Assembly (NCBI GenBank): GCA_036732045.1 | Contig: DAINDD010000002.1 | Coordinates: 16,089-80,088 of the forward strand | Length of the DNA: 64,000 nucleotides | DNA from: Chloroflexota bacterium | GTDB lineage: Bacteria > Chloroflexota > Dehalococcoidia > SM23-28-2 > RBG-16-64-32 | Direction of reading: 5' to 3' | Shown here: positions 1-64,000 of the stretch, in pieces | Position numbering within the stretch: the stretch's first letter is position 1 | Layout of the letters: each line of letters begins with the position of its first letter | Translations under genes and position numbers: made by a program | The notes under the pieces: model-generated | Seen by the model: the letters and a program-made list of their open reading frames with translations, nothing else | Databases searched by the model: none | What the model was told of the DNA's origin: nothing

Positions 1-1170
1 CGCACTGAGGACCTCTTCGTGCAGGCGGTTGAACAGCGCCATCAGCTCCGCTCGAGGCTCGGCTTCGGCATACATCCGGCGGTAGTAGGTGGTGAAGAGC
101 TCCGCGGCGGACAAGTGCTGGAGCTCGCTGCCGTCGTCTTGCGGCTTCTCGTCAGTGCGCTCGACGACGATGTCGACGGCGTTGGGGAGCAGCTCCCGCA
201 CCTGTTCAGCGAGCCCAGGGAGCGGACGTTCGACCTTGACGAACACCTTGAGGTACGCGTCGCCGACGTCGCCCGGCAGCGCCGCGATCTCATCGAGCGT
301 GACCCCTTTCTTCGCGAAGCCGATGTTCCGCAGCTCGCGGATCGAGGTCAGCGGGACAGACGTGACCTTGGCCTTGCGGCCGGGCGCGACGTCGATGATG
401 TTGACGCCCTTCTTGTGGATCGCCTCGCCGAAGTCGCACTTCAGCAGCGATCCGCAGTAGTGCGCATTGCTGAGGCCGACGTCCTGCGGCCCGTGGACGT
501 GGCCGAGCGCGATGTACTGCGGCTCTGTCGGCAGGCGCGCCGGCATGATCGTGTAAAGGGCGCCGATGTGCAGCGGACGCTCACCGCTTTCGGCGGGCAC
601 CTTCGCGCCGGCCACGAAGACGTGTGCCATCGCGACGTTAACGGTGTCCGAGCGAAAGCTCTTGCAGAGGTGAGAGAGCATCTGCGCCACGCCGTCGGCG
701 TACTGCTCGATGTGCTTGCCCTCGGTCATCAGCGATTCGAAGTCGCGGACCTTGCGCTCGCTGACCCAGGGGAGCGCGGCGATCACGGCGGTCTCGGAGC
801 CGTCGCGGGACGGCAGCTCAATAACGCCGCCCTCGGCAGCCAGCACGGGCTCACCGACGACGTGGATGCCGAGGCGGCCCAACACCGGCGCGTATGCGTT
901 CATGCGCTTCGGGTGGTCGTGGTTGCCGGCGATGATGACGGCCGGGATGCCGGCGCCGACGAGCTCGCCGGCGAAGTGAAAGAAGATGCGCTCGGCCTCC
1001 GGCGGAGGGACTGCGGAGTCGAACACGTCGCCGGCAACCAGCACGGCATCGACGCGCTCGTCCTTCGCGATCGAGAGCACTTCTTCCAGCGCGGCGATGT
1101 ACTCCGCGTCGCGCTTCTGGTTGCGGAGCGGCTTGCCGATGTGCCAGTCAGACGTATGCAGGAAGCGCAT
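1..1170 (-). CDS. sbcD: SbcD/Mre11-family DNA repair exonuclease (calcineurin-like phosphoesterase); C-terminus runs off the window start
   Basis: Reverse-complement from ATG at 1170 reads MRFLHTSDWHIGKPLRN..., with AGDVFD and IIAGNHDHP metallophosphoesterase motifs. Frame is open to position 1. Start lies 19 nt after the herA stop. Absent from the ORF track because it is truncated. Confidence 0.8.
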   Translation of the reverse strand, partial: MRFLHTSDWHIGKPLRNQKRDAEYIAALEEVLSIAKDERVDAVLVAGDVFDSAVPPPEAERIFFHFAGELVGAGIPAVIIAGNHDHPKRMNAYAPVLGRLGIHVVGEPVLAAEGGVIELPSRDGSETAVIAALPWVSERKVRDFESLMTEGKHIEQYADGVAQMLSHLCKSFRSDTVNVAMAHVFVAGAKVPAESGERPLHIGALYTIMPARLPTEPQYIALGHVHGPQDVGLSNAHYCGSLLKCDFGEAIHKKGVNIIDVAPGRKAKVTSVPLTSIRELRNIGFAKKGVTLDEIAALPGDVGDAYLKVFVKVERPLPGLAEQVRELLPNAVDIVVERTDEKPQDDGSELQHLSAAELFTTYYRRMYAEAEPRAELMALFNRLHEEVLSA

Positions 1171-1188
1171 GACGTTCGCGCCGCCGGT

Positions 1189-2841
1189 CTAGCGCCGGAA
1201 GCCCTTAGGGACTTCTTCGGTGGCGAGGACTTCGTCCGGGCGCGTCGCCCAGGACGGGAAGGGGAGCTGCAGCAGCAACGGCACGGGGATCTCCGGCTGG
1301 TGCATGAACATGCTGCCCGGCTTGAGCAGGGAGGCCCGGGCGCGCGCGGCTTCGGTCAGGAAGCCGTATTCGCCGCGCTGGGCCTCCGCGGTGTCCAGCC
1401 GGCCGACGATGCGATAGGCGGCGTTGGCGACGACGCGGCGCTCGACCTCGCTGGCGGTCTGCTGCGCACCGATCAGGATCACACCGAGGCTGCGGCCGCG
1501 CTCGGCGATATCGAGCACGACTTCCTTGATCGGCGACCAGCCTTCGCGCGGGGCGTACTTGTTCAGCTCATCGAGGACTACGAAGACCAGCGGCTGGCGG
1601 GTACCCTGCGTGTCTTTCTCCGCGAGCAGCTGCTTGAGGACGACGCCGACGACGAAGCGCTTGGCGCGGTCGTGGAGGCCGTGCAGGTCGATGACGTTGA
1701 GCTGGCTCGCGCCCCAGTCGATGCGGTGGCGCTTCTCGTCCTCTGCTGTGTCCAGGCGGCGGATCAGGTGACCGACCGAGTCGGCGACGCCGTGTAGCCG
1801 GCGCAGGAAGGCATCCTGGGTTCCGGTGGCGAGGCTGCCCCTCGAGAAGACGATTTCGCGATTGTCCGAGATATGCGCAACCATTTCTTCGAAAGTGGTG
1901 ATCCTCACGCCGTCCAGCTCTACCCATGATTGGGCGGACGGCTGGTTAAGCGTCGCTTCGAAGAGGTAGCGTTCGACGACGGTGACGGCGTACGAGAGCT
2001 GGCTCGTCTCCGAGTCGGCTTCGGCGAAGAGGAAGCGCAGGAGGCGGCCCTGGCAGAACTCACGTAACGACCAGACGTAAGCCGTGACGCCCTCCGTGCG
2101 GGAGCTGAGGCTGTGCGTGATCTCGAATCCGCCCTTGGCCGCCGGCGCCCAGAGGCCGACGTCGGCGAACGGACCGCACGGTAGGCCGAGCTGTTTGTAC
2201 TTCTTCTCATCGTCGAGGGATATGCGGTTGTTCGGCTTGTCGGCGAACATCAGATCTTCGCCCTTCACATTGAAGATGACCGCGCGCGCGTTGTGGCGGT
2301 TGGAGCCGAGCGCGTCGGAGTGGAAGAGCGAGTACAGCAGGAACATCGCGCACGAGGTCTTGGTGGCGACGCCGGAGATGCCGGAGACGTTGACGTGGGC
2401 GCCGCGCGTGCCGTCGAGGAACTCCAGGTTGCCCCAGATCACGTCGCCCTCGCGGGAGAGTCCGGCGGCGAAGCGGTTGCGCATCTGGTCGAAGTAGAGC
2501 GCCGTCTCGCGCTCAGCGTCGACGGCGCGACGGGCGGCCTGCCCCGGCTGCGGCGGTACGAAGATCTCCGGCTCGATGCGGGTCACCGAGACGTGCGCGG
2601 CCGTGGCGATGCCGACGGGTAGGACATCGGTGCGAAAGACGTCAGTGTCGAACTTAGCACCTTCGTACTTGGAGCGGACGATGTCCACGACACCGTAGAG
2701 CGTGATGTCGCCGCGGCCGGGCACCTGCGCATCTACGGCGACGATGTCATCGAGCTGGAGGTACGAGTCGTCGCCGACGCCGACCCAGAAGTCGAGTGGG
2801 AACGCGTCCTCGGTGCCGATCACGCGGCCGACTTCGGTCAT
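1189..2841 (-). CDS. herA: HerA-like FtsK/HerA-superfamily ATPase (DUF87 helicase)
   Basis: 550-aa ORF. Walker-B-like hhhhDE region (LVFVVLDELNKYAP), IGAQQTASEV and RIVGRLDTAEAQ arginine-finger-like segments typical of HerA/DUF87. Start overlaps the nurA stop (2838-2841). Confidence 0.75.
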   Translation of the reverse strand: MTEVGRVIGTEDAFPLDFWVGVGDDSYLQLDDIVAVDAQVPGRGDITLYGVVDIVRSKYEGAKFDTDVFRTDVLPVGIATAAHVSVTRIEPEIFVPPQPGQAARRAVDAERETALYFDQMRNRFAAGLSREGDVIWGNLEFLDGTRGAHVNVSGISGVATKTSCAMFLLYSLFHSDALGSNRHNARAVIFNVKGEDLMFADKPNNRISLDDEKKYKQLGLPCGPFADVGLWAPAAKGGFEITHSLSSRTEGVTAYVWSLREFCQGRLLRFLFAEADSETSQLSYAVTVVERYLFEATLNQPSAQSWVELDGVRITTFEEMVAHISDNREIVFSRGSLATGTQDAFLRRLHGVADSVGHLIRRLDTAEDEKRHRIDWGASQLNVIDLHGLHDRAKRFVVGVVLKQLLAEKDTQGTRQPLVFVVLDELNKYAPREGWSPIKEVVLDIAERGRSLGVILIGAQQTASEVERRVVANAAYRIVGRLDTAEAQRGEYGFLTEAARARASLLKPGSMFMHQPEIPVPLLLQLPFPSWATRPDEVLATEEVPKGFRR

Positions 2842-3824
2842 GCGGCCTCGGCTAGCCGATGGAAGTGTTCCGCGATGCTGTGGCGAATCCAGTCTCGGTC
2901 ACCTAAGTGGTGGTGAAGTCGCGATTCGAGCGCGCTGATGGGATATAGATTCTGCGGAGCTCGCGGGTCCCAAGCTGGTGTGGTCGCGAAGCGCGGCAGG
3001 ATTGCCGTTGAACAATTCGCAAGAAGCATGGCATCGTCCTTGCCGATCATTGCCGAAACTTCGATTCGGACGACGCCGGCAAGTGAGTAGTCGAGTCTTC
3101 CGCGGGGACCGACTCGCATGTACCAGGAGTAGCGACTACTCCCTTCAGTTCCGAACTGAAAGATTGGGGTGCGTGTCCCCGTTTCAAGAGCACTGAGTGT
3201 CCGCATTTGTTCGGCGTTCAAGTAATTCTTGGAGTGGGTCTTTACGTAGCCAAGAATAGCCTCTTCGAGTGGGAGAAGGTACGTAAGGGGTCCGTCTACG
3301 AACGTGAGCGCCGCGAGCCCAGCGCACTCGCGCGCGAGGTCTCCCTCCAATTTGCGCATGAGCACCTGCAACTGAGCCAAGACCTTGGCGCGGGTATTCT
3401 CTTTGACCCCGGCCCCCACGTAGTTGAGCGTCAGACTTCCTGCCGGGATGAGCATCGTCTCGTGCCTTCGATCCGCCCCGATGACGATTCGTCGTTGTAC
3501 TTCTTCGCGGTGAATCTCGGCCTTGCCGTGACGGTGGACGGTGACACCCGCTGCGTATGAACCGAGCAATCCGTACGCCAGCGAGTCATTCGCCTCGTCC
3601 ACGATGCCAGTATCGACGCGACGGACGCCGTCAATGAAGAAAATTGACTCGGGCGTTTCAGATGCAAGTGGCCGGATGACCTGCCAGTCATTCGTCTCGA
3701 CGAAGGCGTCTACATTGTCTGGCTCGTCGTCCTCAAGCTGCAACGCGGACTCGTATGTGGGAGTCCAGGGGTCGAGGCGAAGGGTGTGGGGCATACGTAG
3801 CCGATTGTCGCCCGCCGTTGTCAT
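2838..3824 (-). CDS. nurA: NurA-like 5'-3' nuclease
   Basis: 328 aa. N-terminal IFFIDGVRRVD Asp motif in a NurA-like position. Size, and operon position immediately upstream of and overlapping herA. Confidence 0.55.
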   Translation of the reverse strand: MTTAGDNRLRMPHTLRLDPWTPTYESALQLEDDEPDNVDAFVETNDWQVIRPLASETPESIFFIDGVRRVDTGIVDEANDSLAYGLLGSYAAGVTVHRHGKAEIHREEVQRRIVIGADRRHETMLIPAGSLTLNYVGAGVKENTRAKVLAQLQVLMRKLEGDLARECAGLAALTFVDGPLTYLLPLEEAILGYVKTHSKNYLNAEQMRTLSALETGTRTPIFQFGTEGSSRYSWYMRVGPRGRLDYSLAGVVRIEVSAMIGKDDAMLLANCSTAILPRFATTPAWDPRAPQNLYPISALESRLHHHLGDRDWIRHSIAEHFHRLAEAA

Positions 3825-4172
3825 AAGTCAACGGAAGCAGGCTGGAGATTTGTTGGCAAGGCCCTGATGTCACACTGGCACCGATAGCGCTAAAATCTCG
3901 AGCGACATTTCCGCTCATGCACGCGAGTTATGCTCCGGCAATGACTAAAGCCGAGAACAATCCGATCCCAACCACGACCCACAGCTTTGGCACTTCGCCG
4001 CCGTCGACGGTTGTAGGTATCTGTCCGACCTGCAGCTTCTGGCGCTGGCTCGAAGACCTTAAAAATCACGCCTGTCAACTCGGGTGACCAAGGAAGGAGC
4101 CCCCCAGCACTAACGCAGCGTTGAGTTGTCTGCGGACAAGAGCTTCCATGCTGTCTAACAAAGGAGGCCAGC

Positions 4173-4412
4173 ATGAAAGCGCTACCAATCCAATTCGACG
4201 AATCGATCCCCGCCTGGGAGAAGGCAATCGACGCCTTCTTGGCCGAGAAAGCGTGCCGCTCTGGCTCTATAGACATTCCGTTCGACGTGGCCATCTCCCC
4301 CGACCAAGTCCAACGCGCCAGGAATCCGCTGAACATAATGGCTGTTTTGGACGCCGAAACTGCATCCGTAATCGGTCAACCCCGAAGACCGTCCTCGCCG
4401 CTGCAGATATGA
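4173..4412 (+). CDS. hypothetical small protein (79 aa)
   Basis: Strong RBS AAAGGAGG 7 nt upstream of the ATG. Lies in a locally lower-GC patch. No recognizable domain. Confidence 0.35.
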   Translation: MKALPIQFDESIPAWEKAIDAFLAEKACRSGSIDIPFDVAISPDQVQRARNPLNIMAVLDAETASVIGQPRRPSSPLQI

Positions 4413-4578
4413 ATCGGCGTCGCCACGAGCTAATTCCGGAATTCGACGTAATCCCAAAAACATAAAATTACCAAACGAACTCCCAGTTTTGCCCACTTTC
4501 CCCCATTTCGCCTCTCCAGTCGCACCCTTGCCCCTTATCCCTTTAACGGCTCCCACGGCCGTGCCATCATTTTCATAG

Positions 4579-4887
4579 ATGATTTCGACGGGCCCCAAAT
4601 CCCAGCGTGGCAAAACCGTCTCCAGCCGCAACGCGGAGACGCACGGCATCCTCTCCAACGCACCGGTCCTCGACATCGAAGATCCCGCCGACTGGGACGC
4701 CCACCTCCAGGGCGTCCTCGAGAGTCTAGCGCCCGAAGGCTATCTCGAGACTACGATCGCCCACCGCGTCGCCACACTCCTCTGGCGAATGGCTCGCGTC
4801 GTCCGCTACGAGACCGAGATGATCAGCACCGGCATGGACTACAGGGCGACTTCAGCGAGCACTTGGTGTCGATTCCCGCTTCAATGA
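4579..4887 (+). CDS. hypothetical protein (102 aa)
   Basis: ORF in the low-GC patch. No recognizable motif. Confidence 0.2.
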   Translation: MISTGPKSQRGKTVSSRNAETHGILSNAPVLDIEDPADWDAHLQGVLESLAPEGYLETTIAHRVATLLWRMARVVRYETEMISTGMDYRATSASTWCRFPLQ

Positions 4888-4954
4888 CTCTCGGTGAGGT
4901 CTTTGGTCTTCCGGAAGGCTGGCCCTTTTTCGACCAAGAGCCCGACGAGGACGA

Positions 4955-6103
4955 CTAAAACGCGCTGACGCCCAAAAGTTCTCGGCCAAGGATCAACTTC
5001 TGGATCTGTGTCGTGCCCTCGTAGAGGGAGAGGCCGATGGCGTCGCGGAGGTAGGCCTCCACCGGGTACTCGGCCAGGTAGCCGACGCCGCCGTGCAGGG
5101 AGATCGCGGTGCGGGCGGCGCGGACGGCGGCCTCCGTCGCGAAGTGTTTGGCCATCACCACGTTCTTTGTCGCGGGCTCGCCGGCGTCGCGCTTGCGGGC
5201 CGCCTCGACCGTCAGCAGGCGCGCGGCCTCGCAGTCGGTGGCCATGTCGGCGACCATCTCCTGGATCAGTTGGTGGGCGGCGATCGGCTTGCCCCACTGC
5301 TCGCGGTGTCTGGCGTAGGCGATGCAGGCGTCCAGGCACGACTGGATGATGCCGACGGCGCAGGCGGCGGTGGACGTGCGCCCCGATTCGAGCGAAGTCT
5401 GGGCGATCTTGAAGCCGTCGCCCGCCTTACCGAGCAGACGGTCGTCGCTGACGTGGACGCCGTCGAAGAAGAGCGCGGCCGTGTTCGAGGCGAGGAGGCC
5501 GAGCTTCTCCGTGATCGGCTGCCGTTCCAGGCCGGGTGAGTTGCCGTCGACGAGGAAGGCGCTGATCCCTTTTGCGCGTGCGCCGGGGTCGGTCTTGGCG
5601 AAGACGACGATAATGTCGGCCTGACAGCCGTTGGAGATCCAGAACTTGCTGCCGGAGAGCACCCAGCCGCCCTCGTTGCGGACGGCGGCCAGCTCCATGC
5701 CGGCGGGGTCAGAGCCGGCGTTGGGCTCGGAGAGGGCGAAGGCGCCGATCTTCTTAGCGCCGAAGAGGTCCGGTAGCCAGCGGGCGCGCTGCTCGTCCGT
5801 GCCGAAGACGTGGATCGCGGTGCTGACGAGCGAGAGCTGGACAGTCAGCGCCGCCGTGAAGACAGAGGGGCTGGCGCCGCCGATCGCCTCGCAGAGGAGA
5901 ACGTAGGAGACGTTGTCGATGCCTGCGCCGCCGTGCGCCTCCGGGAACGGCCCGGCCAGCAGGCCGTTATCGGCGAGCTTACGCATGATCTCAAGCGGAA
6001 ACGATTCGTCGTTGGCGCGCTCGCGGACGTGGGGACGGATCTCGCGGTCGGCAAACGACTTCGCGGTCTGGTAGATGAGTCGTTGAGCTTCGGTCAGTTG
6101 CAT
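4955..6103 (-). CDS. acyl-CoA dehydrogenase
   Basis: ACAD signatures: GGxG, FxISNG, and the C-terminal YEGTTQIQ motif. Start taken at the internal MQLTEAQRL (M14 of the ORF). Confidence 0.9.
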   Translation of the reverse strand: MQLTEAQRLIYQTAKSFADREIRPHVRERANDESFPLEIMRKLADNGLLAGPFPEAHGGAGIDNVSYVLLCEAIGGASPSVFTAALTVQLSLVSTAIHVFGTDEQRARWLPDLFGAKKIGAFALSEPNAGSDPAGMELAAVRNEGGWVLSGSKFWISNGCQADIIVVFAKTDPGARAKGISAFLVDGNSPGLERQPITEKLGLLASNTAALFFDGVHVSDDRLLGKAGDGFKIAQTSLESGRTSTAACAVGIIQSCLDACIAYARHREQWGKPIAAHQLIQEMVADMATDCEAARLLTVEAARKRDAGEPATKNVVMAKHFATEAAVRAARTAISLHGGVGYLAEYPVEAYLRDAIGLSLYEGTTQIQKLILGRELLGVSAF

Positions 6104-6185
6104 GTGGGGCGCTCCTGCTCGTGGATGCGGCCAGTCTATCACCCGACGCTTTAACCTTCGCGCGCTCTAGGTCTAGACTGAGGTT

Positions 6186-7772
6186 GTGCGATCGAGCATC
6201 GCGAAACTGCGCTCGGCCGGCAGCTATCTCGCCTCGCTGGCGCTGGTGGCGTTGGTCTGCGGGCCGATAGCGGGTCTGCGCGAGGTCTCGGACGTCAGCA
6301 ACTCCTCGATGCTCTTCCTGCTGCCCGTTCTCGCCAGTGCCGTGTTATTCGGGCGCGGGCAGGCGATCTTCGCGGCGGTCGCCTCGTTCTTCGCCTACGA
6401 CTTTCTCTTCGTCGAGCCGCACTACACGTTCACGGTTTCGCACAGCGATGAGTACATGGCACTCGGACTGCTGCTGGTCACGGGCGTGATCACCGGCCAG
6501 CTCGCGGCGCTTCTCAGGCAGCGCGCGCTGGAGGCGGAGGCTCGTGAGAAGGAGGCCGTAGTTCTGTACGACGTTGTGCGGCTAATGGTCGAGCCGGAGC
6601 TTGAGCGCGCCCTGACGTCGGTCGCCGAAAGGCTGCGCCGGGAGCTGGCGCTGGCCGCCGTGCTGATCACGTTCGAGGAGCGGAACACGCCCAGCGTCCA
6701 GGCCGACGTAGGCGACATCGAAGCGATCAGGGTGGCGCAGCGGGCGGCGGGCGTGCCGGAGATGATCCTGGGCTCAGGGCAAGAGCCGACGGGCGCCGAG
6801 CGAGGCAAGCCCGGCCGCTGGATCCGGGTCGTTCCTCTGCACACCAGAGGCCCGGGCCCGCGTCCCGGGGGAGACCGCGCCCTCAGCATTCCGATCGATG
6901 TCGATGGGCGCCGCGCGGGCTCGATCGTACTCGTGCGGGGCGCGGGCGCGTCGCCTCTTTCGCGGGCCAACGACCGGCTGCTGATCGTCGTGGCCAACCA
7001 ACTCGGCCTGGCGATGCAGCGACTGCGGCTGCGGCGCGAGGCAACCGAAGCCGAGATCCTCCGCCGCACCGACGAACTGAGGACGGCGCTGCTCAACGCG
7101 GTCTCGCACGACCTGCGCACGCCTCTCTCATCGATCATCGCCTCGGCCGGCAGCCTCCTTCAGCGGGACGTGCAGTGGACGGAAGCCGAGCGCCGGGAGT
7201 TCACCCGAGCCATCGTCGAGGAGGCCGATCGGCTGAACCGGCTCGTCGGCAATCTGCTTGATCTTTCGCGCATCGAAGCCGGCAGCATCCGGCCGGAGAA
7301 GGGCTGGTACGACCTCGGCGCGCTGGTGGACGAAGTGGCCGGCCGCCTGCGTCGCATCTCTGCGGCGCACTCGCTGGTGCTGGACGTGCCCGAGCATCTG
7401 CCGCCGGCACATTTCGACTACGTGGAGATCGACCAGGTGATCTCTAACCTAATCGAAAACGCAGTCAAGTACACGCCGGAGGGGACGACGATCCGCGTTT
7501 CCGTTCGTGCCGCCGGAGACCAGGTAGAGATCGAGGTCGCAGACAGCGGCCCTGGCATCCCGGAGGATTCCCTTAGCGAGATCTTCCTTCCGTTTTACCG
7601 CGCGACTCCCGGCGCGGCAGCGCGGCCACAGGGGAGCGGCTTGGGACTGGCCGTCGCGCGCGGGCTGGTGGAGGCGCACGGCGGCCGCATTTGGGTAGAG
7701 AACCGTCGCGAGGGCGGCGCGCGCTTCGTCTTCACATTGCCGCTTTCGGACCGGCCGGCGGCGGCGGCATAG
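6186..7772 (+). CDS. sensor histidine kinase, KdpD C-terminal type (DUF4118 membrane domain + GAF + HisKA + HATPase_c)
   Basis: N-terminal 4-TM region is closely similar to the KdpD membrane domain (SSMLFLLPVLASAVLFGRG...DFLFVEPHYTF). H-box SHDLRTPLS. G1/G2 boxes (DSGPGIP, GSGLGLAVA). Confidence 0.85.
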   Translation: MRSSIAKLRSAGSYLASLALVALVCGPIAGLREVSDVSNSSMLFLLPVLASAVLFGRGQAIFAAVASFFAYDFLFVEPHYTFTVSHSDEYMALGLLLVTGVITGQLAALLRQRALEAEAREKEAVVLYDVVRLMVEPELERALTSVAERLRRELALAAVLITFEERNTPSVQADVGDIEAIRVAQRAAGVPEMILGSGQEPTGAERGKPGRWIRVVPLHTRGPGPRPGGDRALSIPIDVDGRRAGSIVLVRGAGASPLSRANDRLLIVVANQLGLAMQRLRLRREATEAEILRRTDELRTALLNAVSHDLRTPLSSIIASAGSLLQRDVQWTEAERREFTRAIVEEADRLNRLVGNLLDLSRIEAGSIRPEKGWYDLGALVDEVAGRLRRISAAHSLVLDVPEHLPPAHFDYVEIDQVISNLIENAVKYTPEGTTIRVSVRAAGDQVEIEVADSGPGIPEDSLSEIFLPFYRATPGAAARPQGSGLGLAVARGLVEAHGGRIWVENRREGGARFVFTLPLSDRPAAAA

Positions 7773-7774
7773 CG

Positions 7775-8473
7775 ATGAGCAAGGGCGCGCGAGTCCTCGT
7801 CGTCGATGACGAGCCGGGCATCACGAAAGCGATCAAGTCGAACCTGTCCGGGCACGGGTTCCAGGTGGAGATCGCCGAGAATGCCGCCTCCGCGCTCGAC
7901 GCCTACGATCGCAGCCGGCCGGACATTGTGATCCTCGACCTCGGCTTGCCCGATGTGGACGGGTCCGAGGTGATCCGCCGCGTCCGCGGCGACGGCAATA
8001 CACCGATCATCGTGCTCTCTGTTCGCGGCGCTGAGCGCGACAAGGTGGCGGCGCTGGACCTTGGTGCCGACGATTACCTGACGAAGCCGTTCGGCGTCGA
8101 GGAGCTGCTGGCTCGGATCCGGGTCGCTCTTCGCCACGCGGCGCACCCGGCGGCGGGGGCCGAACCCGTGTTCAAAACCGGCGACCTCGAAGTCGATCTC
8201 GAGCGGCGACGCGTCCGGACCTCGGGCCAGGAAGTCCACCTGACGCCCACGGAGTACGATCTGCTCCGCGCCTTCATTGAGAACCCGGACCGCGTGCTGA
8301 CCGACCGCATGTTGCTGCAAGCAGTATGGGGCGGTGAGTACGGGGACGAGGCGCACTATCTGCACGTCTACATGGCCCGCCTGCGCAAGAAGATCGAGCC
8401 GGACCCGCAGCGCCCGCGCTACCTGCAAACGGAGCCGGGCGTGGGCTACCGGATGACCACCACGACGGATTAG
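7775..8473 (+). CDS. OmpR/KdpE-family response regulator
   Basis: Receiver domain (VLVVDDEP, ILDLGLPDVDG, TKPF) plus winged-helix C-terminus (GYRM). Start is 2 nt after the kinase stop. Confidence 0.85.
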   Translation: MSKGARVLVVDDEPGITKAIKSNLSGHGFQVEIAENAASALDAYDRSRPDIVILDLGLPDVDGSEVIRRVRGDGNTPIIVLSVRGAERDKVAALDLGADDYLTKPFGVEELLARIRVALRHAAHPAAGAEPVFKTGDLEVDLERRRVRTSGQEVHLTPTEYDLLRAFIENPDRVLTDRMLLQAVWGGEYGDEAHYLHVYMARLRKKIEPDPQRPRYLQTEPGVGYRMTTTTD

Positions 8474-8662
8474 CGATCCGCGCCCCGCACCCTCCAACCC
8501 CGTGACCCGGAGCACCACCCACACCCTCTAGCGGGTGCCTCGGGCTCGCCCGCGGCCGCGTCAGAATCAGAGTTGCTCGCTCACAACGTTGAGTAATCAT
8601 TGATGGGCAGCGGCTCCTTGTTGGCGTGCCGTTGAGACGCCCTGCGGGACACTCGTCTTGCG

Positions 8663-9043
8663 ATGGGTATCGGCAAGAAAGTGCTCCTGGTAGAGGACGA
8701 GGCGACTCTGCGCGGCATCATCACCCGGAACCTCGCCGCGCGGGGCCATACGGTCACGGAAGCTGCCAGCGCGCGGGAAGCCCTGGCGCGGCTGAGCGAG
8801 GCGCGCCCCAACCTGATGCTGCTCGACATCAGCCTGCCGGACCGCTCGGGTTGGGACGTCCTGCGCGAGATGCGCCGCCAGGACAAGAACGTTCCGGTGG
8901 TGATCACTTCGGCTGTGCGCGTAAGCCAGGAGCGGATTGATGAGTTTCGGCCGCTGGCGTTTCTCCCCAAGCCCTTTTCGCTGGAGGCTCTCCTGCGCAT
9001 CGTTGCGGCGGCGCGGCCAAAGGAAGGCGAGCTGGTTCCGTAA
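8663..9043 (+). CDS. single-domain CheY-like response regulator
   Basis: 126 aa, receiver domain only (VLLVEDE...LLDISLPDRSG...PKPF). Confidence 0.8.
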   Translation: MGIGKKVLLVEDEATLRGIITRNLAARGHTVTEAASAREALARLSEARPNLMLLDISLPDRSGWDVLREMRRQDKNVPVVITSAVRVSQERIDEFRPLAFLPKPFSLEALLRIVAAARPKEGELVP

Positions 9044-9345
9044 TGGATGATCCTGAGCTAGATGAGGTCTGCGCACCGCGACGGGCGGAGCGGACTCGCG
9101 CTGATCGACGAATCACGCTTGGCCAGGCCGAAGCACTTTTGCGGTCGGCTTGCCTAATGCTTCGCGAGAAGCCCGGCGCAACGGTCAGCACGATGACCGT
9201 GAGCTTACCCCTCGACGAAGATCAAACGACTGATTACCTCGAAGGCCTGACTGCTCGTCTTGCGAGCGAGTACGGTTTGCTCGCTGAAACCGCGGAAAGC
9301 GGACTTCACTTGAAGGTGCGACTGCTGAGGGTAGCAGCCGAGTGA
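9043..9345 (+). CDS. hypothetical protein (100 aa)
   Basis: Sits between the receiver gene and the permease. Stop overlaps the permease start (ATGA). Confidence 0.35.
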   Translation: MDDPELDEVCAPRRAERTRADRRITLGQAEALLRSACLMLREKPGATVSTMTVSLPLDEDQTTDYLEGLTARLASEYGLLAETAESGLHLKVRLLRVAAE

Positions 9346-11579
9346 AGGGCGACCGCGGCCGCTTTTCGGTGCGCATACCGCGGCCGATTCGGTCCGAGGC
9401 CGGCGTCGCTGTCAAACAGCCCGTTCCGTCCGACGGAGAGAGCACGGCTTCCCGAACGTCGTCGGCATCGGCTGCGCCGGCACGACCAGCCGAGCCCAAG
9501 GATCTACACACGCGGATCGTCGTACCGCGCCAACAACGCTCGACTGAACGCGAGTTTCTTCCAGGGACCGAGCTGCGCGAAGTACGCTACGGCGCCGCCT
9601 CTCGCGGGCCCTATCTGCGAGTCTTGCGACACCAGCCGTTCACGCGGCCGGGCGGCGGCTATCTCCAAGCGACGATCGAGTCGAGCCAGCCTCGCGGTCG
9701 TCTAGAGCGCGCCGTCGCGATCGTCAAGCGCGCTGCGCTCGGCACCCCGTTCGCGACGGCCCGGTTGGCTCACGAGCGCCTGACGAAGGTACGCGCGCTG
9801 GGGGTCTTCTCATCCGACCCCCTCTCCTCCGCAGCGTACAGCGCAGAGGAGATCATGCTTGTCCTGCTGCTCGCCGGTACGGGCGCGCTCTATCTGACCC
9901 TGCCAATCACAGGGGCCCTCCTGGCGCTGCTCTGGACCGTGCGGCTCTCCTATATCCAGACGATCAAAGCTTACCCGAACGGCGGCGGCGCCTACATCGT
10001 CGCCCATGAGAACCTTGGGGTTACGCCAGCCCTTATCGCCGCAGCCGCATTGCTCGTGGACTACGTGCTGACGGTCTCGGTGAGCGTGGCGGCGGGTATT
10101 GCCGCGATAACCTCCGCGGCACCGGCGCTCTACAGCCTGCGGGTTGAGCTGGCGGTGCTGGCGATCGCCGTCATCACCTGGGGCAACTTGCGCGGGATTC
10201 GGGAGTCTGGCGCCATCTTCGGACTGCCCACCTATTTCTTCATCGTGACGTTCTCGACGATGATCCTGGTCGGCCTGGTAAAGCTCGCAATCGGCGACGC
10301 GCCGGGCACGCTGCTTCACTCTGCACCGACCACACAGCAAACAGTAGCGGTAAGCGGACTGAGCGTGTTCCTCGTCCTGCGTGCCTTCTCGTCGGGTGCT
10401 GCCGCGGTGACCGGCATCGAGGCGATATCAAACGGCGTGCCGGCGTTCAAGCCGCCGGAGCCACGTAATGCCCAAATCACGATGCAGTGGGAAGCCGCCT
10501 TTCTTGGCGTATTTCTGCTTGGCGTCGCCCTTCTCGCCACTCGCTACGGGATCGTCCCCAGGCCTGACGAGACAATGGTGTCTATCCTGGGGCGAGAAGT
10601 TCTGGGGAAGAATGTGCTGTACTACGCCTACCAGGTGGGGACGGCCGGCGTACTCTTGCTCGCCGCTAACACCGCTTATGCCGATTTCCCGCGATTGAGT
10701 GCCATCCTGGCGCGGGACCGGTTCGCACCGAGGCAGTTGGCGTTCCGGGGCGATCGGCTGGCGTTCTCGAACGGCATCATGTTCCTGGGAGCGACCGCCG
10801 CAGTCTTGCTCATTATCTTTCAAGCCGAGGTCACGAAGCTAATTCCGCTCTACATTCTGGGCGTGTTCATCTCGATGACGCTGTCCCAGTCCGGGATGGT
10901 CCGGCACTGGCTTCGCTTACGCGAGCGCGGTTGGCGGATGAGCCTCGCTCTAAACGGATTCGGCGCGGTGGCGACCTTCGTCGTGGTCTTGATCGTCGGC
11001 GCGACGAAGTTCACAGAGGGCGCCTGGATCTCAGTGCTCGCGATGCTCGCTCTGTTCATTGTGTTCACGCTGATCCACCGCCATTACGAGTGGTTCCAGC
11101 GACGCATCCGGATTGATGAGACCGCACCGACCGGGCCCACAACGGCATCGGTGGAGCTGTCCCGCGAACGCGTGATCATACCAGTCGACGATGTCAACCG
11201 GATCACAATGAACGCCGTCCAGGTCGCGCGTGAGATTTCGGACAACGTGACGGCGGTGCACATTACGGACGACACCGAGGAGGCGACCGCCGTCGGAGAG
11301 CGGTGGAAGCGAGCAGCGCCTGATATTCCGTTGCAGGTGATCGAGTCGCCCTACCGTTCGTTCACGGCGCCGCTTCTGGCATACGTTGAGTCCATAGCGG
11401 GCGCGGCCGGCGAGGTGCCGGGGCAGAAGGTCGTGGTTATTTTGCCGACATTCGCCCCGAGGCACTGGTGGGAGCGTGTACTTCACAACCGCGACGTCTT
11501 GCGCCTCAAGCCTTTCCTGAAGGCGAACGACGCCGTGCGCGTCATCGAATGCCCTTATCGGCATGACCGCCCGACCTAG
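9342..11579 (+). CDS. APC-superfamily permease with a C-terminal cytoplasmic domain (KimA-like K+ transporter candidate)
   Basis: 745 aa. Low-complexity N-terminal extension, about 12 TM segments (APC fold), roughly 170-aa soluble C-terminus. Architecture resembles KimA/YdaO. Confidence 0.65.
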   Translation: MKGDRGRFSVRIPRPIRSEAGVAVKQPVPSDGESTASRTSSASAAPARPAEPKDLHTRIVVPRQQRSTEREFLPGTELREVRYGAASRGPYLRVLRHQPFTRPGGGYLQATIESSQPRGRLERAVAIVKRAALGTPFATARLAHERLTKVRALGVFSSDPLSSAAYSAEEIMLVLLLAGTGALYLTLPITGALLALLWTVRLSYIQTIKAYPNGGGAYIVAHENLGVTPALIAAAALLVDYVLTVSVSVAAGIAAITSAAPALYSLRVELAVLAIAVITWGNLRGIRESGAIFGLPTYFFIVTFSTMILVGLVKLAIGDAPGTLLHSAPTTQQTVAVSGLSVFLVLRAFSSGAAAVTGIEAISNGVPAFKPPEPRNAQITMQWEAAFLGVFLLGVALLATRYGIVPRPDETMVSILGREVLGKNVLYYAYQVGTAGVLLLAANTAYADFPRLSAILARDRFAPRQLAFRGDRLAFSNGIMFLGATAAVLLIIFQAEVTKLIPLYILGVFISMTLSQSGMVRHWLRLRERGWRMSLALNGFGAVATFVVVLIVGATKFTEGAWISVLAMLALFIVFTLIHRHYEWFQRRIRIDETAPTGPTTASVELSRERVIIPVDDVNRITMNAVQVAREISDNVTAVHITDDTEEATAVGERWKRAAPDIPLQVIESPYRSFTAPLLAYVESIAGAAGEVPGQKVVVILPTFAPRHWWERVLHNRDVLRLKPFLKANDAVRVIECPYRHDRPT

Positions 11580-11648
11580 CATCATCCCATAGCGGACCGG
11601 TCGGTGCGCTCGGCTCACCAGGAAAAGCGAGCAGCGTGTTGCCCGCGC

Positions 11649-12251
11649 TCAATACTCGACGACGACATCAAACGCCGAAAGCAGTGACATTGCCTCTGGG
11701 TAAGAGAATTTCGCCTTCTTAGCCTTGTTGGCGGTGAGATCGATCGCATAGCCTTTCGCGCCGACGAAGTTTGCACCGCTGAGGTTGGTGTGCAGAAACT
11801 TGGCGCCGGTAAAGTCGGTCCGCTGGCAATCAGCTCCCGTCAGGTCGGCTTCCGAAAAATCGACTTCCAGCCCGCTGCAGTTGGACAGTCTCTTGAGCCT
11901 GAGGCCAAAGAAGCTCGAGTAGTCCAGCGCACACCGGTCGAAGGCTGCGGAGAACAGTAGCCGATCAGTCTTTGTAGAGCCAACGACTGTCCAATCAACG
12001 CCGGCCAGTTTCGAGTCGAGAAACTCCACGTCCACGAACCGGCAGTTCGGCGCGCTGAGAAGGCTCAGGTCGCAGGCCATAAACTTGCAATTGGTGAACC
12101 GGCAGTGGGAGAGTGCAGCCTCCGTCAGGATGCATCTCTCGAACGTGCAAGAGTCGAAATCGCTGGATGTAATCCGGACGCCCGGCAATTCGGCGCCCTT
12201 GAAGGTTACTCGTATATGGTTCTGGTGGCTTTCGGACAGCTCCACAGACAT
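11649..12251 (-). CDS. pentapeptide-repeat protein, Qnr/McbG/MfpA-like
   Basis: 200 aa. Two blocks of A(D/N)LxG pentapeptide repeats and a Qnr-like C-terminus (EAMSLLSAFDVVVEY compared with Qnr ...ASLLMERLGIAVIG). GC is lower than the neighbours. Confidence 0.7.
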   Translation of the reverse strand: MSVELSESHQNHIRVTFKGAELPGVRITSSDFDSCTFERCILTEAALSHCRFTNCKFMACDLSLLSAPNCRFVDVEFLDSKLAGVDWTVVGSTKTDRLLFSAAFDRCALDYSSFFGLRLKRLSNCSGLEVDFSEADLTGADCQRTDFTGAKFLHTNLSGANFVGAKGYAIDLTANKAKKAKFSYPEAMSLLSAFDVVVEY

Positions 12252-12331
12252 ATTGTAGGTGCAAGAAGTGCCGTCGCCGCGCCGGTGACGACGGGTGGCC
12301 CCTGATGGAATACTATTGCAAGGGAGACTGA

Positions 12332-13054
12332 ATGGTTCTCGGGAGGGTGGCTGAATCCCAGCGCGAGGAAGCGCCGCGTGTCCTTATCGTGGACGACGAC
12401 GAGTCGCTGCTCGCCGCCCTGGACCTGGCGCTGACGCGTCGCGGGTTCCGCATCGTCACGGCAAGGGAGGCCGGCGAAGCCTTCGGACGCCTGGAAGACG
12501 CCGGGCAAGTCGACTTGATAGTGCTGGACGTGATGATGCCCGGCATGGACGGCGTCACCCTCTGCCGCTTGCTGCGCGACAGGACGTCAACGCCGATGCT
12601 GATGCTGACCGCCCGCGACGCCGTCGCTGACCGCATCGCGGGACTGGAAGCGGGAGCAGACGACTACTTGCAGAAGCCGTTCGACCTGGACGAGCTGGTC
12701 GCGCGGCTGCTGGCGCTGCGCCGACGGGCGCTTCGGAACCAGGGCCCCGAAGGCGTCGAGCGCACCTACGAAGACATCACGCTGGACTCGCGCACCTGGT
12801 CGGCGCGCCGGGCCGGCCGGAACCTGGGCTTGACACCGACGGAGTTTCGCATCCTGGAGCAGTTGCTGCAGTCGCCGGAATCCGTGCGCAGGCGTGAGGA
12901 CCTGATGCGCGCGATTTGGGGAGAGAACTGGGTGGAGGCGGATTCCGGCACGCTGGAGGTGCACATCGCCAACCTCAGACAGAAACTGGAGCGCGGCGGT
13001 GGCTCGCGGCTGATCCACACGATCCGCGGCGTCGGCTACGTGCTGAAAGCGTAA
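12332..13054 (+). CDS. OmpR-family response regulator
   Basis: Receiver + trans_reg_C (VLIVDDDES, DVMMPGMDG, GVGYVLK). Confidence 0.9.
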   Translation: MVLGRVAESQREEAPRVLIVDDDESLLAALDLALTRRGFRIVTAREAGEAFGRLEDAGQVDLIVLDVMMPGMDGVTLCRLLRDRTSTPMLMLTARDAVADRIAGLEAGADDYLQKPFDLDELVARLLALRRRALRNQGPEGVERTYEDITLDSRTWSARRAGRNLGLTPTEFRILEQLLQSPESVRRREDLMRAIWGENWVEADSGTLEVHIANLRQKLERGGGSRLIHTIRGVGYVLKA

Positions 13055-13057
13055 GCG

Positions 13058-14458
13058 ATGTCGTTGCGGCTGCGGCTGACGTTCCTCTGCGTGGCCCTGG
13101 TGGCGGTCGTCATCGCCGGGTTCGCCGTGACGACGTATTTCATAGCACGGCACCGGATCTACAGCAGCTTCGACGATAGCCTCACCGCGCAGGCCAACGC
13201 GATCCTGGGGCTGCTGCCGGCCGGCACGCTCTCGGAGCCGCTGGTGCAGGGCCGGCGCCTGGAACTCGATCAGCAAGCGGCCGCAGGGGCGCTCTTCCAG
13301 ATCAGGACGACCGACGGCAACGTGCTCTACTCTTCCTTCCGCGGCTCGCCTGCACTGCTGCCGCGGAGCAAATCGCTCGATGTCCAGGCGTTCTTCGAAG
13401 GCAACGTTGCCGGTGGGCATTTGCGGTTCCTGTATCTGCCCGTCGACACACCGGACCACAACGGCGGCAGCATTGAGGTGGGCCGCTCAACGAACGAGAC
13501 GTTCGAAGCTCTATCGGAGATGCTGTACGCGCTTGTGGCGGGCAGCGTGCTTGCGCTGTTCCTGACGTTTGTGCCTGCCTACTACATCGCTGGACGGGCC
13601 CTTCGCCCGATCCGCGATGTCTCGCGCCTGGCCCGGCGGATCGAGCGCACCGGCGACTTCAGCCAGCGGTTGCAAGACCGTAAGACGAGCGACGAGACGG
13701 GCGAGCTAATCGCGACGTTCAACGAGATGATCGAGCGCGTCGACCAGACACTCGTCGCGCAGACGGAGTTCCTCGCCGACTCGTCCCACGAGATGCGTCG
13801 TCCGCTGACGATCCTCCGCACTAACCTCGACATCTTGCGCGATCCGGGGCTGCCCGCCGCCGACCGGGCGGCCTGCCTGGAGCGCATGTCCCGAGAGGCA
13901 CACGCGATGAGCGCCCTCGTCGGCGATCTCCTGCTCCTGACCCGCGACAAGACGCAGTCGTTGCAGCGCGTTCACGTAGATTTCTCGCGGCTCTGCGCAG
14001 ATGAGGTCTCGCGCATAGGCTTTGCGGACGGACAAGCGCCCATCGAACCGGACATCGAGCCGGGGCTGGTCGTGATCGGCGACGAAGAGCGGCTGCGCCA
14101 GGTGGTGAAGAATCTGCTCGAGAATGCGGTGAAGTACACTCCGAAAGACGGCCAGGTCCGCCTCCGATTGCACGGCGACGGCGACAACGTCCGTCTCGAA
14201 GTACAGGACACGGGCATCGGCATCCCGGAGGCCGAGCTGGCGCGCATCTTTGACCGCTTCTATCGAGGCACCGAGGCCCGCTCGATGCACGGTGAAGGCG
14301 TCGGGCTTGGCCTGGCGATCGTCAAGTACGTTGTCGAAGGCCACGGCGGTTCGATCAGTGCGTCCGCATCGCCGGGCGGCGGAGCGACGTTCGCTGTAGT
14401 GCTGCCGCGAGGGCCGGTGGTGTCAGAACCTCTTACGGATTTGTTGGCCGTCTCTTAA
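13058..14458 (+). CDS. sensor histidine kinase (TM + HAMP + HisKA + HATPase_c)
   Basis: H-box SHEMRRPLT, N-box LLENAVKYT, G-boxes DTGIGIP and GVGLGLAI. Start is 4 nt after the RR stop. Confidence 0.9.
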   Translation: MSLRLRLTFLCVALVAVVIAGFAVTTYFIARHRIYSSFDDSLTAQANAILGLLPAGTLSEPLVQGRRLELDQQAAAGALFQIRTTDGNVLYSSFRGSPALLPRSKSLDVQAFFEGNVAGGHLRFLYLPVDTPDHNGGSIEVGRSTNETFEALSEMLYALVAGSVLALFLTFVPAYYIAGRALRPIRDVSRLARRIERTGDFSQRLQDRKTSDETGELIATFNEMIERVDQTLVAQTEFLADSSHEMRRPLTILRTNLDILRDPGLPAADRAACLERMSREAHAMSALVGDLLLLTRDKTQSLQRVHVDFSRLCADEVSRIGFADGQAPIEPDIEPGLVVIGDEERLRQVVKNLLENAVKYTPKDGQVRLRLHGDGDNVRLEVQDTGIGIPEAELARIFDRFYRGTEARSMHGEGVGLGLAIVKYVVEGHGGSISASASPGGGATFAVVLPRGPVVSEPLTDLLAVS

Positions 14459-14566
14459 TGCTTCCTTAGGGTTTGGAAACAGCCTTCGCCCGTAACCTTC
14501 AATTGAGGCTTCCCTCGTATCGTTATAGCCTCTGAACAAATGGCTGAGGAGCAGGGAGGGGCTGGT

Positions 14567-15712
14567 ATGAAAGTACCCCCAGCGGCCGTCTACTTCCCGG
14601 AGGAAGACAAACCGCAGATCGCCGCACGCATCATCGAATGTCTGGAAAGCGGAGCACTGACGCTCGGCAAGTACGGGCGCCAGCTGGAGGAAGAGTTCGC
14701 GCGGCTCTGCGACGTCCCTTACGCCGTCGCCGTCAACAGCGGCACCAGCGCGCTGGAGATCATCCTGCGTGCGATCGGCGTCGAAGGGCGCGAGGTGATC
14801 GTGCCCAGCAACACCTTCTTCGCCACGGCGGCCGCGGTCCAGCATGCCGGCGGCCGCGTGCGCTTCGCCGATTGCGACCCGGACACCTTCGCGCTCGACG
14901 TGCAGAGCCTGCGCTCAAACCTGAACGCAAATACGGCGGCCGTAATCCTCGTCCACATCGGCGGCATCATCACGCCGCGCATCCGCGAGATCGAGAAGAT
15001 CTGCCGGCAGGTCGGCGTGCCGCTGGTCGAGGACGCGGCCCACGCGCACGGCTCGACACTGGAAGGCCGCCCGGCGGGCAGCTTCGGTCTGGCGGCGGCG
15101 TTCTCGTTCTACCCGACGAAGGTGATGACCAGCGGCGAAGGCGGCATCATAACGACGCGCGACGAGGCGATCCACCGTGAAGCGATGATCTATCGCGACC
15201 AGGGCAAGGAAGGGTTCACCACCAACTACCACGTTCGCCTGGGTTACAACTGGCGGATGAGCGAGCCCCACGCCGTGATCGGCCTCGCGCAGATGGCGCG
15301 CCTGCCCGAGTTTATCGCGAGGCGACAGGAGATCGCGGCGGAGTACGACGCCGGCATCGGCGCCCTGCGCGACCACATCCGGCCCGTGCGGCCGACGCGT
15401 GGCTCCGTCAGCAACTACTACAAGTACATGGCGATGATCGACGGCGTCGACCGCGCCGACCTCAAGCGCACGATGCGCGAGCAGTTCGACGTCGGCCTGA
15501 GCGGCGAGGTGTACGAGACGCCATGTCACTTGCAGCCGATCTTCGCCCAGTTCCTGGACGGCCCGCTGCCCCAGGCCGAGAAGATCTGCGCGGGCCACAT
15601 CTGCCTGCCGGTCTCCGCCAAGATGACCCTTGAGGACGCGCGTTACGTGCTGACATCGCTGGGCGCGGCGCTTGAGTCGCTCAAAGCGACGCCCGTAGAG
15701 GTGGGAGGCTAG
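14567..15712 (+). CDS. DegT/DnrJ/EryC1/StrS-family PLP-dependent sugar aminotransferase (ArnB-like)
   Basis: Family signature around the PLP lysine (FSFYPTKVMTSGEGG). GGAGG RBS before the ATG at 14567. Confidence 0.9.
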   Translation: MKVPPAAVYFPEEDKPQIAARIIECLESGALTLGKYGRQLEEEFARLCDVPYAVAVNSGTSALEIILRAIGVEGREVIVPSNTFFATAAAVQHAGGRVRFADCDPDTFALDVQSLRSNLNANTAAVILVHIGGIITPRIREIEKICRQVGVPLVEDAAHAHGSTLEGRPAGSFGLAAAFSFYPTKVMTSGEGGIITTRDEAIHREAMIYRDQGKEGFTTNYHVRLGYNWRMSEPHAVIGLAQMARLPEFIARRQEIAAEYDAGIGALRDHIRPVRPTRGSVSNYYKYMAMIDGVDRADLKRTMREQFDVGLSGEVYETPCHLQPIFAQFLDGPLPQAEKICAGHICLPVSAKMTLEDARYVLTSLGAALESLKATPVEVGG

Positions 15713-15713
15713 C

Positions 15714-16661
15714 GTGCGAGTTGGAGTAACGGGAGCCTCCGGTTTCATCGGGTCGCACGTGGTCGACGCGCTTATCGAAGCTGGCCACGAGGTCGCCGTG
15801 ATCGATCTGCGCGCGCCGCACCGTCCCGACGTTGAGCACCGCGAGGCGAGCATTCTGGACAGCGCGGCGATGAATGATGCCGTCGCCGGCCTCGCCGCGC
15901 TCTTCCACCTGGCCGCCGTCGCCGACGTCAACGATGTCGTCGCCGACCCGGTCGCCGCGATCGAGCTTAACGTCACGGGCACAGTCCGCGCGCTGGAAGC
16001 GGCGCGCAAGAACGGCGTCAAGCGCTTCTTGCTGGCCAGCACGGTCTGGGTCTACTCCTCGATCCCGCCGATGGATGGGGACACCGTGGACGAGACCGCG
16101 CTCGTCGACCCGGCCGCCGTTCGTCACGTCTACACGACATCGAAGGTCGCGGCGGAGATGCTCTGCCACGACTACTGGAACATGCACAAGCTCCCGTTCA
16201 CAGTTCTGCGTTACGGGATCCCCTACGGCCCGCGCATGCGGTTCTCTCTCGTCATCCCGGTCTTCGTGCGCAAAGCCTTGCGCGGCGAGGCGCTGACGCT
16301 GAGCGGGGACGGCAGCCAGCACCGCAAGTTCGTCTACGTGGAAGACCTGGCGCGGGCGCACGTGCTCGCGCTGGGCGACGCGGCGCAGAACCAGACGTAC
16401 AACCTGGACGGCGCTGAGAAGATCAGCATTCTCCGCATCGCTGAGACCGTCCTCCGCCTGACCGGCGCCGACCGGCCGATCGAGTTCATGCCCGCCCGTG
16501 CGGGCGATTACACCGGCAAGGACGTTGTCAGCGAGAAGGCGGCGCGGGAACTGGGCTGGGCGCCGCAGATCGACTTCGACGAAGGAATGAGGCGCACTGT
16601 GCCGTGGCTGGTCGAGCGGATTCGCGCGGGGGAGGAGACGGCAGCGGCGACTCCGCGATGA
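15714..16661 (+). CDS. NAD-dependent epimerase/dehydratase (SDR, GalE/ArnA-decarboxylase-like)
   Basis: VGVTGASGFIGSHVV Rossmann motif, YxxxK (YTTSK). GTG start right after the upstream stop. Confidence 0.85.
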   Translation: MRVGVTGASGFIGSHVVDALIEAGHEVAVIDLRAPHRPDVEHREASILDSAAMNDAVAGLAALFHLAAVADVNDVVADPVAAIELNVTGTVRALEAARKNGVKRFLLASTVWVYSSIPPMDGDTVDETALVDPAAVRHVYTTSKVAAEMLCHDYWNMHKLPFTVLRYGIPYGPRMRFSLVIPVFVRKALRGEALTLSGDGSQHRKFVYVEDLARAHVLALGDAAQNQTYNLDGAEKISILRIAETVLRLTGADRPIEFMPARAGDYTGKDVVSEKAARELGWAPQIDFDEGMRRTVPWLVERIRAGEETAAATPR

Positions 16662-18727
16662 CGATGCTTCAACGGGCGCCGGAAGCGCGCCCCAAAGCGA
16701 CGGGCCCCCGCAGAATCGCCGTCGTGCCTGTCTTCAACGAAGAGCCCACCGTCGTTGGCGTTCTTGAAGAGCTCCTGACGCTGGTCGACGAGATCGTCGT
16801 CGTCGATGACGGCTCAACCGACCGCTCGCGCGAGGTGATCCTCGACTGGTCGCTGGGACGCCAGCACGTACACACGATCCTCTTCAACCAGAACCAGGGC
16901 CTCTCCTCTGCGTACTTCGCAGCGTTCCGGGAGATCGGCGCCAGGCTGCACGCCGGGGAGCTGGCAGGTGACGATCTCGTGATCACCGTCGACGCCGACG
17001 GCCAGCACGACCCGACCGACCTCGATCGCCTTGCGGCGCGCGTGACCGAGGACGGCTACGACGCGGCCATCGCCCGCCGTGACATGTCCGGTTACAGCTT
17101 TGTCAAGCGCGCCGGCAACGGCTTGCTTTCGGTTTGGGCGTCGGTCTGGGCGGGGACGCGCCTCTACGATGTCGAGTCTGGATTCCGGGTATTTCGCGCC
17201 GGCCCGCTGGTGGAGGCTCTGCGGTACTACCACGGCTTTCGCTACAGCGAGACGGTGGAGGTCGCCGTCGTCCTGCCGCGTCTCGGGTACCGCATCGCCA
17301 ACGACGTCAGCGTGCCGGTGCCGGTGCAGCGCTCGCGGACGCGGATCAGCGACGGCATTATCGATGCGCTGGCGATGATTGGCGCCTGGTGGCGCGTTGT
17401 CGCCGGACGGCACAAGCCGGCGGACATGCCGGCCTGGTCGATGTACGTCGTGCCGGTGCTGGCGCTGCTGGCGCTTCTCTTCGGCGCTGGCGATATCCTG
17501 GCTCATCGGCTCTTCCTTGCCTCCGACTCGATGCACAACTACGCGCACATCTGGTACCTCAGCGATCAGATCTTCCACCACGCCACCATCCCGATCCACG
17601 TCTCGTTGCTGGACAGCGGCAAGGCTGCGACGTTCCCCTACGCGATCGGGCCGTACCTAGCCGGGGCGTTGATCTACCCGATCTTCGGGAACTGGGCCGT
17701 GAGCCTGCTGATGGCGATCGCGGTTGTCGGCACGGTCTGGGCGGCGGGCGTCGTCCGGCCGGCCATGCGCGACCCGTGGCTCATCGCGCTGTTCGTGCTC
17801 AACCCCTTCTTCATCGATGCCGCGTTCAGTTTTCAGTTCGCGTCGCTCTGGTCCGCCCTCTTCTTCTTTCTGTTCGTCCGCGCGTTCGAGCGGCAACAGG
17901 CAGTGCCCGCGGCCCTGCTCCTTTGGCTCTGCGTTAGCAGCCAGCCGGTGATGGGATCGCTGGCGGCCGGCGTCTACGGGCTGGCGATTCTCGCCCTGCA
18001 CCGGGAGCGCTTTGGCCGGTTGCTGATGATCGGCGCGCCCGTCGGCCTCGCTCTAATCCCGATCTACTGGATGACGTTGATGACCCCGTCGCTCTCCGAC
18101 AACACGGCTGCCTTCGTGCGCAGTACGGCGGGCTCGATCGCCGCGCGCGGGACGTTCTTCGCCGCCCCGTTCGCCCTTAGCGCTGCGGCCCCGCTCCTGC
18201 GGCGCTACTACCGGCCGGCGTTGTCGTTCGGAGTCGTATCGGCGGTCGTCGGCGTGCTTTTTATGGGTGGGATCATCCGCTTCTACCGCTCGCCCAGCGG
18301 CTACTACGGCGTCCTGCACGACAGCAGCGACGTCTATGCGCAGTACTTCGCTTCGCCGGCATTTCAGGCTGGCGCGACGTACAGAGTGCTGGAGCCGAGC
18401 GAGCGCGAGGACGGGATGTACCGCTTTATCCAGCACCGGGCGGTGCTCTCCAATGAGTTCTTTACGGAAAGCACGATGTTCCGCAACTGGAGCACCGATC
18501 AGTACGGCTGTTACGCGGCGTACAAAGGGATTGACTACGTGGTTGTGGAGCGCGCCTGGGAGGAGCGTAGCCACCTGAACGAGGGCCACCTCTTGCAGTC
18601 GCTGGTCAGCAGCGGTAGCGCCAGCGTTTCTTACACCGATCCGGGCGGGCGCTTCGTGGTCTACAATATCCAACCGTTCGTCTCCGTACGGCAGAAGCCC
18701 GCGGCGCTCTCCGGGTGTTCGCTCTGA
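16658..18727 (+). CDS. GT2 polyprenyl-phosphate sugar synthase-like domain (ArnC/DPM1/GtrB type) fused to a large polytopic membrane domain plus a soluble C-terminal domain
   Basis: N-terminus IAVVPVFNEE...VVVDDGSTDRS...VDADGQHDP (GT-A, DxD). Then about 10 predicted TM helices and a roughly 150-aa C-terminal soluble part. Start ATG overlaps the epimerase stop. Confidence 0.8.
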   Translation: MTMLQRAPEARPKATGPRRIAVVPVFNEEPTVVGVLEELLTLVDEIVVVDDGSTDRSREVILDWSLGRQHVHTILFNQNQGLSSAYFAAFREIGARLHAGELAGDDLVITVDADGQHDPTDLDRLAARVTEDGYDAAIARRDMSGYSFVKRAGNGLLSVWASVWAGTRLYDVESGFRVFRAGPLVEALRYYHGFRYSETVEVAVVLPRLGYRIANDVSVPVPVQRSRTRISDGIIDALAMIGAWWRVVAGRHKPADMPAWSMYVVPVLALLALLFGAGDILAHRLFLASDSMHNYAHIWYLSDQIFHHATIPIHVSLLDSGKAATFPYAIGPYLAGALIYPIFGNWAVSLLMAIAVVGTVWAAGVVRPAMRDPWLIALFVLNPFFIDAAFSFQFASLWSALFFFLFVRAFERQQAVPAALLLWLCVSSQPVMGSLAAGVYGLAILALHRERFGRLLMIGAPVGLALIPIYWMTLMTPSLSDNTAAFVRSTAGSIAARGTFFAAPFALSAAAPLLRRYYRPALSFGVVSAVVGVLFMGGIIRFYRSPSGYYGVLHDSSDVYAQYFASPAFQAGATYRVLEPSEREDGMYRFIQHRAVLSNEFFTESTMFRNWSTDQYGCYAAYKGIDYVVVERAWEERSHLNEGHLLQSLVSSGSASVSYTDPGGRFVVYNIQPFVSVRQKPAALSGCSL

Positions 18728-20733
18728 TGATCAAGTCCGCGTTCGGCGCTGCCAGCGATCTGCTCCGGCTCCTGCAGTCGGCGCGAGTGCGGCGCTACCT
18801 GGCGCTCACGTTCTTCGTCGATGCAGGGCTCGTCTTCGTCCTGCTTGTCGCCATCCAGTCCTACCTCCCGGAGCAGTACGGAGCCAGCGAGGCGCTCGCC
18901 GGCTACGTGCTGGCTGCGTACGGCGCAGCGAAGCTCGCAGGGCAGCTCGGCGCCGGCTGGGTGATCGACCGCGTCGGCCCGAGGCGGGGCCTGATCGCTG
19001 GACTTTGCCTGACGGGCGCAGGCCAGGCCACGATGATTCTCGGCATCGTGCAGCCGGAGGCGGTAATACCGGCGGCGCTTCTCTACGGCCTTGGTGGTGC
19101 GATGATCTGGCCGTCGGCCTACGCGCTGGCAGCTGGAGAGTTCGAGGAGAGTGAACGGGCGCGGCTCAGCGCGGGCATGACGGTAACGACGGGCGTTGCT
19201 CTGGCGACGGCGCTGTGCCTCGGCCTGGCGCTGCCGGCGAGCTTCCCGTACGCCGCGGCGATCGCAGTCTGCGTCGCTTGCACGGTTGGTGCTCTGGCGG
19301 CTGCGCGCAGCTTCCCGGCCGCCGCCGCGCGGGCCGACGAGGCGACGCGTGACGCTCGCCGCCAGCTTCTCGAATCAATCCGGGACATCGTTTCTGCGCG
19401 GCGGGTCGCTTTCTCGCTGATCATTCTCTTGCAGGCGGCCATCCTCGGCGCGCTGCTGGCGATCTTCCGCAGCTACGGCCGGGAGACGCTGCAGGTTTCG
19501 CTGCGAGAAGAGATGCTGATGCTGCTGCCCGCCGGGGCGATCGGCGCTGGGGCGGTTGTACTTGGCGGCCTGCTGGCTGACCGCTTCGGCCGCATACCTG
19601 TTCTGGGCAGCGGCTACCTGCTAGCCACGTTCTCGATTTGGGGACTCTCCACGACCACCGATCACAGCGCCGTTGTACCGCTGGCCGCTCTCTGCGCCGC
19701 CGGGCTCGGCCTCGCCTTGCCGTGTACGAGCGCGCTTTCGCTCGACCTTTCGCGGAGCGCCGGCACGGGCACGTTGCTTGGTTGGTTCCTGACGATGGAG
19801 GGCGCCGGACACGTGATCGGACCGGCCGCCGGAGCTTGGGTGAACCACAAGGGCGGCTCCGCGCCGGTGTTCTGGCTCGTTGGTGGACTCGCGGCGGCGA
19901 TCGCCGCCGTCGCACTCGTGCCGCCGATCTGGGCGCGGCGGCCCGACGTGGAGCCTGTACGCCATCGTCTTCGGGCGCTGCTCTCTGGCACCGCGAAGGG
20001 AGCGCTTGTCTTCAGTCTTGGCTTCCCGGTAATTGCGACGTACTTTGCGTGGGACCCTGGCTCGCAGCTCTACGGTGACATAATCACGCACGGTCCACGT
20101 GACCGCATGGAGGTCGCCATCACGTTCGATGACGGGCCGAACGACCCCTGGACGCTACGCATCGCCGACAAGCTCGACCAGTACAGCGTGAGAGGCACCT
20201 TCTTCATCGTCGGCCAGAATGCCGACGTCCATCCGGAGATCGTGCGGAACCTGGCGCAGCGCGGCGAGTTGATTGGCAACCACTCGTACCGGCACCGCAA
20301 ATCGGACGCCGTGACCCAGCTTGGCTACGGGGAGCTGTGGCGGGCCGAGACCGCTATCGCGCATGCAGCGGGCGTCTGCCCGGCCATTTACCGCCCTCCC
20401 AACGGCTTCCATACGCCGTGGCAGCTGCACACGGTGGCGAGGCACGGGATGAAGACGGTGACCTGGGACGTAATACCGCGTGACTGGAAAGACCCGCCGT
20501 CCGACGTGATCGTTAGCCGGGTGCTCGATTCGGTGCAGCCAGGTTCGATCATCCTCTTGCACGACGGCGACGACACGAACCAGGGCACTGACCGCTCGGC
20601 CACGCTGAACGCACTGCCCGGCATCATCGAAGGCCTGCGCGCCAAGGGCTACGACATCGTGCGACTCGATCAGTTGTTGTCCATCCAACCGTACTTGCCG
20701 ACGTGCGACGGATTGCAGGCGGTAAACTCATGA
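18715..20733 (+). CDS. MFS transporter fused to a CE4 (NodB-homology) polysaccharide deacetylase domain
   Basis: About 12 TM MFS N-terminal portion. C-terminus has NodB motifs TFDDGP, GNHSYRH, and ILLHDG. Confidence 0.8.
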   Translation: MFALMIKSAFGAASDLLRLLQSARVRRYLALTFFVDAGLVFVLLVAIQSYLPEQYGASEALAGYVLAAYGAAKLAGQLGAGWVIDRVGPRRGLIAGLCLTGAGQATMILGIVQPEAVIPAALLYGLGGAMIWPSAYALAAGEFEESERARLSAGMTVTTGVALATALCLGLALPASFPYAAAIAVCVACTVGALAAARSFPAAAARADEATRDARRQLLESIRDIVSARRVAFSLIILLQAAILGALLAIFRSYGRETLQVSLREEMLMLLPAGAIGAGAVVLGGLLADRFGRIPVLGSGYLLATFSIWGLSTTTDHSAVVPLAALCAAGLGLALPCTSALSLDLSRSAGTGTLLGWFLTMEGAGHVIGPAAGAWVNHKGGSAPVFWLVGGLAAAIAAVALVPPIWARRPDVEPVRHRLRALLSGTAKGALVFSLGFPVIATYFAWDPGSQLYGDIITHGPRDRMEVAITFDDGPNDPWTLRIADKLDQYSVRGTFFIVGQNADVHPEIVRNLAQRGELIGNHSYRHRKSDAVTQLGYGELWRAETAIAHAAGVCPAIYRPPNGFHTPWQLHTVARHGMKTVTWDVIPRDWKDPPSDVIVSRVLDSVQPGSIILLHDGDDTNQGTDRSATLNALPGIIEGLRAKGYDIVRLDQLLSIQPYLPTCDGLQAVNS

Positions 20734-21641
20734 GCCGCCGAGTGCTCGTAACGGGCGGCGCAGGGTTCATCGGCTCGCACGTCGCCCAGAGGCTGTACTC
20801 GCTCGGCTGGGATACGCACGTGTTAGACAGCCTGGCGACCGGTGATCGCGCCAACGTCCCGGCCGGCGTGCCGCTGCACATTGCGGACATCCGGGCCGAA
20901 GGAGAACTGCTGGCGGTCCTCCGCACAGGCTACGACGCGATCGTGCACTGCGCGGCCCAGACGAGCGTTGAGCGCTCGATGAAGGATCCCGAATTCGACC
21001 GCGAGGTAAATGTTACCGGTACCCGTCACCTGCTCGTAGCCGCGCGCGAGACCGGCGTCGGTCGCTTCGTGTTCATCTCGTCTGGAGGCGCGATTTACGG
21101 CGAGACTGCGGAGCCCGCTACGGAGGCCAGCGTCCCGGCGCCGCGCAGCTTCTATGGAATGCACAAGTACGTGGCCGAGGAGTTCGCGCGCGCAGCGGGT
21201 GTTCCGTTCGCGATCCTGCGCCCGTCCAACGTCTACGGCGCGCGCCAGCGTTCAGACGCCGAGGGTGGGGTTCTGTCGATCTTCCGCGAGAGTCTTATGG
21301 CCGGTCTGCCGATCGAGCTCCACGGCGACGGTCGGCAGGTACGCGACTTCGTCTATGTGGACGACATCGTCGATGCGGTCGTCCTCGCGGCAGACACACA
21401 GGCGGACGTGATCTGGAACGTCTGCAGCGGCGTCGCGACGACGGTCAGTGAAGCCGCGCGCATCATCGGCGCGGAAATCGGCTGCGATCCGGTCATAGAG
21501 CGGAAGCCGCGCCGGGCGGGGGACATCGACAAGTCGCTGCTCAGCCCGGCCCGCATCCTCGCGACCGACGCTTGGGGGCCGCCCGTTGCCCTCGACGCGG
21601 GGCTGCGACGGCTCGCTGCGGACGCTTCCGCCGTTGGTTAG
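20730..21641 (+). CDS. NAD-dependent epimerase/dehydratase (UDP-sugar 4-epimerase-like)
   Basis: VLVTGGAGFIGSHV, YGMHKY (YxxxK). ATG overlaps the upstream stop (ATGA). Confidence 0.85.
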   Translation: MSRRVLVTGGAGFIGSHVAQRLYSLGWDTHVLDSLATGDRANVPAGVPLHIADIRAEGELLAVLRTGYDAIVHCAAQTSVERSMKDPEFDREVNVTGTRHLLVAARETGVGRFVFISSGGAIYGETAEPATEASVPAPRSFYGMHKYVAEEFARAAGVPFAILRPSNVYGARQRSDAEGGVLSIFRESLMAGLPIELHGDGRQVRDFVYVDDIVDAVVLAADTQADVIWNVCSGVATTVSEAARIIGAEIGCDPVIERKPRRAGDIDKSLLSPARILATDAWGPPVALDAGLRRLAADASAVG

Positions 21642-22536
21642 CTAACGGCTGGCAGCGGACTTAGCCAATCTGCCAGCAGCGCGATCACGGCCAGCATTGT
21701 CGCCAGCCAGTGCACCCGCCGGATGTCGGCCCGGTCGCTGATTGATCGCCGCGACGAGTAGCGCAACCGACAGCGCGGAGAGCAGGCCGGGTGACCCACA
21801 GGAGGGCCACAACGCCAGCGCCAGCAGGTAACCCCACGGCAAGCGACGCCCAGCAGAGCAGCCGCGCCAGGGTCTCGCCGAGAGATGCCACCAGTCCCCG
21901 CGCGCCGAGCTGGCGGTCGCTCTCGATATCGATCATCGTGCCAGCGAGGTCGACGGATACGACGAGCGGCAGGCCGATGACGTAGGCTAGGCAGTAGCTG
22001 CGACCGATACTGGTGGACGAGCTCGAATGCGGCGATGGCCAGCGATGGGCAGGGCGAACCCAGAACGGAAGCCAGACGAAAGCTGTGCCCTTCAGCCGAG
22101 CGTTAGAGGCGAAGCCACGCGGGTGCCGACCGCTCCAAGTGCGACGAGGCGTGGCCCGAGCGGTAGCGCCAGCGCCAGCCCCAGGCCGGTCAAGACCAGT
22201 GCGAGCTCCAGGGCGAAGGGGGGCTGACGAGGCCGGGCGGGTAGCGCTTGCCATGGCATGGCGATGGCGTCGAGACGGCGGCCACAGTAGTCGTTGTGGA
22301 CGCCGATCGCCATCTGCGTGGCCAGCACGGCGAGCAGGTAGGGCGCGAGCTGGCCAGCGGGCGCCGCCATCGGCCGCTATGGTCGCGAAGGCCGTCGTCG
22401 CGAGCAGGACCATCAGGATCGGCGGCAGTGGGAACAGCTCGACGAAAGCGCGAAGGGCATATGTAGCTGGCACCGGCTGGAGGCGATGTACGTCGGTACC
22501 GCTGGATGGACGCATCGCAGCACTCTTCCGCCGCAT
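21642..22536 (-). pseudogene. UbiA-family polyprenyltransferase, disrupted by frameshifts
   Basis: The NDxxDxxxD-type motif (HNDYCGRRLDAI...PWQALP), a downstream DxxGDRAAG-like motif, and a TM-rich N-terminus lie in different reading frames (ORF-track pieces 22092-22370, 21642-21842 and 21685-22536). Confidence 0.4.
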
Positions 22537-22753
22537 TCTATGCCCGGATGAGCGCTTCGGACCATGGCCTCGATGATCGGCGGCCCCGGACGTCCTTCGA
22601 GCAACGTGAGGCTAGCTACTGGCGCCTGGTCGTCGCGAAACCCACGATCGGCAGGCCGAACCGGTTGACCACATGCGGCCCACCCAGGCCTATCGACGCA
22701 GCGAATGCGCGCGACCATACTTTCCAGAGAGACCGTCGCAAAGGGGAGGAACC

Positions 22754-23178
22754 GTGTCACTACACGCGGTGAACGTAAAGCTGCGCCATCAGCGCATCCT
22801 GGGCCAGAAGGCGGTCGATGAATTCACCAACGCCTTCGGGACGTGCACGAACATCATCCAGACCGTCGTCATCATTGTCTGGACGGCGACAAATGCGATT
22901 GGGATCATCTATAACTGGGATCCATACCCATTCATCCTCCTGAACCTCGGCTTCGGCGCGCAGGCCTCTTACGCGGCGCCGCTGATCCTGATGGCCTCCA
23001 ACCGCTCCGCCGAGTAGGACCGGATGACGCTGGAGCACGATTCCGAAGAGGTGGATGCGATCCTCCAGATCCAGGACCGCCAGATCGAGCTTCTGAAGCG
23101 ATCAAGGCCGAGACGGACCTTGTCAAGCAGCTCGTGGACCAGGCGACTAAACCCGCCTCAGACGCACAGCCCCGCTAG
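22754..23178 (+). pseudogene. DUF1003-family membrane protein with an in-frame TAG and a C-terminal frameshift
   Basis: WDPYPFILLNL...APLILMASNRSAE then TAG (23015-17), then in frame DRMTLEHDSEEVDAILQIQD. The coiled-coil tail (IKAETDLVKQLVDQ...) is in another frame. AGGGGAGG RBS before a GTG start. Confidence 0.5.
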
Positions 23179-23331
23179 GCGCTTCGTTGACAGCGTGCGG
23201 CCACAGACCTACGCTCGCCGTGATTTACCTCCCGCAGACGAGGGAATGATCTGAAAGCGGTCGGGGCGCGAACTAACTTCCATGATGATGACGGCATCGC
23301 AGCCGGCCTTCGACGCCGCGATCCGCTGGCC

Positions 23332-23823
23332 ATGGAAGCGCTATACGATCGTCTGAGCCGCCAGGCGTTTGGCCTGGCGTACCGGATGCTTGGCGATAGC
23401 CAGTCGGCCGAGGACGTAGTCCAGGACGCGTTTCTTTCGGTTTGGCGCGCGGTTGAGCGGATCGACGCCTCGCGCGGCAAGCTCCAGTCGTACGTCCTGA
23501 CTGTCGTACACCGCCGCGCGATCGACGTGCTGCGCGCCCGCAAGGCGCCGGTCGTGCAGTTGGGAGCCGACGACGCCCCGGACATTCGCGACGAACGGAG
23601 CGACGTTCTGGAGACGGTTACCATGGTGCTCGACGCGCAGGCCGTTCGCAATGCGCTGGGTGCCTTGCCCAAGGAACAGCGAAGGGTGGTGGAGATGGCG
23701 TACTTCCAGGGCCTGACGCACGTCGAAATCGCCGAAGGGTTAGCGCTTCCGCTCGGCACCGTGAAGAGCAGGCTGAGACTGGCTCTGGATAAGATCCGCG
23801 CCGCTCTGTCTGACCGGATATGA
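23332..23823 (+). CDS. ECF (sigma-70 family) RNA polymerase sigma factor
   Basis: Region 2 (AEDVVQDAFLSVW) and region 4 (VEMAYFQGLTHVEIAEGLALPLGTVKSR) motifs. Confidence 0.85.
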   Translation: MEALYDRLSRQAFGLAYRMLGDSQSAEDVVQDAFLSVWRAVERIDASRGKLQSYVLTVVHRRAIDVLRARKAPVVQLGADDAPDIRDERSDVLETVTMVLDAQAVRNALGALPKEQRRVVEMAYFQGLTHVEIAEGLALPLGTVKSRLRLALDKIRAALSDRI

Positions 23824-23826
23824 ACG

Positions 23827-24528
23827 ATGAGCTGCGAAGAGATCGACGAGCTGGCCGGCGCCTACGCGTTCGGGGCACTGCCCGATGCGCAACGCGCCGC
23901 AGTGGCCGCGCACCTCGCCTCCTGCGAGCGCCACCCGGAGATGCGGGAGCTCGAGGCTTTAGCCGCGAGCCTCGCGCTGGCCGCCGAAGAAATGGAGCCG
24001 CCGCCTGCGCTCGAGTCGCGGCTGATGGAGGCAATCCAGGCGGACAGGCGCGCCTCACAGTCCGCAACCTGCATTCTGATCTCGGTCCAAGGCAGCTTGT
24101 TCGATACGATTCGTGGCTGGTTCGCGAGTCCACCGTTGGGCTACGGATTGTCGGCCGCCCTGGCCGTTGCCGTTGTGGGCTTGCTGGCCTGGAACATCAG
24201 CCTGCAGGGCGGGTCTGCGGACCAGGTCGTCGTCAACGTGTCCGGCTCGGCATCCGGGCGCGTCATCTACCTGAAGGACGAGGGGCTGGCGGTGATGGAC
24301 GTGCGCGGCCTACCGGCCCTGCCCTCCGGCAAAGTTTACGAAGTCTGGTCGATGTCCTCCGGAAAGGCGACGCGCCTTGGCCTGCTGAACACCACCGCGA
24401 GCGGGGAGGCGAGCGCCTCGATGCCGTTCAACGATTCCGGCGTGAACCTGGTCGCCGTGACGGTGGAGCAGGCGCCGGGCGTCGACCAGCCGACGACCTC
24501 GCCGGTCTTCAGCGCCGCCTTCTCGTAA
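23827..24528 (+). CDS. anti-sigma factor (RskA/ChrR-like zinc-finger anti-sigma with one TM)
   Basis: Directly after the sigma gene. N-terminus ELAGAYAFGALPD...HLASCERH, a single TM, and an extracytoplasmic C-terminal domain. Confidence 0.75.
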   Translation: MSCEEIDELAGAYAFGALPDAQRAAVAAHLASCERHPEMRELEALAASLALAAEEMEPPPALESRLMEAIQADRRASQSATCILISVQGSLFDTIRGWFASPPLGYGLSAALAVAVVGLLAWNISLQGGSADQVVVNVSGSASGRVIYLKDEGLAVMDVRGLPALPSGKVYEVWSMSSGKATRLGLLNTTASGEASASMPFNDSGVNLVAVTVEQAPGVDQPTTSPVFSAAFS

Positions 24529-24680
24529 GGCGCCGCGGCCTCGCGACTGCTTTTCGCCAGTCGTTTGCAATATTCTTCACGCGCTGGTGATCTAGCGGCT
24601 GCATCTTCACGAAATACAAGCTGAAGATGCGGCCACGGCAACTGCCGTTGAGCCGGGAAACACCATAAGGAGGAGACTTT

Positions 24681-25988
24681 ATGTCCCTACTCACACGCAA
24701 CACCCGTGCCTTGACCACGGCGTTGTTCTTGTCCCTGGCAGTGCTCCTCGGCAGCACTGCTCTGCTGGCCCTGAACACCGTTCATGGCTCGGACCATCGG
24801 GATGGCCCAGCGACGACCGCGAACTCGCAGCTGGACATCACCGACCTCTACGCGTTCCGGAGCCCGACCAATAACGACGATCTGGTCGTGGCCCTGGGCG
24901 TGAATGGCCTGGTGACCCCGGACCAGAACGGCAACGTCAAGTTCAGCTCGACGGGGTCGTACACGATCCATGTCGACAACAACGTTGACTTCGTGGACAA
25001 AGCTACGGTCAAGGTCACCTTCGACAACAGCACGCCGCAGAAGTTCACAATCGCCGGACTGTCAGGTGGCTCGATCACCGGCGCCGTCACGGCACCCGGC
25101 GCGACGCCGAACATCGTGACGTCCGGCGGCATCAAGGCGTTTGCCGGCCTGCGCGACGACCCGTTCTTCTTCGACCTCACCGCCTTCAAGAAGTTTGTCG
25201 CCGGACCGTACGTGCCTGCGGCCGGACTCCGCGCGGCGGCTGACGGTGCGCCTGCGGACACCTTCGCCGGAACGAACGTACTGTACATGGCGCTCGAGTT
25301 CCCGATCACGGCGCTCACGGGCGGGACGGCGTCGAACACTGGCACGATCAGGGCCTGGGCCTCGACCGACACGGGCAGCGGCCAGTTGGACCGCGTCGGC
25401 ATCCCGGCCCTCAACACGGCGCTCGTCCACGGGGACGCTGCCAAAGACACCTACAACAAGGGCACTCCAGCGACCGACGTGGCCAACAACCTGGCCAACG
25501 CACAGACGTCCATCCAAGGACTGCGTGACGCGGTTGACCCGGTGCTCAACGGCCCTGTTGGGTCAGAGGACAACGGCCCGCTGGGCAACCTGACCTCGGC
25601 GCAGGTGGCGGGGGCATTGACCCCGGACATCGTAACTATCGACTTCTCCAAGCCCGTCGCTTTCCCCAATGGCCGGCAGCTGACAGACGATGTGATCGAC
25701 ACGGCTCTCCAGCTGATCCTCAACCGCAAGGCGGGCATCACCGACGGCATCAACGCCAACGACAAGACCTTCGGCACGACGTTCCCGTTCCTGGCTGACC
25801 CGTTCCTCCCTGCCGCGGCGACGGCGAGCGCCAGCCCAACGGTAACGCCCGGCAACCTGCCGAATACTGGTGGCGACCCGGGGAGCAGCAGTACAAACAT
25901 GCTGCTTGAGATGGCGATGATCGCAGCCGGAGTAATGCTGATAGTGTCTGGCGGCAGCCTGATCGTGGCCCGCCGAGGCAACCGCTAA
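24681..25988 (+). CDS. secreted DUF4331-family protein with a C-terminal LPXTG sortase anchor
   Basis: Signal peptide. DUF4331 N-terminal signature SDHRDGP...DITDLYAF. C-terminus LPNTGG + hydrophobic segment + RRGNR. Confidence 0.8.
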   Translation: MSLLTRNTRALTTALFLSLAVLLGSTALLALNTVHGSDHRDGPATTANSQLDITDLYAFRSPTNNDDLVVALGVNGLVTPDQNGNVKFSSTGSYTIHVDNNVDFVDKATVKVTFDNSTPQKFTIAGLSGGSITGAVTAPGATPNIVTSGGIKAFAGLRDDPFFFDLTAFKKFVAGPYVPAAGLRAAADGAPADTFAGTNVLYMALEFPITALTGGTASNTGTIRAWASTDTGSGQLDRVGIPALNTALVHGDAAKDTYNKGTPATDVANNLANAQTSIQGLRDAVDPVLNGPVGSEDNGPLGNLTSAQVAGALTPDIVTIDFSKPVAFPNGRQLTDDVIDTALQLILNRKAGITDGINANDKTFGTTFPFLADPFLPAAATASASPTVTPGNLPNTGGDPGSSSTNMLLEMAMIAAGVMLIVSGGSLIVARRGNR

Positions 25989-26017
25989 CCAACTGAACCA
26001 ATAGAAGGGACCGAGAG

Positions 26018-27358
26018 ATGAGAGTAGCGACGACCTGGAAACCGGGGCGAAGCCTGAGCGGACTCGCCTTGGCCCTCATCGGCGGAGCGCTGATCGCGTT
26101 CTCCATCGCTCGGATAGTGGCGAACGGCGGCGGCGGCTCCAGCAGCCCCGCCGCCGGCTCCGCCGCCGACCCGTACGCAGCGACCAGCGCGACCATCGCG
26201 TTCTGGGAAGCGCGCGTCCACTCCGACCCCGCCGACTTCACTGCCTACAACCACCTCGCCGAAGGCTATGTGCAGCGCGGCCGAGAGACTGGGGACGTCG
26301 GCGACTACACTCGCGCAGAGGCCGCCGTCGATGGCTCGCTAGCGTCGATCCCCGGCGAAAACTACACCGCCTACGCGCTCAAGGCCTATCTGCAGAACGT
26401 CCGGCACGACTTCACAAACTCGATGGCCACGGCACTCCACGCGGAGACGCTAAACTCGGCCGACCCGTACGCGTCGTCGGTTGTCGGCGACGACCAGGTC
26501 GCGCTCGGCCAGTACGACGCGGCTTTCCAGACGTACTCAGCGCTCGTTCAGAGCTCGCCCGATCTTTCGACGTTCAGCCGGATGGCGTTGATCTACGAGA
26601 TCCGCGGCGACCTCCCGAACGCCGAAAGCGCCTGGAAGAACGCGCTCGCGAATGACGCTGGCGGCAACCCAGAGAGCACGGCCTGGGCGCACACGCAGTA
26701 CGGCACGTTCCTATTCAACCGGAATCGCATCGACGAGGCGGACACGCAGTATGCCGAGGCCCTCAAGGCTTACCCAACCTACATTCACGCGCTGGCGGGT
26801 CAGGCCAGCGTCGCGGCGGCGCGGGGCGACTACGACCGCTCGATCGGCCTCTACACCCAGGTAACCGAGCGCCAGCCGCTACCGCAGTACGTCGCGGCAC
26901 TCGGCGACGTCTACGCTGTTGCGGGCAAGCAAACCCAAGCGGACCGCCAGTACGCGCTGATCGGCGCGATCGGACAGCTTTACCAGGCCAACGGAATCAA
27001 CGTTGACCTGCAGATGTCGCTCTTCTTCGCGGATCACGACAAGAGCATCAGCAATGCCGTGCAGCAGGCGCTGGCCGTGCGCCAGGCCCAGCCCGGCAGC
27101 ATCTACACGGCGGACGCCGTCGCCTGGGCCCTGTACAAAGCCGGCCAGTACGACCAGGCGCTTCTCTATGCGAACACCGCGCTGGCGGTGGGAACGCAAG
27201 ACGCGAGCCTCTTCTACCACGCCGGCATGATTCAGAAGGCGCTCGGCAACAAAGCCGCGGCGCAGGACGACCTGCAGAAGGCGATCGCGATCAACTCGCA
27301 CTTCTCGCCGCTGCAGGCGCCGATCGCGCAGCAGGCACTTTCGGAGCTGGCTGGATGA
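26018..27358 (+). CDS. TPR-repeat protein with an N-terminal membrane anchor
   Basis: N-terminal TM, then multiple TPR-like repeats (AxxxYxxAL...). Confidence 0.75.
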   Translation: MRVATTWKPGRSLSGLALALIGGALIAFSIARIVANGGGGSSSPAAGSAADPYAATSATIAFWEARVHSDPADFTAYNHLAEGYVQRGRETGDVGDYTRAEAAVDGSLASIPGENYTAYALKAYLQNVRHDFTNSMATALHAETLNSADPYASSVVGDDQVALGQYDAAFQTYSALVQSSPDLSTFSRMALIYEIRGDLPNAESAWKNALANDAGGNPESTAWAHTQYGTFLFNRNRIDEADTQYAEALKAYPTYIHALAGQASVAAARGDYDRSIGLYTQVTERQPLPQYVAALGDVYAVAGKQTQADRQYALIGAIGQLYQANGINVDLQMSLFFADHDKSISNAVQQALAVRQAQPGSIYTADAVAWALYKAGQYDQALLYANTALAVGTQDASLFYHAGMIQKALGNKAAAQDDLQKAIAINSHFSPLQAPIAQQALSELAG

Positions 27359-28884
27359 CGATTAGCATGGCGACTCGGCCGCTGATGCTTATTGGTGTCG
27401 TCGCAGCGCTGCTTGCGGTCGCATTACTCGCGCTGGCGGCGCCGCAGATCGCCAGCGCCCACCCGCTAGGCAACTTTACAGTCAACCGCTACAGCCGGAT
27501 TGAGGTCTACTCGGACAAACTACGCGTCAACTACGTGCTGGATATGGCTGAAATACCGACGTTCCAGGACGCCACGAACGTCGACACCAACGGCGATGGC
27601 ACCGTCTCCGACGCTGAGGCCCAGGCCTACGCCGCGAGCAAGGCAGTTGAGTTGGGAACGCACCTCGGGCTTCAACTGAACGGCGAGTCCCAGAAGCTGC
27701 ATCTGACCGACAGCCATGTCTCCTTTCCCGAAGGGCAGGGAGGCCTCCAGACGACGCGCCTGACCGCGACCTACGAAGCACCGGCGCCCTCCGGCCAGGT
27801 CGCGCTGGCGTACGTGGATGGCAACTTCGCGGATCGCCTCGGTTGGCGCGAAATCGTCGTTCTGCCGGGCACCGGAGCCGAGCTTACAGGAGATTTCCCG
27901 ACACAGGACGTGAGCCAGGCGCTGACGTCGTATCCCGGCGACAAAGTCGCAAGCCCGTTGGACAGCACAAGCGTCGCCTTCACTTTCAACGACGCCAGCG
28001 CGATGGCGGCTCCGGTTCTCTCCGGCATTCCCGTCGCGGCGAAGGCGCCGGAGCGTTCAGGCACGGCATTCGTCTCGCTGATCAACACCGATAACATCAC
28101 GCTCGAAGTGATCCTGCTGGCGCTGCTGGCAGCGTTCGGATTCGGCGCGTTGCACGCCGTCGAGCCAGGCCATGGCAAGACCATGGTGGCGGCGTACTTC
28201 GTCGGCGTGAAGGGAACCGCCCGGCAAGCGCTGTCGCTGGGGATGGTCGTCGCAATCACGCACACGATTGGCGTCTTAGGCATCGGCCTGGTCGCCATCT
28301 TCGGCTCGCAATGGATCCTGCCGGAGACGCTCTATCCCTGGCTGAGCCTCGCCTCAGGGCTGATGGTGCTGGCGTTGGGGTTACGGCTCATCGTACAGCG
28401 CAGCGGCGGCCAGCTGATGCACCGTCTTTCGCACCTGTCGATCTTCGGACACCACCACCACTCGCACGAGCACGACCCCACTGCATCGACTTCGACTGGC
28501 ATCCCGCCGTGGAAGACGCTGATCGCCGTCGGTCTCGCAGACGGTCTGACGCCGAGCCCCTCAGCGCTCGTTGTGCTGATCGCGGCGATCTCGCTGCACC
28601 GCGTCGGACTTGGCGTCGCGCTAATCGTCGCCTTCAGCATTGGCCTGGCGACAGTGCTGGCGTCGATCTCGCTCGGCCTGCTTTTCTTCCGCCAGGCTAT
28701 GGATGGCATCAGCCGCAGGGCCTCGACGACGCGCCTCCCACTTTTGTCGCGCATCGCGCCGTCCCTAACGAGCGAGGGACTCATCGTGCGCGCGCTGCCG
28801 ATGGCCGGTGCAATCGCTCTGGTGGCCGTTGGTCTCCTGCTGACGCTGCGCGCGCTCGGGCAGCCGGTCGGCGTTAGCATCTAG
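27355..28884 (+). CDS. RcnA/NicO-like nickel/cobalt permease fused to a roughly 230-aa N-terminal extracytoplasmic domain
   Basis: HAVEPGHGK signature, His-rich loop (HHHHSHEHD), 6 TM. Start overlaps the TPR stop (ATGA). Confidence 0.75.
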   Translation: MTISMATRPLMLIGVVAALLAVALLALAAPQIASAHPLGNFTVNRYSRIEVYSDKLRVNYVLDMAEIPTFQDATNVDTNGDGTVSDAEAQAYAASKAVELGTHLGLQLNGESQKLHLTDSHVSFPEGQGGLQTTRLTATYEAPAPSGQVALAYVDGNFADRLGWREIVVLPGTGAELTGDFPTQDVSQALTSYPGDKVASPLDSTSVAFTFNDASAMAAPVLSGIPVAAKAPERSGTAFVSLINTDNITLEVILLALLAAFGFGALHAVEPGHGKTMVAAYFVGVKGTARQALSLGMVVAITHTIGVLGIGLVAIFGSQWILPETLYPWLSLASGLMVLALGLRLIVQRSGGQLMHRLSHLSIFGHHHHSHEHDPTASTSTGIPPWKTLIAVGLADGLTPSPSALVVLIAAISLHRVGLGVALIVAFSIGLATVLASISLGLLFFRQAMDGISRRASTTRLPLLSRIAPSLTSEGLIVRALPMAGAIALVAVGLLLTLRALGQPVGVSI

Positions 28885-28949
28885 CACCCGGCCGGTGCCA
28901 ACCGTCTGCTCTCGCGGCCTCTGGGCGCACCCGTCTGCTTGCGGCGGCC

Positions 28950-29624
28950 TCATGAGCCGCGGCGGCGCATCAGCTCCTGGCGCACGAAGGGGTTCATCTC
29001 CTTCTCGGCGCCGATGCGCGTCTCCAGCATGTGGCCGGGAAGCACGACCGTCTCCTCAGGAAGCACGAGCAGTTTGTCGATAATGCTGGCCATCTCCTGC
29101 TCGTAGTCGCCGCCGGGCAGGTCCGTGCGTCCGATGGAGCCAGCGAAGAGGGTATCGCCGCTGAACAGCAGCCCGTCCGTGTAGTAGGACAAGCTGCCGG
29201 GCGTGTGGCCAGGAGTGTGGATAACACGCAGCTTGACGCCCTCAACCTCTATCTCGTCGCCGTCCTCGGGCGAGAAGTCGGGGTCCGGTGGGTCTTCGGC
29301 GGCTTGGCCGGTGAGGCGGAGCGCTGTCTGCGCCGCCATCGCGGCGATGGCACGCTCGCCCTGGTGCAGGTAGAACTTGGCGCCGGTCTGCCGCTGGACC
29401 TCACGCACGCCGAGGATGTGGTCGACGTGGGCGTGGGAGTTGGCGATGGCCTTGATGGCGACGCCCATGTCGCGCGCCATCGCCAGGATCTCCTCCGGCT
29501 GGTCGCCGGGGTCGATGCAGATGCCTTCGCCAGTGCGGCGGTTGCCGATGACCCAGCAGTTCTCCTGGAAGACCCCGACGACGATGCCGCGGACGATGAG
29601 CTCGGTAACTTGCGGTTCTGTCAT
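28950..29624 (-). CDS. MBL-fold metallo-hydrolase (glyoxalase II-like)
   Basis: HAHVDH and HTPGHTPGS metal-binding motifs. Confidence 0.85.
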   Translation of the reverse strand: MTEPQVTELIVRGIVVGVFQENCWVIGNRRTGEGICIDPGDQPEEILAMARDMGVAIKAIANSHAHVDHILGVREVQRQTGAKFYLHQGERAIAAMAAQTALRLTGQAAEDPPDPDFSPEDGDEIEVEGVKLRVIHTPGHTPGSLSYYTDGLLFSGDTLFAGSIGRTDLPGGDYEQEMASIIDKLLVLPEETVVLPGHMLETRIGAEKEMNPFVRQELMRRRGS

Positions 29625-29640
29625 GGGTACGAGCGCTATG

Positions 29641-30114
29641 TTACCCACCCACAAGCTGTGTCGCCAGAAGCGTCAGCATCGCCGCCAGGCAGACGAGGTG
29701 ATCGCGGAGGATGCTTCGGGCGATCGTGCTGCGCACATCCGTGGGATCCGTCGGTCGGCCCAACCGCCGGGCTCGTCCGAACACCCTCAGGCCGGCCAGC
29801 CCGAACCCCACGAGCGCCACTGCGATCGAGACGACGCTGACCCAAGCCGGAACGTCGCCGCGCGCTGCCTGGACGGTGAGCGCGACAAGCAGCGTAAGCA
29901 TTACAGTCGTGACCAGTCGTCCCATCGGCGAGGCGGTCTCAGTCACGCGGTGGTAGTACCCCGAGATCGAGTCGAGTACGGACTCCGGGACGGCTGGCTC
30001 GCGACGGTGGGCCAGCACCTGGACGTCAAACATCAGATCGAACCAGAGGACGGCGATTAGGAATCCGGCGCCGGCGGCAATGAGCTGCGAAAGGAGCATG
30101 GCGCCGCCAATCAT
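29641..30114 (-). CDS. hypothetical membrane protein
   Basis: 157 aa with four predicted TM helices. Confidence 0.45.
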   Translation of the reverse strand: MIGGAMLLSQLIAAGAGFLIAVLWFDLMFDVQVLAHRREPAVPESVLDSISGYYHRVTETASPMGRLVTTVMLTLLVALTVQAARGDVPAWVSVVSIAVALVGFGLAGLRVFGRARRLGRPTDPTDVRSTIARSILRDHLVCLAAMLTLLATQLVGG

Positions 30115-30127
30115 ACGTCAGAGCGCA

Positions 30128-30163
30128 TAAGAAAACGCCCGCCCGATTTGCACCGGGCGGGCG
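30128..30163 (-). terminator. rho-independent terminator downstream of the ALDH gene
   Basis: 10-bp GC stem (CGCCCGCCCG / CGGGCGGGCG) with an 8-nt loop, followed on the minus strand by TTTTCTT. Confidence 0.55.
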
Positions 30164-30186
30164 CTTCGATTGCTTTTCGTTTCAGC

Positions 30187-31638
30187 CTAGAGCTGGAGTG
30201 ACTTGACCTCGAGGTACTCCTCAAGACCGTACTTGCCAAGCTCGCGGCCGTGGCCGGACTGCTTGAAGCCACCGAACGGAGCGTTGACGTTGAAGCCGCC
30301 GCCGTTGATCTCCACCTGGCCTGTGCGCAGGCGGCGGGCGACGCGCTTGGCGCGCTCAGGGTCGCCGGACCAAACGCCACCGGCGAGGCCATATGGGGAG
30401 TCGTTGGCGATACGGATGGCGTCTTCTTCGTCCTTGTAGCCGATGATCGAAAGGACGGGCCCGAAGATCTCTTCCTGGGCGATCGCCATGTCGTTGCGCA
30501 CGTTGGAGAAGACCGTCGGCTCTACGAAGTAGCCGGTCTTGTGAGCGGTCTCAGCGCCGCCGGTGACCAGCTTCGCGCCTTCTTCCTGGCCCTTCTTGAT
30601 GTAGCCGCGGACGCGCTTGAACTGCGTCTCGGAGACCAGCGGACCGAGCAGGCTGCCTTCGGCGAAGGGGTCGCCGGTCTTGAAGTTGGCGGCGGCCTTG
30701 GCGGCGAACTTCTCGGCCTCAGCCATCTTTCCTTCGGGGACGAGCATGCGGGTGAGCGCGCTGCAAGTCTGGCCGGAGTTCTGGTAGCACTTGGCGACGC
30801 CGTCAGTCACGGCACGCTCAAAGTCAGCGTCATCCAGGATGATGTTGGCCGATTTGCCGCCGAGCTCCAGGGCGACTCGCTTGACGGTCTGCGCTGCCAG
30901 CTCGCTGACGCGCTTGCCGGCGCGAGTGGAGCCGGTGAAGGAGACCATGTCGACGTCGGGGTGTGAGGCGATCGCCTCACCGACGACGGGGCCGAAGCCG
31001 GTCACGAGGTTGAAGACGCCGGCGGGAAGCCCGGCCGCGTCAATGCACTCAGCGAGGATGAAGGCGTTGAGCGGTGCGACTTCACTGGGCTTCACGATGA
31101 CGGTACAGCCTGCAGCTAGCGCGGGCGCAACCTTGGCCGCGATCTGGTGCAGCGGGTAGTTCCACGGTGTGATGCAGCCGACGACTCCGACCGGTTCCCT
31201 GACGACGAGCGAGTTGCCGATCGTTTCTTCGAACTGCGTCTGACCGGCGTTCACTGAGGCCATGCTGAACGTCACGATCGGCACGCCAGCCTGAATGAAG
31301 CGGGACAGCGGGATCGGCATGCCGACCTCTCGTGCAATTGTGACGGCGATCTCTTCCTGCTTGGCCTGGAGGTTGGCGGTGATCTTCTGCAGGTAGGCGA
31401 CGCGCTCCTCGACTGTGGTCTGTGACCACGTCTCGAAGGCGGCCTTGGCGGCCATCACTGCCTTGTCGATGTCTTCGGCGGTGCCTTCTGGGACGCGCCC
31501 GACGACTTCTTCCGTTGTGGGGTTGATCACATCGATCATGCCTGCGCCGGTTGGCTCAACCCAGGCACCGTTAATGTAGAACTTGTCGCGGATCTGGGCA
31601 TCGCCGGCCGGGGCGGGCTTCGTTGCTTGCTGTGTCAT
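30187..31638 (-). CDS. NAD(P)-dependent aldehyde dehydrogenase
   Basis: ALDH family ([10 protein letters not shown]; catalytic Cys region GQTCSA). Confidence 0.9.
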
Positions 31639-31695
31639 TTGTGCTCTCCTTCTGGTGGAAGGGCCGAAGCCGCTCCGCTGCGTCTATATCCAGCC

Positions 31696-33156
31696 CTATT
31701 TCAGGGCCACCCAGACGGCCTTGTGCTCAGTGTACGAGTCGATCGCCTGGCGGCCTAGCTCGCGTCCGAAGCCGCTGTCCTTGTAGCCGCCCCATGGCGA
31801 GCGCGTGTCCGTAGCGCCGTACGTGTTCACCCAAACGGTGCCGGCGCGCAGTCTGTGTGCCACAGCATGCGCCTTGCCTACGTCCCTTGTCCAGACAGCG
31901 GCCGCCAGTCCGTATGGGGAGTCGTTGGCTATTCGCACGGCTTCGTCGAGGTCACTGACCGGTATTACGGAGGCAACCGGCCCGAAGATCTCTTCGCGGG
32001 CGATCCGCATGCTGTTGTTCACGTCCGCGAAAATCGTCGGCTGCACGAAGTAGCCGCGGTCGCCGATGCGTGAGCCGCCGGCGACGAGTTTCGCGCCCTC
32101 GCTGCGGCCGATGCCGATGTAGCTGAGCACGCGGTCGAACTGCTCTTCGGACACGATGGGGCCCATGTACGTCTTGGGGTCCAGCGGATCGCCGACACGA
32201 ATTGTCCTCGCGCGCTCGTTAAGGCCTTCGAGGAACGCCTCGTAGACCGACTTTTCGACGATAATGCGTGAGCCAGCGCTACAGACCTCGCCCTGGTTGA
32301 AGAAGATGCCGCCGCTGGCGCCGCGGATCGCCGCGTCCATATCAGCGTCGGCGAGGACGATGTTCGGGGACTTGCCGCCGAGCTCCAGCGAAACCTTCTT
32401 CAGCGAGGCGGCGGAAGCTCGGACGATGATGCGGCCGACCTCCGGGCTGCCGGTGAAGGCGATCTTGTTGACGTCCGGGTGCTCCACGAGCGCGGCCCCT
32501 GCATCGCCGAAGCCGGTCACGATGTTGACGACGCCGGCCGGAATGCCCGCCTCCAGGCAGAGCTCGCCTATCCTCAGCGCGGAGAGCGGCGACTGTTCCG
32601 CGGGCTTGAGGACGACGGTGCAGCCGCAGGCCAGCGCCGGCGCGAGTTTCCAGGACGCCATCATCACGGGGAAGTTCCAGGGGATGATCTGTCCGACGAC
32701 GCCCACCGGCTGCCGCAGTATGTAGGTGAACATCGGGCCGCGGACGGGGACGGTCTCGCCGTGGATCTTGTCCGCCCAACCGGCGTAGTACTCGAAGCAG
32801 TCGATGGCGGCCGGTAGGTCGACGCGCAGGCTGTTGGTCACGGGCTTGCCCGCGTCGATCGCGTCGATCTCGGCGAGATGCTGCGCGTTCTCGCGCACAA
32901 GCTCGCCCAGCTTGTACAGAAGCCGCCCCCGGTCCGCCGGATGCATCGCCGACCACTTCTCGAACGCCGCGCGTGCCGCCTTCACCGCCCGGTCGACGTC
33001 CTCAGCGCTCCCCTCCGCTACGCGCGCGATCGTTTCGCCGGTGCTGGGGTTCGGATCGTCGTAATACTTTCCGGAAGCGGGCGCGACCCATTCGCCGTTG
33101 ATCAGGATCTTCGTCGGGCTGGCGATGCCGGTTCTGTTATCGGTAACTTGTGTCAT
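31696..33156 (-). CDS. NAD(P)-dependent aldehyde dehydrogenase (paralog)
   Basis: ALDH family (ELGGKSPNIV, GEVCSAG). Confidence 0.9.
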   Translation of the reverse strand: MTQVTDNRTGIASPTKILINGEWVAPASGKYYDDPNPSTGETIARVAEGSAEDVDRAVKAARAAFEKWSAMHPADRGRLLYKLGELVRENAQHLAEIDAIDAGKPVTNSLRVDLPAAIDCFEYYAGWADKIHGETVPVRGPMFTYILRQPVGVVGQIIPWNFPVMMASWKLAPALACGCTVVLKPAEQSPLSALRIGELCLEAGIPAGVVNIVTGFGDAGAALVEHPDVNKIAFTGSPEVGRIIVRASAASLKKVSLELGGKSPNIVLADADMDAAIRGASGGIFFNQGEVCSAGSRIIVEKSVYEAFLEGLNERARTIRVGDPLDPKTYMGPIVSEEQFDRVLSYIGIGRSEGAKLVAGGSRIGDRGYFVQPTIFADVNNSMRIAREEIFGPVASVIPVSDLDEAVRIANDSPYGLAAAVWTRDVGKAHAVAHRLRAGTVWVNTYGATDTRSPWGGYKDSGFGRELGRQAIDSYTEHKAVWVALK

Positions 33157-33415
33157 ATGTGTGTATACCTCTGCGTGCTACTGTTGCGGGCCACGGGCGA
33201 GGTGTCAAGCGGGGTGGTGGGTCGACCCACGTGGGTAGAGACGTTCCACCGGGACGTCTCTAGGGCAATAATCTTTCTGGATCGCGCGTCCGTTCATCCG
33301 TTCCCGATCCGATCATAGCCAACCGCCGGACGTCGCAGATCCTCACCCCAGCCCCTCTCCCGCTGCGGCGGGCGAGCGGAGCTGCGATCGGGCGCGCTGA
33401 TACATGGGGCATGCC

Positions 33416-33612
33416 ATGGATGCTCTCAGAATCGAAATTCTCATCGAACGCAACGAGGAATGCCTGCACGCCTATTGCCCTGCGTTGAGGGGGCTCCTGT
33501 GGATGGTGATACGGTAGAAGAAGCCCTTCAAAACGCTTGCGAGGCCGTGATTCTGTATATCCAATGGTTTCGCAACCATGGAGAGCCTCTTCCTGTCGGG
33601 CTAAGGGCCTGA
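33416..33612 (+). pseudogene. HicB-like (UPF0150) antitoxin remnant with a frameshift
   Basis: MDALRIEILIERNEECLHAYCPALRG continues in another frame as ...DGDTVEEALQNACEAVILYIQWFRNHGEPLPVGLRA. No intact ORF of 60 aa or more appears in the ORF track. No hicA nearby. Confidence 0.4.
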
Positions 33613-33624
33613 CCACCGGGTCGG

Positions 33625-33912
33625 CTACCCCGTCACCCTCGCCCGCCTCCCACATTCGCCGCACGTCCAGCGCTCGTACGTCTTCTTCGGCCAGCCGGCG
33701 GACTCCGACTGGTAGATCAGGACGTCCGGGACGGCGAACAGAAGCTCGATCAGCCAGCGGGGCGTTGACTTGCGGCGCGACTCGACGGACCAGTAGCGGA
33801 CTCCGCAACGCTTGCAAGCAGGGGGTTCGTGCGAGGCGCTCAGGTTAGCGGAGCAGCTCGATGAGCTGGTGGAGCATGCGGGCGGTGGCGCCCCAGATGC
33901 GATGGCCGTCAT
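33625..33912 (-). CDS. small zinc-ribbon protein (CxxC...CxxC), start uncertain
   Basis: High GC3 coding frame with CKRCG...CGECG. The listed ATG overlaps the NUDIX 3' end by about 68 nt; the true start may be internal or non-canonical. Confidence 0.3.
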   Translation of the reverse strand: MTAIASGAPPPACSTSSSSCSANLSASHEPPACKRCGVRYWSVESRRKSTPRWLIELLFAVPDVLIYQSESAGWPKKTYERWTCGECGRRARVTG

Positions 33913-34429
33913 ATGAAAAGGCCGGGACTAGCACTTCCCGGCCCTGGTATTGGCGTACCTCCAGTTCCATGTTCCCTTCTTCGAGAAGAAAGCTGAGGGG
34001 GACTTCCACTACTCGCGCGACCTCATGGTCGTTGATCTTGTAGGGATACGCGCCCTCGAACTCCAGCACGCCCACGCAAGGCGTCACGCGAAAGTTGCTG
34101 ATCGTGACCATGTCGTCCAGGCAGCCGATCAACCGCACGTGCTCGCGCTCGACGCCGATCTCCTCCTGCGTTTCGCGTAGGGCGGTTGCCTCGCAGCAAT
34201 CGTCGGCGTCGTCGCAGGCGCCGCCGGGGAAGGACATCTGGCCCTTGTGGTGCTCGACGTGGTTCGTGCGCTCGGTGAAGATGACGTTGGGCTCGCCGGA
34301 GCACGGGTGGATGAGGACGAGTATAGCCGCCGGCGATGCTGTTGGCAGATCGATCTTGCGGGGAGTGTAATCGGCGAGCGCTTGCTCGACGCGTTCGACC
34401 AGTTCGTCGCTTCCCATGAGTACTGACAT
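33845..34429 (-). CDS. NUDIX hydrolase (CoA pyrophosphatase-like)
   Basis: Nudix box GGACDDADDCCEATALRETQEEIG. Confidence 0.85.
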   Translation of the reverse strand: MSVLMGSDELVERVEQALADYTPRKIDLPTASPAAILVLIHPCSGEPNVIFTERTNHVEHHKGQMSFPGGACDDADDCCEATALRETQEEIGVEREHVRLIGCLDDMVTISNFRVTPCVGVLEFEGAYPYKINDHEVARVVEVPLSFLLEEGNMELEVRQYQGREVLVPAFSYDGHRIWGATARMLHQLIELLR

Positions 34430-34430
34430 C

Positions 34431-34982
34431 TTATCGCTCCACTGCTGAGTTGTCGCTTGCAAGTTCCGCGCGCGCTTTGATGATACGCTCTCGGAACCCC
34501 GAGATGTCGAAGTACGACCAACCCCGGACGGCGACGCGGCGAAGGTGGCGATAAGCCTGCGCGCGGACCGAGGCCAGACTCTCCGTTCCCGGCTGGCCTT
34601 GCGTGTCCTCGATCAGCTCGAGGAGATCGGCGAGCGCGTCGCTGAGCTGGTCGTTTTCAGAGCTCAGGCTGGAGATGGCCAATCGCTTATCCCCAGCCTG
34701 AGCCAGCATCCCGCTGATCTTACTGACGAGCGCGGTAGCGACTTCGTTGCTCCGGCCGATCGAACGGAGGGCGGCGCGGCCTGCGCCCAGGATCTCACGA
34801 AGCCTGGCATTGTCGGCGCGCAGGTCTTCGGCGAGCGTGTCCCACTCTGCGAAGAGCGATTCCACGAGCATCGAGGCGGCGCTGGCGGACTCTATCGCGA
34901 AGAGCGACGTCAATTCCGGCGTCAGCTGCTCGGCGATGGCGCCCTGGATCGCGCGGAGGGACTCGGCGATCGTCGGCCTCAT
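34431..34982 (-). CDS. hypothetical protein
   Basis: 183 aa, alpha-helical and Ala/Leu rich. Translationally coupled to the upstream kinase-like gene (ATGA overlap). Confidence 0.45.
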   Translation of the reverse strand: MRPTIAESLRAIQGAIAEQLTPELTSLFAIESASAASMLVESLFAEWDTLAEDLRADNARLREILGAGRAALRSIGRSNEVATALVSKISGMLAQAGDKRLAISSLSSENDQLSDALADLLELIEDTQGQPGTESLASVRAQAYRHLRRVAVRGWSYFDISGFRERIIKARAELASDNSAVER

Positions 34983-35992
34983 ACGCCCATCAGGTCCATT
35001 AGCTCGAGCTCCAGGCGGCCGACGTTGCGACCGAGGAACGCCATCATCGCGCTGCGAGTGCGCCCCTCGCAGTAAGAGCGGCCGCCGGTGAGGAAGATCG
35101 CGGCGAGCTTGACGTTGCCCAGCACTTCCCAGAAGCGAACCGACTCATCATCGATCGTGATGCCGGACGCTGCTTCGTACATGCGATAGAAGTCGGCGCG
35201 ATCCATCAGGCCGCCGATGTACTCGGTGCCGATCCAGCGCCACGGCCGGATACAGGCCCAACCGACGTCTTCCAGAGGATCGCCGAGGTGGGTCATCTCC
35301 CAGTCCAGGATGCCGACGATCTCGCCTGTCGGTGCGGCGAGGAAGTTGCCGGTGCGGTAGTCGGCATGGACGAGCACGACCCGCTGGGCCGGCGTCGGCA
35401 GATTGCGCCGCAACCAGCGGAACGCCGCGCGCAGGACCGGCTGCGGCTCCAGCGACTCCCTGGCGACGATCGGCTCCCACTTCTCGACTTCGGTCAGGCT
35501 ACACGACTCCGGAGCGGGCGCGCCGAGGAAGTCGAGCCCGGCGGTGCGCCAATCGATTGCGTGGATGCGGGCGAGGATGTCCGCGAAATCGGCCGCCATG
35601 CGGGCGCGCCCCGGGAAGAACGCTGGGTCCGTCAGCACCTTCTGCGGACTCGCCTCACAGCTGTCCAGGCGTTCCATCAGCGCGAACGGCCGGTCCAGGT
35701 GTGAGGCGTCCTGTTCCAGCCAGAGCACCTCTGGGATGGGGACGCCCCGGCCGTGGACGGCCTGCATCACTCGGAACTCTGTCTCGCGGTCGCTTTCCAG
35801 GACGCTGGCGTCGGGGTCACGGCGGAGGACGAAGCCGCGCTGCGCCTGCTCCCCGGCCTGACTCCAGGCCGCATCGAACGACCAGGTCTCGCGCGACTGT
35901 CCACCTGGTATGCGGTATAGGTTGCTGACCGAGATCTCGGTTGCGTCTGAGATGCGGGACGACAGGTAGCGGGCGATCCGTTGTTCGAGCAC
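34979..35992 (-). CDS. phosphotransferase-family protein (APH/CHK kinase-like)
   Basis: HADYRTGNFL (Brenner motif HxDxxxxN) and DWEMTHLGDP. Confidence 0.8.
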   Translation of the reverse strand: MLEQRIARYLSSRISDATEISVSNLYRIPGGQSRETWSFDAAWSQAGEQAQRGFVLRRDPDASVLESDRETEFRVMQAVHGRGVPIPEVLWLEQDASHLDRPFALMERLDSCEASPQKVLTDPAFFPGRARMAADFADILARIHAIDWRTAGLDFLGAPAPESCSLTEVEKWEPIVARESLEPQPVLRAAFRWLRRNLPTPAQRVVLVHADYRTGNFLAAPTGEIVGILDWEMTHLGDPLEDVGWACIRPWRWIGTEYIGGLMDRADFYRMYEAASGITIDDESVRFWEVLGNVKLAAIFLTGGRSYCEGRTRSAMMAFLGRNVGRLELELMDLMGV

Positions 35993-36213
35993 GGCGTAGT
36001 CAGGTTAGCACAGGCTTGCGCATTCGGGGTTCGTAGCGTTCGCCAGCCGCCCGTCAGCGGTGTAAGATACGAATGCGCGAAGCGCGCGTGAACTCAAACA
36101 ACGACTGACTTACTCCACCGATCCCAAGCACCCGACCTAATTTGTCAGGCTGAACTGGCCTTTAGCGTTGTTCACTTGGCTGCATATCGGTCTACCGGCC
36201 GAGGAGGCTAACT

Positions 36214-37221
36214 TTGGTCTACACGATGTCCACACCCTGGACGATGCAGGGACGTGAGAATGCGATTCAAAAGGCGGTCGCAGCGGTTTACGAGCGGTAT
36301 TTCGCCAAGGGGCCGCGCTGGGTCGCCAAGCATTTGCCTCAGCGCGCTGAAATGCGCAAATACGGCGAATACGTCAGCCCCGAGTCGCGCGAGATCCTGA
36401 TTGGCGACTTCGGTGTGGAATCGTTCGTCGAGGACTACGCCCAATCGGCGATAAGCGCGTCGGGGGATAGCAAGGCCACCATGCAGACCTACGTGCAGTG
36501 GGTGTTCGACGAAACCCGGCACAGCAACGCCCTCTGGTACTGCCTCACCGACTCCGGACTCTGCACAACAGAGGAGCTGGACGCGTACAAGGACGAATGC
36601 GGCCAGGACACCTGGACGTTCGAGAGACAGACAGGCCACGAAGGCACCCCGGTTCGCGCCGCCGCGTATGCCATCGCGCAAGAACGCCAGACGAAGAAGA
36701 ATTACCACGAAATGCAAAAGCGCATCTGGGGCGAGTACGGCTCGCCGACGGATTCGGACGGGAAAGCAGTCTTCCCGGCGATCGCGGGAGTGTGCCAGAC
36801 GCTGTCAATCGACGAAGGGTTCCATGAAGGCGTCTTCCGACAGATCACGCGCGCTTACCTGAAGTACTGGCCCGACAAGGCCCTGCAGGCGATGTGGGAT
36901 GTCTACGAGAAGTACCGCATGCCGATCGTCAAGCTGCCGAACGCCGAGGCGTTCATCGACGCCGTGCTTACCAGCGGGATCGATTCGCCGCGGGCCGTCG
37001 TCAAGGATGTGCTGGAGCCGACGTACAACGCGATGGGGCTCGAGGGGCGGGGAGCGCTGCGCCGCGCGGCGCGGGAGAGCTGGGACCTGCCGGAGGGCTC
37101 GGTGCTGCAGATCGGCGAGGAGCCTATCGAGGGCATCTCGGAAGGTGCGATCGCCTACACAATGGCGTCCGACGGGCACCTGACGCGAGTTGTCCCGGAA
37201 CAGACCCCAGCGACCATCTAG
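36214..37221 (+). CDS. acyl-ACP desaturase (soluble di-iron, DesA-like)
   Basis: Two ExxH di-iron motifs (DETRHSNAL; DEGFHEG). GAGGAGG RBS. Confidence 0.85.
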   Translation: MVYTMSTPWTMQGRENAIQKAVAAVYERYFAKGPRWVAKHLPQRAEMRKYGEYVSPESREILIGDFGVESFVEDYAQSAISASGDSKATMQTYVQWVFDETRHSNALWYCLTDSGLCTTEELDAYKDECGQDTWTFERQTGHEGTPVRAAAYAIAQERQTKKNYHEMQKRIWGEYGSPTDSDGKAVFPAIAGVCQTLSIDEGFHEGVFRQITRAYLKYWPDKALQAMWDVYEKYRMPIVKLPNAEAFIDAVLTSGIDSPRAVVKDVLEPTYNAMGLEGRGALRRAARESWDLPEGSVLQIGEEPIEGISEGAIAYTMASDGHLTRVVPEQTPATI

Positions 37222-37246
37222 CGCGCTTTGGTGGGCCCGGCTGGAT
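37222..37246. repeat. distal copy of a ~25-bp direct repeat (partial tRNA 3' end; attL-like)
   Basis: CGCGCTTTGGTGGGCCCGGCTGGAT is identical to 38328-38352. Confidence 0.8.
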
Positions 37247-38327
37247 GGATATAATCCATATCCAGCATGCAAGATCGTGCCGGCGAACCAATCTCAACAG
37301 ACGAGTTCCTTCGAATCCTCGAGGAAACTGGCTCGCAGGGCGTCAACCTCTCACGGCGCAAACTAGCAAGCATCAACCTCGATGCGGCGACGTTAGCTGA
37401 CAAGCTTGGCGAGTACAGGGAATCACATGGTGACAGAACGCCAAAGTGGTGGAGTGACGTAGGAGACGTAGCTCGTCTCGATCTCCGCGGAATCATTCTC
37501 GAGGATGCAGATCTGATTCACGCGAAACTTCCCGGTGCGGATTTCTTCGACGCCCGTCTGAGGCTCGCCAATTTCGGAAGGGCCGATCTGTCAGGCTCCC
37601 TTTTGCTTTGGGCCGACCTCAGCGAGTCGTCTTTGATTAGCGCCAATCTGTCGAATGTTTCGCTGTACGGCGCAAACCTTCAAGGTGCAGACCTTACCTT
37701 CGCGAACACTGGAGGCGTACTCTGGGAGCGCGCGGCATTGGGCCGGACCAGACTATCTCGGGGACAATTGACGCCGTCGCTGCAGGACGAGGTAGAGGCG
37801 CGTAAAACAGCAAACTCAGAGAAGTTCCAAAAGGCCGCCGAGGCCTACGTAGAACATCGCCTCAACTTTCTCAGCCTAGGTCGGTATGATGACGCATCTT
37901 GGGGTCACGTTAAGGCCCAACGGCTGAAGACCGATTCAAATCGCCTTGACTTCCTAAATTACGAAAATACTTGGCGTTCAAGGACTGCTGCGTCCTTCAG
38001 ATGGATCTCAAGCAAGCTTTGGGATTGGCTGAGTGGATATGGCGAGACTCCACAAAAGCCGCTTGCCTGGGCGGGCGTACTCGCGTTGATTTTGTTTCCA
38101 CTGATCTATTGGATTGCTAGCGTCCCGGACCGGTCTGTCGGCGGTGATCCGTCGGCCATTGACTCGCTGACTTACAGCCTGACAACCTTCGGTACTCTGA
38201 GTTTCGATCGACTGCAGCCAACTACAACTGCCGCCAGTATTCTGTCCTCAACCGAGGCGTTTGCCGGGGTACTTCTCTTCTCGATGTTTATATTTACCCT
38301 GGGCAATCGAGTAGGCAAATAACGATT
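37247..38327. mobile_element. roughly 1.1-kb tRNA-associated islet bounded by direct repeats (degraded integrative-element remnant?)
   Basis: Delimited by a perfect 25-bp direct repeat, one copy of which forms the 3' end of the adjacent tRNA-Met. Carries a single cargo gene. No integrase. Confidence 0.55.
37267..38322 (+). CDS. pentapeptide-repeat protein fused to a C-terminal 2-TM pore-like (ion-channel-like) domain
   Basis: ADLxxAxLxGA repeats, then a TM-reentrant-TM region (TTFGTLSFD). Confidence 0.7.
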   Translation: MQDRAGEPISTDEFLRILEETGSQGVNLSRRKLASINLDAATLADKLGEYRESHGDRTPKWWSDVGDVARLDLRGIILEDADLIHAKLPGADFFDARLRLANFGRADLSGSLLLWADLSESSLISANLSNVSLYGANLQGADLTFANTGGVLWERAALGRTRLSRGQLTPSLQDEVEARKTANSEKFQKAAEAYVEHRLNFLSLGRYDDASWGHVKAQRLKTDSNRLDFLNYENTWRSRTAASFRWISSKLWDWLSGYGETPQKPLAWAGVLALILFPLIYWIASVPDRSVGGDPSAIDSLTYSLTTFGTLSFDRLQPTTTAASILSSTEAFAGVLLFSMFIFTLGNRVGK

Positions 38328-38352
38328 CGCGCTTTGGTGGGCCCGGCTGGAT
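38328..38352. repeat. proximal copy of the ~25-bp direct repeat (overlaps the tRNA 3' end; attR-like)
   Basis: Identical to 37222-37246. 17 nt are the tRNA acceptor/T-arm 3' end and 8 nt are flank. Confidence 0.8.
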
Positions 38353-38409
38353 TCGAACCAGCAACCGACCGGTTATGAGCCGGGCGCTCTGCCCTTGAGC
38401 TACGGGCCC
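38336..38409 (-). tRNA. tRNA-Met (anticodon CAU; could alternatively be the Ile2/lysidine type)
   Basis: Reverse complement is GGGCCCGTAGCTCAAGGGCAGAGCGCCCGGCTCATAACCGGTCGGTTGCTGGTTCGAATCCAGCCGGGCCCACCA. Cloverleaf with anticodon loop CUCAUAA, GTTCGAATC T-arm, and an encoded CCA. Confidence 0.85.
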
Positions 38410-38624
38410 GCCGGTACGCAGTTTAGCATTCAGCGCTCAGCTGTCAGCACTCAGCACAAGCATCGCCAGGTATGGTGAGACGTTAGGCCTGACATACCGC
38501 GGACTGAGTGCTCCCATCGTATTCCTTCTACGTTCGTGAGTTACGTGTAACACGATAGGCCGGGCGTCGTCTCAATATGTAGCCGCCGCTTTCGTGCGGC
38601 ATCGAACGTATAGCAGGGAGCGTT

Positions 38625-39485
38625 GTGAGCAAACCCAGTGATTACACGGGCGGTCATGTGATCGAGGTGGAACAGCCGGTACATGCTGACACGCGCAGCC
38701 TGACGCGCCACATCTGGCTGTCGCGGGCGATCGGCCTCGTGTTGCTTGTCAGCGCGCTCGGCGTGATCGCCGGCACTACCGGGTTCGGGAACACCAACTT
38801 CTTCGTGGACTCGATCGCGCTGGTCGCGTTCGCCTCGTACGTCTTCATCGCTGAAACCCGCGCCCGCAGCATTGCCGTCAACCTGGAGAAGCGTCTGCGC
38901 CTAGGCCTCCTCGTGCACAACATGGAGCTCGAGAATATGGCAATGCAGGACGACCTGACCCAGCTCTTCAACCGCCGCTATCTGTTCGAGCGGCTGGAGC
39001 GCGAGCTGGAGACGGCGAAAGCGTTCAGGCGTCCGCTGTCCGTGATCGTGATCGACCTGGACCTGATGAAGCAGGTCAACGACAACTTCGGCCACCGCGT
39101 CGGCGACGAATTGCTGACCGCGTTCGGGCGCTTTCTGCTCGACCACACGCGGACGAGCGACGTGCCGGCCCGAACGGGTGGCGACGAGTTTGCGATCATC
39201 CTGCCCGATACGTCCGACAAGGCGGCGCTGGCGCTGCGGGGAAGGCTGGCCAAGCGGCTGGAGAACATCGATCTGATCGAGAGCGACAACGTAACCATCA
39301 AGGTCACGGCGTCCTTCGGTGTTTCGAACTACCCGAAGGGCGGCGACACGGTGGACGAGATCATGCAGCAGGCTGACCTCGACATGTACGCCGAGAAGGG
39401 CCTGCGAAAGGCACAATCGACTCAGGCGCCGCAGCCTGTCGCAACCGGCGCGGGCAAGCCGCGCCTCACCAGAGCAGACGCCTAA
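38625..39485 (+). CDS. membrane-anchored diguanylate cyclase (GGDEF domain)
   Basis: Two N-terminal TM helices. GGDEF domain with RTGGDEF active site and RxxD I-site. Confidence 0.85.
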   Translation: MSKPSDYTGGHVIEVEQPVHADTRSLTRHIWLSRAIGLVLLVSALGVIAGTTGFGNTNFFVDSIALVAFASYVFIAETRARSIAVNLEKRLRLGLLVHNMELENMAMQDDLTQLFNRRYLFERLERELETAKAFRRPLSVIVIDLDLMKQVNDNFGHRVGDELLTAFGRFLLDHTRTSDVPARTGGDEFAIILPDTSDKAALALRGRLAKRLENIDLIESDNVTIKVTASFGVSNYPKGGDTVDEIMQQADLDMYAEKGLRKAQSTQAPQPVATGAGKPRLTRADA

Positions 39486-39541
39486 CAGTTACGAAGGCGT
39501 GACCGGGGGCGGGCAGAGCGCTGCGCCCTGGCCCGAGACTC

Positions 39542-40702
39542 TTAAGCCAATCCCGTCTTCTTGACCAGCGACTCCACGTAGCCGATGTCCGAGAACACGC
39601 GCTCCTTCATCGCTGGACGCTGCTCGTCGGGGACAGGTGCGGACGGCGCGTTCACCATGACAGCGAAGATGACGCCGCGGATCTGGAACTCGGCGATCGT
39701 TGCCAGGTCGTAGCCCCGGCGCCACTGTACGCGGTCAATCTTGTCGCCGAGGTGGCGCTCCAGCTCATCCAGGTAGTGGCTGATCATAGCCTCCAGGTCG
39801 TCTGGCTGCTGGTAGACCAGAAAGCGCACGACGTCGGAGCTGGAGATGCCTCGCCCCAGGATCTCCCAGTCGATCACTACCGTCCGCAGGCCGTCCGGAC
39901 CCTTTGCGATGCCGAGGTTGCGGTTGTCGAAGTCATAGTGGCAGAGCGTCATCGGCATCGACTCGACTTCCCGTAGCAGTGGCTCCGGCTGGCGGTACAA
40001 CTTCTCGACCGTGCGGCCCAGGTTCCGGGGCAGCTCCTTGATCAGGTTAACAACGCCCTCCGCCAGCCACGGCCAGCGCTCAGCGACGTAGACCGACGGC
40101 TCGGCCGGGTCCCTCCAGCCGTCGAGGATATCGACGATGCAGCGGTAGAAGTAGTCGACCGGGCGGCGCAGGCTCATCAGCCACGGCTGGTCGATGATGT
40201 CGTGGCGCTCCCAGAACGTCGCGTGGAAGGCGGCCAGGTGCGAGAGTATCGTCCGCACCACATCGTCCGGCACCTTGGCGTGCATGCCGAGAGCTTCCAT
40301 CTGGGGCCGCACATCGCGCAGCCAGGCCCAGTACTGGTGCCGCTCCGGGTGCAGGATCACTTCAACATAGGGGATGTCGAACGTGGCCGGTATTTCGGAG
40401 AGAAGACCGCACTGGAACGCCTTAAGCTCGCGGTGCTCCGTGTCACCGGTCAGCATCATCACGGCGTCCATCTCCGGCATCACGCGCAGGATGATCGACG
40501 ACTCGCCGTCGCAGGCCTTCGAGTGGTACCGGAAGGGGATCTCGTAGAACTCCTTCTGGCCGAATCGAGGGAACTCGAACGGGTCGTGGATCACCTCGAA
40601 GCTGGTAACCTCAACCGAGGGGTCGCCTAGCATCTTGCCGGCGACCTGTGAGAGGTACTCCTCCGTGATCTCTTCGATGCCGACGGGCTCTTTAGCGGCC
40701 AT
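39542..40702 (-). CDS. phosphotransferase-family protein (APH/CHK kinase-like)
   Basis: HYDFDNRN (HxDxxxxN) and DWE motifs. Confidence 0.75.
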   Translation of the reverse strand: MAAKEPVGIEEITEEYLSQVAGKMLGDPSVEVTSFEVIHDPFEFPRFGQKEFYEIPFRYHSKACDGESSIILRVMPEMDAVMMLTGDTEHRELKAFQCGLLSEIPATFDIPYVEVILHPERHQYWAWLRDVRPQMEALGMHAKVPDDVVRTILSHLAAFHATFWERHDIIDQPWLMSLRRPVDYFYRCIVDILDGWRDPAEPSVYVAERWPWLAEGVVNLIKELPRNLGRTVEKLYRQPEPLLREVESMPMTLCHYDFDNRNLGIAKGPDGLRTVVIDWEILGRGISSSDVVRFLVYQQPDDLEAMISHYLDELERHLGDKIDRVQWRRGYDLATIAEFQIRGVIFAVMVNAPSAPVPDEQRPAMKERVFSDIGYVESLVKKTGLA

Positions 40703-41122
40703 TCGCGCACCCCCTTGCAAATGATGTGTATCGTGTGCGAACGGATGGTATCACGGAGGGCTCCAAGAACCCAGAACGAAGAACCTAGAACCGGCGGAGA
40801 AGAGGGGCCTCGTGGGAGCGGTATAATCGTAGCGAGCCACTCGACGTCTTCGGCGTGAACTTCACGATACCTCGATCCCTCTGGAACCGATGATTGACCA
40901 AGGGGATTAGCGTTAGCGCGCGCGCCTAGTAATTCGTTGTCAGGTTAGCAATCAATATCCCCCTCTTCCCGAGATGCGATACTTGAGGCCGAGGTCAGGT
41001 TAAAGGACAAGTCAAGAAGCGACGATGTCAACGCCCGATTTCCGCCGGTGCAGGAGGAACGATGACGCCCGGTGCTATCAGAACCCCGAACCCGGAACTG
41101 GGGGATCGCTTCTTAGTCCTCC

Positions 41123-41980
41123 CTATGTCGCCAGGAATGCCTCGACGTGTCCCATGAACACGTCGAGCCGGTCGTGGTACACCCAGTGGCCCGCCTTCTC
41201 GACGATCACCGATTTGTGGTTCCGGATAACGTCGGCGCGGCCGGTCTTCTCCGGGTCGACGGCCCAGCTCTGGGCGCCCTTCACCAGCAGCGTCGGCGCC
41301 GCGATCTGCGACCAGATCACCATCGCATCGTCCAGGTTGAACTCGTAGGGCGAGCGGATGCGTACGTAGTTGTCGAACTTCCAGGTGTATGTGCCGTCCT
41401 CGTTGCGATTCGCGCCGTGGATCGTCAGGTGGCGGGCCATCTGTGGCGTCAGGAACGGGTTCGCCTCCAGCATGCGTTTTGTCGCGTCCTCAATCGTTGG
41501 GTAGCGGCGCGGCTGACGGCGCTCCACGTCGTGCATGTGGCCGATCCAGTCGCGCATTCGCTTGTGAGCGGGCACATGCTCCTGCATCGGCGGCCCCCAG
41601 CCTTCGACCGAGACGAGCTTCTCGATGCGCTCGGGGGCGGTGCCGGCATATTGCGCGGCGACTGCACCGCCCAGCGAGTGTCCGATGATCGTGAGCTTGC
41701 TCGCGATCATGTTGGCCAGTGTGGCGATGTCCAGCGTGAACTCCGGGATGCTGTACATGCCGCCGATCGCCCAGCCGCTGTCGCCGTGGCCGCGCAGGTC
41801 CGGCGCGTAGATCGTGTAGCGGCCCTCCAGCCGCTCGGCGACGAGGTCCCAGTTGCGCGAGTGGTCCTGGCCGCCGTGGATCAGGACGAGCGGCGGTTTG
41901 CCGCTGTCGGGATCGCCCCAGATGTTATAGTGCAGGCGGATGCGCTGCGATTCGTAGAATTCGGACAGCGGTTCGGTCAT
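41123..41980 (-). CDS. alpha/beta-fold hydrolase
   Basis: HGGQDHSRNW and GHSLGG nucleophile elbow. Internal ATG at 41980 (MTEPLSEFY). The upstream part of the 469-aa ORF is antisense noise. Confidence 0.85.
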   Translation of the reverse strand: MTEPLSEFYESQRIRLHYNIWGDPDSGKPPLVLIHGGQDHSRNWDLVAERLEGRYTIYAPDLRGHGDSGWAIGGMYSIPEFTLDIATLANMIASKLTIIGHSLGGAVAAQYAGTAPERIEKLVSVEGWGPPMQEHVPAHKRMRDWIGHMHDVERRQPRRYPTIEDATKRMLEANPFLTPQMARHLTIHGANRNEDGTYTWKFDNYVRIRSPYEFNLDDAMVIWSQIAAPTLLVKGAQSWAVDPEKTGRADVIRNHKSVIVEKAGHWVYHDRLDVFMGHVEAFLAT

Positions 41981-42465
41981 GCCGTACCTCCTCGCAAGTC
42001 GGCCAGGGAGCCGAAGATGCCGACCTCGCTGCCCGGAATGACGAAGGCGCCGACGGTCTTCTCGTAGAACTTCGCCGGGCCGACGCCGCCGATGATCGCG
42101 TAGGCGTAGCCCATCTCGCGCATCGAACTGAGGCAGGCGAGAAGCAGCGCCGCGCCGAGCCCATTGCCGCGCAGGTCCTCGCGCACGCCCGTTGGCCCGA
42201 AGTAGTCGCGCCGGGTGCACTCGTAGACCGCGAAGCCTCCGATCTCCGCGTCCTTCAGGCCGATGTAGCAGCTGATCGGGGTGGCGGCGAAGGCGCGATC
42301 CGCCTCCATCGCCCAGACGTCGTGAAAGTTCTTCCGCACGAACGCGATCACTGCGTCGCGGTCCCAGGGATCGGCGCGGCGGATGCGCAGACCGGCGGCG
42401 GCGATCCGCTGCAGGCCGGGCGCAGGATCGGGCAGGTCGTAGAGGCGGGCGAGCATGTCTGGCAT
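41977..42465 (-). CDS. GNAT-family N-acetyltransferase
   Basis: RGNGLGAALL acetyl-CoA-binding motif. Stop/start overlap with the hydrolase. Confidence 0.75.
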   Translation of the reverse strand: MPDMLARLYDLPDPAPGLQRIAAAGLRIRRADPWDRDAVIAFVRKNFHDVWAMEADRAFAATPISCYIGLKDAEIGGFAVYECTRRDYFGPTGVREDLRGNGLGAALLLACLSSMREMGYAYAIIGGVGPAKFYEKTVGAFVIPGSEVGIFGSLADLRGGTA

Positions 42466-42514
42466 GGCGGAGGCTATGATAGCAAGACTCGATAGCATGA
42501 GCGGAGATCACCCA

Positions 42515-42853
42515 ATGATTACAGGCGTGCATGCTCCTTTCTACACAACAGATCCTGAGGGCGCCCGGGCGTTCCTCAGGGACAAGCTTCAGCTTCCGCA
42601 GTTCGACGCCATGCCCGGTTGGCCGCTTTTCGACGCTCCGTCAGGCATCGTCGGCTGCCACCCCAGCGCCCAGCCTGCGCACGGAATTGCATTCTCCTGC
42701 GATGACATCCACGCCACGATCGCCGAACTACAGGGCCGCGGTGTGCGTTTCCTTGCCCCGGTGCAAGAAGAGCCCTGGGGCTGGACAACCGAGTTCGACG
42801 TTCCCGGGGCCGGCGCCGTTCAACTCTATCAGCCAAAGTACTCGCATCCCTGA
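42515..42853 (+). CDS. VOC-family (glyoxalase/bleomycin-resistance fold) protein
   Basis: About 110 aa, single VOC module (ITGVHAPFYTTDPEGARAF...). Start uncertain (42497 or 42515). Confidence 0.65.
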   Translation: MITGVHAPFYTTDPEGARAFLRDKLQLPQFDAMPGWPLFDAPSGIVGCHPSAQPAHGIAFSCDDIHATIAELQGRGVRFLAPVQEEPWGWTTEFDVPGAGAVQLYQPKYSHP

Positions 42854-42858
42854 TCCCG

Positions 42859-43128
42859 ATGCCTTACCTGACCGTCCGGGTCACACCCGGCGCCCGCGAC
42901 TCCACGGTGACCGGCTGGCAGGGCGATGTTCTCCTCGTGCGCGTCCGCGAGAAGGCCGAGAAAGGCCGCGCCAACGAGGCGGTGGCGAGGCTCCTCGCGA
43001 AGTCGCTCGGCGTGCCGGCGACCGCGGTCGCCCTCAAGCGCGGCCCGACATCCCGCGAGAAGCTGTTCGAGGTCGACGGGCTGGACGACGCTGAGGTCAG
43101 ACGGCGGCTTGGCGCGCCGATGCTCTAG
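42859..43128 (+). CDS. DUF167 (YggU/UPF0235)-family protein
   Basis: LTVRVTPGARDS...GDVLLVRV...RANEAV family signature. Confidence 0.7.
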   Translation: MPYLTVRVTPGARDSTVTGWQGDVLLVRVREKAEKGRANEAVARLLAKSLGVPATAVALKRGPTSREKLFEVDGLDDAEVRRRLGAPML

Positions 43129-43183
43129 AGGAATGGGAAACCGGAAGGTTTCCTTGTTCCCCGTTCCCAGTTCCTCCCGTTCC

Positions 43184-44383
43184 TTACTCAAAGTCCCAGG
43201 GGTTGCCCTGGCTGAATGACTGCAGCACCTTGCGCGCGACGACCATGCGGTGCACCTCGTCTGGGCCGTCGTAGATGCGGGCCGCGCGCGCTTGCCGGTA
43301 CATCGACTCCAGCGGGGTATCGCCGGAGACGCCGAGTGCGCCGTGCACCTGGATCGCGCGGTCGATCACGTCGTGCAGGATCTTCGCGCCAAAGAACTTG
43401 ATCAGCGAAATCTCGACGCGGGCTTCTGTTCCCTGGTCGACCTTTTGCGCGGCGTGGAGGGTCAAGAGGCGCGCGGCCTGGATCTCAGCTACCGAGTCGG
43501 CGATCCAGTTCTGCACCGTCTGCTTCTGGGCCAGCGTGCTGCCGAACGCTTGGCGGGTAAGCGCGCGAGTGCACATTAGATCGAAGGCGCGCTGCATCTG
43601 CCCGAGCCAGCGCATGCAGTGGTGGATGCGCCCCGGCCCCAGCCGCTTCTGGGCGATCATGAAGCCGTCGCCGGGCCGGCCGAGGGTGTTGGTCACCGGC
43701 ACGCGCACGTCGCGGTACATCACCTCGCAGTGGTTGCCGCGTGTCTCGCCCATCACCGGAACCGAGCGGACGATGTCGACGCCGGGCGTCTGCAGAGGGA
43801 CGATGATCTGGCTCATGCGGCGATGCGCATCGCCCTCAGGGTCGGAGACGCACATAACGATGGCGAATGTGGCCCCGATGGCACCGCTGGTGAACCACTT
43901 GTGGCCGTTAATCACCCAATCGTCGCCGTCGCGGGCGGAGCGCGTCTGCAGGCCAGTCGGGTCAGCGCCGGAGACTTCGGGTTCTGTCATCGAAAAGCAG
44001 GAGCGGATGTCGCCGTTGACGAGCGGCTTCAGCCACTGTGCCTTCTGCTCGTCCGAGCCGAACTGCCAGAGGATTTCGGCGTTGCCGGAGTCCGGCGCCT
44101 GGGAGCCGAACGCGCGCGGCGCCAGGTAGCTGCGGCCCAGGATCTCGTTCATGTAGACGTACGGCATGAAGCCGATGCCCATACCGCCGGCCTCCTTGGG
44201 CAGGTGCGGCGCCCAGTAGCCCATCTTCTTCGTGCGCGATTGTAGGTCGCGGATCAGCGACTCGGCCTGCTCCGGCGGCGCCTCCTCCAGAGCTTCTTCG
44301 TTCGGGTAAATGTGCTCGTCCATGAAGGCGCGCACGTTCGTGCGGATCTCGCGGATTTCGGGTGTAAGCGTGTAATCGGCCAT
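43184..44383 (-). CDS. acyl-CoA dehydrogenase
   Basis: ACAD N/M/C domains (WFTSGA, QVHGALG). Confidence 0.9.
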   Translation of the reverse strand: MADYTLTPEIREIRTNVRAFMDEHIYPNEEALEEAPPEQAESLIRDLQSRTKKMGYWAPHLPKEAGGMGIGFMPYVYMNEILGRSYLAPRAFGSQAPDSGNAEILWQFGSDEQKAQWLKPLVNGDIRSCFSMTEPEVSGADPTGLQTRSARDGDDWVINGHKWFTSGAIGATFAIVMCVSDPEGDAHRRMSQIIVPLQTPGVDIVRSVPVMGETRGNHCEVMYRDVRVPVTNTLGRPGDGFMIAQKRLGPGRIHHCMRWLGQMQRAFDLMCTRALTRQAFGSTLAQKQTVQNWIADSVAEIQAARLLTLHAAQKVDQGTEARVEISLIKFFGAKILHDVIDRAIQVHGALGVSGDTPLESMYRQARAARIYDGPDEVHRMVVARKVLQSFSQGNPWDFE

Positions 44384-44405
44384 GGGGCTCCTCCGTTTCG
44401 CTCCA

Positions 44406-45485
44406 TTAAACTGGTAGTCGACGAATTTTGTCCAAAAATGCTCCTATTTCGGTTGTCCAGAAGTTTTCATCTGTCCAGAACCACTTAGCTATTAGCAGAT
44501 CTGCTAGCTCTTCAGCTAATTGCACCTTGTTGACCTCGACACCCAGTATGCCATTGATAACTCCAACCACCGATGAGTCTGCGGGCCGTGACGCCACACG
44601 CGCGATGAAGTCTTGCAAGGTCAATGTACCGATCGCGCCCATCGACGATAGGGCGGCATAGAGATGCTCCGGGTCGAATGCGGATTCGAAGTCAATCTTG
44701 AATGAGAAGGTCTCGTCGACGTGGACGATGCCCTGCTTGACAAGTTGATCAAAGATATCTCTTACCTGCCCATCATTGTCGCCTTGAAGAAAGAGTCGGT
44801 AACCTTGCTTTTTCAACTGATTGGCAAGGGCGAGGAGTTTGGTCGGCTGGCGATTACCTGCTCCGTAGTAGGAGTCGATGTCTAGATGAAGGAACCAGAG
44901 AAGGCGAGTCCTCTTCAGCCGTTCGACAAAGGCTTTTTCGCTGGCACCCTCAGTGAGAATCTTGCAACTGCCGGTGCTGAACTCAGGGATGGCCTGAAGC
45001 TGAGACGCGAAATGATCTAAGTGCTTCCGCAGTTGGCCTGTCCAGCCAAAGAACGCGGCTCGGTTTTCGTCTGTCCCCCACCAATCCAAGTGGTCCTTCC
45101 AGAGCATCCGGCCGATGTGAATCTCCGTCCCGTATACGAACTGGACAAATGAATACGAAGCATCCAGCCACGCTTGTAGTTCCTCGGGACTTCGCTGTTT
45201 GAGAATGCCGAAGACGCCACTGACGTAGTTTCGGATGATTTCGGAGGCGACCCCGCACCGGATTTCGGCTAATCGACTTGGCCGCCCGTAAGGGTCCGGC
45301 TGGGTGTACTTACAGTAGTCACTTCTTCCGCACTTCCTGTCGCATTCCATATAAGGAATCCACGTGTCGATAAAGAGCTCCGACAATTCGTCAGGCCCGT
45401 ACTCGCCGGTCAACGCGGACTTATCCAGTTCGTCGAGCATCAGAGAGAGCCCGGTTAGGTCGATGGTGGATGCCTTATCGTCCAC
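44406..45485 (-). CDS. hypothetical protein in a low-GC segment (ORFan; Cys-cluster MECDRKCGRSDYC)
   Basis: About 345-360 aa depending on the start (GTG 45485 or ATG 45440). GC is markedly lower than the flanks. No recognizable domain. The high-GC N-terminal extension in the ORF track overlaps the upstream gene and is rejected. Confidence 0.5.
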   Translation of the reverse strand: MDDKASTIDLTGLSLMLDELDKSALTGEYGPDELSELFIDTWIPYMECDRKCGRSDYCKYTQPDPYGRPSRLAEIRCGVASEIIRNYVSGVFGILKQRSPEELQAWLDASYSFVQFVYGTEIHIGRMLWKDHLDWWGTDENRAAFFGWTGQLRKHLDHFASQLQAIPEFSTGSCKILTEGASEKAFVERLKRTRLLWFLHLDIDSYYGAGNRQPTKLLALANQLKKQGYRLFLQGDNDGQVRDIFDQLVKQGIVHVDETFSFKIDFESAFDPEHLYAALSSMGAIGTLTLQDFIARVASRPADSSVVGVINGILGVEVNKVQLAEELADLLIAKWFWTDENFWTTEIGAFLDKIRRLPV

Positions 45486-45495
45486 GTGGGGTTCG

Positions 45496-46500
45496 TCAGC
45501 GCGGCGCGAGGGCCCGGAAGGCGGCGAGACTTTGCTCTCGCTGACCCTCGGGGTCTCGCGCGGTCGGGATGATGTTGATGATGGGCGTGGTGATGCCATT
45601 CTCGCAGTACGCCTTGATCTTGTCGCGGCAGTCGGCCGGGCTGCCAAAGACGAAGATGTCTTCGACGACCTGCGGCGGCACGAGGCCGACGGCGCCCTGG
45701 CGGTCGCCGGCCTGCCAGGCCTTCATCATTGGCGCCAGGACCTCGCCGCGCCCCAGCCACTCGTGGAAGGCGTAATAGAATGGCGTGGTCAGATAGGCGG
45801 ATACGATGAAGCGGCCGATCATCTGCGCGGCCTGCGCGTCTTCCGTCCAGATGACGAAGATGCGGCAGGCCAGGTCGAACACGGCGGCGTTCCTGCTGGC
45901 GGCCGCCGCTGCTTCCGAAGCGATCCGCGAGATGCGGACGGCGTCGTAAGGGGCGATGTAGTTCGTGATAGCGCCGTCGGCCTGCTCGGCGGCGAGGCGC
46001 AGCATCTTCTCACGGAGCGCGGCGATGTACAGCTTAGGCGGTACGGGGGGCGCGCGGCCCAGGCGAAAGCCCTTGACGTCGTACGGGCCGACCTTCGTCA
46101 CCATCTTCTCGCCGGCCCACGCTTGCTTGAGGAAGGCGATCGTCTCGCGCATGCGGCGCATCGGCTGCTCTAGCGGGACGCCGTTCCACCGCTCGACGAT
46201 GGCGGGCGAGCTAGTGCCGATGCCCAGGCAGAAGCGCCCGGGCGCCAGTTCTTCGAGTGCGGCCGCGGTCTGCGCGAGCAGCGTTGGGGTGCGCGTGTAG
46301 ACGCTGGCTATGGCGCAGCCGAGGCGCGTCTTCGGCGCCCAGGCGGCGAAGGCGGCCAGCGGCGTGAAGGCGTCGTTCGACTCCACCTCAGCCGACCAAG
46401 CGTCAGTGTAGCCCAGATCCTCCGCTTCCTTGAGGATCGGGCCGTGCTCGGACAGCGAGATGCCCTGCAGCGGATAGGTCAGGCCCCAGCGCGCCGTCAT
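45496..46500 (-). CDS. luciferase-like monooxygenase (LLM class, F420/flavin-dependent oxidoreductase)
   Basis: TIM-barrel LLM family pattern (GLGTSSPAIVERWNG...). Confidence 0.8.
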   Translation of the reverse strand: MTARWGLTYPLQGISLSEHGPILKEAEDLGYTDAWSAEVESNDAFTPLAAFAAWAPKTRLGCAIASVYTRTPTLLAQTAAALEELAPGRFCLGIGTSSPAIVERWNGVPLEQPMRRMRETIAFLKQAWAGEKMVTKVGPYDVKGFRLGRAPPVPPKLYIAALREKMLRLAAEQADGAITNYIAPYDAVRISRIASEAAAAASRNAAVFDLACRIFVIWTEDAQAAQMIGRFIVSAYLTTPFYYAFHEWLGRGEVLAPMMKAWQAGDRQGAVGLVPPQVVEDIFVFGSPADCRDKIKAYCENGITTPIINIIPTARDPEGQREQSLAAFRALAPR

Positions 46501-47297
46501 CTGCTGAAGTTCGGCTCGCGCTTCTCGAGGAACGCCTTCACGGCCTCGGCGTGCTCCGGCTGGCGGCGGGCCTCGCGGATCGAGTAGCCCTCACGCGTGA
46601 CGACGCGACGCAGGTCCGGCTCGACGGCGTTCTCGTGGATGATGCGCTTGGCGGCCCAGACTGCAGAGGCCGGGTTTGCGGCGATCTCTTCGGCCAGCGC
46701 CATCGCCTCATCCATCAGCTTTTCGTGCGGGACGATGCGGTCGATCAGGCCGCGCCGCAGCGCCTCGTCCGCCTCGATGATGCGGCCGGTGAGCGCCATG
46801 TAGAGCGCGTTGCTGATTCCCGCTACGAGCGGTAGGTAGCGCGTGCTGCCGCACTCAGGCGTCAGGCCCACCTTCACGAAGCGCACAGAGAACTTCGCCT
46901 TATCGGAGGCGAGGCGGATGTCGCAGGCCAGCGGCATCGTGAGGCCGATGCCGACGGCGTGGCCGTTGATCGCGGCGATGACGGGCTTGCTGCGGGAGAG
47001 CGCTATCGGCACCTCCGGGCTGCCGTCTTCGGCGGTCAGCGGCGACGGCCCGCGGGGCCCGTTGCGAGCGCCCAGCGCTTCGTTGAAGCCGCTGATGTCG
47101 CCGCCGGCGCAGAACGCTCGCCCGGCCCCCGTGACGACGATGACGTGAACGGACGGGTCGGCGTTGAGCGCCTCGAGCGCGGCGAGGAACTCCTGCTCGA
47201 GCTTCCAGTTCCAGGCGTTGAGTTTGTCCGGCCGGTTGAGCGTGAGGAGGGCGATGCGGCCCTTGTTTTCGACGAGCAGCGTTTCGTAGGTAGCCAT
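46497..47297 (-). CDS. enoyl-CoA hydratase/isomerase (crotonase)
   Basis: Crotonase fold; AINGHAVGIGLTMPLACDIR oxyanion region. Confidence 0.85.
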   Translation of the reverse strand: MATYETLLVENKGRIALLTLNRPDKLNAWNWKLEQEFLAALEALNADPSVHVIVVTGAGRAFCAGGDISGFNEALGARNGPRGPSPLTAEDGSPEVPIALSRSKPVIAAINGHAVGIGLTMPLACDIRLASDKAKFSVRFVKVGLTPECGSTRYLPLVAGISNALYMALTGRIIEADEALRRGLIDRIVPHEKLMDEAMALAEEIAANPASAVWAAKRIIHENAVEPDLRRVVTREGYSIREARRQPEHAEAVKAFLEKREPNFSR

Positions 47298-47400
47298 GGT
47301 GCACCTCTTTCTAGCGGCGGTTCGCACTTTATCAGGCGCGAGGGTGAACTGGGAACTGGGAAACGATACTCTGGGCGATCTCTCGCAGGTCCAAGATTGG

Positions 47401-47620
47401 GGCGCCCTTCTGTGGAAGTCTTGAAGTGGAAGGACTTGAGTGCGTTTGACTGCCCGGCTGAGCCCGAGGCCCAGGCTTGAGGCCGGGTCTCTCCAGTAGG
47501 CGTGCTGTGCTATGGGTCAAAAGTGCGGGTGGAAGCGGGGGCTCCGTTCGACGTGGTCGCCAGTCGGGTCGCCGTTCTGGAGGGGCGAGATTCTTCGCGC
47601 GGCTCAGAATGCACGCGTTG
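47401..47620. repeat. dispersed copy (A) of the GIY-YIG/hmgL-associated repeat family
   Basis: Contains a plus-orientation fragment encoding KWKDLSAFDCPAEP (GIY-YIG C-terminus) and the motif GTCGCCGTTCTGGAGGGGCGAGATTCTTCGCGCGGCTCAGAATGCACG, shared with 49016-49068 and 49666-49718. Confidence 0.6.
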
Positions 47621-47689
47621 TCCGTCGCTATGGACACGTTTTGCGCGTCGAGTATCAATGCCCATTCGGCGACTCAGAGGGGGAAAGCG

Positions 47690-47870
47690 GGTTGATTCGG
47701 TTTGGTAAATTTCGTGTTTTGCGATTACGGCGCGAATCTAGAAGTGCAGTGCGTGTCGAGCAGGGCAATCTCTGCGGATTGCCACGAGTGTTTTGAGTGT
47801 TTACAATTTCGTGCTTTTGAGAATTACGTGTAGATTCTGGAATTGTGGTGCGCGTCTAGCTCATGGCCTA
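47690..47870. repeat. AT-rich tandem direct repeat (2-3 units of about 56 bp)
   Basis: AAATTTCGTGTTTTGCGATTACGGCGCGAATCTAGAAGTGCAGTGCGTGTCGAG versus CAATTTCGTGCTTTTGAGAATTACGTGTAGATTCTGGAATTGTGGTGCGCGTCTAG. Confidence 0.6.
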
Positions 47871-47977
47871 AAGATGCCGTCGTACCCCCGACGTCGCGCC
47901 CCAAGATCGCCTGATCCATTCAGATCAAAGGACGCCATTCAAGCTGTTGGAGATCATGGTCGGCGTCTAGCGGCAGT

Positions 47978-48706
47978 TTAGCCAGCGGTGGTCGACGACT
48001 TCGACTGTGCGGGCTCGGCATCAAGCATGTAGCCGATACCCTGCATCGTCTTGATGATGACCGGCGTGCTCGGATTCGGCTCGAGCTTCCGGCGCAGCCG
48101 GGAAACCCAGACGCGCAGGTATTGCACATCGTCGTGATATTCCGGGCCCCACACCTTGCTCAACAGCTCAGCGTTTAGCATCACTTTGCCGGCATTGGCG
48201 GCAAGGTATTGCAGGAGCAGCCACTCGGTCCGGGTGAGCGAGACGGCTTCCCCGCCGCGGGTCATGATGCGGCGGTCGAGGTCGATTTCGACGTTCTGGA
48301 CTTTGATCACACGCTCGATGCCCTGATTGCCGATCGCGCGACGGAGGACAGCGCGGATGCGGGCGCCCATCTCCTCGGGGCTGAACGGTTTGACGATGTA
48401 GTCGTCGGCGCCCATTTCGAGGCCGCGCACCTTGTCCTGGTCGCTGTCCTTGGCGGCGACCAGGATGATCGGCACGTTCGTCTGCTCGCGGATGCGGCGC
48501 ATGACCTCGAGGCCGGTCATCTCAGGCATGATGACGTCGAGGAGGACGACGTCCGGCCGCTGCTCTTCGACGAGCTTGAGCGCCTCTTCGCCGGTGGCGG
48601 CGGTGATGACTCGGAAGCCCTGGCCCGTGAGCTCCAGCTTCATCAGGCGCAGGATGCCTGCTTCGTCGTCTACGGCGAGTACCAAGGGCTCAGGCGTCAC
48701 AAGCAC
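47978..48706 (-). CDS. OmpR-family response regulator (orphan, no adjacent kinase)
   Basis: Receiver (LAVDDEAG, DVIMPEMTG) + trans_reg_C (GIGYML). Confidence 0.9.
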   Translation of the reverse strand: MLVTPEPLVLAVDDEAGILRLMKLELTGQGFRVITAATGEEALKLVEEQRPDVVLLDVIMPEMTGLEVMRRIREQTNVPIILVAAKDSDQDKVRGLEMGADDYIVKPFSPEEMGARIRAVLRRAIGNQGIERVIKVQNVEIDLDRRIMTRGGEAVSLTRTEWLLLQYLAANAGKVMLNAELLSKVWGPEYHDDVQYLRVWVSRLRRKLEPNPSTPVIIKTMQGIGYMLDAEPAQSKSSTTAG

Positions 48707-48860
48707 TCCTTTTCGGCGCCGGGTCAGAGTCGCTCTCTCTGGCGGGCTGTCTCCGTCGATGACAGCACCAAGTAAACACCACGTAATACAGCCGTTATTG
48801 TAACCGAGCAGCCGTTAGCGCGGCCAGTGACTAGGCGATTGTGCCATGTTGAGGCTACGA

Positions 48861-49160
48861 ACGCGTCGCGGTGCGCTTGACGCGGCCTTCCAGCGGGCGA
48901 TCTGTCATGCTGAGGCGACCGCAGGCCAGTCCGAAGTTGCGAACCTGGAGAGACGGTATTCCGGATCAAACGCGGGTCGGCGGCGGGCATCCGTTTCGAT
49001 GTGATCGCCAGCCGGGTCGTCGTTCCGCAGGGCGAGATTCTTCGCTGCGGCTCAGAAGGACACGCATGGGCGGCTACAGACGCGTCGCGGTGCGCTTGAC
49101 GCGGCCTTCCAGCGGGCGATCTGTCATGTTGAGGCGGTCGCAGGCCAACCCGAAGCATCT
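48861..49160. repeat. two tandem ~220-bp units, each beginning with a ~35-bp duplicate of the hmgL 3' end
   Basis: CGCGTCGCGGTGCGCTTGACGCGGCCTTCCAGCGGGCGATCTGTCATGCTGAGGCGACCGCAGGCCAGTCCGAAG at 48861 and again at 49081. The GCGCTTGACGCGGCCTTCCAGCGGGCG part is identical to hmgL codons at 49733-49766. Unit 1 also carries a GIY-YIG 3'-end fragment and the GAGATTCTTCGCTGCGG hairpin motif. Confidence 0.7.
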
Positions 49161-49163
49161 CGC

Positions 49164-49486
49164 CTACCTGGAAAGACGGTACTCCGGGTCAAACGCGGGC
49201 TCGGTGGGGCAGTCGAACGCACTCAGATCTTTCCACTTGGGATTCTGCGCGGCCACGAGCGCGATCTCCGCCGGACCCAGCCCTTGATCTGCTTCTCCCG
49301 CTCGATCGCGGCAAGGGCGTCGCCGCCCACTTCGAAGTACACGAGGCGAGTCATCTTGTACCGGCTGGTAAATCCCTTCGTGGCTCCGCTCTTGTGTTCC
49401 GTGACGCGGCGTATGAGGTTGTTGGTCACGCCAACATAGAGCGTTCCCGAGTTGTTGGTCATGATGTAGACATAGTAGTCGCGCAC
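49164..49486 (-). pseudogene. GIY-YIG nuclease-family small protein (COG2827 type) with a frameshift
   Basis: N-terminus YYVYIMTNNSGTLYVGVTNNLIRRVTEHK...IEREKQIKGW is in one frame (ORF 49223-49663). The expected C-terminus IALVAAQNPKWKDLSAFDCPTEPAFDPEYRLSR is in another (ORF 49164-49535). Confidence 0.5.
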
Positions 49487-49536
49487 GCCCGGACTGTACG
49501 CAGTGTGGCCGGTTCCCGGAAGTGGCAAATGGCAAT

Positions 49537-49732
49537 GCGACGACATGTCATGCTGAGGCTGCCGCAGGCCAGTCCGAAGCATCTCGCCCAACCGCGAAGA
49601 CGACGACGCTCGCTGGTGAAAGACGCGGCGTTGGGGGACGGGCATCTTTGGCGTTGCCCCCAATTCGGGTCGTCGTTCTGCAGGGCGAGATTCTTCGCTG
49701 CGGTTCAGAATGACACGGGGCGCGGCGCGGTG
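49537..49732. repeat. third unit of the repeat family, between GIY-YIG and hmgL
   Basis: TGTCATGCTGAGGCTGCCGCAGGCCAGTCCGAAGCATCTCGCC ... GTCGTCGTTCTGCAGGGCGAGATTCTTCGCTGCGGTTCAGAATGACACG, matching the units at 48901 and 49121. Confidence 0.6.
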
Positions 49733-50613
49733 CGCTTGACGCGGCCTTCCAGCGGGCGGCCGATGATGTCCTCCGCAAGCCAGGCGGCATCCAGGAGCGC
49801 CATCTCGTCCACACCGGTGGCGATCCCCATACGGTGCAGCATCGACACCATGTCCTCCGTCGCAACGTTACCGGAGGCGCCCGGTGCGTACGGGCAGCCG
49901 CCAAGGCCGCCGATCGAGCCGTCAAACTGCGCCGCGCCGGCTTGCATCGCGGTGACGACGTTGGCCAGCGCCATCCCGCGCGTGTCATGGAAGTGCAGTC
50001 GTATCTCGACCGCCGGCATCTGCTCAGCGAGGCGCGTGACAAGCTCGAACACCTGGCGCGGGTTGCCGACGCCGATCGTATCGCCCAGCGCGATGGCGCT
50101 GGCGCCGCCGTCCCGCAGCTCACGGGCGATCTCCAGCACGCGCTCCGGGGCGACCTCGCCCTCGTACGGGCAGCCGAAGGCCGTCGAGATGTAACCGCTC
50201 CAAGGGACCCCTGCTTCGGTCGCCAGCGCGGCGACGTTGCGGATCGCCTCCAGCGACTCGGCGACGCTGCGGTTGACGTTGGCGCGGTTGTGCGCTTCGC
50301 TGGCGGAGACGACGACGGCGATCTCGTCGACGCGCGCCTCGATGGCGTTCCGCGCGCCGGTCTCGTTTGGGACAAGGCCGATGTAGGTCACGCCGGGCCG
50401 GCGCTCGATCGCGGCCATCACCTCGGAGGCGTTGGTCATCTGGGGGATCGCCTTCGCGCTCACAAAAGACGCTGCTTCAATGCGCGCGATGTCGGTCCGC
50501 GAGAGCGCATCGATCAGCCGCACTTTGTCTTCGAGCGAGATGATGCGCGACTCGTTCTGCAGTCCGTCGCGCGGGCCGACTTCGGTGATGGTGACGTGTG
50601 GCGGCCACTTCAC
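49705..50613 (-). CDS. hydroxymethylglutaryl-CoA lyase
   Basis: TIM-barrel HMGL family (VTITEVGPRDGLQNE...). Confidence 0.9.
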   Translation of the reverse strand: MKWPPHVTITEVGPRDGLQNESRIISLEDKVRLIDALSRTDIARIEAASFVSAKAIPQMTNASEVMAAIERRPGVTYIGLVPNETGARNAIEARVDEIAVVVSASEAHNRANVNRSVAESLEAIRNVAALATEAGVPWSGYISTAFGCPYEGEVAPERVLEIARELRDGGASAIALGDTIGVGNPRQVFELVTRLAEQMPAVEIRLHFHDTRGMALANVVTAMQAGAAQFDGSIGGLGGCPYAPGASGNVATEDMVSMLHRMGIATGVDEMALLDAAWLAEDIIGRPLEGRVKRTAPRPVSF

Positions 50614-52592
50614 GCGGGCTCCTCCTGCTTGTCCTGGTCGAGCTCGACCAGCAGCTGGCCTTCGGAGACGCGGCCGCCCTCTGCGCAGTGCACGGCCTTG
50701 ACGACGCCGTCGTGCGGCGCCTCTATCGAATGCTCCATCTTCATTGCTTCCAGCACGACAAGCGTCTGGTGGGCACGCACTCTGTCGCCGGGCTTGACCA
50801 GCACCTTGAGCACGAGCCCGGGCATCGGCGCCATCAGGCCGTGCTGGCGGTGATCGACGGCGGAGCGAACGCGGTCTCCGGACGTCCAGGCGAACTGATA
50901 ACGGTGGGCGGCGGTCATCACCTCGATGCCGCTGGCGCCGACTGACACGCGGGCGCTGACGGCCTGTCCGTCGTGCTCGACCAGGATGTGGTCGCCGGCC
51001 GCGCGGGAGAAGCGGACGTTCCGCGCCTCCTGGCGGTCGACGGCGACGTTCCAGAGGTGACGCTCGCCCGGGGCGCGCTGCGCAAGAAGGACACGCACGA
51101 CCCCGGCGTACTCAAGGTCGAGGCGGGCGACGCCGCCGGCCCCGGTCGGCCCGGCGGCGCGCCAGGGATCAGCCTGGTCGTCGGCGACCAGGAGGAAGCC
51201 CAACGCGGCCGTCATCGCCTCGTCCGCTGTCGCGGGCGGCGCTTCGGCGGAGAGCTGCGTGTCGAGGAAGTCGGTTGTTACCCGGCCCGCGCGGAATACT
51301 GGATGCGTGACGATGGTCTGCAGGAATTCGAGGTTCGTCTTCACGCCTTCGACCCGGTAGCGGGACAGCGCGCGCTCCATGCGCTCGATCGCCTCTACCC
51401 GGCTCGGCGCGAACGTGAGCAGCTTCGAGATCATCGGGTCGTAGTACGTCGAGATCTCGTCGCCTTCGTAGGTGCCGACGTCGTTGCGGACGCCGCGGCC
51501 GCGCGGCAGGCGCACCTTCGTGATCGTGCCAGGGCTCGGAAGGTAGCCCTTTTGCGGGTCCTCGGCGTAGACGCGGCATTCGATGGCGTGGCCGTCGAAG
51601 CGCACGCCGTCCTGGGCGAAGGGCAGGGGCTGGCCGGACGCGATCGACAGTTGCTGCGCGACGAGGTCGAGGCCGGTGCGCAGCTCCGTGACGCCGTGCT
51701 CCACCTGTAGGCGGGTGTTCATCTCCAGGAAGTAGAATTCGCCGCCCGCGTCCAGCATGAACTCGACGGTGCCGGCGTTGACATAACCCACCGCCGACGC
51801 CAGCCGCACCGCCGCCTCGCCCATCCGTGTGCGCAGCGCCTCATCGACGGCGGGCGATGGCGACTCTTCGATCACTTTCTGGTGGCGGCGCTGCGTCGAG
51901 CAGTCGCGCTCACCGAGGTGGACGACGTTGCCGCGGGAGTCGGCGAGCACCTGGATCTCGATGTGGCGCCCGCCGACGATGGCCTTCTCCAGGATCAGGG
52001 CGCCGTTTCCGAACGCACGGTCGGCCTCCCGGCGCGCGCTCTCCGCCGCTTCCGCGAACGCCTTCTTCGACTCGACGAGGCGCATGCCGCGGCCACCCCC
52101 GCCGGCTGCCGCCTTGATCATCACCGGCCAGCCGATCTGCTGTGCGCGCGCCTGCAGCGCCTCGATCGTCTGCTCCTCGCCGTCGTAGCCGGGGACCGTC
52201 GGGACGTCGTGCGCCTGCGCGAGGCGGCGCGCCGCGGCCTTGTCGCCCATTGTGCGGATGACCTGCGCCGGCGGGCCGATGAACGTGATCCCGGCCGCTT
52301 CGCAGGCTTCGGGGAGCGCGGGGTTCTCGGAGAGCAGGCCGTAGCCGGGGTGCAGCGCGTCGGCCTTCGTGTCGAGCGCGGCCTTGATGATCGCTTCGAT
52401 GTTCAGGTAGCTCTCGCTGGCCGGCGACGGGCCGATGTAGACGGCGCGGTCGCACTCCAGCACGTGCAGCGCGCGCCGGTCCGCGTCCGAGTAAACGGCC
52501 ACGGTCTCGATGCCGAGCGCGCGGCAGGTCTTGGCGATGCGGACGGCGATCTCGCCGCGGTTGGCGATGAGGACGCGGGTGATGGCGGTCAT
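50610..52592 (-). CDS. biotin-dependent acyl-CoA carboxylase alpha subunit (biotin carboxylase + BCCP; methylcrotonyl-CoA carboxylase-like)
   Basis: Biotin carboxylase ATP-grasp domain. C-terminal biotinyl domain with EAMKME. Start at the internal MTAITRVLIANRGEIA. Confidence 0.9.
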   Translation of the reverse strand: MTAITRVLIANRGEIAVRIAKTCRALGIETVAVYSDADRRALHVLECDRAVYIGPSPASESYLNIEAIIKAALDTKADALHPGYGLLSENPALPEACEAAGITFIGPPAQVIRTMGDKAAARRLAQAHDVPTVPGYDGEEQTIEALQARAQQIGWPVMIKAAAGGGGRGMRLVESKKAFAEAAESARREADRAFGNGALILEKAIVGGRHIEIQVLADSRGNVVHLGERDCSTQRRHQKVIEESPSPAVDEALRTRMGEAAVRLASAVGYVNAGTVEFMLDAGGEFYFLEMNTRLQVEHGVTELRTGLDLVAQQLSIASGQPLPFAQDGVRFDGHAIECRVYAEDPQKGYLPSPGTITKVRLPRGRGVRNDVGTYEGDEISTYYDPMISKLLTFAPSRVEAIERMERALSRYRVEGVKTNLEFLQTIVTHPVFRAGRVTTDFLDTQLSAEAPPATADEAMTAALGFLLVADDQADPWRAAGPTGAGGVARLDLEYAGVVRVLLAQRAPGERHLWNVAVDRQEARNVRFSRAAGDHILVEHDGQAVSARVSVGASGIEVMTAAHRYQFAWTSGDRVRSAVDHRQHGLMAPMPGLVLKVLVKPGDRVRAHQTLVVLEAMKMEHSIEAPHDGVVKAVHCAEGGRVSEGQLLVELDQDKQEEPA

Positions 52593-53446
52593 TCGCGGCC
52601 GCCCGAGACGTCCCGCCGGGACGAGACGTCCCACCGGGACGTCTCTACATTCGTCGCCCACGCTGGCTGGCGCTTTTCGAGGAATGCTGCGACGCCCTCG
52701 CGTCCTTCGGCTGACGCGCGGATGGCCGAGATTAGCTCGGACGTGTAGGCGTCAACGGCAGCGTCAGGGCTGGGGCCCTGACCCATGAGCCTTGTCACAC
52801 GCCGCACGAGCGTCTTGATCGACGCCTGCGCCGCCGGACTGCCCGCGAGCAGCGCTTCGACCGTTGAGGCGACGGTGGCGTCCAGCTCGGCGTCCGCGAC
52901 GGCGCGGTGGACTAGGCCAATGCGCTCGGCGCAGGCGGCGTCGAACCGCTCGCCCGTCAGGAATAGCGGCAGCGCGCGACCGAGGCCGATCTTCTCGATG
53001 ACGTGCGGGGCGATGGTCGCCGGCGCGAGGCCGAGGCGGACTTCTGAAAACGCAAACATCGCCGACTCCGCTGCGATCGCAATGTCAGCGGCTGCCGCAA
53101 GCCCTGCGCCACCTCCTATCGCTGCACGTTGCACGCGCGCAACGACCGGCTTCGGACATTCGGAGACGGCGCGGAGCATCGCGGCGAGGCGCTGGGCGTC
53201 GGCGCGGTTGTCGGCTTCGCTGGCAGAGGCCATGCGGCGCATCCAGTCGAGGTCAGCGCCGGCGGAGAACGACTTGCCGTCGCCGGCGAGCACGATGACG
53301 CGCACGGCGTCGTCCGCGCTGAGCTCCTGGAAGGTGGCGTGCAGTTCGGCGATCAGCGCCTCGTTGAAAGCGTTGTGCACCTCTGGCCGCGCCATCGTGA
53401 CGGTGGCGACGGGGCCGCGCTGGGAGACGGTTAGATGTTCGCCCAT
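52589..53446 (-). CDS. enoyl-CoA hydratase (methylglutaconyl-CoA hydratase-like)
   Basis: Crotonase fold. Stop/start overlap with the carboxylase alpha gene. Confidence 0.85.
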   Translation of the reverse strand: MGEHLTVSQRGPVATVTMARPEVHNAFNEALIAELHATFQELSADDAVRVIVLAGDGKSFSAGADLDWMRRMASASEADNRADAQRLAAMLRAVSECPKPVVARVQRAAIGGGAGLAAAADIAIAAESAMFAFSEVRLGLAPATIAPHVIEKIGLGRALPLFLTGERFDAACAERIGLVHRAVADAELDATVASTVEALLAGSPAAQASIKTLVRRVTRLMGQGPSPDAAVDAYTSELISAIRASAEGREGVAAFLEKRQPAWATNVETSRWDVSSRRDVSGGRE

Positions 53447-53524
53447 GTTTCGATTGCCTGGCCTAAACCGCCAGCCTGATTCAGTTGGTTCAGGCCGATG
53501 AACTCGAATCTTTCGATTCCCCGA

Positions 53525-53811
53525 TCATAGATGATGTTCAACCTCCACGAGGTTCCATGAGAGGCGGAACCACCCGGGACGGTCGACCGTCGCCTTCTTT
53601 ACAGCGGACTTGTCGATTGTCACCCGTCCGAAGCCGAACTGAACCCACGATGGCGTCCAGATCAGTCTAGATGACGTCAGATGGAGATCTCCGAGAACGC
53701 AACCACCGAATACTCTCCGAAAGCACAGCGACGATGAGATGATCTCTTCCCCACTAGCGAGGCTCACCTTTCTGGTCGACCAGTGCCCGGCATATCGCCG
53801 TTCGGCCATCA
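53525..53811 (-). CDS. hypothetical small protein (95 aa), translationally coupled to the carboxyltransferase gene
   Basis: ATGATG start abuts the upstream TGA. Lower-GC, aromatic-rich tail (LIWTPSWVQFGFGRVTIDKS...). The remainder of the 358-aa track ORF is an out-of-frame overlap and is rejected. Confidence 0.3.
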
Positions 53812-55485
53812 TCACATACGGAACACGCCGAACTGCGTGTCCGGGATCGGTGCGTTGGCGGCGGCGGCGAGGCCCAGCGCCAGGTGCATGCGCGTGTCCA
53901 GCGGGTCGATGATGCCGTCGTCCCAGAGGCGGGCCGTGCTGTAGTAGGCGCTGCCCTCCTTCTCGTACTTGTCGAGGATCGGGGCCATGAACTCGTCTTG
54001 CTCTTCGGTCGTCATGTCGTGGCCGTCCGCGCGCATGTTCTCCAGCCGCACGGAGAGCAGCACGCTGGAGGCCTGCGCGCCGCCCATCACGCTGATCTGC
54101 GCGTTGGGCCACATCCAGAGGAAGCGCGGCGCGTACGCGCGGCCGCACATCGCGTAGTTGCCCGCGCCGAACGAGCCACCGACGATAAGGGTGAACTTCG
54201 GAACCTCGGCGGAGGCGACGGCGGTCACCATCTTCGCGCCGTGCTTGGCTATGCCTTCGTGCTCGTACTTCTTGCCGACCATAAAGCCGGTGATGTTCTG
54301 CAGAAAGACGAGCGGGATTTTGCGGCGGCAGCACATCTCGATGAAGTGCGCCCCCTTGAGCGCGCTTTCGGAGAACAGGATGCCGTTGTTGGCGATGATC
54401 CCCACCGGGTAACCCATCACCCGCGCGAAGCCGCAGACCAGCGTCATCCCGTAAGTCGACTTGAACTCGTGGAAGCGACTGCCATCCACTATGCGGGCGA
54501 TAATCTCGCGCACGTCGTAGGAGCGGCGGGGGTCGTGCGGGACGACGCCGTATAACTCGTCCGCGTCGTAGGCGGGCGGCTCCGGCGGCGTCAGCTCCCA
54601 CGGCAGCTCTCGCGGCGGCTTGCCGAGGTTGGCGACGATGCTGCGAACGATCGAGAGCGCCTCCGCGTCGTTCTCCGCGAAGTGGTCGGCGACGCCAGAG
54701 ATCGCGGTGTGCACCTCGGCGCCGCCGAGATCTTCCGCTGTCACTTGCTCGCCGGTCGCGGCCTTCACGAGAGGCGGCCCGCCGAGGAAGATCGTGCCGG
54801 TGCCTTCGACGATGACGGTCTCGTCGCTCATGGCCGGGACGTAGGCGCCGCCGGCCGTGCAGGAGCCCATGACGGCGGCGACCTGCGGGATGCCTTTCGC
54901 GGACATCCGAGCCTGGTTATAGAAGATGCGGCCGAAGTGGTCGCGGTCCGGGAAGACGTCGGCCTGCATCGGCAGAAAGGCGCCGCCCGAATCGACCAGG
55001 TAGATGCACGGCAGATGGTTCTGCTCGGCGATCTCCTGCGCGCGGACGTGCTTCTTGACCGTCAGCGGGTAGTAGGTGCCGCCTTTCACGGTGGCGTCGT
55101 TGGCGATGATCACGCACTCGCGCCCGCAGACGCGGCCAACGCCGGTGACGATGCCCGCGGAGGGGGCCTCGCCGCCGTACAGGTCGGTAGCCGCCAGCGG
55201 ACTCAGCTCGAGGAAGCCGGTGCCGGGATCGAGCAGCCGGTGGACGCGCTCGCGTGCGGTCATCTTGCCGCGAGAGCGATGCCGCCGCACCTGCACGCGT
55301 CCGCCGCCTTCGCGGACGACGCGGAGGGCCGCCTGCAGCCCTTCGACGAGCGAGGCCATGTGCTCGCGGTTGACCTTGAACTCTGGATCTGCGGCGCTAA
55401 TGGTCGTCGGCAGGACGGGCACCGCCGCGCTCTCCAGGAAGGCCCGGGCGTCAGCGCCATCACGATGCTGGCCGGTGGTTGTCAC
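53812..55485 (-). CDS. acyl-CoA carboxylase carboxyltransferase (beta) subunit (methylcrotonyl-CoA carboxylase beta-like)
   Basis: Carboxyl transferase N/C domains, characteristic pattern. Confidence 0.9.
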
Positions 55486-56189
55486 GACACCGGTTCCGCG
55501 CGCATCCGGGAGGCGACGGGGAGTCCGAGGGACACGTCTTCGCCGTTTACATGCAGGACGAGTAGGCCAGCGGAGGGCACGCGGTCGTTGACTACCACCG
55601 GCTGGCCCGGCTTGAGGCCGTGCTTGTCCAGGTAGTGCAGAAGCTCGAGGTCCTCCTCCAGCTCTTCGGAGATGAAGCGCACCGTCATCCGCTCGCCCAC
55701 CTCGAACGTGTCCATCGGGCGCCAGGACGGGTCCAGCGTGGCGCCCGTGCCGGGGATCGGGCTGCCGTGCGGGCAGGTCGTCGGATTGCCGAGCAGCTTG
55801 ACGATGCTGGCCTCGATCACAGGCGTCATGCCGTGCTCGAAGTGGTGCGCCTCTTCGTGCGCCTCCGCCCAGCCCAGGCCGAGTACGTCGTTTAGAAAGC
55901 GCTCTGAAAGGCGGTGCCGGCGCGCGACGCTCTCCGCCAACTCGCGGCCGTGGGGAGTCAGGTGGATCGTCTTCTTGTCGTCGATCTCGACCATGCCGCT
56001 TTTGTGCATCCGCTGGACAGTGGCCCAGGCCGTCGGCGGGGTCACTCGCATCCAGCGTGCCAGCCGGGCCGAGATGATGCGCTCGCCTTCCGTCTCAAGG
56101 CTATACATCGACTGAAGGTAGTCTTCGATCGTCGCGGACGGACGCTCGTCCGCGTTTTCGTGTGGCATCGGGACCTCCGAGGCCAGCAT
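55482..56189 (-). CDS. DtxR/MntR/IdeR-family metal-dependent transcriptional regulator with a C-terminal FeoA/SH3-like domain
   Basis: HTH ([20 protein letters not shown]) and metal-site residues (EEAHHFEH). Confidence 0.8.
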
Positions 56190-56249
56190 ATGCTTACCCA
56201 GAAGGCGCGCCTAGAGAGCGGTGAGGATATTAGTAAAGCTTAGCAAATG

Positions 56250-56861
56250 CTAAGATGCCGCCGGCGTCAGATAGCCGGGGCGGTGCTTCTCGAAGTCCGA
56301 GATCTCGTCGCCGATCTGCAGAGTCGCCCCGATCTCGTCGAGCCCCTCCAGCAGCCGCTTCCGGACGAAGGGGTCGATCTCGAACGTCTCCTCGAACCCT
56401 TCGGAGTCATACAGCGTTTGTGCCTCAAGGTTCACCGTCAGGCGGTAGCCGGGCTTGCGTTCGGCGCGGCGGATGATCTCCTGCACCTGCTCCTCGGGGA
56501 GCACGACGGGCAGCATGCCGTTCTGGATGCAGTTGTTGTTGAAGATGTCCGCGAACGACGATGCGATAAGCACCGTGAACCCCATCTCCCGCAGGGCCCA
56601 CGGCGCGTGCTCCCGAGACGACCCGCAGCCGAAATTGCGCCCGGTGACAAGAATCTCCGCGTGCTGGTACTTCGGGTTGTTGAGCTCGAAGCCGGGGTTG
56701 GGCGAGCCGTCCGGCAGGTAGCGCCAGTCGTAGAATGCGAACTCCCCGAAGCCCGTCCGCTCAATGCGCTTCAGGAACTGCTTGGGGATGATCTGGTCCG
56801 TATCGACGTTCGGCCTGTTGAGCGGCGCAACGATGCCGGAGACTTTCTTCAGCGGCTCCAT
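56250..56861 (-). CDS. leuD: 3-isopropylmalate dehydratase small subunit (LeuD/aconitase swivel domain)
   Basis: GRNFGCGSSREHAPWAL signature. Start at internal MEPLKK. Confidence 0.8.
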   Translation of the reverse strand: MEPLKKVSGIVAPLNRPNVDTDQIIPKQFLKRIERTGFGEFAFYDWRYLPDGSPNPGFELNNPKYQHAEILVTGRNFGCGSSREHAPWALREMGFTVLIASSFADIFNNNCIQNGMLPVVLPEEQVQEIIRRAERKPGYRLTVNLEAQTLYDSEGFEETFEIDPFVRKRLLEGLDEIGATLQIGDEISDFEKHRPGYLTPAAS

Positions 56862-57012
56862 GGTGGTTCCTCGTGCAACTTGGGTGGTTGGTTGTGCAAG
56901 ACCCATTATAAGGTGCGCCGTGGACAACCCGCCCAGAGCCCGCCGAAGGCGGAGCGAAGGGCCTGTCCACGTAGACTGTTTGCCGCAACGAAACGGAACC
57001 GGGACTCTGCAG

Positions 57013-57315
57013 ATGAGAACGACCCAGCACTACGTCTACATCGCCACTAACCACTCAGGCACGCTCTACACAGGAATGACAAGCGACCTTGAGCACCGTC
57101 TCGCGCAACACCGCGCGGGATTGTCACATTTCACGGCAAAGTACCGGATTGGGCGGCTGCTGTACTTCGAGGTAGCAGCTGATCGATACACGGCTCTGGA
57201 ACGCGAGTGGGCGATCAAGCGTTGGAATCGGGCCAAGAAGCTCGCGCTTGTCCGAAGCGTCAATCCGAGGCTGCGAGACTTGAGCCGCGATCTTGGATAT
57301 GCCCTTGGTCCGTGA
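57013..57315 (+). CDS. GIY-YIG nuclease-family small protein (COG2827 type), intact
   Basis: HYVYIATNHSGTLYTGMTSDLEHRLAQH...REWAIKRWNRAKKLALV...NPRLRDL. Paralog of the frameshifted copy at 49164-49486. Confidence 0.8.
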   Translation: MRTTQHYVYIATNHSGTLYTGMTSDLEHRLAQHRAGLSHFTAKYRIGRLLYFEVAADRYTALEREWAIKRWNRAKKLALVRSVNPRLRDLSRDLGYALGP

Positions 57316-57551
57316 GACAGGACGGCTGACGAGACGCCTCCTATGGTTCCTGGCGTTGCTACGTCGTGGCCTGCCCGATGTGATGGCAGAGTCCCGCGAT
57401 GAATGACTCTTGGGCAACGAGTTCTGGGACAGGCCCTTCGTTCCGCCTCGCGGCGGACTCAGGGCGGGTAGCCGACCGCGTCGAGTCATCCGGACAGGTC
57501 CTTGGCTATGCTCGAGAACGACAGATGGCCGCCGTGTATCATTGATCCTGC

Positions 57552-58502
57552 GTGCCTGATCTGTCGATCGACCTTGTTCCCGGCGGCAAGCGCAGCCTGG
57601 CGCTGCGCAATCCGGTGATGACGGCGTCCGGCACCTTCGGTAACGGGCTTGAATACGCCCGCATCTTCGACATCCAGCGGCTCGGGGCCATCATCTCCAA
57701 GGCGATCACGCGCAAGCCGCGCAAGGGCAACGTTCAGCCGCGGATCGCTGAGACGGCGGCCGGCATGATCAACTCGATCGGCCTGCAGAACATCGGCATC
57801 GAGGCGATCCTCAAGGACGTCGCGCCGATCTGGGCGACATGGGAAGTGCCAGTGATTGCCAACATCGCCGGCGAGACGTTGAACGACTACGCGGAGCTCG
57901 CGGCGCGGCTGGACGGCGTCGCCGGCGTCTCCGGGCTCGAGATGAATATCAGCTGCCCGAACGTCGAAAGCGGGATGGAGTTCGGAGTCGATCCGCGCGC
58001 CGCCGCCGAGGTAACGGCGGCCGCCCGGCGTCAGAGCGGGCTGCCGCTCATCGTCAAGCTCACGCCGAACGTGAACGACATCGTTGGCATCGCGGAAGCG
58101 GTAGCGGACGCCGGTGCCGACGCACTCACTCTCATCAACACCTATCCGGCGATGAAGATCGACGTACGCACGCGGCGGCCGGCGCTCGGCTGGGGCTCCG
58201 GCGGGCTGTCCGGCCCTGCGCTCAAGCCGATCGCGATCCGCCTCGTCTACCAGCTCGCGCGCGCGGTTAGCGTCCCGATCATCGGCTGCGGTGGCATCAC
58301 GACCGGCGAGGACGCCGTCGAGTTCCTGATGGCCGGGGCCTCGGCAGTACAAGTCGGCACAGCCACGTTCACGAACCCGCGCGCCTGCCTTGACGTGCTG
58401 GAAGGTGTCGAGGCGTTCATGCGCGACACCGGCGTGGAGCGCGTGGGGGAGTTGATCGGCGCGGCGCTGCCGGACGTAGCGATGATGCCGGCCCCGGGCT
58501 AG
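57552..58502 (+). CDS. pyrD: dihydroorotate dehydrogenase catalytic subunit (class 1-type PyrD)
   Basis: NISCPN active-site Cys region, GGLSG, and GCGGI FMN-binding motifs. Confidence 0.9.
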   Translation: MPDLSIDLVPGGKRSLALRNPVMTASGTFGNGLEYARIFDIQRLGAIISKAITRKPRKGNVQPRIAETAAGMINSIGLQNIGIEAILKDVAPIWATWEVPVIANIAGETLNDYAELAARLDGVAGVSGLEMNISCPNVESGMEFGVDPRAAAEVTAAARRQSGLPLIVKLTPNVNDIVGIAEAVADAGADALTLINTYPAMKIDVRTRRPALGWGSGGLSGPALKPIAIRLVYQLARAVSVPIIGCGGITTGEDAVEFLMAGASAVQVGTATFTNPRACLDVLEGVEAFMRDTGVERVGELIGAALPDVAMMPAPG

Positions 58503-58641
58503 GAACCTTGAAACTTCGCGACACACTACGTTCTCTTGTCCAGCCGGAGCCATCACAGCCTCAGCTAAATCCCGGCGAGAGCCTCATTGCGGAAGACGGT
58601 GTGACCTTCTCGCGGGCTACTTCGGCGCAAGGACGGGGAGG

Positions 58642-58917
58642 TTGTATTTGACTAACGAACGACTAATGTGGCATGAACCGGGACGCCGCCTCTGGCCATT
58701 CAAGGCGCGGTGCGGCCAAATCAACCTATTTGACGTGCGCCGTGTAGGATCCAACGGGTTCATCGGATGGATTCTCGGCGGTAGACGCCTGAAGGTTTGG
58801 GCGTCCAATGGCAAGACGTATTTGTTTTGGCCGGGTTGGGCTTCCCTACAAGTTTGGGTTGAAGCGGTTCGAGAGGGCAGCGAAAAAGCCCGCGCGATGG
58901 GACTACGGCGTGGGTGA
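58642..58917 (+). CDS. hypothetical small protein
   Basis: 91 aa, Trp-rich. GGGGAGG upstream of a non-ATG start. Confidence 0.3.
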   Translation: MYLTNERLMWHEPGRRLWPFKARCGQINLFDVRRVGSNGFIGWILGGRRLKVWASNGKTYLFWPGWASLQVWVEAVREGSEKARAMGLRRG

Positions 58918-59602
58918 CCTCACGGTAGTCCACAGCTCCGACCTGCACATCGACGGCCGTCATTCGGAGGCTTTCCACCCGCTGTGCAAGGTGCTGGACG
59001 CCGCCCGCCGCGGACGCGCGGACGTACTGTTGCTGGCCGGCGACATCTTCGACCACAACCGGCTGCCGCTGGCGCAGATCGACCGCGCGGCGCGGCTGCT
59101 GGACGACGCTGGCTTCCCGGTGGTCATTCTGCCGGGCAACCACGATTGCCTGGCGCCGGACTCGGTCTACCGGCGCGGCGGCGTGGCCGAGGTGCCGGGG
59201 GTGCACGTCCTCGGCGTCAGCAGCGAGGAGGCGTTTGCCTGGCCGGAGCGAGATCTCGAGGTCTGGGGGCGCCCGCACCTTGACTACGCGGACTACTCTC
59301 CGCTGGCGGAGCCTCGGCCTCGTACTACACGCTGGCAGATCGCGATGGCGCACGGCCACTGGGTCCGCGCCGACGCCGACCGGCACCGAAGCTGGCTCAT
59401 CCATTCGGATGACATCGCCGCGACCCGGGCAGACTACGTCGCCCTCGGCCACTGGCCCGCGCCCGGCCCTGCCGGCGACGGGCGTGTGCCGGCCTACTAC
59501 TCTGGTTCGCCGGACCTGGCGCAGACCGTGAACGTAGTGCGCCTCAGCGACGGCGGCGGCGTGGAAGTGACTCGGGCGCAGCTCTCGGCCGATTCGGCAT
59601 AA
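58910..59602 (+). CDS. metallophosphoesterase (calcineurin-like)
   Basis: DLTVVHSSDLHID, LLAGDIFD, and ILPGNHD motifs. Start uncertain (GTG 58910 or ATG 58808). Confidence 0.75.
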   Translation: MGDLTVVHSSDLHIDGRHSEAFHPLCKVLDAARRGRADVLLLAGDIFDHNRLPLAQIDRAARLLDDAGFPVVILPGNHDCLAPDSVYRRGGVAEVPGVHVLGVSSEEAFAWPERDLEVWGRPHLDYADYSPLAEPRPRTTRWQIAMAHGHWVRADADRHRSWLIHSDDIAATRADYVALGHWPAPGPAGDGRVPAYYSGSPDLAQTVNVVRLSDGGGVEVTRAQLSADSA

Positions 59603-59651
59603 GCGAAGGCCCTCGCGCAAGGCGAGGGACTTCGTCGGGTTGCGTGTTCGA

Positions 59652-59957
59652 CTAAACGGCTAGCTGGTGCTGGCCGGTGCGAGACGACGCGGCCATCTCG
59701 TCGTCGTCCGGCGTCTTTGGCCCGGAGCGGACACCCCGCCACGGGCTGTAGCCGCTGCCGGAGTCATTGTCCCAAACGTAGTCGCTGGTGGAATTGCGGA
59801 ACTCGCGCTCCTCGCCACAGATCTTGCACTGACCGGCGCTGAGTGCGCCGCGCGGCGACTCGATGATCCAATGGTGCTGGCAAGTCGGCTCATCGCTGAC
59901 GACCGGCGTCTCGACCGCTATTGTTTTTCGTTTCTCTGCTACCTGGCTCTTGCCCAT
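59652..59957 (-). CDS. hypothetical zinc-ribbon protein
   Basis: CQHH...CKICGEE. GGAGG 8 nt upstream of the ATG at 59957. Confidence 0.45.
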   Translation of the reverse strand: MGKSQVAEKRKTIAVETPVVSDEPTCQHHWIIESPRGALSAGQCKICGEEREFRNSTSDYVWDNDSGSGYSPWRGVRSGPKTPDDDEMAASSRTGQHQLAV

Positions 59958-60123
59958 CTCACTCAAACCTCCGTTACTTGCTCAGAAAGATGGCTTTCAT
60001 ACGGAATACGTTACAGAGTCTGGATGAGGATTCGATTAAAGGCAGGTTTCTACTTTATTTACTGCGCAATCCTCACGTCTGGCTGTGTATACTTATTAAC
60101 GGGCCTCAAGGCAAAAAGTTTCC

Positions 60124-60825
60124 ATGCAAACGACGAAAGAGAACATCCTCGCCTATCTCAAACGCGGTGGCGGCTGCAGCATCGACGCGCTCGCCCGCGA
60201 GTTCGGGCTGGCCAAGATGACGATTCGCCAGCACCTGGCCGCGCTCGAGCGTGACCACTTCGTCGTCTCGCGGGAAGAGCGCCGCAAGACTGGCCGCCCG
60301 CATCTGCTCTATCGCCTGACCGAGAGCGGCGAAGAGCTCTTCCCACGCCGTTACGAGCGCCTGGCTGAGCTCGCGCTGGAGGAAGTCGCCTTTCTTGACG
60401 CGGACGAGATCGCCGGCCTGTCGCCGGTCGACAAGAAGCGCCTGCTGTTGATGAAGATGGCCGAGCGAGTCTTTCGCGATCACGAGTCGAAGGTGCGAGA
60501 GAAGCTGCTGCCGGACCGTGTGCAGATCGTGACGGACATCCTGCGCGAAGAGGGCGGCTTCGCGGACTGGAAGGCCAACGAAGACGGATTCGAGATCGCC
60601 GACCACAACTGTGCTTACCGGCGCGTCGTGGACACTCACCCGGACCTCTGCGACTGGCATCTCTCGCTGCTCGGGAGGTTGCTCGGCACGGAAGTGGAGT
60701 GTCGCCAGTTCATCCGCGAGGGCGCCGATGCCTGCCGGTTCCTGGTGAAAGACGAAACAGGCGCCGCCGAGACTGCGGCGCCGCCAACCGACGCCCTTGT
60801 CGCAGGAAGGAAAGCCCGCCCGTGA
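60124..60825 (+). CDS. winged-helix transcriptional regulator (ArsR/SufR-like) with a C-terminal Cys-containing domain
   Basis: N-terminal wHTH (ILAYLKRGGGCSIDALAREFGLAKMTIRQHLAALE). C-terminal Cys residues (CAYRR...CDWH...C). Confidence 0.6.
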   Translation: MQTTKENILAYLKRGGGCSIDALAREFGLAKMTIRQHLAALERDHFVVSREERRKTGRPHLLYRLTESGEELFPRRYERLAELALEEVAFLDADEIAGLSPVDKKRLLLMKMAERVFRDHESKVREKLLPDRVQIVTDILREEGGFADWKANEDGFEIADHNCAYRRVVDTHPDLCDWHLSLLGRLLGTEVECRQFIREGADACRFLVKDETGAAETAAPPTDALVAGRKARP

Positions 60826-61913
60826 CCAACGCCACCGAGACAACGCGCGAGGCAGTCCTCGCCGCGCTGAGCCAGATCCAGGACCCGGACCTGCACCGGG
60901 ACATCGTCTCGCTGGGGTTCGTGCCGGACGACGGCATCAAGGTCTGCGGCGACAGCATCTCCGTGCGCATCGTCCTGACCACGCCGGCCTGCCCGGTGCG
61001 GGAGGAGATGAAGACTCAGGCTGAAGGGTTGCTGCTGGCCCTTCCGGGCGTCGCTCATGCAGAAGTGCAGATGGATGCCACCGTGCGCTCAACCGGCGTG
61101 GGACGCGGCCCGAAGGTGATCCCGGGCGTGCGCAACATCATCGCCGTCGCCTCCAACAAGGGCGGCGTCGGCAAGTCCACGGTCGCCGTCAACCTGGCAA
61201 TCGCCCTGCGGAAGTTCGGCGCGCGCGTGGGGTTGCTCGACGCGGACATCACCGGACCCAACGTGCCGACTATGCTCGGCCTGGAGGTCGGCTTCCAGGC
61301 GGATACCGGGCTTGCCATCGTCGAAAGGTACGGCATCGACGTTGCTTCGCTGGGCTTTGTGCTGAAGCGCGGGCTGCCCGTCGTCTGGCGCGGGCCGATG
61401 ATCGGCACCGGCGTGCGACAGCTCATGCACGACCTGCCGTGGGCGCAGGACGGCGAGCTGGACTATCTCGTGCTGGACCTGCCGCCCGGCACGAGCGACG
61501 CCTCGATGAGCGCGGCCGGCGAGGCGCCGATAGCCGGAGCCGTGATCGTGACGACGCCTAATGCGGTCTCGGTTGAAGACGCCACGAAGGCCGTGACGAT
61601 GTTCGAGAAGCTGAGCGTGCCGGTCTTTGGGCTGATCGAGAACATGAGCTACTTCATCTGCCCCCACTGTGGCGAGCGCACGGAGATCTTCGGGCATGGC
61701 GGCGGCTTGGCGATGGCCGACGAACTCGGCATCGACTTCCTGGGCGAGATTCCGCTCCAGGCGGACGTCCGCGCCGCCTCCGACCGGGGCGTCCCGACCG
61801 TCGAGAGCGACCCCGGTTCGCCGGTCGCGCAGGCGTTCTCAGCGATCGCGCAGCGCGTCGCCGCGAAGACCAGCGTCCAGCATTTCTTCGCTGAGTCCGC
61901 CGCCAGCGCTTAG
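60822..61913 (+). CDS. apbC: Mrp/ApbC/NBP35-family Fe-S cluster carrier ATPase with an N-terminal DUF59 (MIP18) domain
   Basis: IAVASNKGGVGKST P-loop, CPHC cluster-ligand motif. GTG start overlaps the upstream stop. Confidence 0.9.
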   Translation: MTNATETTREAVLAALSQIQDPDLHRDIVSLGFVPDDGIKVCGDSISVRIVLTTPACPVREEMKTQAEGLLLALPGVAHAEVQMDATVRSTGVGRGPKVIPGVRNIIAVASNKGGVGKSTVAVNLAIALRKFGARVGLLDADITGPNVPTMLGLEVGFQADTGLAIVERYGIDVASLGFVLKRGLPVVWRGPMIGTGVRQLMHDLPWAQDGELDYLVLDLPPGTSDASMSAAGEAPIAGAVIVTTPNAVSVEDATKAVTMFEKLSVPVFGLIENMSYFICPHCGERTEIFGHGGGLAMADELGIDFLGEIPLQADVRAASDRGVPTVESDPGSPVAQAFSAIAQRVAAKTSVQHFFAESAASA

Positions 61914-62046
61914 CCAGGCCCGGAGGAGCGCTTTCAGCTTAGCCGCGGCGAAGCGCCGTTTCACGGCGTCCGTAACATGGCCTTAATGTAGATGCAACAT
62001 TCCCGCAATCGGTAGGTAACCGTGGCTTCCTATTGTCGATCCCAGG

Positions 62047-62418
62047 ATGTCTAGCATCACGCTCGGCAACGTGACGATAGATCGAGACCGGTTCGAAGTC
62101 TGGATCGATGTTCACCGCGTCGACCTCACGTTCTCTGAATTCGAACTCCTGTACACGCTGGCCAAGAGCGCAGGCAAAGTCGTCGCCCGCTCAAAGCTGA
62201 TGGAGCTCGTTTGGAACGAGCCGTCGCGGGGACAAGACCGAAAGCTGACGGTGCACATGTCTCGCCTACGCAAAAAGATGCACGGCAGCAGGCCCTGGCA
62301 CATTGAAACGATCACAAAGCGCGGCTATGCCCTGGCGGGTGACAAGAAGGTTGGATCGGACAGGGCCCCGCACCGGGGCGGACCGCGACCTACCCCGCGG
62401 CTCGGCGGGCTGGCCTGA
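62047..62418 (+). CDS. stand-alone OmpR/PhoB-type winged-helix DNA-binding domain protein (no receiver domain)
   Basis: trans_reg_C-like LTFSEFELLYTLAKSAGKVVARSKLMELVW...VHMSRLRKK. Confidence 0.55.
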   Translation: MSSITLGNVTIDRDRFEVWIDVHRVDLTFSEFELLYTLAKSAGKVVARSKLMELVWNEPSRGQDRKLTVHMSRLRKKMHGSRPWHIETITKRGYALAGDKKVGSDRAPHRGGPRPTPRLGGLA

Positions 62419-62534
62419 TGCCGAACTTGGCCAGGGCCAGCCCGGCGTAGGACTGGCCCCAAAAATCGCAACGACAATCGATCGAACAGCGGGGGATAGC
62501 GGGCTCGAAAGACACTCCGCAGGAGGGAAGGAAA

Positions 62535-64000
62535 ATGGGAACCTCATTCACTGGGCTGCAGAAGCTAGTAGCCCTGTCACTCATAACTCTGGTCGCTCTG
62601 ATAGCGGTCTCACAGTTCACCAAAGGTGACGCGTCGGGCACCGCGACGGGGACCGCCTCAGACGCGGCCACGTTCTCGGGCAACGGCGGCACCGGGTTCA
62701 CAGACCCGAACTGTGCGTTGAACGGCACCACTCCGCCGACAGACGTCGGCGGCGCCGTGCAGCAGTGTTCGCAGCAAGATCCAGGACAGCTCGCGACACA
62801 AGTGGGTCACGACAAGATCGCGCTCAACTTCACGTGGCTCTTGATCATGGGCTCCTTCGTGCTCTTTATGCAGGCAGGCTTCGCTCTCCTGACTACGGGA
62901 CTGACGCGGGCCAAGAATGCCGGCCACATGATGATGCTGAACTTTGCAGCGTTTGTGATCGCCTGGATCGCCTACTTCGCGGTCGGCTTCGCCTTCCAGT
63001 TCGGAGGCGCGGCGATAAACGCGGCGCCAGGCAACTTAGGCGGCGCGATGGTGCTGGGCCATCTGTTACAGGTCTCGGGCAGCCATTGGGGCCTGCTCGG
63101 GCTGCACGGCTTCTTCCTGCAGTCGGGCCACACTTATGACGTTGGCGCTCTCGCCCTCTTCTTCTTCGAAGTCGTCTTCATGGAGACGGCGGGGTACATC
63201 ATCGTTGGCGCGATCGCCGAGCGGATCAACTTCAAGACGTTCATCCTGGCCGAGCTGGCAATCGGCGGCATCATCTATCCGATCTATGGGAACTGGCTGT
63301 GGGGAGGAGGTTGGCTTTCCCAGATCGGGAGCAGTATGAGCCTGGGCCACGGCGCGGTCGACTTCGCGGGATCCGGCGTCGTGCACTCGATCGGTGGCTG
63401 GACGGCGCTATCGCTCGCAATACTCCTTGGCCCGCGCCTCGGTAAGTTCAATAAGGACGGCAAGCCCAACGCCATTCCCGGTCACAGTATCCCGTTCGTT
63501 GTGGTTGGGACGTTCATCCTGCTCTTCGGCTGGATGGGGTTCAATCCGGGGTCGACGCTTGGCTCGTCGGACCTGCGCATCTCCGTAATCATCGAGAACA
63601 CGGCAACGGCCTCGGTCTTTGGGGCGGCAGCCGCGATGGCTTACACGGCCTTCAGGTACGGCAAACCTGACATCTCGATGTCCTGTAATGGCATGTTAGC
63701 GGGGTTGGTCGCGATCACGGCGCCGTGCGCCTTCGTCGCGCCGTACGCCGCGGCGATCATCGGAGGCGTCGCGGGCCTGCTTGTCTGCATCAGCGTTTGG
63801 TTCTGGGACAACGTGGCTCACGTCGACGACCCCTGCGGCGCGGTTTCCGTGCACGGCGTCTGCGGCGCCTGGGGAGTTATCGCCGTAGGCCTGTTCGCCG
63901 ACGGCACCTACGGAGCTAGCTGGAATGGCATCAGTGGCAACGTATCCGGCCTCTTTTATGGAGACGCCGGGCAACTCGGCGCGCAAGCCATCAGCGTCGT
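62535..64000 (+). CDS. amt: ammonium transporter (Amt family); 3' end runs off the window
   Basis: AGGAGGGAAGG RBS. Amt signatures (FMQAGFALLTTG, VDFAGSGVVH, FGWMGFNPGS). No stop within the window. Confidence 0.85.
   Translation, partial: MGTSFTGLQKLVALSLITLVALIAVSQFTKGDASGTATGTASDAATFSGNGGTGFTDPNCALNGTTPPTDVGGAVQQCSQQDPGQLATQVGHDKIALNFTWLLIMGSFVLFMQAGFALLTTGLTRAKNAGHMMMLNFAAFVIAWIAYFAVGFAFQFGGAAINAAPGNLGGAMVLGHLLQVSGSHWGLLGLHGFFLQSGHTYDVGALALFFFEVVFMETAGYIIVGAIAERINFKTFILAELAIGGIIYPIYGNWLWGGGWLSQIGSSMSLGHGAVDFAGSGVVHSIGGWTALSLAILLGPRLGKFNKDGKPNAIPGHSIPFVVVGTFILLFGWMGFNPGSTLGSSDLRISVIIENTATASVFGAAAAMAYTAFRYGKPDISMSCNGMLAGLVAITAPCAFVAPYAAAIIGGVAGLLVCISVWFWDNVAHVDDPCGAVSVHGVCGAWGVIAVGLFADGTYGASWNGISGNVSGLFYGDAGQLGAQAISV

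Follow-up and report, generated by a model that had tools for sequence, protein, structure and literature searches.

A chromosomal nurA-herA-sbcD-sbcC operon in a Chloroflexota bacterium, a probable counterpart of the archaeal Mre11-Rad50-HerA-NurA module

Introduction

In Sulfolobus, Pyrococcus and Thermococcus, HerA, NurA, Mre11 and Rad50 are encoded in a single co-transcribed unit, whose usual gene order, as given by Constantinesco et al. in 2004, is reportedly herA-mre11-rad50-nurA. A later gene listing is consistent with this order (PMC4351679), and the archaeal architecture, a HerA hexamer with a NurA dimer, has been proposed to carry out 5′ end resection together with Mre11-Rad50 (PMC2288612, PMC4351679).

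Among bacteria, NurA-HerA of Deinococcus radiodurans (DR_0836/DR_0837; PDB 7f6d, 7wrw, 7wrx) performs translocation-coupled 5′ resection, although what the bacterial pair does in the cell has been termed controversial (PMC9960219). The pair is encoded on its own in Deinococcus and Thermus, where sbcCD lies elsewhere, and any link between NurA-HerA and SbcCD was described as "to be uncovered" (Cheng 2015, PMC4663267). In Oceanithermus profundus, the herA homologue is followed downstream by sbcD and sbcC (nurA-hepA-sbcD-sbcC), which Blesa et al. 2017 mentioned in one sentence on a single genome and interpreted as late SbcCD recruitment (PMC5448004). Several anti-phage systems, namely Sir2-HerA, DUF4297-HerA, TdpAB, Lamassu LmuB and MADS, likewise combine a ring- or SMC-type ATPase with a nuclease effector, and in TdpAB the two partners resemble HerA and NurA. 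Here we describe a locus at the left end of a 64,000-nucleotide stretch of a Chloroflexota genome (the window) that contains the same four families as the Oceanithermus locus reported by Blesa et al. 2017.

Results

Tightly packed open reading frames for nurA, herA and sbcD occupy the left end of the window on the minus strand, and the original prediction had identified all three correctly. The features of the locus are as follows.

1-5, minus strand: start of sbcC, first 5 nt only, with a GTG at 5-3; the remainder lies outside the window
1-1170, minus strand: sbcD (Mre11-type nuclease), ATG at 1170; 390 of 392 codons are inside the window
1189-2841, minus strand: herA (bacterial-type hexameric dsDNA translocase), 550 aa, homologous to D. 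radiodurans HerA (drHerA)
2838-3794, minus strand: nurA (bacterial-type RNase H-like nuclease), probable 318-aa product; the frame is open up to 3824
3795-3859, minus strand: promoter-like block upstream of nurA, invariant among related loci
3860-4954, no strand: low-GC, strain-specific spacer between nurA and an acyl-CoA dehydrogenase gene, outside the operon

The predicted overlap of nurA and herA at 2838-2841 was confirmed as 4 nt (ATGA), while the herA-sbcD spacer measures 18 nt (1171-1188) rather than the 19 nt given originally. The sbcC/rad50 gene expected beyond the left edge is indeed next: we read it on a metagenome contig (L001) that is 99.99-100% identical to window positions 1-12888, where sbcD and sbcC overlap by 14 nt. 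With these three junctions (4-nt overlap, 18-nt gap, 14-nt overlap) the genes are translationally coupled. No internal terminator was found on the coding strand of the operon, and all four reading frames are intact across the window and L001. The nurA-herA-sbcD-sbcC genes form a single chromosomal four-gene operon, real and intact.

The nurA frame at 2838-3824 encodes 328 aa, and initiation at ATG 3794 gives 318 aa. This second ATG is very probably the true start, because the N-terminus of the family reads MPxxLRLDPW and because the first ATG falls within a non-coding block; six related loci share this block without change, and the frames downstream of it differ among them. The same block occurs in six metagenome contigs, each time upstream of nurA. 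It comprises the element TTGCCAACAA at 3859-3850 and the element CGTTGACTTATGACAACG at 3833-3816, the latter containing a −35-like TTGACT (3831-3826); a −10-like GACAAT (3809-3804) lies 9 nt ahead of ATG 3794, and a consensus scan upstream of nurA selects TTGACT-16-GACAAT. The block is probably a promoter, which would drive a near-leaderless transcript.

NurA matched drNurA (7f6d_H, E = 8.9e-24, residues 14-321) and TM1739 (1zup, E = 4.1e-8) in phmmer searches, whereas Pfam NurA (PF09376) gave no match at E 0.1. That model was, however, matched by 34 of 42 aligned NurA homologues (39-73% identical; best E = 1.6e-10), and close relatives carry the name NurA at NCBI. An AlphaFold2 model (pLDDT 90.4, pTM 0.88) retrieved drNurA 7f6d_G (E = 8e-20, TM 0.72), TM1739 1zup (E = 2e-15) and Sulfolobus NurA 2ygk (E = 7e-7, 10% identity; recovered by fold only) in Foldseek, with EndoV ranking next; the protein is thus predicted by the model to adopt the RNase H-like NurA fold. 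On the combined evidence of the phmmer matches to drNurA and TM1739, the fold matches and the Pfam hits among its relatives, the 328-aa protein is a bacterial (Deinococcus-type) NurA, as had been proposed, albeit with only ~26% identity to drNurA in the structural alignment. Residues W20, D65, K195 and R288 align with drNurA W8, D53, K201 and R309, and together with E160 and D177 they are invariant across the 42 homologues. Mutagenesis of drNurA identified D53, K201 and R309, together with W8 and a pin motif at 10-15, as catalytic or assisting residues; of these, D53, K201, R309 and the pin belong to the essential set (PMC9960219).

The 550-aa protein is a bacterial-type HerA of the FtsK-HerA superfamily. 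It aligns over its full length, through HAS barrel, RecA-like domain and helix bundle (residues 4-538 with drHerA 15-601), to D. radiodurans HerA 7f6d_B in phmmer (E = 1.7e-135, 456 bits) and shares with it the unusual Walker A motif GVATKT, in which K161 and T162 correspond to drHerA K175 and T176. The catalytic acid following β2 (E195/D196, drHerA E219/D220), Walker B (D424/E425, drHerA D487/E488) and the DNA-pore arginines (R432 and R489, drHerA R495 and R552) align as well; drHerA K175, D487/E488, R495 and R552 belong to the essential set (PMC9960219). Domain models did not recognise the protein: no Pfam family, HerA/DUF87 included, was found in the window HerA at E 0.1 or better, none of 120 HerA homologues carried a precomputed Pfam domain, and the NCBIfam models HerA_Thermprot (archaeal HerA; 14.6 bits, cutoff 800) and HerA_antiphage_2 (13.4 bits, cutoff 850) scored below threshold. 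The Pfam and NCBIfam HerA models do not cover this bacterial type, and the homologues retrieved in the search are named "ATP-binding protein" at NCBI, a label that RefSeq also applies to the Streptomyces homologue.

SbcD and SbcC are ordinary bacterial types, with bacterial SbcD/SbcC as their best matches. SbcD exceeds the cutoffs of Pfam Metallophos (8e-15, 56 bits), SbcD_C (1.9e-9, 38 bits) and TIGR00619 sbcd (194 bits, cutoff 77.65), and its motifs I-V are intact (D8xH10, GD48, GNHD 82-85, H183, GH224xH226); archaeal Mre11 models cover no more than its first ~90 residues. Of the Pfam searches originally proposed, the phosphoesterase one succeeded, while those for NurA and HerA did not detect the proteins of the window. 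SbcC (785 aa, L001 12837-15194) contains SMC_N, AAA_23 and SbcC_Walker_B domains, and its split ABC ATPase head shows Walker A (GPTGAGKS at 32), the signature (LSGGE at 688) and Walker B (LFIDE at 722), with a zinc hook, CPVC, at 385. It matches E. coli SbcC 6s6v (E = 1.8e-43) and TIGR00618 sbcc (E = 1.4e-83, 281 bits), the latter below the cutoff of 478.5, probably because of its short coiled coil.

In the comparison with D. radiodurans, homology extends over the whole of both NurA and HerA, nurA again precedes herA, and the residues of the catalytic sites, the pin, the pore and the Walker motifs are identical. Judged from these alignments, all residues that the Deinococcus complex requires according to mutagenesis are conserved. 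The difference lies in the setting, since the window combines the pair in one operon with sbcD-sbcC. The "archaeal-style" description proposed earlier holds insofar as bacterial counterparts of the archaeal families share one operon; the sequences themselves are of Deinococcus type, with archaeal models far under cutoff. Likewise, the four families are adjacent, tightly packed and on the same strand as claimed, but nurA comes first here and last in the archaeal order.

We surveyed 80 species-level genomes carrying this type of HerA. In 72 of them sbcD(-sbcC) directly follows herA on the same strand, in line with the anticipated co-conservation, and 62 of these 72 loci hold complete four-gene clusters. 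Two gene orders occur among relatives, nurA-herA-sbcD-sbcC as in the window and the archaeal-like herA-sbcD-sbcC-nurA, which is found at 36 other bacterial loci, including actinobacterial and gemmatimonadal ones. Carriers belong to Chloroflexota, Acidobacteriota, Actinomycetota, Gemmatimonadota, Myxococcota and Proteobacteria, and HerA is 51-60% identical across phyla. Whereas the Oceanithermus remark concerned one genome, the present survey extends it to an arrangement recurring in many phyla: the four-gene cluster is a widespread bacterial module, already noted in the literature, to which the window adds one more instance.

No fifth gene was co-conserved, as no other gene occurred in more than 12 of the 80 flanks, and no membrane, competence or segregation genes were co-conserved there. 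In near relatives the chromosomal position is syntenic and stable, with acyl-CoA dehydrogenase at one flank and genes for FeS assembly and squalene-hopene cyclase at the opposite one. Among 72,556 plasmid records, 6 carry HerA, and phages essentially lack it. A cluster carried by a linear plasmid of Streptomyces adjoins JetABC-like genes.

The low-GC patch noted beside the operon is real: between roughly 3000 and 4800 GC is 0.55-0.59, compared with 0.647 for the window as a whole, and the patch takes in nurA too. Beyond the promoter block, the spacer is absent from all related loci compared and gave no match to Pfam or Rfam. Its plus strand contains a 79-aa orphan ORF (4173-4412) and a 102-aa ORF (4579-4887), the first 86% of which aligns to 177-178-aa homologues, making it a truncated copy from a ~177-aa Dehalococcoidia hypothetical-protein family. 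The spacer varies between loci, and the patch within it is an insert specific to this strain. The phylogeny of nurA is discordant with those of herA, sbcD and sbcC, and L003/L004 show a clade switch of nurA. In a close relative, L083, herA is the low-GC outlier and the gene call for sbcD covers just a 184-aa fragment. Individual genes of the cluster have been exchanged between lineages.

Discussion

We propose, with a probability of roughly 0.78, that the operon serves housekeeping processing of DNA double-strand-break ends for recombinational repair, as a bacterial equivalent of the archaeal Mre11-Rad50-HerA-NurA module. The protein identities, operon structure, co-conservation, stable position, rarity on mobile elements and the biochemistry of drNurA-HerA all count in favor of this reading. 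SbcCD, an ATP-driven nuclease of the Rad50/Mre11 type that carries a zinc hook, would recognise, tether and clip ends that are blocked or hairpinned. The HerA hexamer would then translocate along the duplex and drive it into the NurA dimer, where a pin-like N-terminal element may part the strands and the RNase H-like sites would degrade the 5′ strand, leaving a 3′ tail for RecA. The four proteins are presumably expressed and active, and SbcCD and HerA-NurA probably cooperate physically or functionally.

Several observations count against end processing for repair. Deletion of nurA or herA in D. radiodurans and T. thermophilus leaves damage resistance modestly affected or even improved (PMC9960219), and Thermus HepA mutants are also altered in competence and DNA donation (PMC5448004). 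The anomalous composition and discordant phylogeny of nurA point the same way, and a recently imported NurA might be poorly matched to the resident HerA.

The original prediction had left the choice between repair and defence open; the evidence now leans clearly to repair. A primarily anti-phage or anti-plasmid role, in which a HerA-driven nuclease with an SMC-like SbcCD sensor would destroy linear or unprotected foreign DNA in the manner of RecBCD or of HerA defence complexes, is in our judgement unlikely. Defence systems that pair a HerA ATPase with a nuclease or NADase are well established, and the window HerA has weak PDB matches to such proteins, as NurA has a weak fold match to TdpAB (Foldseek rank 7); overall, however, similarity to the HerA- and SMC-based systems is weak and partial in sequence or fold. 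In the PADLOC catalogue SbcC matched mad3 (98 bits) and LmuB (94 bits) and HerA matched mad8 in part (38 bits), but NurA had no match and the search gave no convincing defence assignment, with no signature partner (Sir2, DUF4297, an Lmu effector or the mad gene set) in the flanks. SbcC scores about three times higher on the SbcC model (281 bits) than on any defence model, and HerA defence models reach at most 19 bits, over the generic C-terminal ATPase part only, against 456 bits for the Deinococcus repair HerA. The defining effector partners of these systems are absent from the locus, which is housekeeping-like and syntenic, and no Sir2, DUF4297 or methylase partner was found in the flanks examined.

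Genomic context speaks on both sides of the defence question. The spacer adjoining nurA is an insertion hot spot with conflict-type genes in relatives (L083, L085), single genes have been swapped between lineages, and the Streptomyces linear-plasmid cluster sits beside JetABC-like genes; against this stand the stable position, the cross-phylum conservation of HerA, the order fixed in 72 of 80 species and the rarity of the cluster on plasmids and phages. A speculative variant, to which we give little weight, is that the four-gene module is under genetic conflict and, where lineages depend on it in place of RecBCD/AddAB, also serves to destroy linear foreign DNA. If so, the turnover seen in the L003/L004 nurA switch, the low-GC nurA of the window, the L083 herA and the mobile-gene hot spot abutting the putative promoter would represent evasion of inhibitors encoded by phages or plasmids.

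E. coli SbcCD is best known for hairpin cleavage at replication forks, and HerA belongs to the FtsK-HerA pumping ATPases. Another DNA transaction might accordingly be the main task, such as the handling of stalled or reversed forks and hairpins, segregation or DNA pumping, or uptake and donation as for Thermus HepA. In Thermus, hepA mutants are no longer competent or able to act as transjugation donors, and they become heat-sensitive (PMC5448004), and the Deinococcus mutants have mild phenotypes after DNA damage (PMC9960219). The obligatory linkage of HerA to a 5′-3′ nuclease and SbcCD nevertheless speaks for end degradation rather than transport, and membrane, competence and segregation genes are not co-conserved. 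We regard such a task as improbable; moreover, these roles overlap with end resection and do not exclude it.

Finally, it is very improbable that the cluster is decaying or mismatched, with nurA a recent foreign replacement that is nonfunctional with the resident HerA: its GC3 (0.66, against 0.83-0.89 in herA, sbcD and sbcC), its contiguity with a low-GC spacer holding a truncated gene and the low-GC herA and sbcD fragment of L083 fit such a history, but all four frames are intact, NurA keeps every catalytic and family-invariant residue and yields a confident model, and nurA retains both its conserved promoter-like block and the translational coupling to herA through ATGA.

The same spacer is occupied differently in two relatives: L083 carries a ParB-like gene and a PAPS-reductase gene (SspD model, E = 4e-30), and L085 a DUF433/DUF5615 toxin-antitoxin pair.

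A nurA-herA-sbcD-sbcC operon in Chloroflexota

The original prediction described three consecutive minus-strand genes, nurA, herA and sbcD, with nurA and herA overlapping at 2838-2841, and expected sbcC to follow beyond the left edge. The ORF listing and strand reading bore out the gene series and the overlap, while the herA-sbcD gap, put at 19 nt, measured 18 nt.

Features of the cluster
2838-3824, minus strand: nurA ORF, 328 aa, from the ORF listing and direct reading
1189-2841, minus strand: herA, 550 aa, with a 4-nt ATGA overlap with nurA
from the ATG at 1170 (MRFLHTSDWHIG...) past the left edge, minus strand: sbcD, after an 18-nt spacer (1171-1188)
GTG start at 5-3, remainder on contig L001, minus strand: sbcC, 785 aa
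3795-3859, minus strand: promoter-like block, also present in the related loci L003 (8900-8953), L004, L083-L085 and L087-L095

A JGI metagenome contig of 83 kb, L001, contains the exact HerA sequence; it matches window positions 1-12888 at 99.99-100% identity and extends leftwards. There sbcD encodes 392 aa and overlaps by 14 nt a 785-aa gene downstream, the expected sbcC; a dehydrogenase gene lies 68 nt beyond it. No terminator was found on the coding strand inside the operon, the single coding-strand promoter-like site is upstream of nurA, and Rfam searches of 1-7000 and of the whole window returned nothing near the cluster. With these corrections, the predicted arrangement is confirmed and its interpretation supported. 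L001 and the window differ by two indels (window 7081-7091 and 7676-7752; L001 5123-5761) in a DUF4118/HisKA sensor kinase gene, intact in the window (6186-7772, 528 aa) and split into two calls (364 and 182 aa) on L001, which reflects either assembly or strain variation.

The first two genes encode NurA and HerA

The Pfam search proposed earlier failed to detect either protein: neither NurA (328 aa) nor HerA (550 aa) of the window matched any Pfam model even at E 0.1, and the matches of the 550-aa protein to NCBIfam and PADLOC were weak and limited to the C-terminal ATPase part. We therefore base both identities on PDB sequence and fold searches. Residues 4-538 of the 550-aa protein align with Deinococcus radiodurans HerA (drHerA; 7f6d_B, E 1.7e-135), and residues 14-321 of the 328-aa protein with D. 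radiodurans NurA (drNurA; 7f6d_H, E 8.9e-24); the latter has a further match to TM1739, the NurA homologue of Thermotoga (E 4e-8). AlphaFold modelled the NurA candidate with confidence from 42 homologues (pLDDT 90.4), and the best fold matches of the model were drNurA (E 8e-20, TM 0.72), TM1739 and Sulfolobus NurA (2ygk, E 7e-7), followed by EndoV. Since 34 of the 42 homologues individually match Pfam NurA, the Pfam miss in the window, viewed together with the PDB and fold matches, is a problem of sensitivity and not evidence against membership.

Residues essential in drNurA-HerA have been defined by Yang et al. 2023 (PMC9960219). All are conserved here: NurA W20, D65, K195 and R288 correspond to drNurA W8, D53, K201 and R309, and HerA retains K161/T162, E195/D196, D424/E425, R432 and R489. 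They are invariant in the family alignments except for R489, present in at least 90% of sequences, and the window HerA shares with drHerA the unusual P-loop GVATKT.

The third gene encodes a standard bacterial SbcD with Metallophos and SbcD_C domains and intact motifs I-V (TIGR00619, 194 bits; cutoff 77.65). The fourth product, read from L001, contains SMC_N, AAA_23 and SbcC_Walker_B domains, a Walker A motif (GPTGAGKS), a CPVC zinc hook at 385, and LSGGE and LFIDE motifs, and matches TIGR00618 sbcc (E 1.4e-83) and E. coli SbcC (E 1.8e-43).

Linkage to sbcCD is the rule among close relatives

We scanned one genome per GTDB species with the HerA alignment as query and found a relative in at least 569 species. 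The best 80 of these were fetched with 10-kb flanks, and their ORFs were compared by tblastn and phmmer. Among these 80 closest species, sbcD directly follows herA in 72, from at least six phyla, and the cluster genes all lie on one strand, which answers the earlier call for a check of neighbourhood conservation.

Gene arrangements among the best 80 loci
nurA-herA-sbcD-sbcC: 26
herA-sbcD-sbcC-nurA: 36
sbcD right after herA, then contig end or NurA undetected: 10
contig end before sbcD is visible: 3
sbcCD genuinely absent nearby (L013, L016, L037, L056): 4
arrangement unresolved: 1

The nurA-first order occurs in Chloroflexota, Acidobacteriota, Myxococcota, Proteobacteria, one Solirubrobacterales and one Gemmatimonadota, and the herA-first order mainly in Acidimicrobiia, Nitriliruptoria, Actinomadura, Longispora and Gemmatimonadota. 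No fifth co-conserved gene was found among the clustered flanking ORFs, whose top family, by sequence a generic ABC-type ATPase, reached 12 of the 80 loci. The otherwise close spacing is broken in a few actinobacterial loci by an additional 1-3 kb of DNA between herA and sbcD (L050, L066, L070, L080) or between sbcD and sbcC (L035). L084, from a Dehalococcoidia relative, carries recA and recX (1-851) on the strand of the nurA operon, some 7 kb upstream of it, probably by coincidence.

The Sulfolobus operon has the herA-first order, herA-sbcD-sbcC-nurA. The listing in PMC4351679 agrees with this. The window order, in turn, adds sbcDC to the nurA-herA pair of Deinococcus and Thermus, in which the pair itself is unlinked to sbcCD. 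The window-type order was remarked on for Oceanithermus profundus by Blesa et al. 2017 (PMC5448004), and Cheng et al. 2015 (PMC4663267) considered that any link of HerA-NurA with SbcCD in Deinococcus was still to be uncovered. A NurA-HerA unit joined to SbcCD was thus already known; the survey shows that this linkage is the rule and not an oddity.

A probable housekeeping operon for DNA end processing

The original prediction left the choice between repair and defence open. We regard the cluster as a housekeeping end-processing operon, with a probability of roughly 0.78. The linkage of herA to sbcD-sbcC in 72 of the 80 closest species, with no fifth gene, gives strong genomic support to a joint machine for processing ends, similar to that of archaea. 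Near relatives also share the order acyl-CoA dehydrogenase, variable spacer, the four genes, FeS-assembly protein and squalene-hopene cyclase.

That shared order speaks against a defence system, which we consider unlikely. PADLOC, to which the original prediction had pointed, did return HerA-mad8 (38 bits), SbcC-mad3 (98 bits) and SbcC-LmuB (94 bits), all weak, but nothing for NurA, and matches of the repair type score far higher (drHerA, 456 bits; SbcC, 281 bits). The NurA fold weakly resembles TdpAB, and conflict-type genes occupy the adjacent variable spacer in relatives; Sir2, DUF4297 and methylase partners, however, are absent. HerA is 51-60% identical across phyla and forms a compact family (395 clusters at 50% identity, E <=1e-30), and the gene occurs on only 6 of 72,556 plasmid records and is almost absent from phages too. 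On one Streptomyces plasmid the cluster does lie beside JetABC-like genes. A role in other DNA transactions is likewise improbable.

This plasmid locus (L097; Streptomyces sp. BB1-1-1 linear plasmid NZ_CP134205.1, 452 kb, 413751-429379) has the order herA-sbcD-sbcC-nurA, annotated only as 'ATP-binding protein', 'exonuclease SbcCD subunit D', 'SMC family ATPase' and 'hypothetical protein', and adjoins an ImmA/IrrE metallopeptidase and the JetABC-like genes (TIGR02680, TIGR02678, DUF2397).

What the NurA-HerA pair does in bacteria is still called controversial, since its mutants in Deinococcus and Thermus have mild or odd phenotypes and the pair there is unlinked to SbcCD. The linkage suggests culturable actinomycetes, Thermoflexus and Oceanithermus as better test organisms. 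It supports the view that many bacterial phyla possess a four-protein resection machine of the archaeal style, one that goes unrecognised in current annotation. RefSeq names such proteins 'ATP-binding protein' or 'hypothetical protein'; standard annotation misses NurA and HerA, so repair inventories of Chloroflexota, Acidobacteriota and Actinomycetota under-count the pathway.

A conserved promoter-like block precedes nurA

Two blocks upstream of nurA, TTGCCAACAA and CGTTGACTTATGACAACG, are invariant in six loci and precede nurA of both NurA clades (below). A -35-like TTGACT lies within CGTTGACTTATGACAACG, a -10-like GACAAT follows 16-17 nt on, and the ATG or GTG of MP..LRLDPW comes 9-10 nt after GACAAT. 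The first ATG of the ORF (3824) belongs to the invariant block, and what follows this ATG shows no in-frame conservation, which places the nurA start very probably at 3794 (318 aa). No Shine-Dalgarno sequence precedes this start, so the nurA transcript is probably leaderless or nearly so.

The 18-mer CGTTGACTTATGACAACG carries 5-nt inverted arms (CGTTG/CAACG) and could be an operator. It differs from the GAAC-N4-GTTC LexA box. We found no evidence that it marks a regulon, such as an SOS-like box: the window holds one copy, and the fetched loci have it only upstream of nurA. In a metagenome scan, 6 of 11 matches were nurA promoters and five lay in unrelated sequence without conserved context; neither there nor in the window and fetched loci was it found upstream of other genes.

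Possible gene replacement and a variable spacer

The low-GC patch reported to adjoin the operon is real, but it is no separate curiosity: low GC spans about 3000-4800 and takes in nurA. The GC3 of nurA is 0.66, against 0.88 for herA, 0.89 for sbcD and 0.83 for sbcC; of about 30 genes in the window, nurA and two others are credible outliers in composition. In ten relatives nurA GC3 is normal (0.80-0.94).

Loci compared around nurA
window: 2838-3794
L003: 8949-9940
L004: 1488-2471
L083: 8001-10769

The gene trees are discordant. HerA, SbcD and SbcC of the window group with L003 (92, 86 and 76% identity), then L004, whereas L003 and L004 have NurAs that are 85% identical to one another but share only 39-44% (44% for L003) with the window NurA, which groups with L083, L084 and L085 (73, 67 and 64%). 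At the nucleotide level, the window and L003 cease to be similar some 155 nt into nurA, and the similarity returns exactly where herA starts. In L083, whose flanking proteins are 96-97% identical to the window's, herA is the low-GC outlier (GC3 0.65; 62-64% identity to everything) and sbcD is a truncated call. Replacement of the window nurA alone is too simple a scenario, as L003 and L004 carry the aberrant clade and the window NurA, aberrant in composition, groups with L083-L085. The simplest reading would be repeated single-gene replacement by homologous recombination anchored in conserved flanks.

The 1.1-kb spacer that separates nurA from the acyl-CoA dehydrogenase gene (3860-4954) is strain-specific beyond the promoter block and is an insertion hot spot. 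Two ORFs lie in it: a 79-aa orphan and a 102-aa truncated copy of a Dehalococcoidia hypothetical protein of about 177 aa. Searched against related loci, the low-GC patch yielded nothing but compositional noise in tblastx, and in blastn it matched over its first ~49 nt alone, which are the promoter block.

The spacer in relatives
L084, 7857-8000: 144 nt, almost nothing
L085, 4650-6552: 1.9 kb, DUF433/DUF5615 toxin-antitoxin pair
L083, 5256-8000: 2.7 kb, ParB-like genes and a PAPS reductase (PADLOC SspD model, E 4e-30)

Elsewhere in the window, Rfam found only a tRNA-Met (38335-38409, minus strand). Further low-GC patches (0.51-0.58; mean 0.647) lie at 37200-38700, 44100-45600, 47400-48300, 40500-41100 and 11700-12300. 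One flanks the tRNA-Met and takes in a low-GC3 pentapeptide/ion-channel gene (37267-38322), a 413-aa ORF without a Pfam match (44406-45647) is covered by another, and their neighbours are ordinary metabolic genes.

Follow-up and report, generated by a model that had tools for sequence, protein, structure and literature searches.

In a soil Chloroflexota genome, five open reading frames (ORFs) lie on the same strand at positions 14567-21641 of the window, i.e. the 64-kb stretch of DNA analysed here. They encode, in order, a DegT aminotransferase, a first short-chain dehydrogenase (SDR1), a GT2 domain fused to a polytopic domain, an MFS domain fused to a CE4 domain, and a second short-chain dehydrogenase (SDR2). 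The ORFs span 14540/14567-15712, 15714-16661, 16658-18727, 18715/18727-20733 and 20703/20730-21641 (all +). Together with two genes upstream, the features are:

12332..13054, + strand: OmpR/PhoB-type response regulator, candidate operon regulator (Pfam Response_reg and Trans_reg_C)
13058..14458, + strand: sensor histidine kinase (Pfam 2CSK_N, HAMP, HisKA and HATPase)
14567..15712, + strand: DegT-family PLP sugar aminotransferase (Pfam DegT_DnrJ_EryC1, PF01041, 4e-101)
15714..16661, + strand: SDR1, extended short-chain dehydrogenase with T/Y/K triad (Epimerase, PF01370, 9e-53)
16658..17350, + strand: GT2 domain of the polyprenyl-phosphate sugar synthase type, cytoplasmic (PF00535)
17351..18277, + strand: amphipathic helix and polytopic GT-C-fold membrane domain
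18278..18727, + strand: C-terminal alpha/beta domain of the GT-C, predicted extracytoplasmic
18727..19917, + strand: 12-helix MFS domain, candidate flippase for a lipid-linked sugar (PF07690, 3e-43)
19954..20052, + strand: 13th transmembrane helix, taking the chain to the opposite side of the membrane (AF2 helix, aa 414-446)
20080..20733, + strand: CE4 (NodB-type) metal-dependent N-deacetylase, predicted extracytoplasmic (PF01522, 3e-23)
20730..21641, + strand: SDR2, GalE-type UDP-hexose/HexNAc 4-epimerase (Epimerase, PF01370, 1e-56)

The start at 14567 is a conserved ATG, before which stands GGGAGGGG. GC3 is high for all five ORFs (0.80-0.88). The first junction is a 1-nt gap, the second and fourth are ATGA overlaps and the third is a TGATG overlap; given this gap and the three start/stop overlaps, the five genes are translationally coupled. 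The ORF coordinates, the junctions and the Pfam domains thus bear out the five co-directional, overlapping genes described in the initial annotation. The two fusion proteins that it pointed out are likewise real, and they recur: full-length GT2 fusions turn up in >120 protein clusters (identity down to 43%), and the MFS-CE4 fusion in ~40 (identity down to 52%). The arrangement is far beyond chance, with synteny across nine related genomes and a core kept in two phyla. The operon combines two unusual fusion proteins with a previously unclassified membrane glycosyltransferase family.

We compared 37 related loci, namely: 17 from Chloroflexota and 20 from Actinomycetota (Acidimicrobiia), all from MAGs, counting partners no more than 10 kb away from the GT2 orthologue. 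The aminotransferase, which the initial annotation expected homologous loci to retain, is present at 32/37 loci, SDR1 at 31/37, and CE4 and GT-C at 34/37 each. Loci that lack the aminotransferase are mostly at contig ends; one related locus has the GT2-GT-C and CE4 genes and neither aminotransferase nor SDR1. SDR2 occurs at 13 of the 17 Chloroflexota loci and at none of the 20 from Actinomycetota, and no MFS was found at any Acidimicrobiia locus examined. Among relatives, the fusion combinations are GT2-GT-C, MFS-CE4, GT2-7TM-CE4, SDR1-GT2-7TM-CE4 and SDR1-TM-CE4-like, while other relatives encode the same domains as separate genes. Such Rosetta-stone fusions, in differing combinations, tie the same parts to one another.

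At 14/17 Chloroflexota versus 0/20 Actinomycetota loci, an orthologue of the response regulator immediately precedes the aminotransferase in the same orientation, and the histidine kinase is found at 15/17 Chloroflexota loci. The regulator best matches the NCBIfam models for PhoB, MtrA and CseB; the PmrA model gives 165 bits, and none of these reaches its cut-off. For the kinase, the CztS/SilS/CopS subfamily of heavy-metal sensor kinases is the top NCBIfam match (223 bits; cut-off 293). The kinase and aminotransferase genes are 108 nt apart, and a search of this gap found no terminator-like site. In Chloroflexota, the two proteins probably switch the operon on.

The aminotransferase contains the Schiff-base lysine motif SFYPTKVMTSGEGG. 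Its NCBIfam matches are PseC (238 bits), the LegC family (213 bits), DesI (177 bits) and ArnB (148 bits), none reaching cut-off, and its PDB matches are perosamine synthetase (175 bits), QdtB (161 bits) and ArnB (120 bits). That PseC/LegC and the perosamine synthases are its nearest relatives suggests C4 amination. Of the ArnB-like enzyme for a 4-amino sugar that had been proposed, the DegT assignment stands, and the '4-amino' part is not established by matches below every curated cut-off.

SDR1 has T. maritima GalE (142 bits) and human UXS1 (138 bits) as its top PDB matches. It carries ASTVWVY in place of the STSEVYG of UXS/ArnA and the STDEVYG of RmlB, and S-T-V-W-V-Y stands at the T-S-E site of decarboxylases or the T-D-E site of 4,6-dehydratases. 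The motif is identical in 25 of 27 orthologues from both phyla; the remaining two vary at one flanking residue. SDR1 is without the acid/base residues of either enzyme class, which counts against the proposed sugar-making route, as it leaves the aminotransferase's keto-sugar substrate without an explanation. SDR2 matches T. thermophilus GalE (203 bits), T. maritima GalE (194 bits) and 6wj9/6wjb (150-153 bits). The earlier description of both as epimerase/dehydratase/decarboxylase-like is therefore correct as to the SDR fold and fails for the dehydratase and decarboxylase signatures, both lacking in SDR1, while SDR2 is a plain GalE; neither is ArnA-like. A search for a formyl- or acetyltransferase found none in the window and none conserved at the related loci.

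Pfam places Glycos_transf_2 at aa 40-169 of the 707-aa GT2 fusion and gives no match on the other ~450 aa. The GT2 domain matches ArnC (49.5 bits) and PpgS (43.5 bits) in NCBIfam, followed by AglJ, PgfS and dolichyl-P-hexose transferase, and a profile search of the PDB returned ArnC (52 bits), DPMS (41.5 bits) and GtrB (39 bits). Its invariant residues include D51, G52, S53 and D55 (DDGSTD motif), T110, D112, A113, D114, G115, Q116 and H117 (TxDADGQH motif), and D171, E173, S174 and G175 (DxESG motif). In Acidimicrobiia, GT2 is a standalone gene of 260-300 aa with 52-60% identity. With ArnC, DPMS and GtrB as closest relatives, its assignment as an ArnC/DPM1-like polyprenyl-P-sugar synthase is upheld. 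The PgaCB/IcaAB/NodCB pattern likewise pairs a CE4 with a GT2 that bears a large membrane domain, and the CE4 domain gives 132 bits with the NodB model. The cluster might then make a secreted, partly deacetylated poly- or oligosaccharide like PNAG (PgaC/PgaB) or Nod factor (NodC/NodB), with the GT2 fusion as a processive synthase-translocon and the MFS as exporter. We consider this very improbable, as the GT2 domain reaches just 27 bits on PgaC/IcaA and 19 on NodC, matches PF00535 and not the processive-synthase families, and is followed by a membrane domain with a GT-C fold and no cellulose- or chitin-synthase channel; the conserved aminotransferase also argues against it.

The membrane domain, for which GT-C features had been suspected, indeed has the GT-C fold, with ArnT as best fold match and a conserved Asp in loop 1; the family has no Pfam model. 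It could alternatively be an oligosaccharyltransferase-like protein glycosyltransferase, in which case surface proteins (S-layer or membrane), and not a glycan or lipid, would be glycosylated; we regard this as quite unlikely.

In the 672-aa MFS-CE4 fusion, MFS_1 covers aa 29-365 and Polysacc_deac_1 aa 461-581 (Pfam), and the AF2 model places 12 MFS helices across aa 23-401. The top PDB sequence match of the MFS, near full length, is 6s7v (E 4e-7, 33 bits), which we take to be LtaA, but the NCBIfam LtaA flippase model gives 46 bits, far under its 450-bit cut-off, and structural comparison indicates a generic MFS. Relatives with 49-52% identity encode the MFS as a separate gene immediately upstream of the CE4 gene, and from this adjacency and the fusion the MFS is a candidate flippase. 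The 13th helix follows a basic loop (RRPDVEPVRHR), and where relatives encode the two parts separately, their CE4 of 251-253 aa opens with an equivalent single N-terminal anchor helix. The CE4 domain also has a conserved Cys pair (GVCPA and a C-terminal YLPTC). The 12+1 helices, this anchor and the Cys pair predict an extracytoplasmic CE4.

All catalytic motifs of the CE4 domain are kept (TFDDGP, NHSxxH, RxPNG, DW and LHDG). It scores 148 bits on PdaB and 132 bits each on PgdA and NodB (NCBIfam), matches 7y51/7fbw (133 bits) and Bc1960 (124 bits) in the PDB, and aligns with Bc1960 in Foldseek at TM 0.89 and 33% identity; it matched neither the NCBIfam ArnD model nor any ArnD structure in the PDB. 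The initial annotation had offered it as the ArnD counterpart, and had named a grouping with peptidoglycan or chitin deacetylases unrelated to ArnD as evidence against its pathway. The CE4 assignment holds and the ArnD one does not, since at 131-148 bits the domain falls among the deacetylases of peptidoglycan and chitooligosaccharides and those of the NodB type. An unlikely alternative keeps the same donor pathway and has CE4 deacetylate the acceptor polymer (e.g. peptidoglycan GlcNAc, as PgdA) or the transferred sugar, with the MFS as an ordinary solute transporter or exporter merely anchoring CE4. The proximity to the peptidoglycan GlcNAc deacetylases Bc1960, PgdA and PdaB and to NodB (120-148 bits, TM 0.89) fits it, as do the generic MFS fold and the Acidimicrobiia that do without an MFS. 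Against it, CE4 is present at 34/37 loci and repeatedly fused via membrane segments to donor-making enzymes, as in GT2-7TM-CE4 and SDR1-GT2-7TM-CE4, and the CE4 sequences of both phyla make up a single orthologous group (48% identity across 219 alignment columns, the terminal Cys among them). Moreover, deacylation of a lipid-linked donor sugar has precedents in ArnD and NaxD and in the M. tuberculosis deacetylase.

Membership in the Arn pathway was also considered. A true orthologue making and transferring L-Ara4N would agree with ArnC as the best named GT2 match, ArnT as the best GT-C fold match and the ArnB match of the aminotransferase. However, SDR1 is without the Ser/Glu pair of ArnA/UXS decarboxylases, a formyltransferase, an ArnD match and ArnE/F are all absent, the aminotransferase is nearer PseC, LegC and perosamine synthases, and the operon proteins miss every curated NCBIfam equivalog cut-off, with scores 4-10 fold under. 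Such membership is effectively refuted, and we give it next to no credence.

Taken together, the kinship of GT2 and the conserved aminotransferase/SDR1/GT2/CE4/GT-C core indicate that an Arn-like logic holds. Of the Arn-like pathway first proposed, this logic survives, supported also by the upstream two-component system, and the Arn chemistry does not (SDRs, CE4, no formyltransferase). With a probability of roughly two in three, an amino sugar is built on a lipid carrier, flipped, deacetylated outside the cell and attached to the envelope, by a variant of three-component (GtrB/flippase/GT-C) glycosylation with Arn-like sugar tailoring. The operon probably encodes a self-contained system, likely induced by a signal, that adds the amino sugar, carried on polyprenyl phosphate, to some extracytoplasmic part of the envelope. 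In the cytoplasm, SDR2, SDR1 and the PLP aminotransferase would convert UDP-HexNAc to an amino-HexNAc nucleotide, the weakest step. By homology to ArnC, DPMS and GtrB, GT2 would load the sugar onto polyprenyl phosphate there. The MFS domain may then flip the lipid-linked sugar; the generic fold, the weak LtaA link (33-46 bits) and the MFS-less Acidimicrobiia loci count against this step. CE4, held outside by the 13th helix, would strip the N-acetyl group to leave a free cationic amine, a chemistry to which its motifs point; a CE4 of the peptidoglycan/chitooligosaccharide type could instead act on acceptor or transferred product, which counts against the donor as substrate. Finally, the GT-C, judged by its fold and loop-1 Asp, would move the sugar from lipid to acceptor outside the membrane.

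The closest functional analogues are the Arn pathway and the mycobacterial arabinogalactan-galactosamine (GalN) pathway. With Arn (PmrHFIJKLM, Gram-negative lipid A aminoarabinose), the operon shares a DegT aminotransferase, a polyprenyl-P-loading GT2, a CE4-superfamily deacylase, a putative flippase step and a two-component system directly upstream, analogous to PmrAB for arn. It differs in having no ArnA (neither decarboxylase signature nor formyltransferase), an MFS instead of the ArnE/F SMR pair, fused GT2 and GT-C, and Chloroflexota/Acidimicrobiia rather than proteobacterial hosts. Furthermore, its PgdA/NodB-like CE4 is predicted outside the membrane, whereas ArnD acts at the cytoplasmic face. 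In Francisella (FlmF2/NaxD/FlmK) and Bordetella (LgmABCD), an ArnC-like GT2 makes Und-P-HexNAc, whose acetyl group is removed while the sugar is still lipid-linked; an ArnT-like GT-C then passes the sugar on to lipid A, which makes the surface cationic. These systems are not known to include fusions or an aminotransferase, and their deacetylases are of the YdjC family and not CE4 as here. Ppm1 of M. tuberculosis (Rv2051c), in which a polyprenyl-P-mannose synthase is joined to a polytopic membrane part, is a precedent for such a fusion with a large membrane domain, but that domain is Lnt-like and not a product-consuming GT-C.

In Mycobacterium and Corynebacterium, arabinogalactan galactosamine involves the Rv3634c epimerase, PpgS with Rv3632, and the GT-C Rv3779; lipid-linked HexNAc is flipped and deacetylated, and the GT-C then transfers the free amino sugar to the wall polymer, the flippase and deacetylase genes being unidentified (PMC9671496). 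The operon would share the GalE-type epimerase, the GT2 polyprenyl-P-HexNAc synthase, flipping, deacetylation and GT-C transfer. In this case, candidate genes for flipping and deacetylation lie within the operon, the mycobacterial pathway has no aminotransferase or SDR1, and the parts are not orthologous (PpgS model 43.5 bits versus a cut-off of 370). Three-component systems (GtrA/GtrB/Gtr*, CsbB/GtcA/YfhO and pentofuranose) comprise a cytoplasmic polyprenyl-P-sugar synthase, a flippase, whose family varies between systems, and an outside GT-C (PMC11127046). Unlike these, the operon has a GT-C family without a Pfam model, joins synthase and GT-C in one polypeptide, fuses its candidate MFS flippase to a deacetylase, and adds dedicated nucleotide-sugar tailoring enzymes.

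The operon consists of five same-strand ORFs with strong GC3 bias at 14540/14567-21641, in a window of Chloroflexota (class Dehalococcoidia) MAG DNA with a GC content of about 65%. Its first gene starts at 14567, as initially annotated, with a conserved ATG and GGGAGGGG just ahead of it. The junctions between the ORFs are, in order, a 1-nt gap, ATGA, TGATG and ATGA, which indicates that the five genes are translationally coupled. Every domain named in the initial annotation was recovered using Pfam and NCBIfam. The genes of the operon and of the two-component system 5' of it are as follows:

12332-13054 (+), response regulator
13058-14458 (+), histidine kinase
14567-15712 (+), DegT aminotransferase
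15714-16661 (+), extended SDR (SDR1)
16658-18727 (+), 689-aa protein with an N-terminal GT2 domain, its other ~450 residues matching no family in Pfam or NCBIfam
18727-20733 (+), 668-672-aa protein with MFS_1 followed by a CE4 domain (Polysacc_deac_1)
20730-21641 (+), extended SDR (SDR2)

A sigma-70 promoter scan of 11.5-23.4 kb returned no site, using a consensus that may not apply to the host phylum, and terminator-like sites do not exceed the shuffled expectation. Rfam finds nothing near the operon; its sole match in the window is a tRNA gene at 38338-38409 (-). Around the stop codon of the histidine kinase gene (14456-14475) there is a short element, CTTAATGCTTCCTTA(A/G)GG, that is conserved in three of the related loci described below (L001, L004 and L002). 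In these it contains the 8-bp palindrome CCTTAAGG, which reads CCTTAGGG in the window. Lying ahead of the aminotransferase gene, the element may be a regulator-binding or processing site.

Both fusions proposed for the operon are real. Full-length homologues of the GT2 fusion (about 690 aa) recur in >120 protein clusters, down to 43% identity and all from Chloroflexota-type sources, and the MFS-CE4 fusion recurs in about 40 clusters (650-685 aa, down to 52% identity). The GT2 motifs D51-G-S-x-D55, T110-x-D-A-D-G-Q-H117 and D171-x-E-S-G175 are invariant in an alignment of 29 homologues. In a whole-protein profile search against the PDB, the GT2 part matches ArnC, DPMS and GtrB structures, while the rest of the fusion has no match. 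The highest NCBIfam scores of the GT2 domain are to ArnC (49.5 bits vs. a cut-off of 529; 52 bits vs. ArnC structures) and PpgS (43.5 bits vs. a cut-off of 370 for the equivalog NF058614), and both fall short of the equivalog level. With ArnC, PpgS, AglJ, PgfS, DPMS and GtrB as its top NCBIfam and PDB matches, the domain belongs by sequence to the polyprenyl-phosphate-sugar synthase clade, so the ArnC/DPM1-like assignment made earlier holds at the clade level only. Processive synthases score far lower, namely: PgaC at 27 bits and NodC at 19 bits. Family scores of this kind, together with the fold, lead us to reject a PNAG- or Nod-like polymer synthase, a reading that we consider highly improbable.

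The polytopic part of the protein gives no Pfam match even at E<=1, and it was resolved by structure search alone, as a GT-C fold like that of ArnT, STT3, Pmt and ALG with a conserved acidic residue in extracytoplasmic loop 1; this answers the question raised earlier about its family. D290, nine residues past the first transmembrane helix in the motif FLxxDSxxNYxHVWY, is invariant among the 29 homologues, as are C618 and C687 in the C-terminal soluble part. The GT2 domain lies ahead of TM1 and lacks a signal or TM segment of its own at the N-terminus. With GT2 thus predicted to be cytoplasmic, the D290 loop and the Cys-bearing C-terminal domain would lie outside the membrane. The domain is thus predicted to be a GT-C transferase of the type found in three-component systems, having an extracytoplasmic active site. 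Its family is small: a profile recovers 275 of 1.84 billion representative proteins at E<=1e-3, some fused (~650-720 aa) and others standalone (~420-460 aa). Since Pfam has no model for it and sequence comparison detects no link to known GT-C families, it appears to be unclassified.

AglB/STT3-like scores would favour a protein as acceptor, and the C-terminal domain is similar in fold to 3vu0 despite missing the WWDxG motif of STT3, AglB and PglB. Neither the sequence nor its set of invariant columns contains a WWD-like motif, and we regard a protein acceptor as rather improbable.

Below 52% identity, relatives of the MFS-CE4 protein are unfused MFS proteins of 420-457 aa. In five related loci whose GT2 fusion is 55-58% identical to that of the window (L005-L009), the MFS protein and a 251-261-aa CE4 protein are encoded by adjacent separate genes, with one anchor helix at the N-terminus of the unfused CE4. 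In the AlphaFold model of the window's fusion (pLDDT 76.9), 12 MFS helices (aa 23-401) are followed by a basic loop, a long 13th helix (aa 414-446) and the CE4 domain. MFS termini are normally cytoplasmic, and the 13th helix would thus carry the CE4 domain to the extracytoplasmic side. This predicted location is in keeping with a Cys pair conserved in CE4 (GVCPA and the C-terminal YLPTC).

All five CE4/NodB catalytic motifs (TFDDG, H[ST]xxH, RxPxG, DxxDW and LxHD) are present. Among 22 fusion proteins T470-F-D-D-G-P475, N522-H-S-x-x-H527, R560-x-P-N-G564, D590-W591 and L615-H-D-G618 are invariant or nearly so. The Pfam score of the domain is 82 bits vs. a cut-off of 23, its NCBIfam scores are 148 bits to PdaB, 132 to PgdA and about 132 to NodB, and its fold matches Bc1960 with a TM-score of 0.89 at 33% identity. 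Sequence and model thus place it with peptidoglycan and chitooligosaccharide deacetylases. There is no ArnD model among its 19 NCBIfam matches at E<=0.01 and no ArnD chain among its PDB matches at E<=1e-3; the NodB-type domain of the initial annotation is confirmed, and its likening to the ArnD deformylase is not. A CE4 domain that works on the acceptor or on the transferred product in place of the donor is an unlikely alternative in our estimate, and we favour the lipid-linked donor as its substrate.

The MFS domain is well supported as such (PF07690, 148.5 bits vs. a cut-off of 33.4) and has the 12-helix MFS fold. Its best solved relative is 6s7v, a weak match at 33 bits, which we take to be the glycolipid flippase LtaA. 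On the NCBIfam LtaA flippase model it reaches 46 bits vs. a 450-bit cut-off, and Foldseek of the MFS-CE4 model returns generic MFS neighbours only (VMAT2, YajR, NorA and DgoT; TM 0.7-0.8). The modelled structure thus lends no support to a lipid-flippase assignment. The MFS domain is the sole flippase candidate, a role that we infer from context only, namely its fusion or adjacency to CE4.

Among the soluble enzymes, the aminotransferase keeps the PLP lysine (SFYPTKVMTSGEGG). It scores 238 bits on PseC, 213 on LegC and 177 on DesI, all below the curated cut-offs, and 147.8 bits vs. a cut-off of 631 on the ArnB model NF008658; against the PDB, perosamine synthetase (175) is ahead of ArnB (120). 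It is thus a DegT-family enzyme but not an ArnB equivalog. SDR2, at 203 bits to T. thermophilus GalE, is clearly a GalE-type 4-epimerase by sequence. SDR1 retains the Thr/Tyr/Lys triad, and its scores on GalE and UXS1 are much alike. Its S-T-V-W-V-Y aligns to S-T-S-E-V-Y of UXS1, and the motif ASTVWVY is conserved in 27/27 orthologues from two phyla, being identical in 25 of them. Decarboxylases have T-S-E at this position and 4,6-dehydratases T-D-E. Since SDR1 reads T-V-W, ArnA-type chemistry is unsupported; of the functions envisaged for the two enzymes, the extended SDR fold and one epimerase stand, and SDR1 lacks a decarboxylase or dehydratase signature. On the NCBIfam UDP-4-keto-pentose/UDP-xylose synthase model SDR1 scores 56 bits vs. 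a cut-off of 294. PDB entry 8VR2, an SDR, scores 134 bits against it, and a literature search on this code returned nothing relevant.

An ArnA-like formyltransferase, for which a search had been suggested, was not found: there is no formyl- or acetyltransferase domain in about 45 ORFs scanned over the 64-kb window, and no such family, nor any further conserved gene family, is present in the 37 related loci. The N-acetyl group for CE4 most plausibly derives from a HexNAc precursor. ArnA (both of its domains), ArnB, ArnC and ArnD all fail as assignments. No ArnE/F-type genes are present here, and the GT-C domain resembles ArnT (GT83) in fold only. True Arn orthology is rejected on the family scores and on the fold, and is effectively excluded. 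What survives of the original proposal is the analogy, in which the operon would work like Arn without being Arn.

In order to place the operon in its genomic context, one genome per species was scanned, which yielded 37 loci with close GT2 orthologues (17 in Chloroflexota and 20 in Actinomycetota, mostly Acidimicrobiia). Gene presence was scored within 10 kb of the GT2 orthologue by domain-wise tblastn/blastp in place of single-linkage clustering, in which the fusions join all the core genes into a single component. The aminotransferase, whose conservation had been proposed as a check, is kept in 32/37 loci, SDR1 in 31, CE4 in 34 and GT-C in 34. Most absences are at contig ends; in one locus (L014) the aminotransferase and SDR1 are truly absent. 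In 14-15 of the 17 Chloroflexota loci, an OmpR/PhoB-type regulator and a HAMP histidine kinase lie directly upstream on the same strand. The window's kinase is closest to the heavy-metal sensor subfamily, though below its cut-off.

The same domains are arranged differently in Acidimicrobiia. There, GT2 (260-300 aa, 52-60% identical) and GT-C (about 28% identical, with the same motifs) are separate genes, CE4 has a ~7-TM N-terminal region attached, and the loci contain no MFS, no SDR2 and no two-component system. Other combinations include a 651-aa GT2-7TM-CE4 protein (L027, 24-1979 (+)) and a 950-aa stop-free ORF joining SDR1, GT2, a multi-TM region and CE4 (L017, 2373-5225 (+)). In two Acidimicrobiia loci (L018, 14289-16391 (-); L023, 1661-3982 (-)), a run of several TM segments links SDR1 to a CE4-like domain whose metal-binding and catalytic residues are lost (e.g. 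TIDTDN for TFDDGP, and no HSxxH). This paralogue has the look of a pseudo-enzyme, serving as a membrane tether for SDR1. Deeper Chloroflexota have a second GT-C paralogue, which stands alone and shares 26-29% identity with the domain of the window (L010, L011, L015 and L032 at about 3050-5700; also L012, L013 and L033). It adjoins a long CE4 protein with a ~7-TM N-terminal region, and both genes are found a short way upstream of the two-component system. That these five or six domains have been fused and split repeatedly in two phyla argues strongly for a single membrane-associated pathway. A half-MFS origin of the ~7-TM region was considered by comparing long CE4 proteins of Acidimicrobiia and deep Chloroflexota with the window's MFS C-domain and TM13, and was rejected; hhalign aligned the CE4 domain only, and the 7-TM region beside the GT-C paralogue has no detectable MFS homology.

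Taken together, these data suggest a pathway in which a UDP-HexNAc would be tailored in the cytoplasm by SDR2, SDR1 and the aminotransferase, which is the weakest step. By homology, the GT2 domain would then load the sugar onto polyprenyl phosphate, and context points to the MFS domain for flipping the lipid-linked sugar. CE4 would N-deacetylate it outside the membrane, as its motifs and topology suggest for this presumed substrate, and the GT-C domain, judging from its fold and conserved Asp, would pass it to the acceptor. Transcription may be controlled by the adjacent two-component system, given its position. The net effect would be the addition of a sugar with one or two free amines, i.e. 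a cationic decoration. A bolder reading, to which we give a probability of roughly 0.35, is that MFS-CE4 is a coupled 'flip-and-deacetylate' machine which, with GT2-GT-C as donor synthase and consumer on opposite membrane faces, makes up a minimal two-protein membrane module, switched on by a dedicated two-component system, that places a free-amine, possibly diamino, sugar on the Chloroflexota envelope. If so, the module would be a functional counterpart of Arn or Dlt-type surface-charge remodelling in little-studied phyla.

The operon follows the logic of three-component GtrB/flippase/GT-C systems, in which flippase families vary and flippase activity is generally inferred (PMC11127046). In function it may come closest to the arabinogalactan-GalN pathway of mycobacteria and corynebacteria, which has a GalE-type epimerase and the GT2 enzyme PpgS. 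Flipping and deacetylation of the lipid-linked HexNAc are unassigned in the mycobacterial pathway (PMC9671496), whereas here both activities have candidates, MFS and extracytoplasmic CE4, in one fusion protein. A literature search for GT2/GT-C fusions plus a deacetylase found no description of such a system. The fusion of GT2 to its own donor-consuming GT-C would force a cis-membrane cycle of synthesis, flipping and transfer, which makes it attractive for structural work. On this evidence, soil Chloroflexota and Acidimicrobiia may use an amino sugar, under two-component control, to remodel their envelope, which would bear on how that envelope is built and on how these bacteria resist cationic peptides and metals; the existing labels 'glycosyltransferase family 2', 'MFS transporter' and 'peptidoglycan deacetylase' overlook the pathway.

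Several other features of the window were observed. Convergent with the operon is an apparently disrupted UbiA-family prenyltransferase gene (21685-22536 (-) with 22092-22370 (-)), split over two frames and with its first Asp motif degenerated to NDYCGRRLD. An intact 324-aa orthologue is present in L004 (11460-12434 (-); PF01040, 91.6 bits), with a partial match in L001, and what the window shows is either a pseudogene or an error in the assembly of the MAG. In other three-component systems, polyprenyl-phosphate-ribose donors are made by UbiA-type enzymes (PMC11127046), and the gene may once have been part of a second donor pathway. A DUF1003 gene at 22673-23254 (+) is broken by a stop codon following ...LILMASNRSAE, with its remainder in the next ORF; its intact 148-aa orthologue (PF06210) is at 12404-12850 in L004. 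A possible second envelope- or metal-stress module occupies 23332-28884 (+). Its products are an ECF sigma factor and an RskA-type anti-sigma factor, a DUF4331 and a TPR protein, and a 509-aa protein containing a NicO-like nickel-transporter segment; the sigma/anti-sigma pair is downstream of the operon in L004 too.

On the other side of the operon, 6186-11579 resembles a potassium or osmotic sensing cluster, with a DUF4118 (KdpD-like) histidine kinase overlapped by an OmpR-type regulator, an orphan receiver domain (8663-9043) and a 745-aa APC-family permease with a weak K_trans match. A pentapeptide-repeat protein (11649-12251 (-)) is encoded between the permease and the operon's two-component system. 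Farther away, 43184-55485 (-) is a leucine/branched-chain catabolism-type cluster (acyl-CoA dehydrogenase, luciferase-like monooxygenase, two enoyl-CoA hydratases, an HMG-CoA-lyase-like protein, biotin carboxylase with BCCP, and carboxyltransferase), followed by a DtxR/FeoA-type repressor. Finally, a 550-aa ORF at 1189-2841 (-) has no Pfam match at E<=1e-4 and a strong coding bias (GC3 0.88).

Follow-up and report, generated by a model that had tools for sequence, protein, structure and literature searches.

A polyprenyl-phosphate sugar synthase-type domain fused to a membrane module with a predicted GT-C fold in Chloroflexota

Introduction

Can a single membrane protein both load a sugar onto a polyprenyl phosphate carrier and pass that sugar on to an acceptor? 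The question is raised by a gene in the 64-kb stretch of Chloroflexota DNA analysed here (the window), in which a GT2 domain is followed by a long membrane region. The first-pass annotation of the DNA put synthases of the ArnC/GtrB type at about 320 residues, in agreement with the 322-363 residues of the PDB chains matched in our searches, and read the much longer protein in the window as a fusion of a donor synthase to the transferase that consumes the donor. The matches of the GT2 domain, the GT-C fold predicted for the membrane module and an invariant aspartate (D290) support this reading; catalysis and the hand-over of the donor between the halves are what we infer. Full-text literature searches directed at such proteins retrieved no report of a GT2-GT-C fusion.

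Results

A conserved gene with both halves in one frame

The gene for the GT2 + GT-C-fold fusion protein (16658..18727, + strand; stop codon 18725-18727) lies in an open frame spanning 16604..18727. Its ATG at 16658 overlaps the stop codon of the preceding SDR gene as ATGA and gives a protein of 689 residues, the length typical of most homologues. We found 127 homologue clusters at E<=1e-3, 262 representatives of the family in a library of 1.84 billion proteins, and 40 genomic loci with relatives of the fusion gene. On this comparative evidence 16658-18727 is a real gene and not a chance ORF, and the long GT2-plus-membrane frame that had been proposed here is confirmed by its length, its homologue clusters and the 40 loci.

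The related loci come from Chloroflexota MAGs, with one exception, and the GT2 domain and the membrane module share an uninterrupted frame in 31 of the 40. In three more the two halves are adjacent but frameshifted (L038, L046 and L047), and locus L001 contains truncated copies. A split form is found in L002, where the gene of a standalone membrane protein is immediately followed by a DPM1-like GT2 gene, and three loci (L040, L041 and L045) have a standalone member together with a CE4 gene and without a GT2. The first-pass annotation had considered that the halves might prove to be functionally unrelated neighbours in homologues; instead, they share a frame at most loci and are adjacent genes in L002.

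All sources of the family are metagenome assemblies of uncultured organisms, and together with the frameshifted and truncated copies this could be taken to mean that assembly or gene calling has artificially joined two neighbouring genes. We consider such an artefact highly improbable, because the 31 uninterrupted fusions were recovered independently in different MAGs and by different studies, with 36-83% identity, because the full-length AlphaFold2 (AF2) model is confident at the junction (pLDDT 86-89, residues 231-270), and because the family alignment shows conservation of both the linker helix and TM1.

The N-terminal half is a GT2 domain of the synthase type

Residues 19-228 (16712..17341, + strand) form a Rossmann-like alpha/beta domain in the AF2 model, a predicted cytoplasmic GT-A (GT2) domain of the polyprenyl-phosphate sugar synthase type according to the Pfam, PDB and Foldseek matches. 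The match to PF00535 covers residues 22-151 (E 9e-24; 84.7 bits, with a cut-off of 23.3) and includes both motifs noted previously, VVDDGSTDRS and DADGQHDP. The DAD (DxD) metal/nucleotide-binding motif, D112-A113-D114 (16991..16999, + strand), is invariant in 63 sequences and aligns with 'LDADLQ' of ArnC, as the PVxNE, DDGSxD, DAD and D-x-x-GFR motifs of this half also align with ArnC. In the same 63 sequences P24, N27, E28, D50, D51, S53, D112-A-D114 and D171, as well as E173, S174, G175 and R177, are invariant or nearly so.

The best PDB sequence matches of the domain are ArnC (E 1.5e-12), the DPMS structure 5mlz and GtrB, and a Foldseek search with the GT2-containing AF2 model returned ArnC and GtrB at ranks 1-14. 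The best NCBIfam models on this half are ArnC, PpgS (second-best, E 2e-11), AglJ, PgfS and a Dol-P-hexose transferase, all below equivalog level where cut-offs were compared (ArnC 49 versus 529 bits, PpgS 44 versus 370, AglJ 37 versus 325). These sequence and model comparisons place the N-terminal domain among the ArnC/GtrB/DPM1-type polyprenyl-phosphate sugar synthases. The domain would use a nucleotide sugar to form a polyprenyl-phosphate monosaccharide.

The C-terminal half has a predicted GT-C fold

In the AF2 model an amphipathic interface helix (residues 230-251; 17345..17410, + strand) joins the GT-A domain to TM1. It is followed by a membrane module (residues 259-540; 17432..18277, + strand) and a C-terminal alpha/beta domain (residues 541-689; 18278..18724, + strand), the latter delineated by AF2 secondary structure and conservation. 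The earlier proposal of a membrane domain of roughly 450 residues is correct in that this part is polytopic, but only about 280 residues are membrane-embedded and the remaining 150 or so are soluble, as follows from the boundaries at 259-540 and 541-689. About ten hydrophobic helices are present within residues 259-540, matching the number expected beforehand, and from AF2 secondary structure and charge alternation in the family we read them as nine predicted TM helices plus juxtamembrane helices.

The segment that precedes TM1 (residues 259-282) is positively charged, with a family-average net charge of +2.5, and the successive net loop charges in the 63 sequences are +2.5/-1.4/+1.1/0/+1.3/0/+2.1/-0.8/+1.6/-1.0. 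This family-wide alternation predicts a cytoplasmic GT2 domain, an in-to-out orientation of TM1, and an outside location both for the 47-residue outer loop 1 (residues 283-329, with a helix at 291-308) and for the C-terminal domain. The positive-inside pattern, along with two cysteines (C618 and C687) that are conserved in 60 of the 63 sequences, is the reason for placing the tail on the extracytoplasmic side, where the first-pass annotation had also put it.

The fold of the membrane module plus tail was compared with the PDB using an AlphaFold2 model of residues 255-689 (pLDDT 92, pTM 0.91). Ranks 1-24 of the Foldseek search are exclusively GT-C enzymes, which bears out the expected relation to ArnT, PglB and PMT: the best match is STT3 (7oci_F, E 2.6e-4), ArnT structures are among the best (5f15, E 5.9e-4; 5ezm, TMq 0.51), and DPY19, AglB, ALG12, PglB, Pmt4, ALG9, EmbC and PimE are also found. 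The Foldseek probability is 0.92-1.00 for 22 of these 24 matches, the remaining two having values of 0.38 and 0.69; TMq is 0.40-0.51 at ranks 1-18 and 0.18-0.31 at ranks 19-24. Matches below rank 24 are noise, such as ABC transporters with a probability below 0.1. The predicted model thus supports a GT-C fold for the C-terminal module, with moderate Foldseek scores (E around 1e-4, TM around 0.5).

At the level of sequence, the module has no match in Pfam, neither for this protein at E<=10 nor for 27 family members at E<=0.1, and hence no resemblance in Pfam to the acyltransferase or DUF families that had been considered as an alternative identity. NCBIfam gave no match to residues 259-689, a PDB sequence search with two profiles of the module found none, and hhalign against a local alignment of the PMT_2 family yielded probabilities of 0.4% and 4.4%. 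Judged from the model, the module is most likely a GT-C sequence family that has not yet been described.

A candidate active site in outer loop 1

Outer loop 1 contains the motif FLASDSMHNYAHIWY (17513..17557, + strand), which corresponds to the family motif FLAxDSxxNYxHxW and includes D290 (codon 17525-17527), the candidate catalytic aspartate. All 63 close homologues and all 27 distant members have D290 and W299, and H297 is kept in 24 of those 27. A search for an acidic GT-C motif in this loop had been suggested: the invariant acidic residue is there, but it is a single aspartate, whereas several GT-C families have DE or DxD pairs. D290 is unchanged even among members with 22-47% identity, a range over which Q393, R497, R576 and E642 are invariant polar residues as well; R576 and E642, like F602, are invariant positions in the C-terminal alpha/beta domain. 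D290 is the probable catalytic residue of the GT-C module, and R497 may serve to bind the phosphate.

The same residues bear on an explanation in which the GT2 domain is the sole catalyst and the membrane module a non-catalytic anchor, stabiliser or substrate presenter comparable to Ppm1 D1 or GacJ/Rv3632, with transfer to the acceptor left to a standalone paralogue or a PMT_2 enzyme. Mycobacterium tuberculosis Ppm1 (Rv2051c), a fusion of the membrane domain D1 to the polyprenyl-phosphate-mannose synthase D2, offers a precedent, in that D1 only enhances synthase activity and related species encode D1 and D2 by separate genes (PMC3485146). Some cassettes of the family have a second, standalone paralogue, and in L006 a classical PMT_2 gene lies about 1.6 kb past the end of the cassette on the opposite strand, so that other proteins besides the fused module may draw on the donor. 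In addition, H429, a near-invariant residue seen in 26 of the 27 members, is a Gln in this protein and its clade. However, an invariant D290 together with Q393, R497, R576 and E642 at such low identity is typical of an active site and not of an anchor, the standalone members that pair with a CE4 in L040, L041 and L045 imply a role for the module that is independent of the GT2, and neither a second paralogue nor a PMT_2 gene is present in the 64-kb window. We therefore regard a purely supportive membrane module as unlikely, and continue with the module as a probable transferase.

The gene belongs to a conserved cassette

The fusion gene is part of a cassette on the + strand whose genes overlap by 1-4 nt (translationally coupled) and whose order, response regulator, histidine kinase, aminotransferase, SDR, fusion, MFS, CE4 and SDR, is conserved down to 39-41% identity. 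The first gene (12332..13054) encodes an OmpR/PhoB-type response regulator (Pfam Response_reg and Trans_reg_C), found in the same position in L004, L006, L007 and most of L008-L047. It is followed by a sensor histidine kinase (13058..14458; 2CSK_N, HAMP, HisKA and HATPase_c in Pfam), likewise conserved in the cassette, for which the best NCBIfam model is a heavy-metal sensor kinase (TIGR01386, 223 bits, under the cut-off).

Next are a DegT/ArnB-family PLP sugar aminotransferase (14540..15712; PF01041, E 4e-101), with perosamine synthetase (E 2e-50), QdtB and ArnB (E ~1e-34) as nearest structures, and an extended SDR acting on a nucleotide sugar (15714..16661; PF01370), of the UXS/ArnA-C-like decarboxylase or the 4,6-dehydratase type, with GalE (E 1.8e-40) and the UDP-glucuronate decarboxylase UXS1 (E 2e-39) as nearest PDB entries. 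Downstream of the fusion gene, and overlapping its stop codon as TGATG, a single ORF (18727..20733; PF07690 and PF01522) encodes an MFS transporter with 12 TM helices, a candidate flippase that weakly matches the LtaA flippase model of NCBIfam, followed by an extra TM13 (19996-20052) and a CE4/NodB-type deacetylase domain (20095-20679), located by hydropathy and Pfam. MFS and CE4 also form one ORF in L009, L010 and L018 and are separate genes elsewhere; Thermomicrobiales-type cassettes are without the MFS. Every linked CE4 that we looked at has a signal peptide, a lipobox or a TM anchor. The last gene (20730..21641; PF01370) encodes a GalE-like NDP-sugar 4-epimerase of the SDR type, with UDP-glucose 4-epimerase 2p5u as nearest PDB entry (E 7e-59); the ORF was listed from GTG 20703, and ATG 20730 overlaps the preceding stop as ATGA. 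Neither an N-acyl/formyltransferase nor a UDP-glucose dehydrogenase was found among the major ORFs of the window that were scanned.

A GT2 domain with many TM helices beside an extracytoplasmic CE4 recalls the pga/ica and nod loci, which suggests another function: a processive exopolysaccharide synthase like PgaC/IcaA, NodC, BcsA or HAS, with the membrane domain as channel and the CE4 partly deacetylating the polymer, as PgaB/IcaB do on PNAG. The weak NCBIfam matches to PgaC_IcaA (E 1.7e-6) and NodC (E 5e-4), and Chlorella virus hyaluronan synthase at Foldseek rank 49, are in line with it. Yet the QxxRW motif is absent from 63 of 63 family members, the TM helices all lie C-terminal to the GT-A domain with none flanking it N-terminally, and the PgaC match is confined to residues 21-116 and weaker than that of ArnC (E 1e-6 versus 1e-12). 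The membrane module, moreover, matches GT-C enzymes rather than synthase channels, and the conserved aminotransferase, SDRs and MFS are foreign to PNAG and chitin-oligomer systems. A processive synthase is very unlikely on these grounds.

Discussion

We propose that the fusion protein is probably a two-enzyme membrane protein that carries out the first and the last membrane steps of a lipid-carrier-mediated, Arn-like glycosylation of the envelope. In the cytoplasm, the aminotransferase and the SDRs would supply a nucleotide-activated amino sugar, which the cytoplasmic GT2 domain, of the ArnC/GtrB/DPM1 type, would load onto polyprenyl phosphate. The adjacent MFS protein may then flip the lipid-linked sugar to the outer face, where the CE4 may deacetylate either the lipid-linked sugar or the product, and the module with the predicted GT-C fold would pass the sugar to an envelope acceptor, with D290 as the likely catalytic residue. 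The synthase fusion and the adjacent MFS suggest, indirectly, that the donor used outside would be a lipid-phosphate-linked sugar. In the cassettes without an MFS, of the Thermomicrobiales type, the fused membrane module itself might help the lipid-linked sugar across the membrane. The whole cassette appears to be controlled by its dedicated two-component system.

Cassette composition and dedicated two-component control point to a system that works like the cationic-sugar pathways of Arn, Lgm or PpgS-Rv3779. By analogy with these, Arn-like addition of an amino sugar to an envelope acceptor is the most likely function; the biochemistry, the sugar and the acceptor are all putative. More tentatively, we suggest that the module represents a new, Chloroflexota-restricted GT-C family, mostly fused to its own polyprenyl-phosphate synthase, that with the MFS and the CE4 mediates two-component-controlled amino-sugar addition to an acceptor other than lipid A. 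Lipid A is presumably an unlikely acceptor in Chloroflexota hosts, and the proposal, if true, would mean that bacteria without LPS remodel the charge of their envelope in an Arn-like way.

Comparison with known systems

The GtrA/GtrB/GtrC, CsbB/GtcA/YfhO, Gml and Pgf systems share the logic of a GT2 synthase, a flippase and a GT-C transferase that acts outside, and GtrB is also among the top Foldseek matches of the GT2 domain. These three-component systems consist of separate proteins with a GtrA-type flippase, whereas the present system joins synthase and transferase in one chain and has an MFS protein as candidate flippase and a GT-C module of an undescribed family.

In mycobacteria the GT2 enzyme PpgS (Rv3631) makes polyprenyl-phosphate-GalNAc, which the GT-C enzyme Rv3779 uses as GalN/GalNAc donor to arabinogalactan (PMC3485146). 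PpgS/Rv3632/Rv3779 resembles the present system in its GT2 and GT-C pair, its non-LPS acceptor and its occurrence in a bacterium without lipid A, but the genes are separate and unfused. To our knowledge, the PpgS locus contains no aminotransferase or SDR genes. In Ppm1, as in the present protein, a GT2 polyprenyl-phosphate sugar synthase and a polytopic membrane domain occur naturally in one chain; the order is reversed, however, with the membrane domain N-terminal, and D1 has six TM segments. D1 is Lnt-like and is not known to be a GT-C enzyme.

Francisella FlmF2/NaxD/FlmK and Bordetella LgmA/LgmC/LgmB modify lipid A with amino sugars, by means of an ArnC-like GT2, a polysaccharide-deacetylase-family enzyme that frees the amino group of the lipid-linked HexNAc, and a GT-C transferase resembling ArnT. 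They are separate proteins, the deacetylase works at the cytoplasmic face and the acceptor is a lipid A phosphate.

The Arn set of Gram-negative bacteria comprises ArnB, ArnA, ArnC, ArnD, ArnE/F and ArnT under PmrAB control. The cassette has functional analogues of ArnB, ArnA-C and ArnC as well as a CE4 and a GT-C: the DegT/ArnB-family aminotransferase, the UXS/ArnA-C-like SDR and the polysaccharide-deacetylase-family enzyme accompany a two-component system. Among solved structures, ArnC comes closest to the N-terminal domain, and one of the best Foldseek matches of the C-terminal module is ArnT, in which a small C-terminal periplasmic domain likewise follows the membrane domain. The full Arn gene set is not present, as the cassette has neither an ArnE/F-type gene nor an equivalog-level Arn match. 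The C-terminal module is without sequence similarity to ArnT/PMT_2 (Pfam, hhalign), a formyltransferase domain is absent from the cassette and the other major ORFs scanned here, and an MFS protein is the candidate flippase where Arn uses the ArnE/F pair of small proteins. For the NodB/PgdA-like CE4 a site of action outside the membrane is predicted, whereas ArnD acts at the cytoplasmic face. New with respect to the known pathways are the union of the predicted synthase and transferase in one polypeptide, two functions that the Arn set divides between ArnC and ArnT, and a transferase that most likely belongs to an undescribed GT-C family.

The fusion gene and its domain layout

The target gene occupies a forward-strand ORF (16604..18727), in which the ATG at 16658 overlaps the upstream stop codon as ATGA. 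Translation from this ATG yields a product of 689 aa, equal to the length of most homologues. The gene is real: it has 127 homologue clusters, a search of 1.84 billion library proteins gave 262 representatives, and its family occupies 40 loci among species-representative genomes.

The domain layout was derived from hydropathy and two AlphaFold2 models. A GT-A domain (residues 19–228) is followed by an interface helix (230–251), the first transmembrane helix (259–282), a loop 1 of 47 aa with a juxtamembrane helix (283–329), further helices up to residue 540, and an alpha/beta tail (541–689). The first-pass annotation, which described a GT2 domain, a polytopic membrane domain and a soluble C-terminal domain in a single ORF and named the motifs VVDDGSTDRS and DADGQHDP, is confirmed in these points.

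The N-terminal half resembles polyprenyl-phosphate sugar synthases

In Pfam, the target matches PF00535 (GT2) alone, at residues 22–151 (E 9e-24). The best NCBIfam models for this half are ArnC, PpgS, AglJ, PgfS and dolichyl-phosphate hexose transferase, all with scores far under the equivalog cut-offs, so that no named enzyme qualifies as an orthologue of the GT2 half. Sequence matches in the PDB are ArnC (E 1.5e-12), Pyrococcus DPMS and GtrB, with which the motifs PVxNE, DDGSxD, DAD and D-x-x-GFR of the target align. When the full-length model (pLDDT 88) was searched with Foldseek, ArnC and GtrB again ranked first. The QxxRW motif is absent from all 63 aligned family members. Together with the relatives found in NCBIfam, the PDB and Foldseek, this absence assigns the GT2 half to the non-processive polyprenyl-phosphate sugar synthase type, and we consider it very improbable that the target is a processive synthase of the PNAG-like kind.

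The C-terminal half has a predicted GT-C fold

Sequence searches with the C-terminal part gave no family assignment. Pfam returned nothing meaningful for the last 435–440 aa at E<=10 and no match for the same part of 27 diverse family members; NCBIfam gave no match; and single-sequence and profile queries against the PDB produced a prostaglandin receptor at E 0.18 as the sole ‘hits’. A profile-profile comparison (hhalign) with PMT_2 (ArnT/PMT-like) proteins from the same group of bacteria, aimed at aligning D290 with the PMT_2 loop-1 Asp, reached probabilities of 0.4% and 4.4%. By sequence, the module could thus be placed in none of the described families that were tested.

Because the fold search with the full-length model returned GT-A matches only, a second AlphaFold2 model was made of residues 255–689 alone, built on 74 sequences (pLDDT 92, pTM 0.91). 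With this model, Foldseek ranks 1–24 against the PDB are all GT-C glycosyltransferases, including yeast and human STT3, ArnT (5f15 at E 5.9e-4; 5ezm with TMq 0.51), DPY19, AglB, ALG12, PglB, Pmt4, Pmt1, PIGU, ALG9 and EmbC. From rank 25 onward, unrelated proteins (ABC transporters and others) appear among the matches at probability <0.1, and GT-C entries recur at ranks 27–34 (ALG9, PimE, EmbB). Judged by its predicted structure, the module is a new, unclassified GT-C-fold family, one that has no sequence match in Pfam, NCBIfam or the PDB.

The net charge of the loops alternates across the family (63 sequences) according to the positive-inside rule, which supports a topology with nine transmembrane helices in which loop 1 and the C-terminal domain would lie outside. 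The tail contains two Cys residues that 60 of the 63 sequences share. In ArnT and PglB, a membrane domain is followed by a small outer C-terminal domain, and the module of the target is predicted to have the same layout.

All 63 close and all 27 distant members (22–47% identity) share D290, a residue of the motif FLAxDSxxNYxHxW at the beginning of loop 1. W299, G321, P327, Y328, W398, R576, F602 and E642 are also invariant in the family, and Q393, H429, R497 and H297 nearly so. The His at codon 429 (window 17942–17944) belongs to a family motif ‘STHP’ and occurs in 55 of 63 close and 26 of 27 distant members; the target and seven other aligned homologues, mostly its closest relatives, have Gln at this codon (‘SSQP’).

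The conserved residues point to a putative active site in the GT-C module. The membrane module could instead be non-catalytic, with a role like that of Ppm1-D1, for which there is a precedent (PMC3485146); in view of the residue conservation, we regard this alternative as rather unlikely.

Fused, split and standalone forms

All 40 loci come from metagenome-assembled genomes, which belong to Dehalococcoidia, ‘Chloroflexia’ and Thermomicrobiales, with one 2.8-kb contig binned as Polyangia. The GT2 and GT-C modules share a reading frame with no stop between them in 31 loci; they are adjacent and frameshifted in three, the GT-C module stands alone in four, and the unit is cut by a contig end in two. 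With the fused form recurring at this frequency, an assembly artefact has next to no probability as the origin of the fusion. At one locus (L002), a DPM1-like GT2 is encoded by its own gene right behind a standalone GT-C module.

Three standalone copies are located directly behind a CE4 deacetylase gene, with no GT2 nearby. These two-gene units of an exported CE4 and then a standalone GT-C-fold protein are found at L040 (2956–5054), L041 (1144–3221) and L045 (8286–10273), where the CE4 proteins carry the lipobox-like signals ‘FSSC’ and ‘ASAC’. Since no GT2 is present within about 9 kb of these units, the link between CE4 and GT-C is tighter than that between GT2 and GT-C.

A standalone homologue considered as another candidate split form, the protein P0057 (L001 7936–9329), was rejected. 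Its upstream region holds only a remnant matching residues 223–258 in another frame, and the contig has many fragmented genes. Because the contig looks degraded, P0057 was left out as evidence for a split form; decay or mis-assembly of a fusion is its more probable origin.

Some cassettes are accompanied by a second, standalone GT-C paralogue, as at L004 (2114–3439, reverse strand) and L007 (13135–14490, reverse strand), and the same variant occurs at L030–L033, L038, L039, L044 and L047. This paralogue has 441–451 aa, is about 29% identical (hhalign E 1e-45) and keeps the motif NDSLxNYxHVWYI. At L006, a classical PMT_2 gene (ArnT/PMT-like, PF13231; 14689–16038, reverse strand; 449 aa) is found about 1.6 kb past the cassette, and SAM methyltransferase domains occur fused to certain relatives of this PMT_2 family (P0361–P0369). 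Neither the second GT-C paralogue nor a PMT_2 gene was found in the 64-kb window.

The cassette and its surroundings

The cassette around the fusion is conserved down to 39–41% identity, and in the window its genes overlap by 1–4 nt. It encodes, in order, an OmpR-type response regulator, a histidine kinase (13058–14458, forward strand), a DegT/ArnB-family aminotransferase, an SDR (nearest to a GalE and UDP-glucuronate decarboxylase), the GT2·GT-C fusion, an MFS transporter, a CE4 (NodB/PgdA-type) deacetylase and a GalE-like epimerase. The conserved operon of the fusion gene thus also encodes enzymes for a nucleotide amino sugar, a transporter and a deacetylase that is exported. For the aminotransferase and the SDRs, the closest proteins of solved structure do not single out one sugar identity. 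No promoter-like site turned up in a scan of the cassette, and terminator-like sites were as frequent as chance would predict.

In the window, the transporter and the CE4/NodB-type deacetylase (20095–20679) form one forward-strand ORF (18727–20733), as they do in L009, L010 and L018; elsewhere the genes are separate. An extra thirteenth transmembrane helix (19996–20052) lies between the two parts, and the deacetylase is therefore predicted to face the outside of the membrane. CE4 proteins encoded separately have a lipobox signal, a transmembrane anchor or a multi-TM extension. At the Thermomicrobiales-type loci (L024–L029, L034, L043, L046), no MFS gene adjoins the fusion, and the aminotransferase and SDR1 are located upstream on the opposite strand.

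Downstream of the cassette is a cluster of DUF4331, TPR protein and NicO-type nickel transporter genes (24681–28884, forward strand). For the histidine kinase of the cassette, the best-scoring model is TIGR01386 (heavy-metal sensor kinase), which it matches below the cut-off. A link of the cassette to metal stress is possible. Long ORFs with no Pfam match at E<=1e-6 are present at 19–1797 (forward strand), 1189–2841 and 2838–3824 (both reverse strand); because the first two overlap and run in opposite directions, one or both are probably not genes. Ordinary features of the window are two pentapeptide-repeat proteins (11649–12251, reverse strand, opposite to the cassette and immediately preceding it; 37267–38322, forward strand) and two tandem aldehyde dehydrogenase genes (30187–33156, reverse strand).

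A proposed lipid-carrier mechanism

A conserved single polypeptide combines a GT2 of the polyprenyl-phosphate synthase type with a GT-C-fold module bearing an invariant loop-1 Asp. We hypothesize that, at the inner face of the membrane, the GT2 domain loads an amino sugar onto polyprenyl phosphate, and that the lipid-linked sugar is flipped by the MFS transporter. The CE4 deacetylase would work outside the membrane, the GT-C module would pass the sugar to an envelope acceptor, and the linked two-component system may set expression. We favor this scheme as a whole with moderate confidence.

The first-pass annotation had proposed a donor synthase fused to a GT-C-type transferase, and had named a search for an acidic motif in the first periplasmic loop as one check. 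Support for this reading comes from the fold (the GT-C matches of the predicted C-terminal structure), the motif (D290), the topology and the gene linkage, the last including the uninterrupted units in 31/40 loci and the split form with its adjacent GT2.

GT-C enzymes are hard to recognize from sequence, and their donors are usually guessed. Here, natural fusion and split forms tie a new GT-C-fold family to a polyprenyl-phosphate sugar synthase, which amounts to built-in functional evidence. With both membrane steps on one polypeptide, the protein is a handy system for studying how a lipid-linked donor formed at one side of the membrane is consumed at the opposite side. The arrangement will not surprise a glycobiologist, yet it offers a concrete, testable entry into an envelope-modification pathway and a new GT-C family.

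Comparison with known systems

We found no description of a GT2–GT-C fusion in a full-text literature corpus, which is partial and gives weak evidence of absence. Uncultured Chloroflexota thus have an Arn-like cassette under sensor control, in which an unclassified GT-C family is fused to its donor synthase. This cassette does not belong among the Arn operons: it lacks an ArnE/F-type gene and equivalog-level matches, and no formyltransferase was found in the ORFs scanned across the window. An N-acyltransferase and a UDP-glucose dehydrogenase were likewise not found in these ORFs. By analogy, it would work like the Arn system, the Gtr-type three-component systems and the PpgS/Rv3779 system. Chloroflexota envelopes are poorly known, and the conserved, sensor-controlled operon suggests that these bacteria have an inducible pathway for amino-sugar decoration, which would be analogous to the Arn pathway of polymyxin resistance with a different acceptor.
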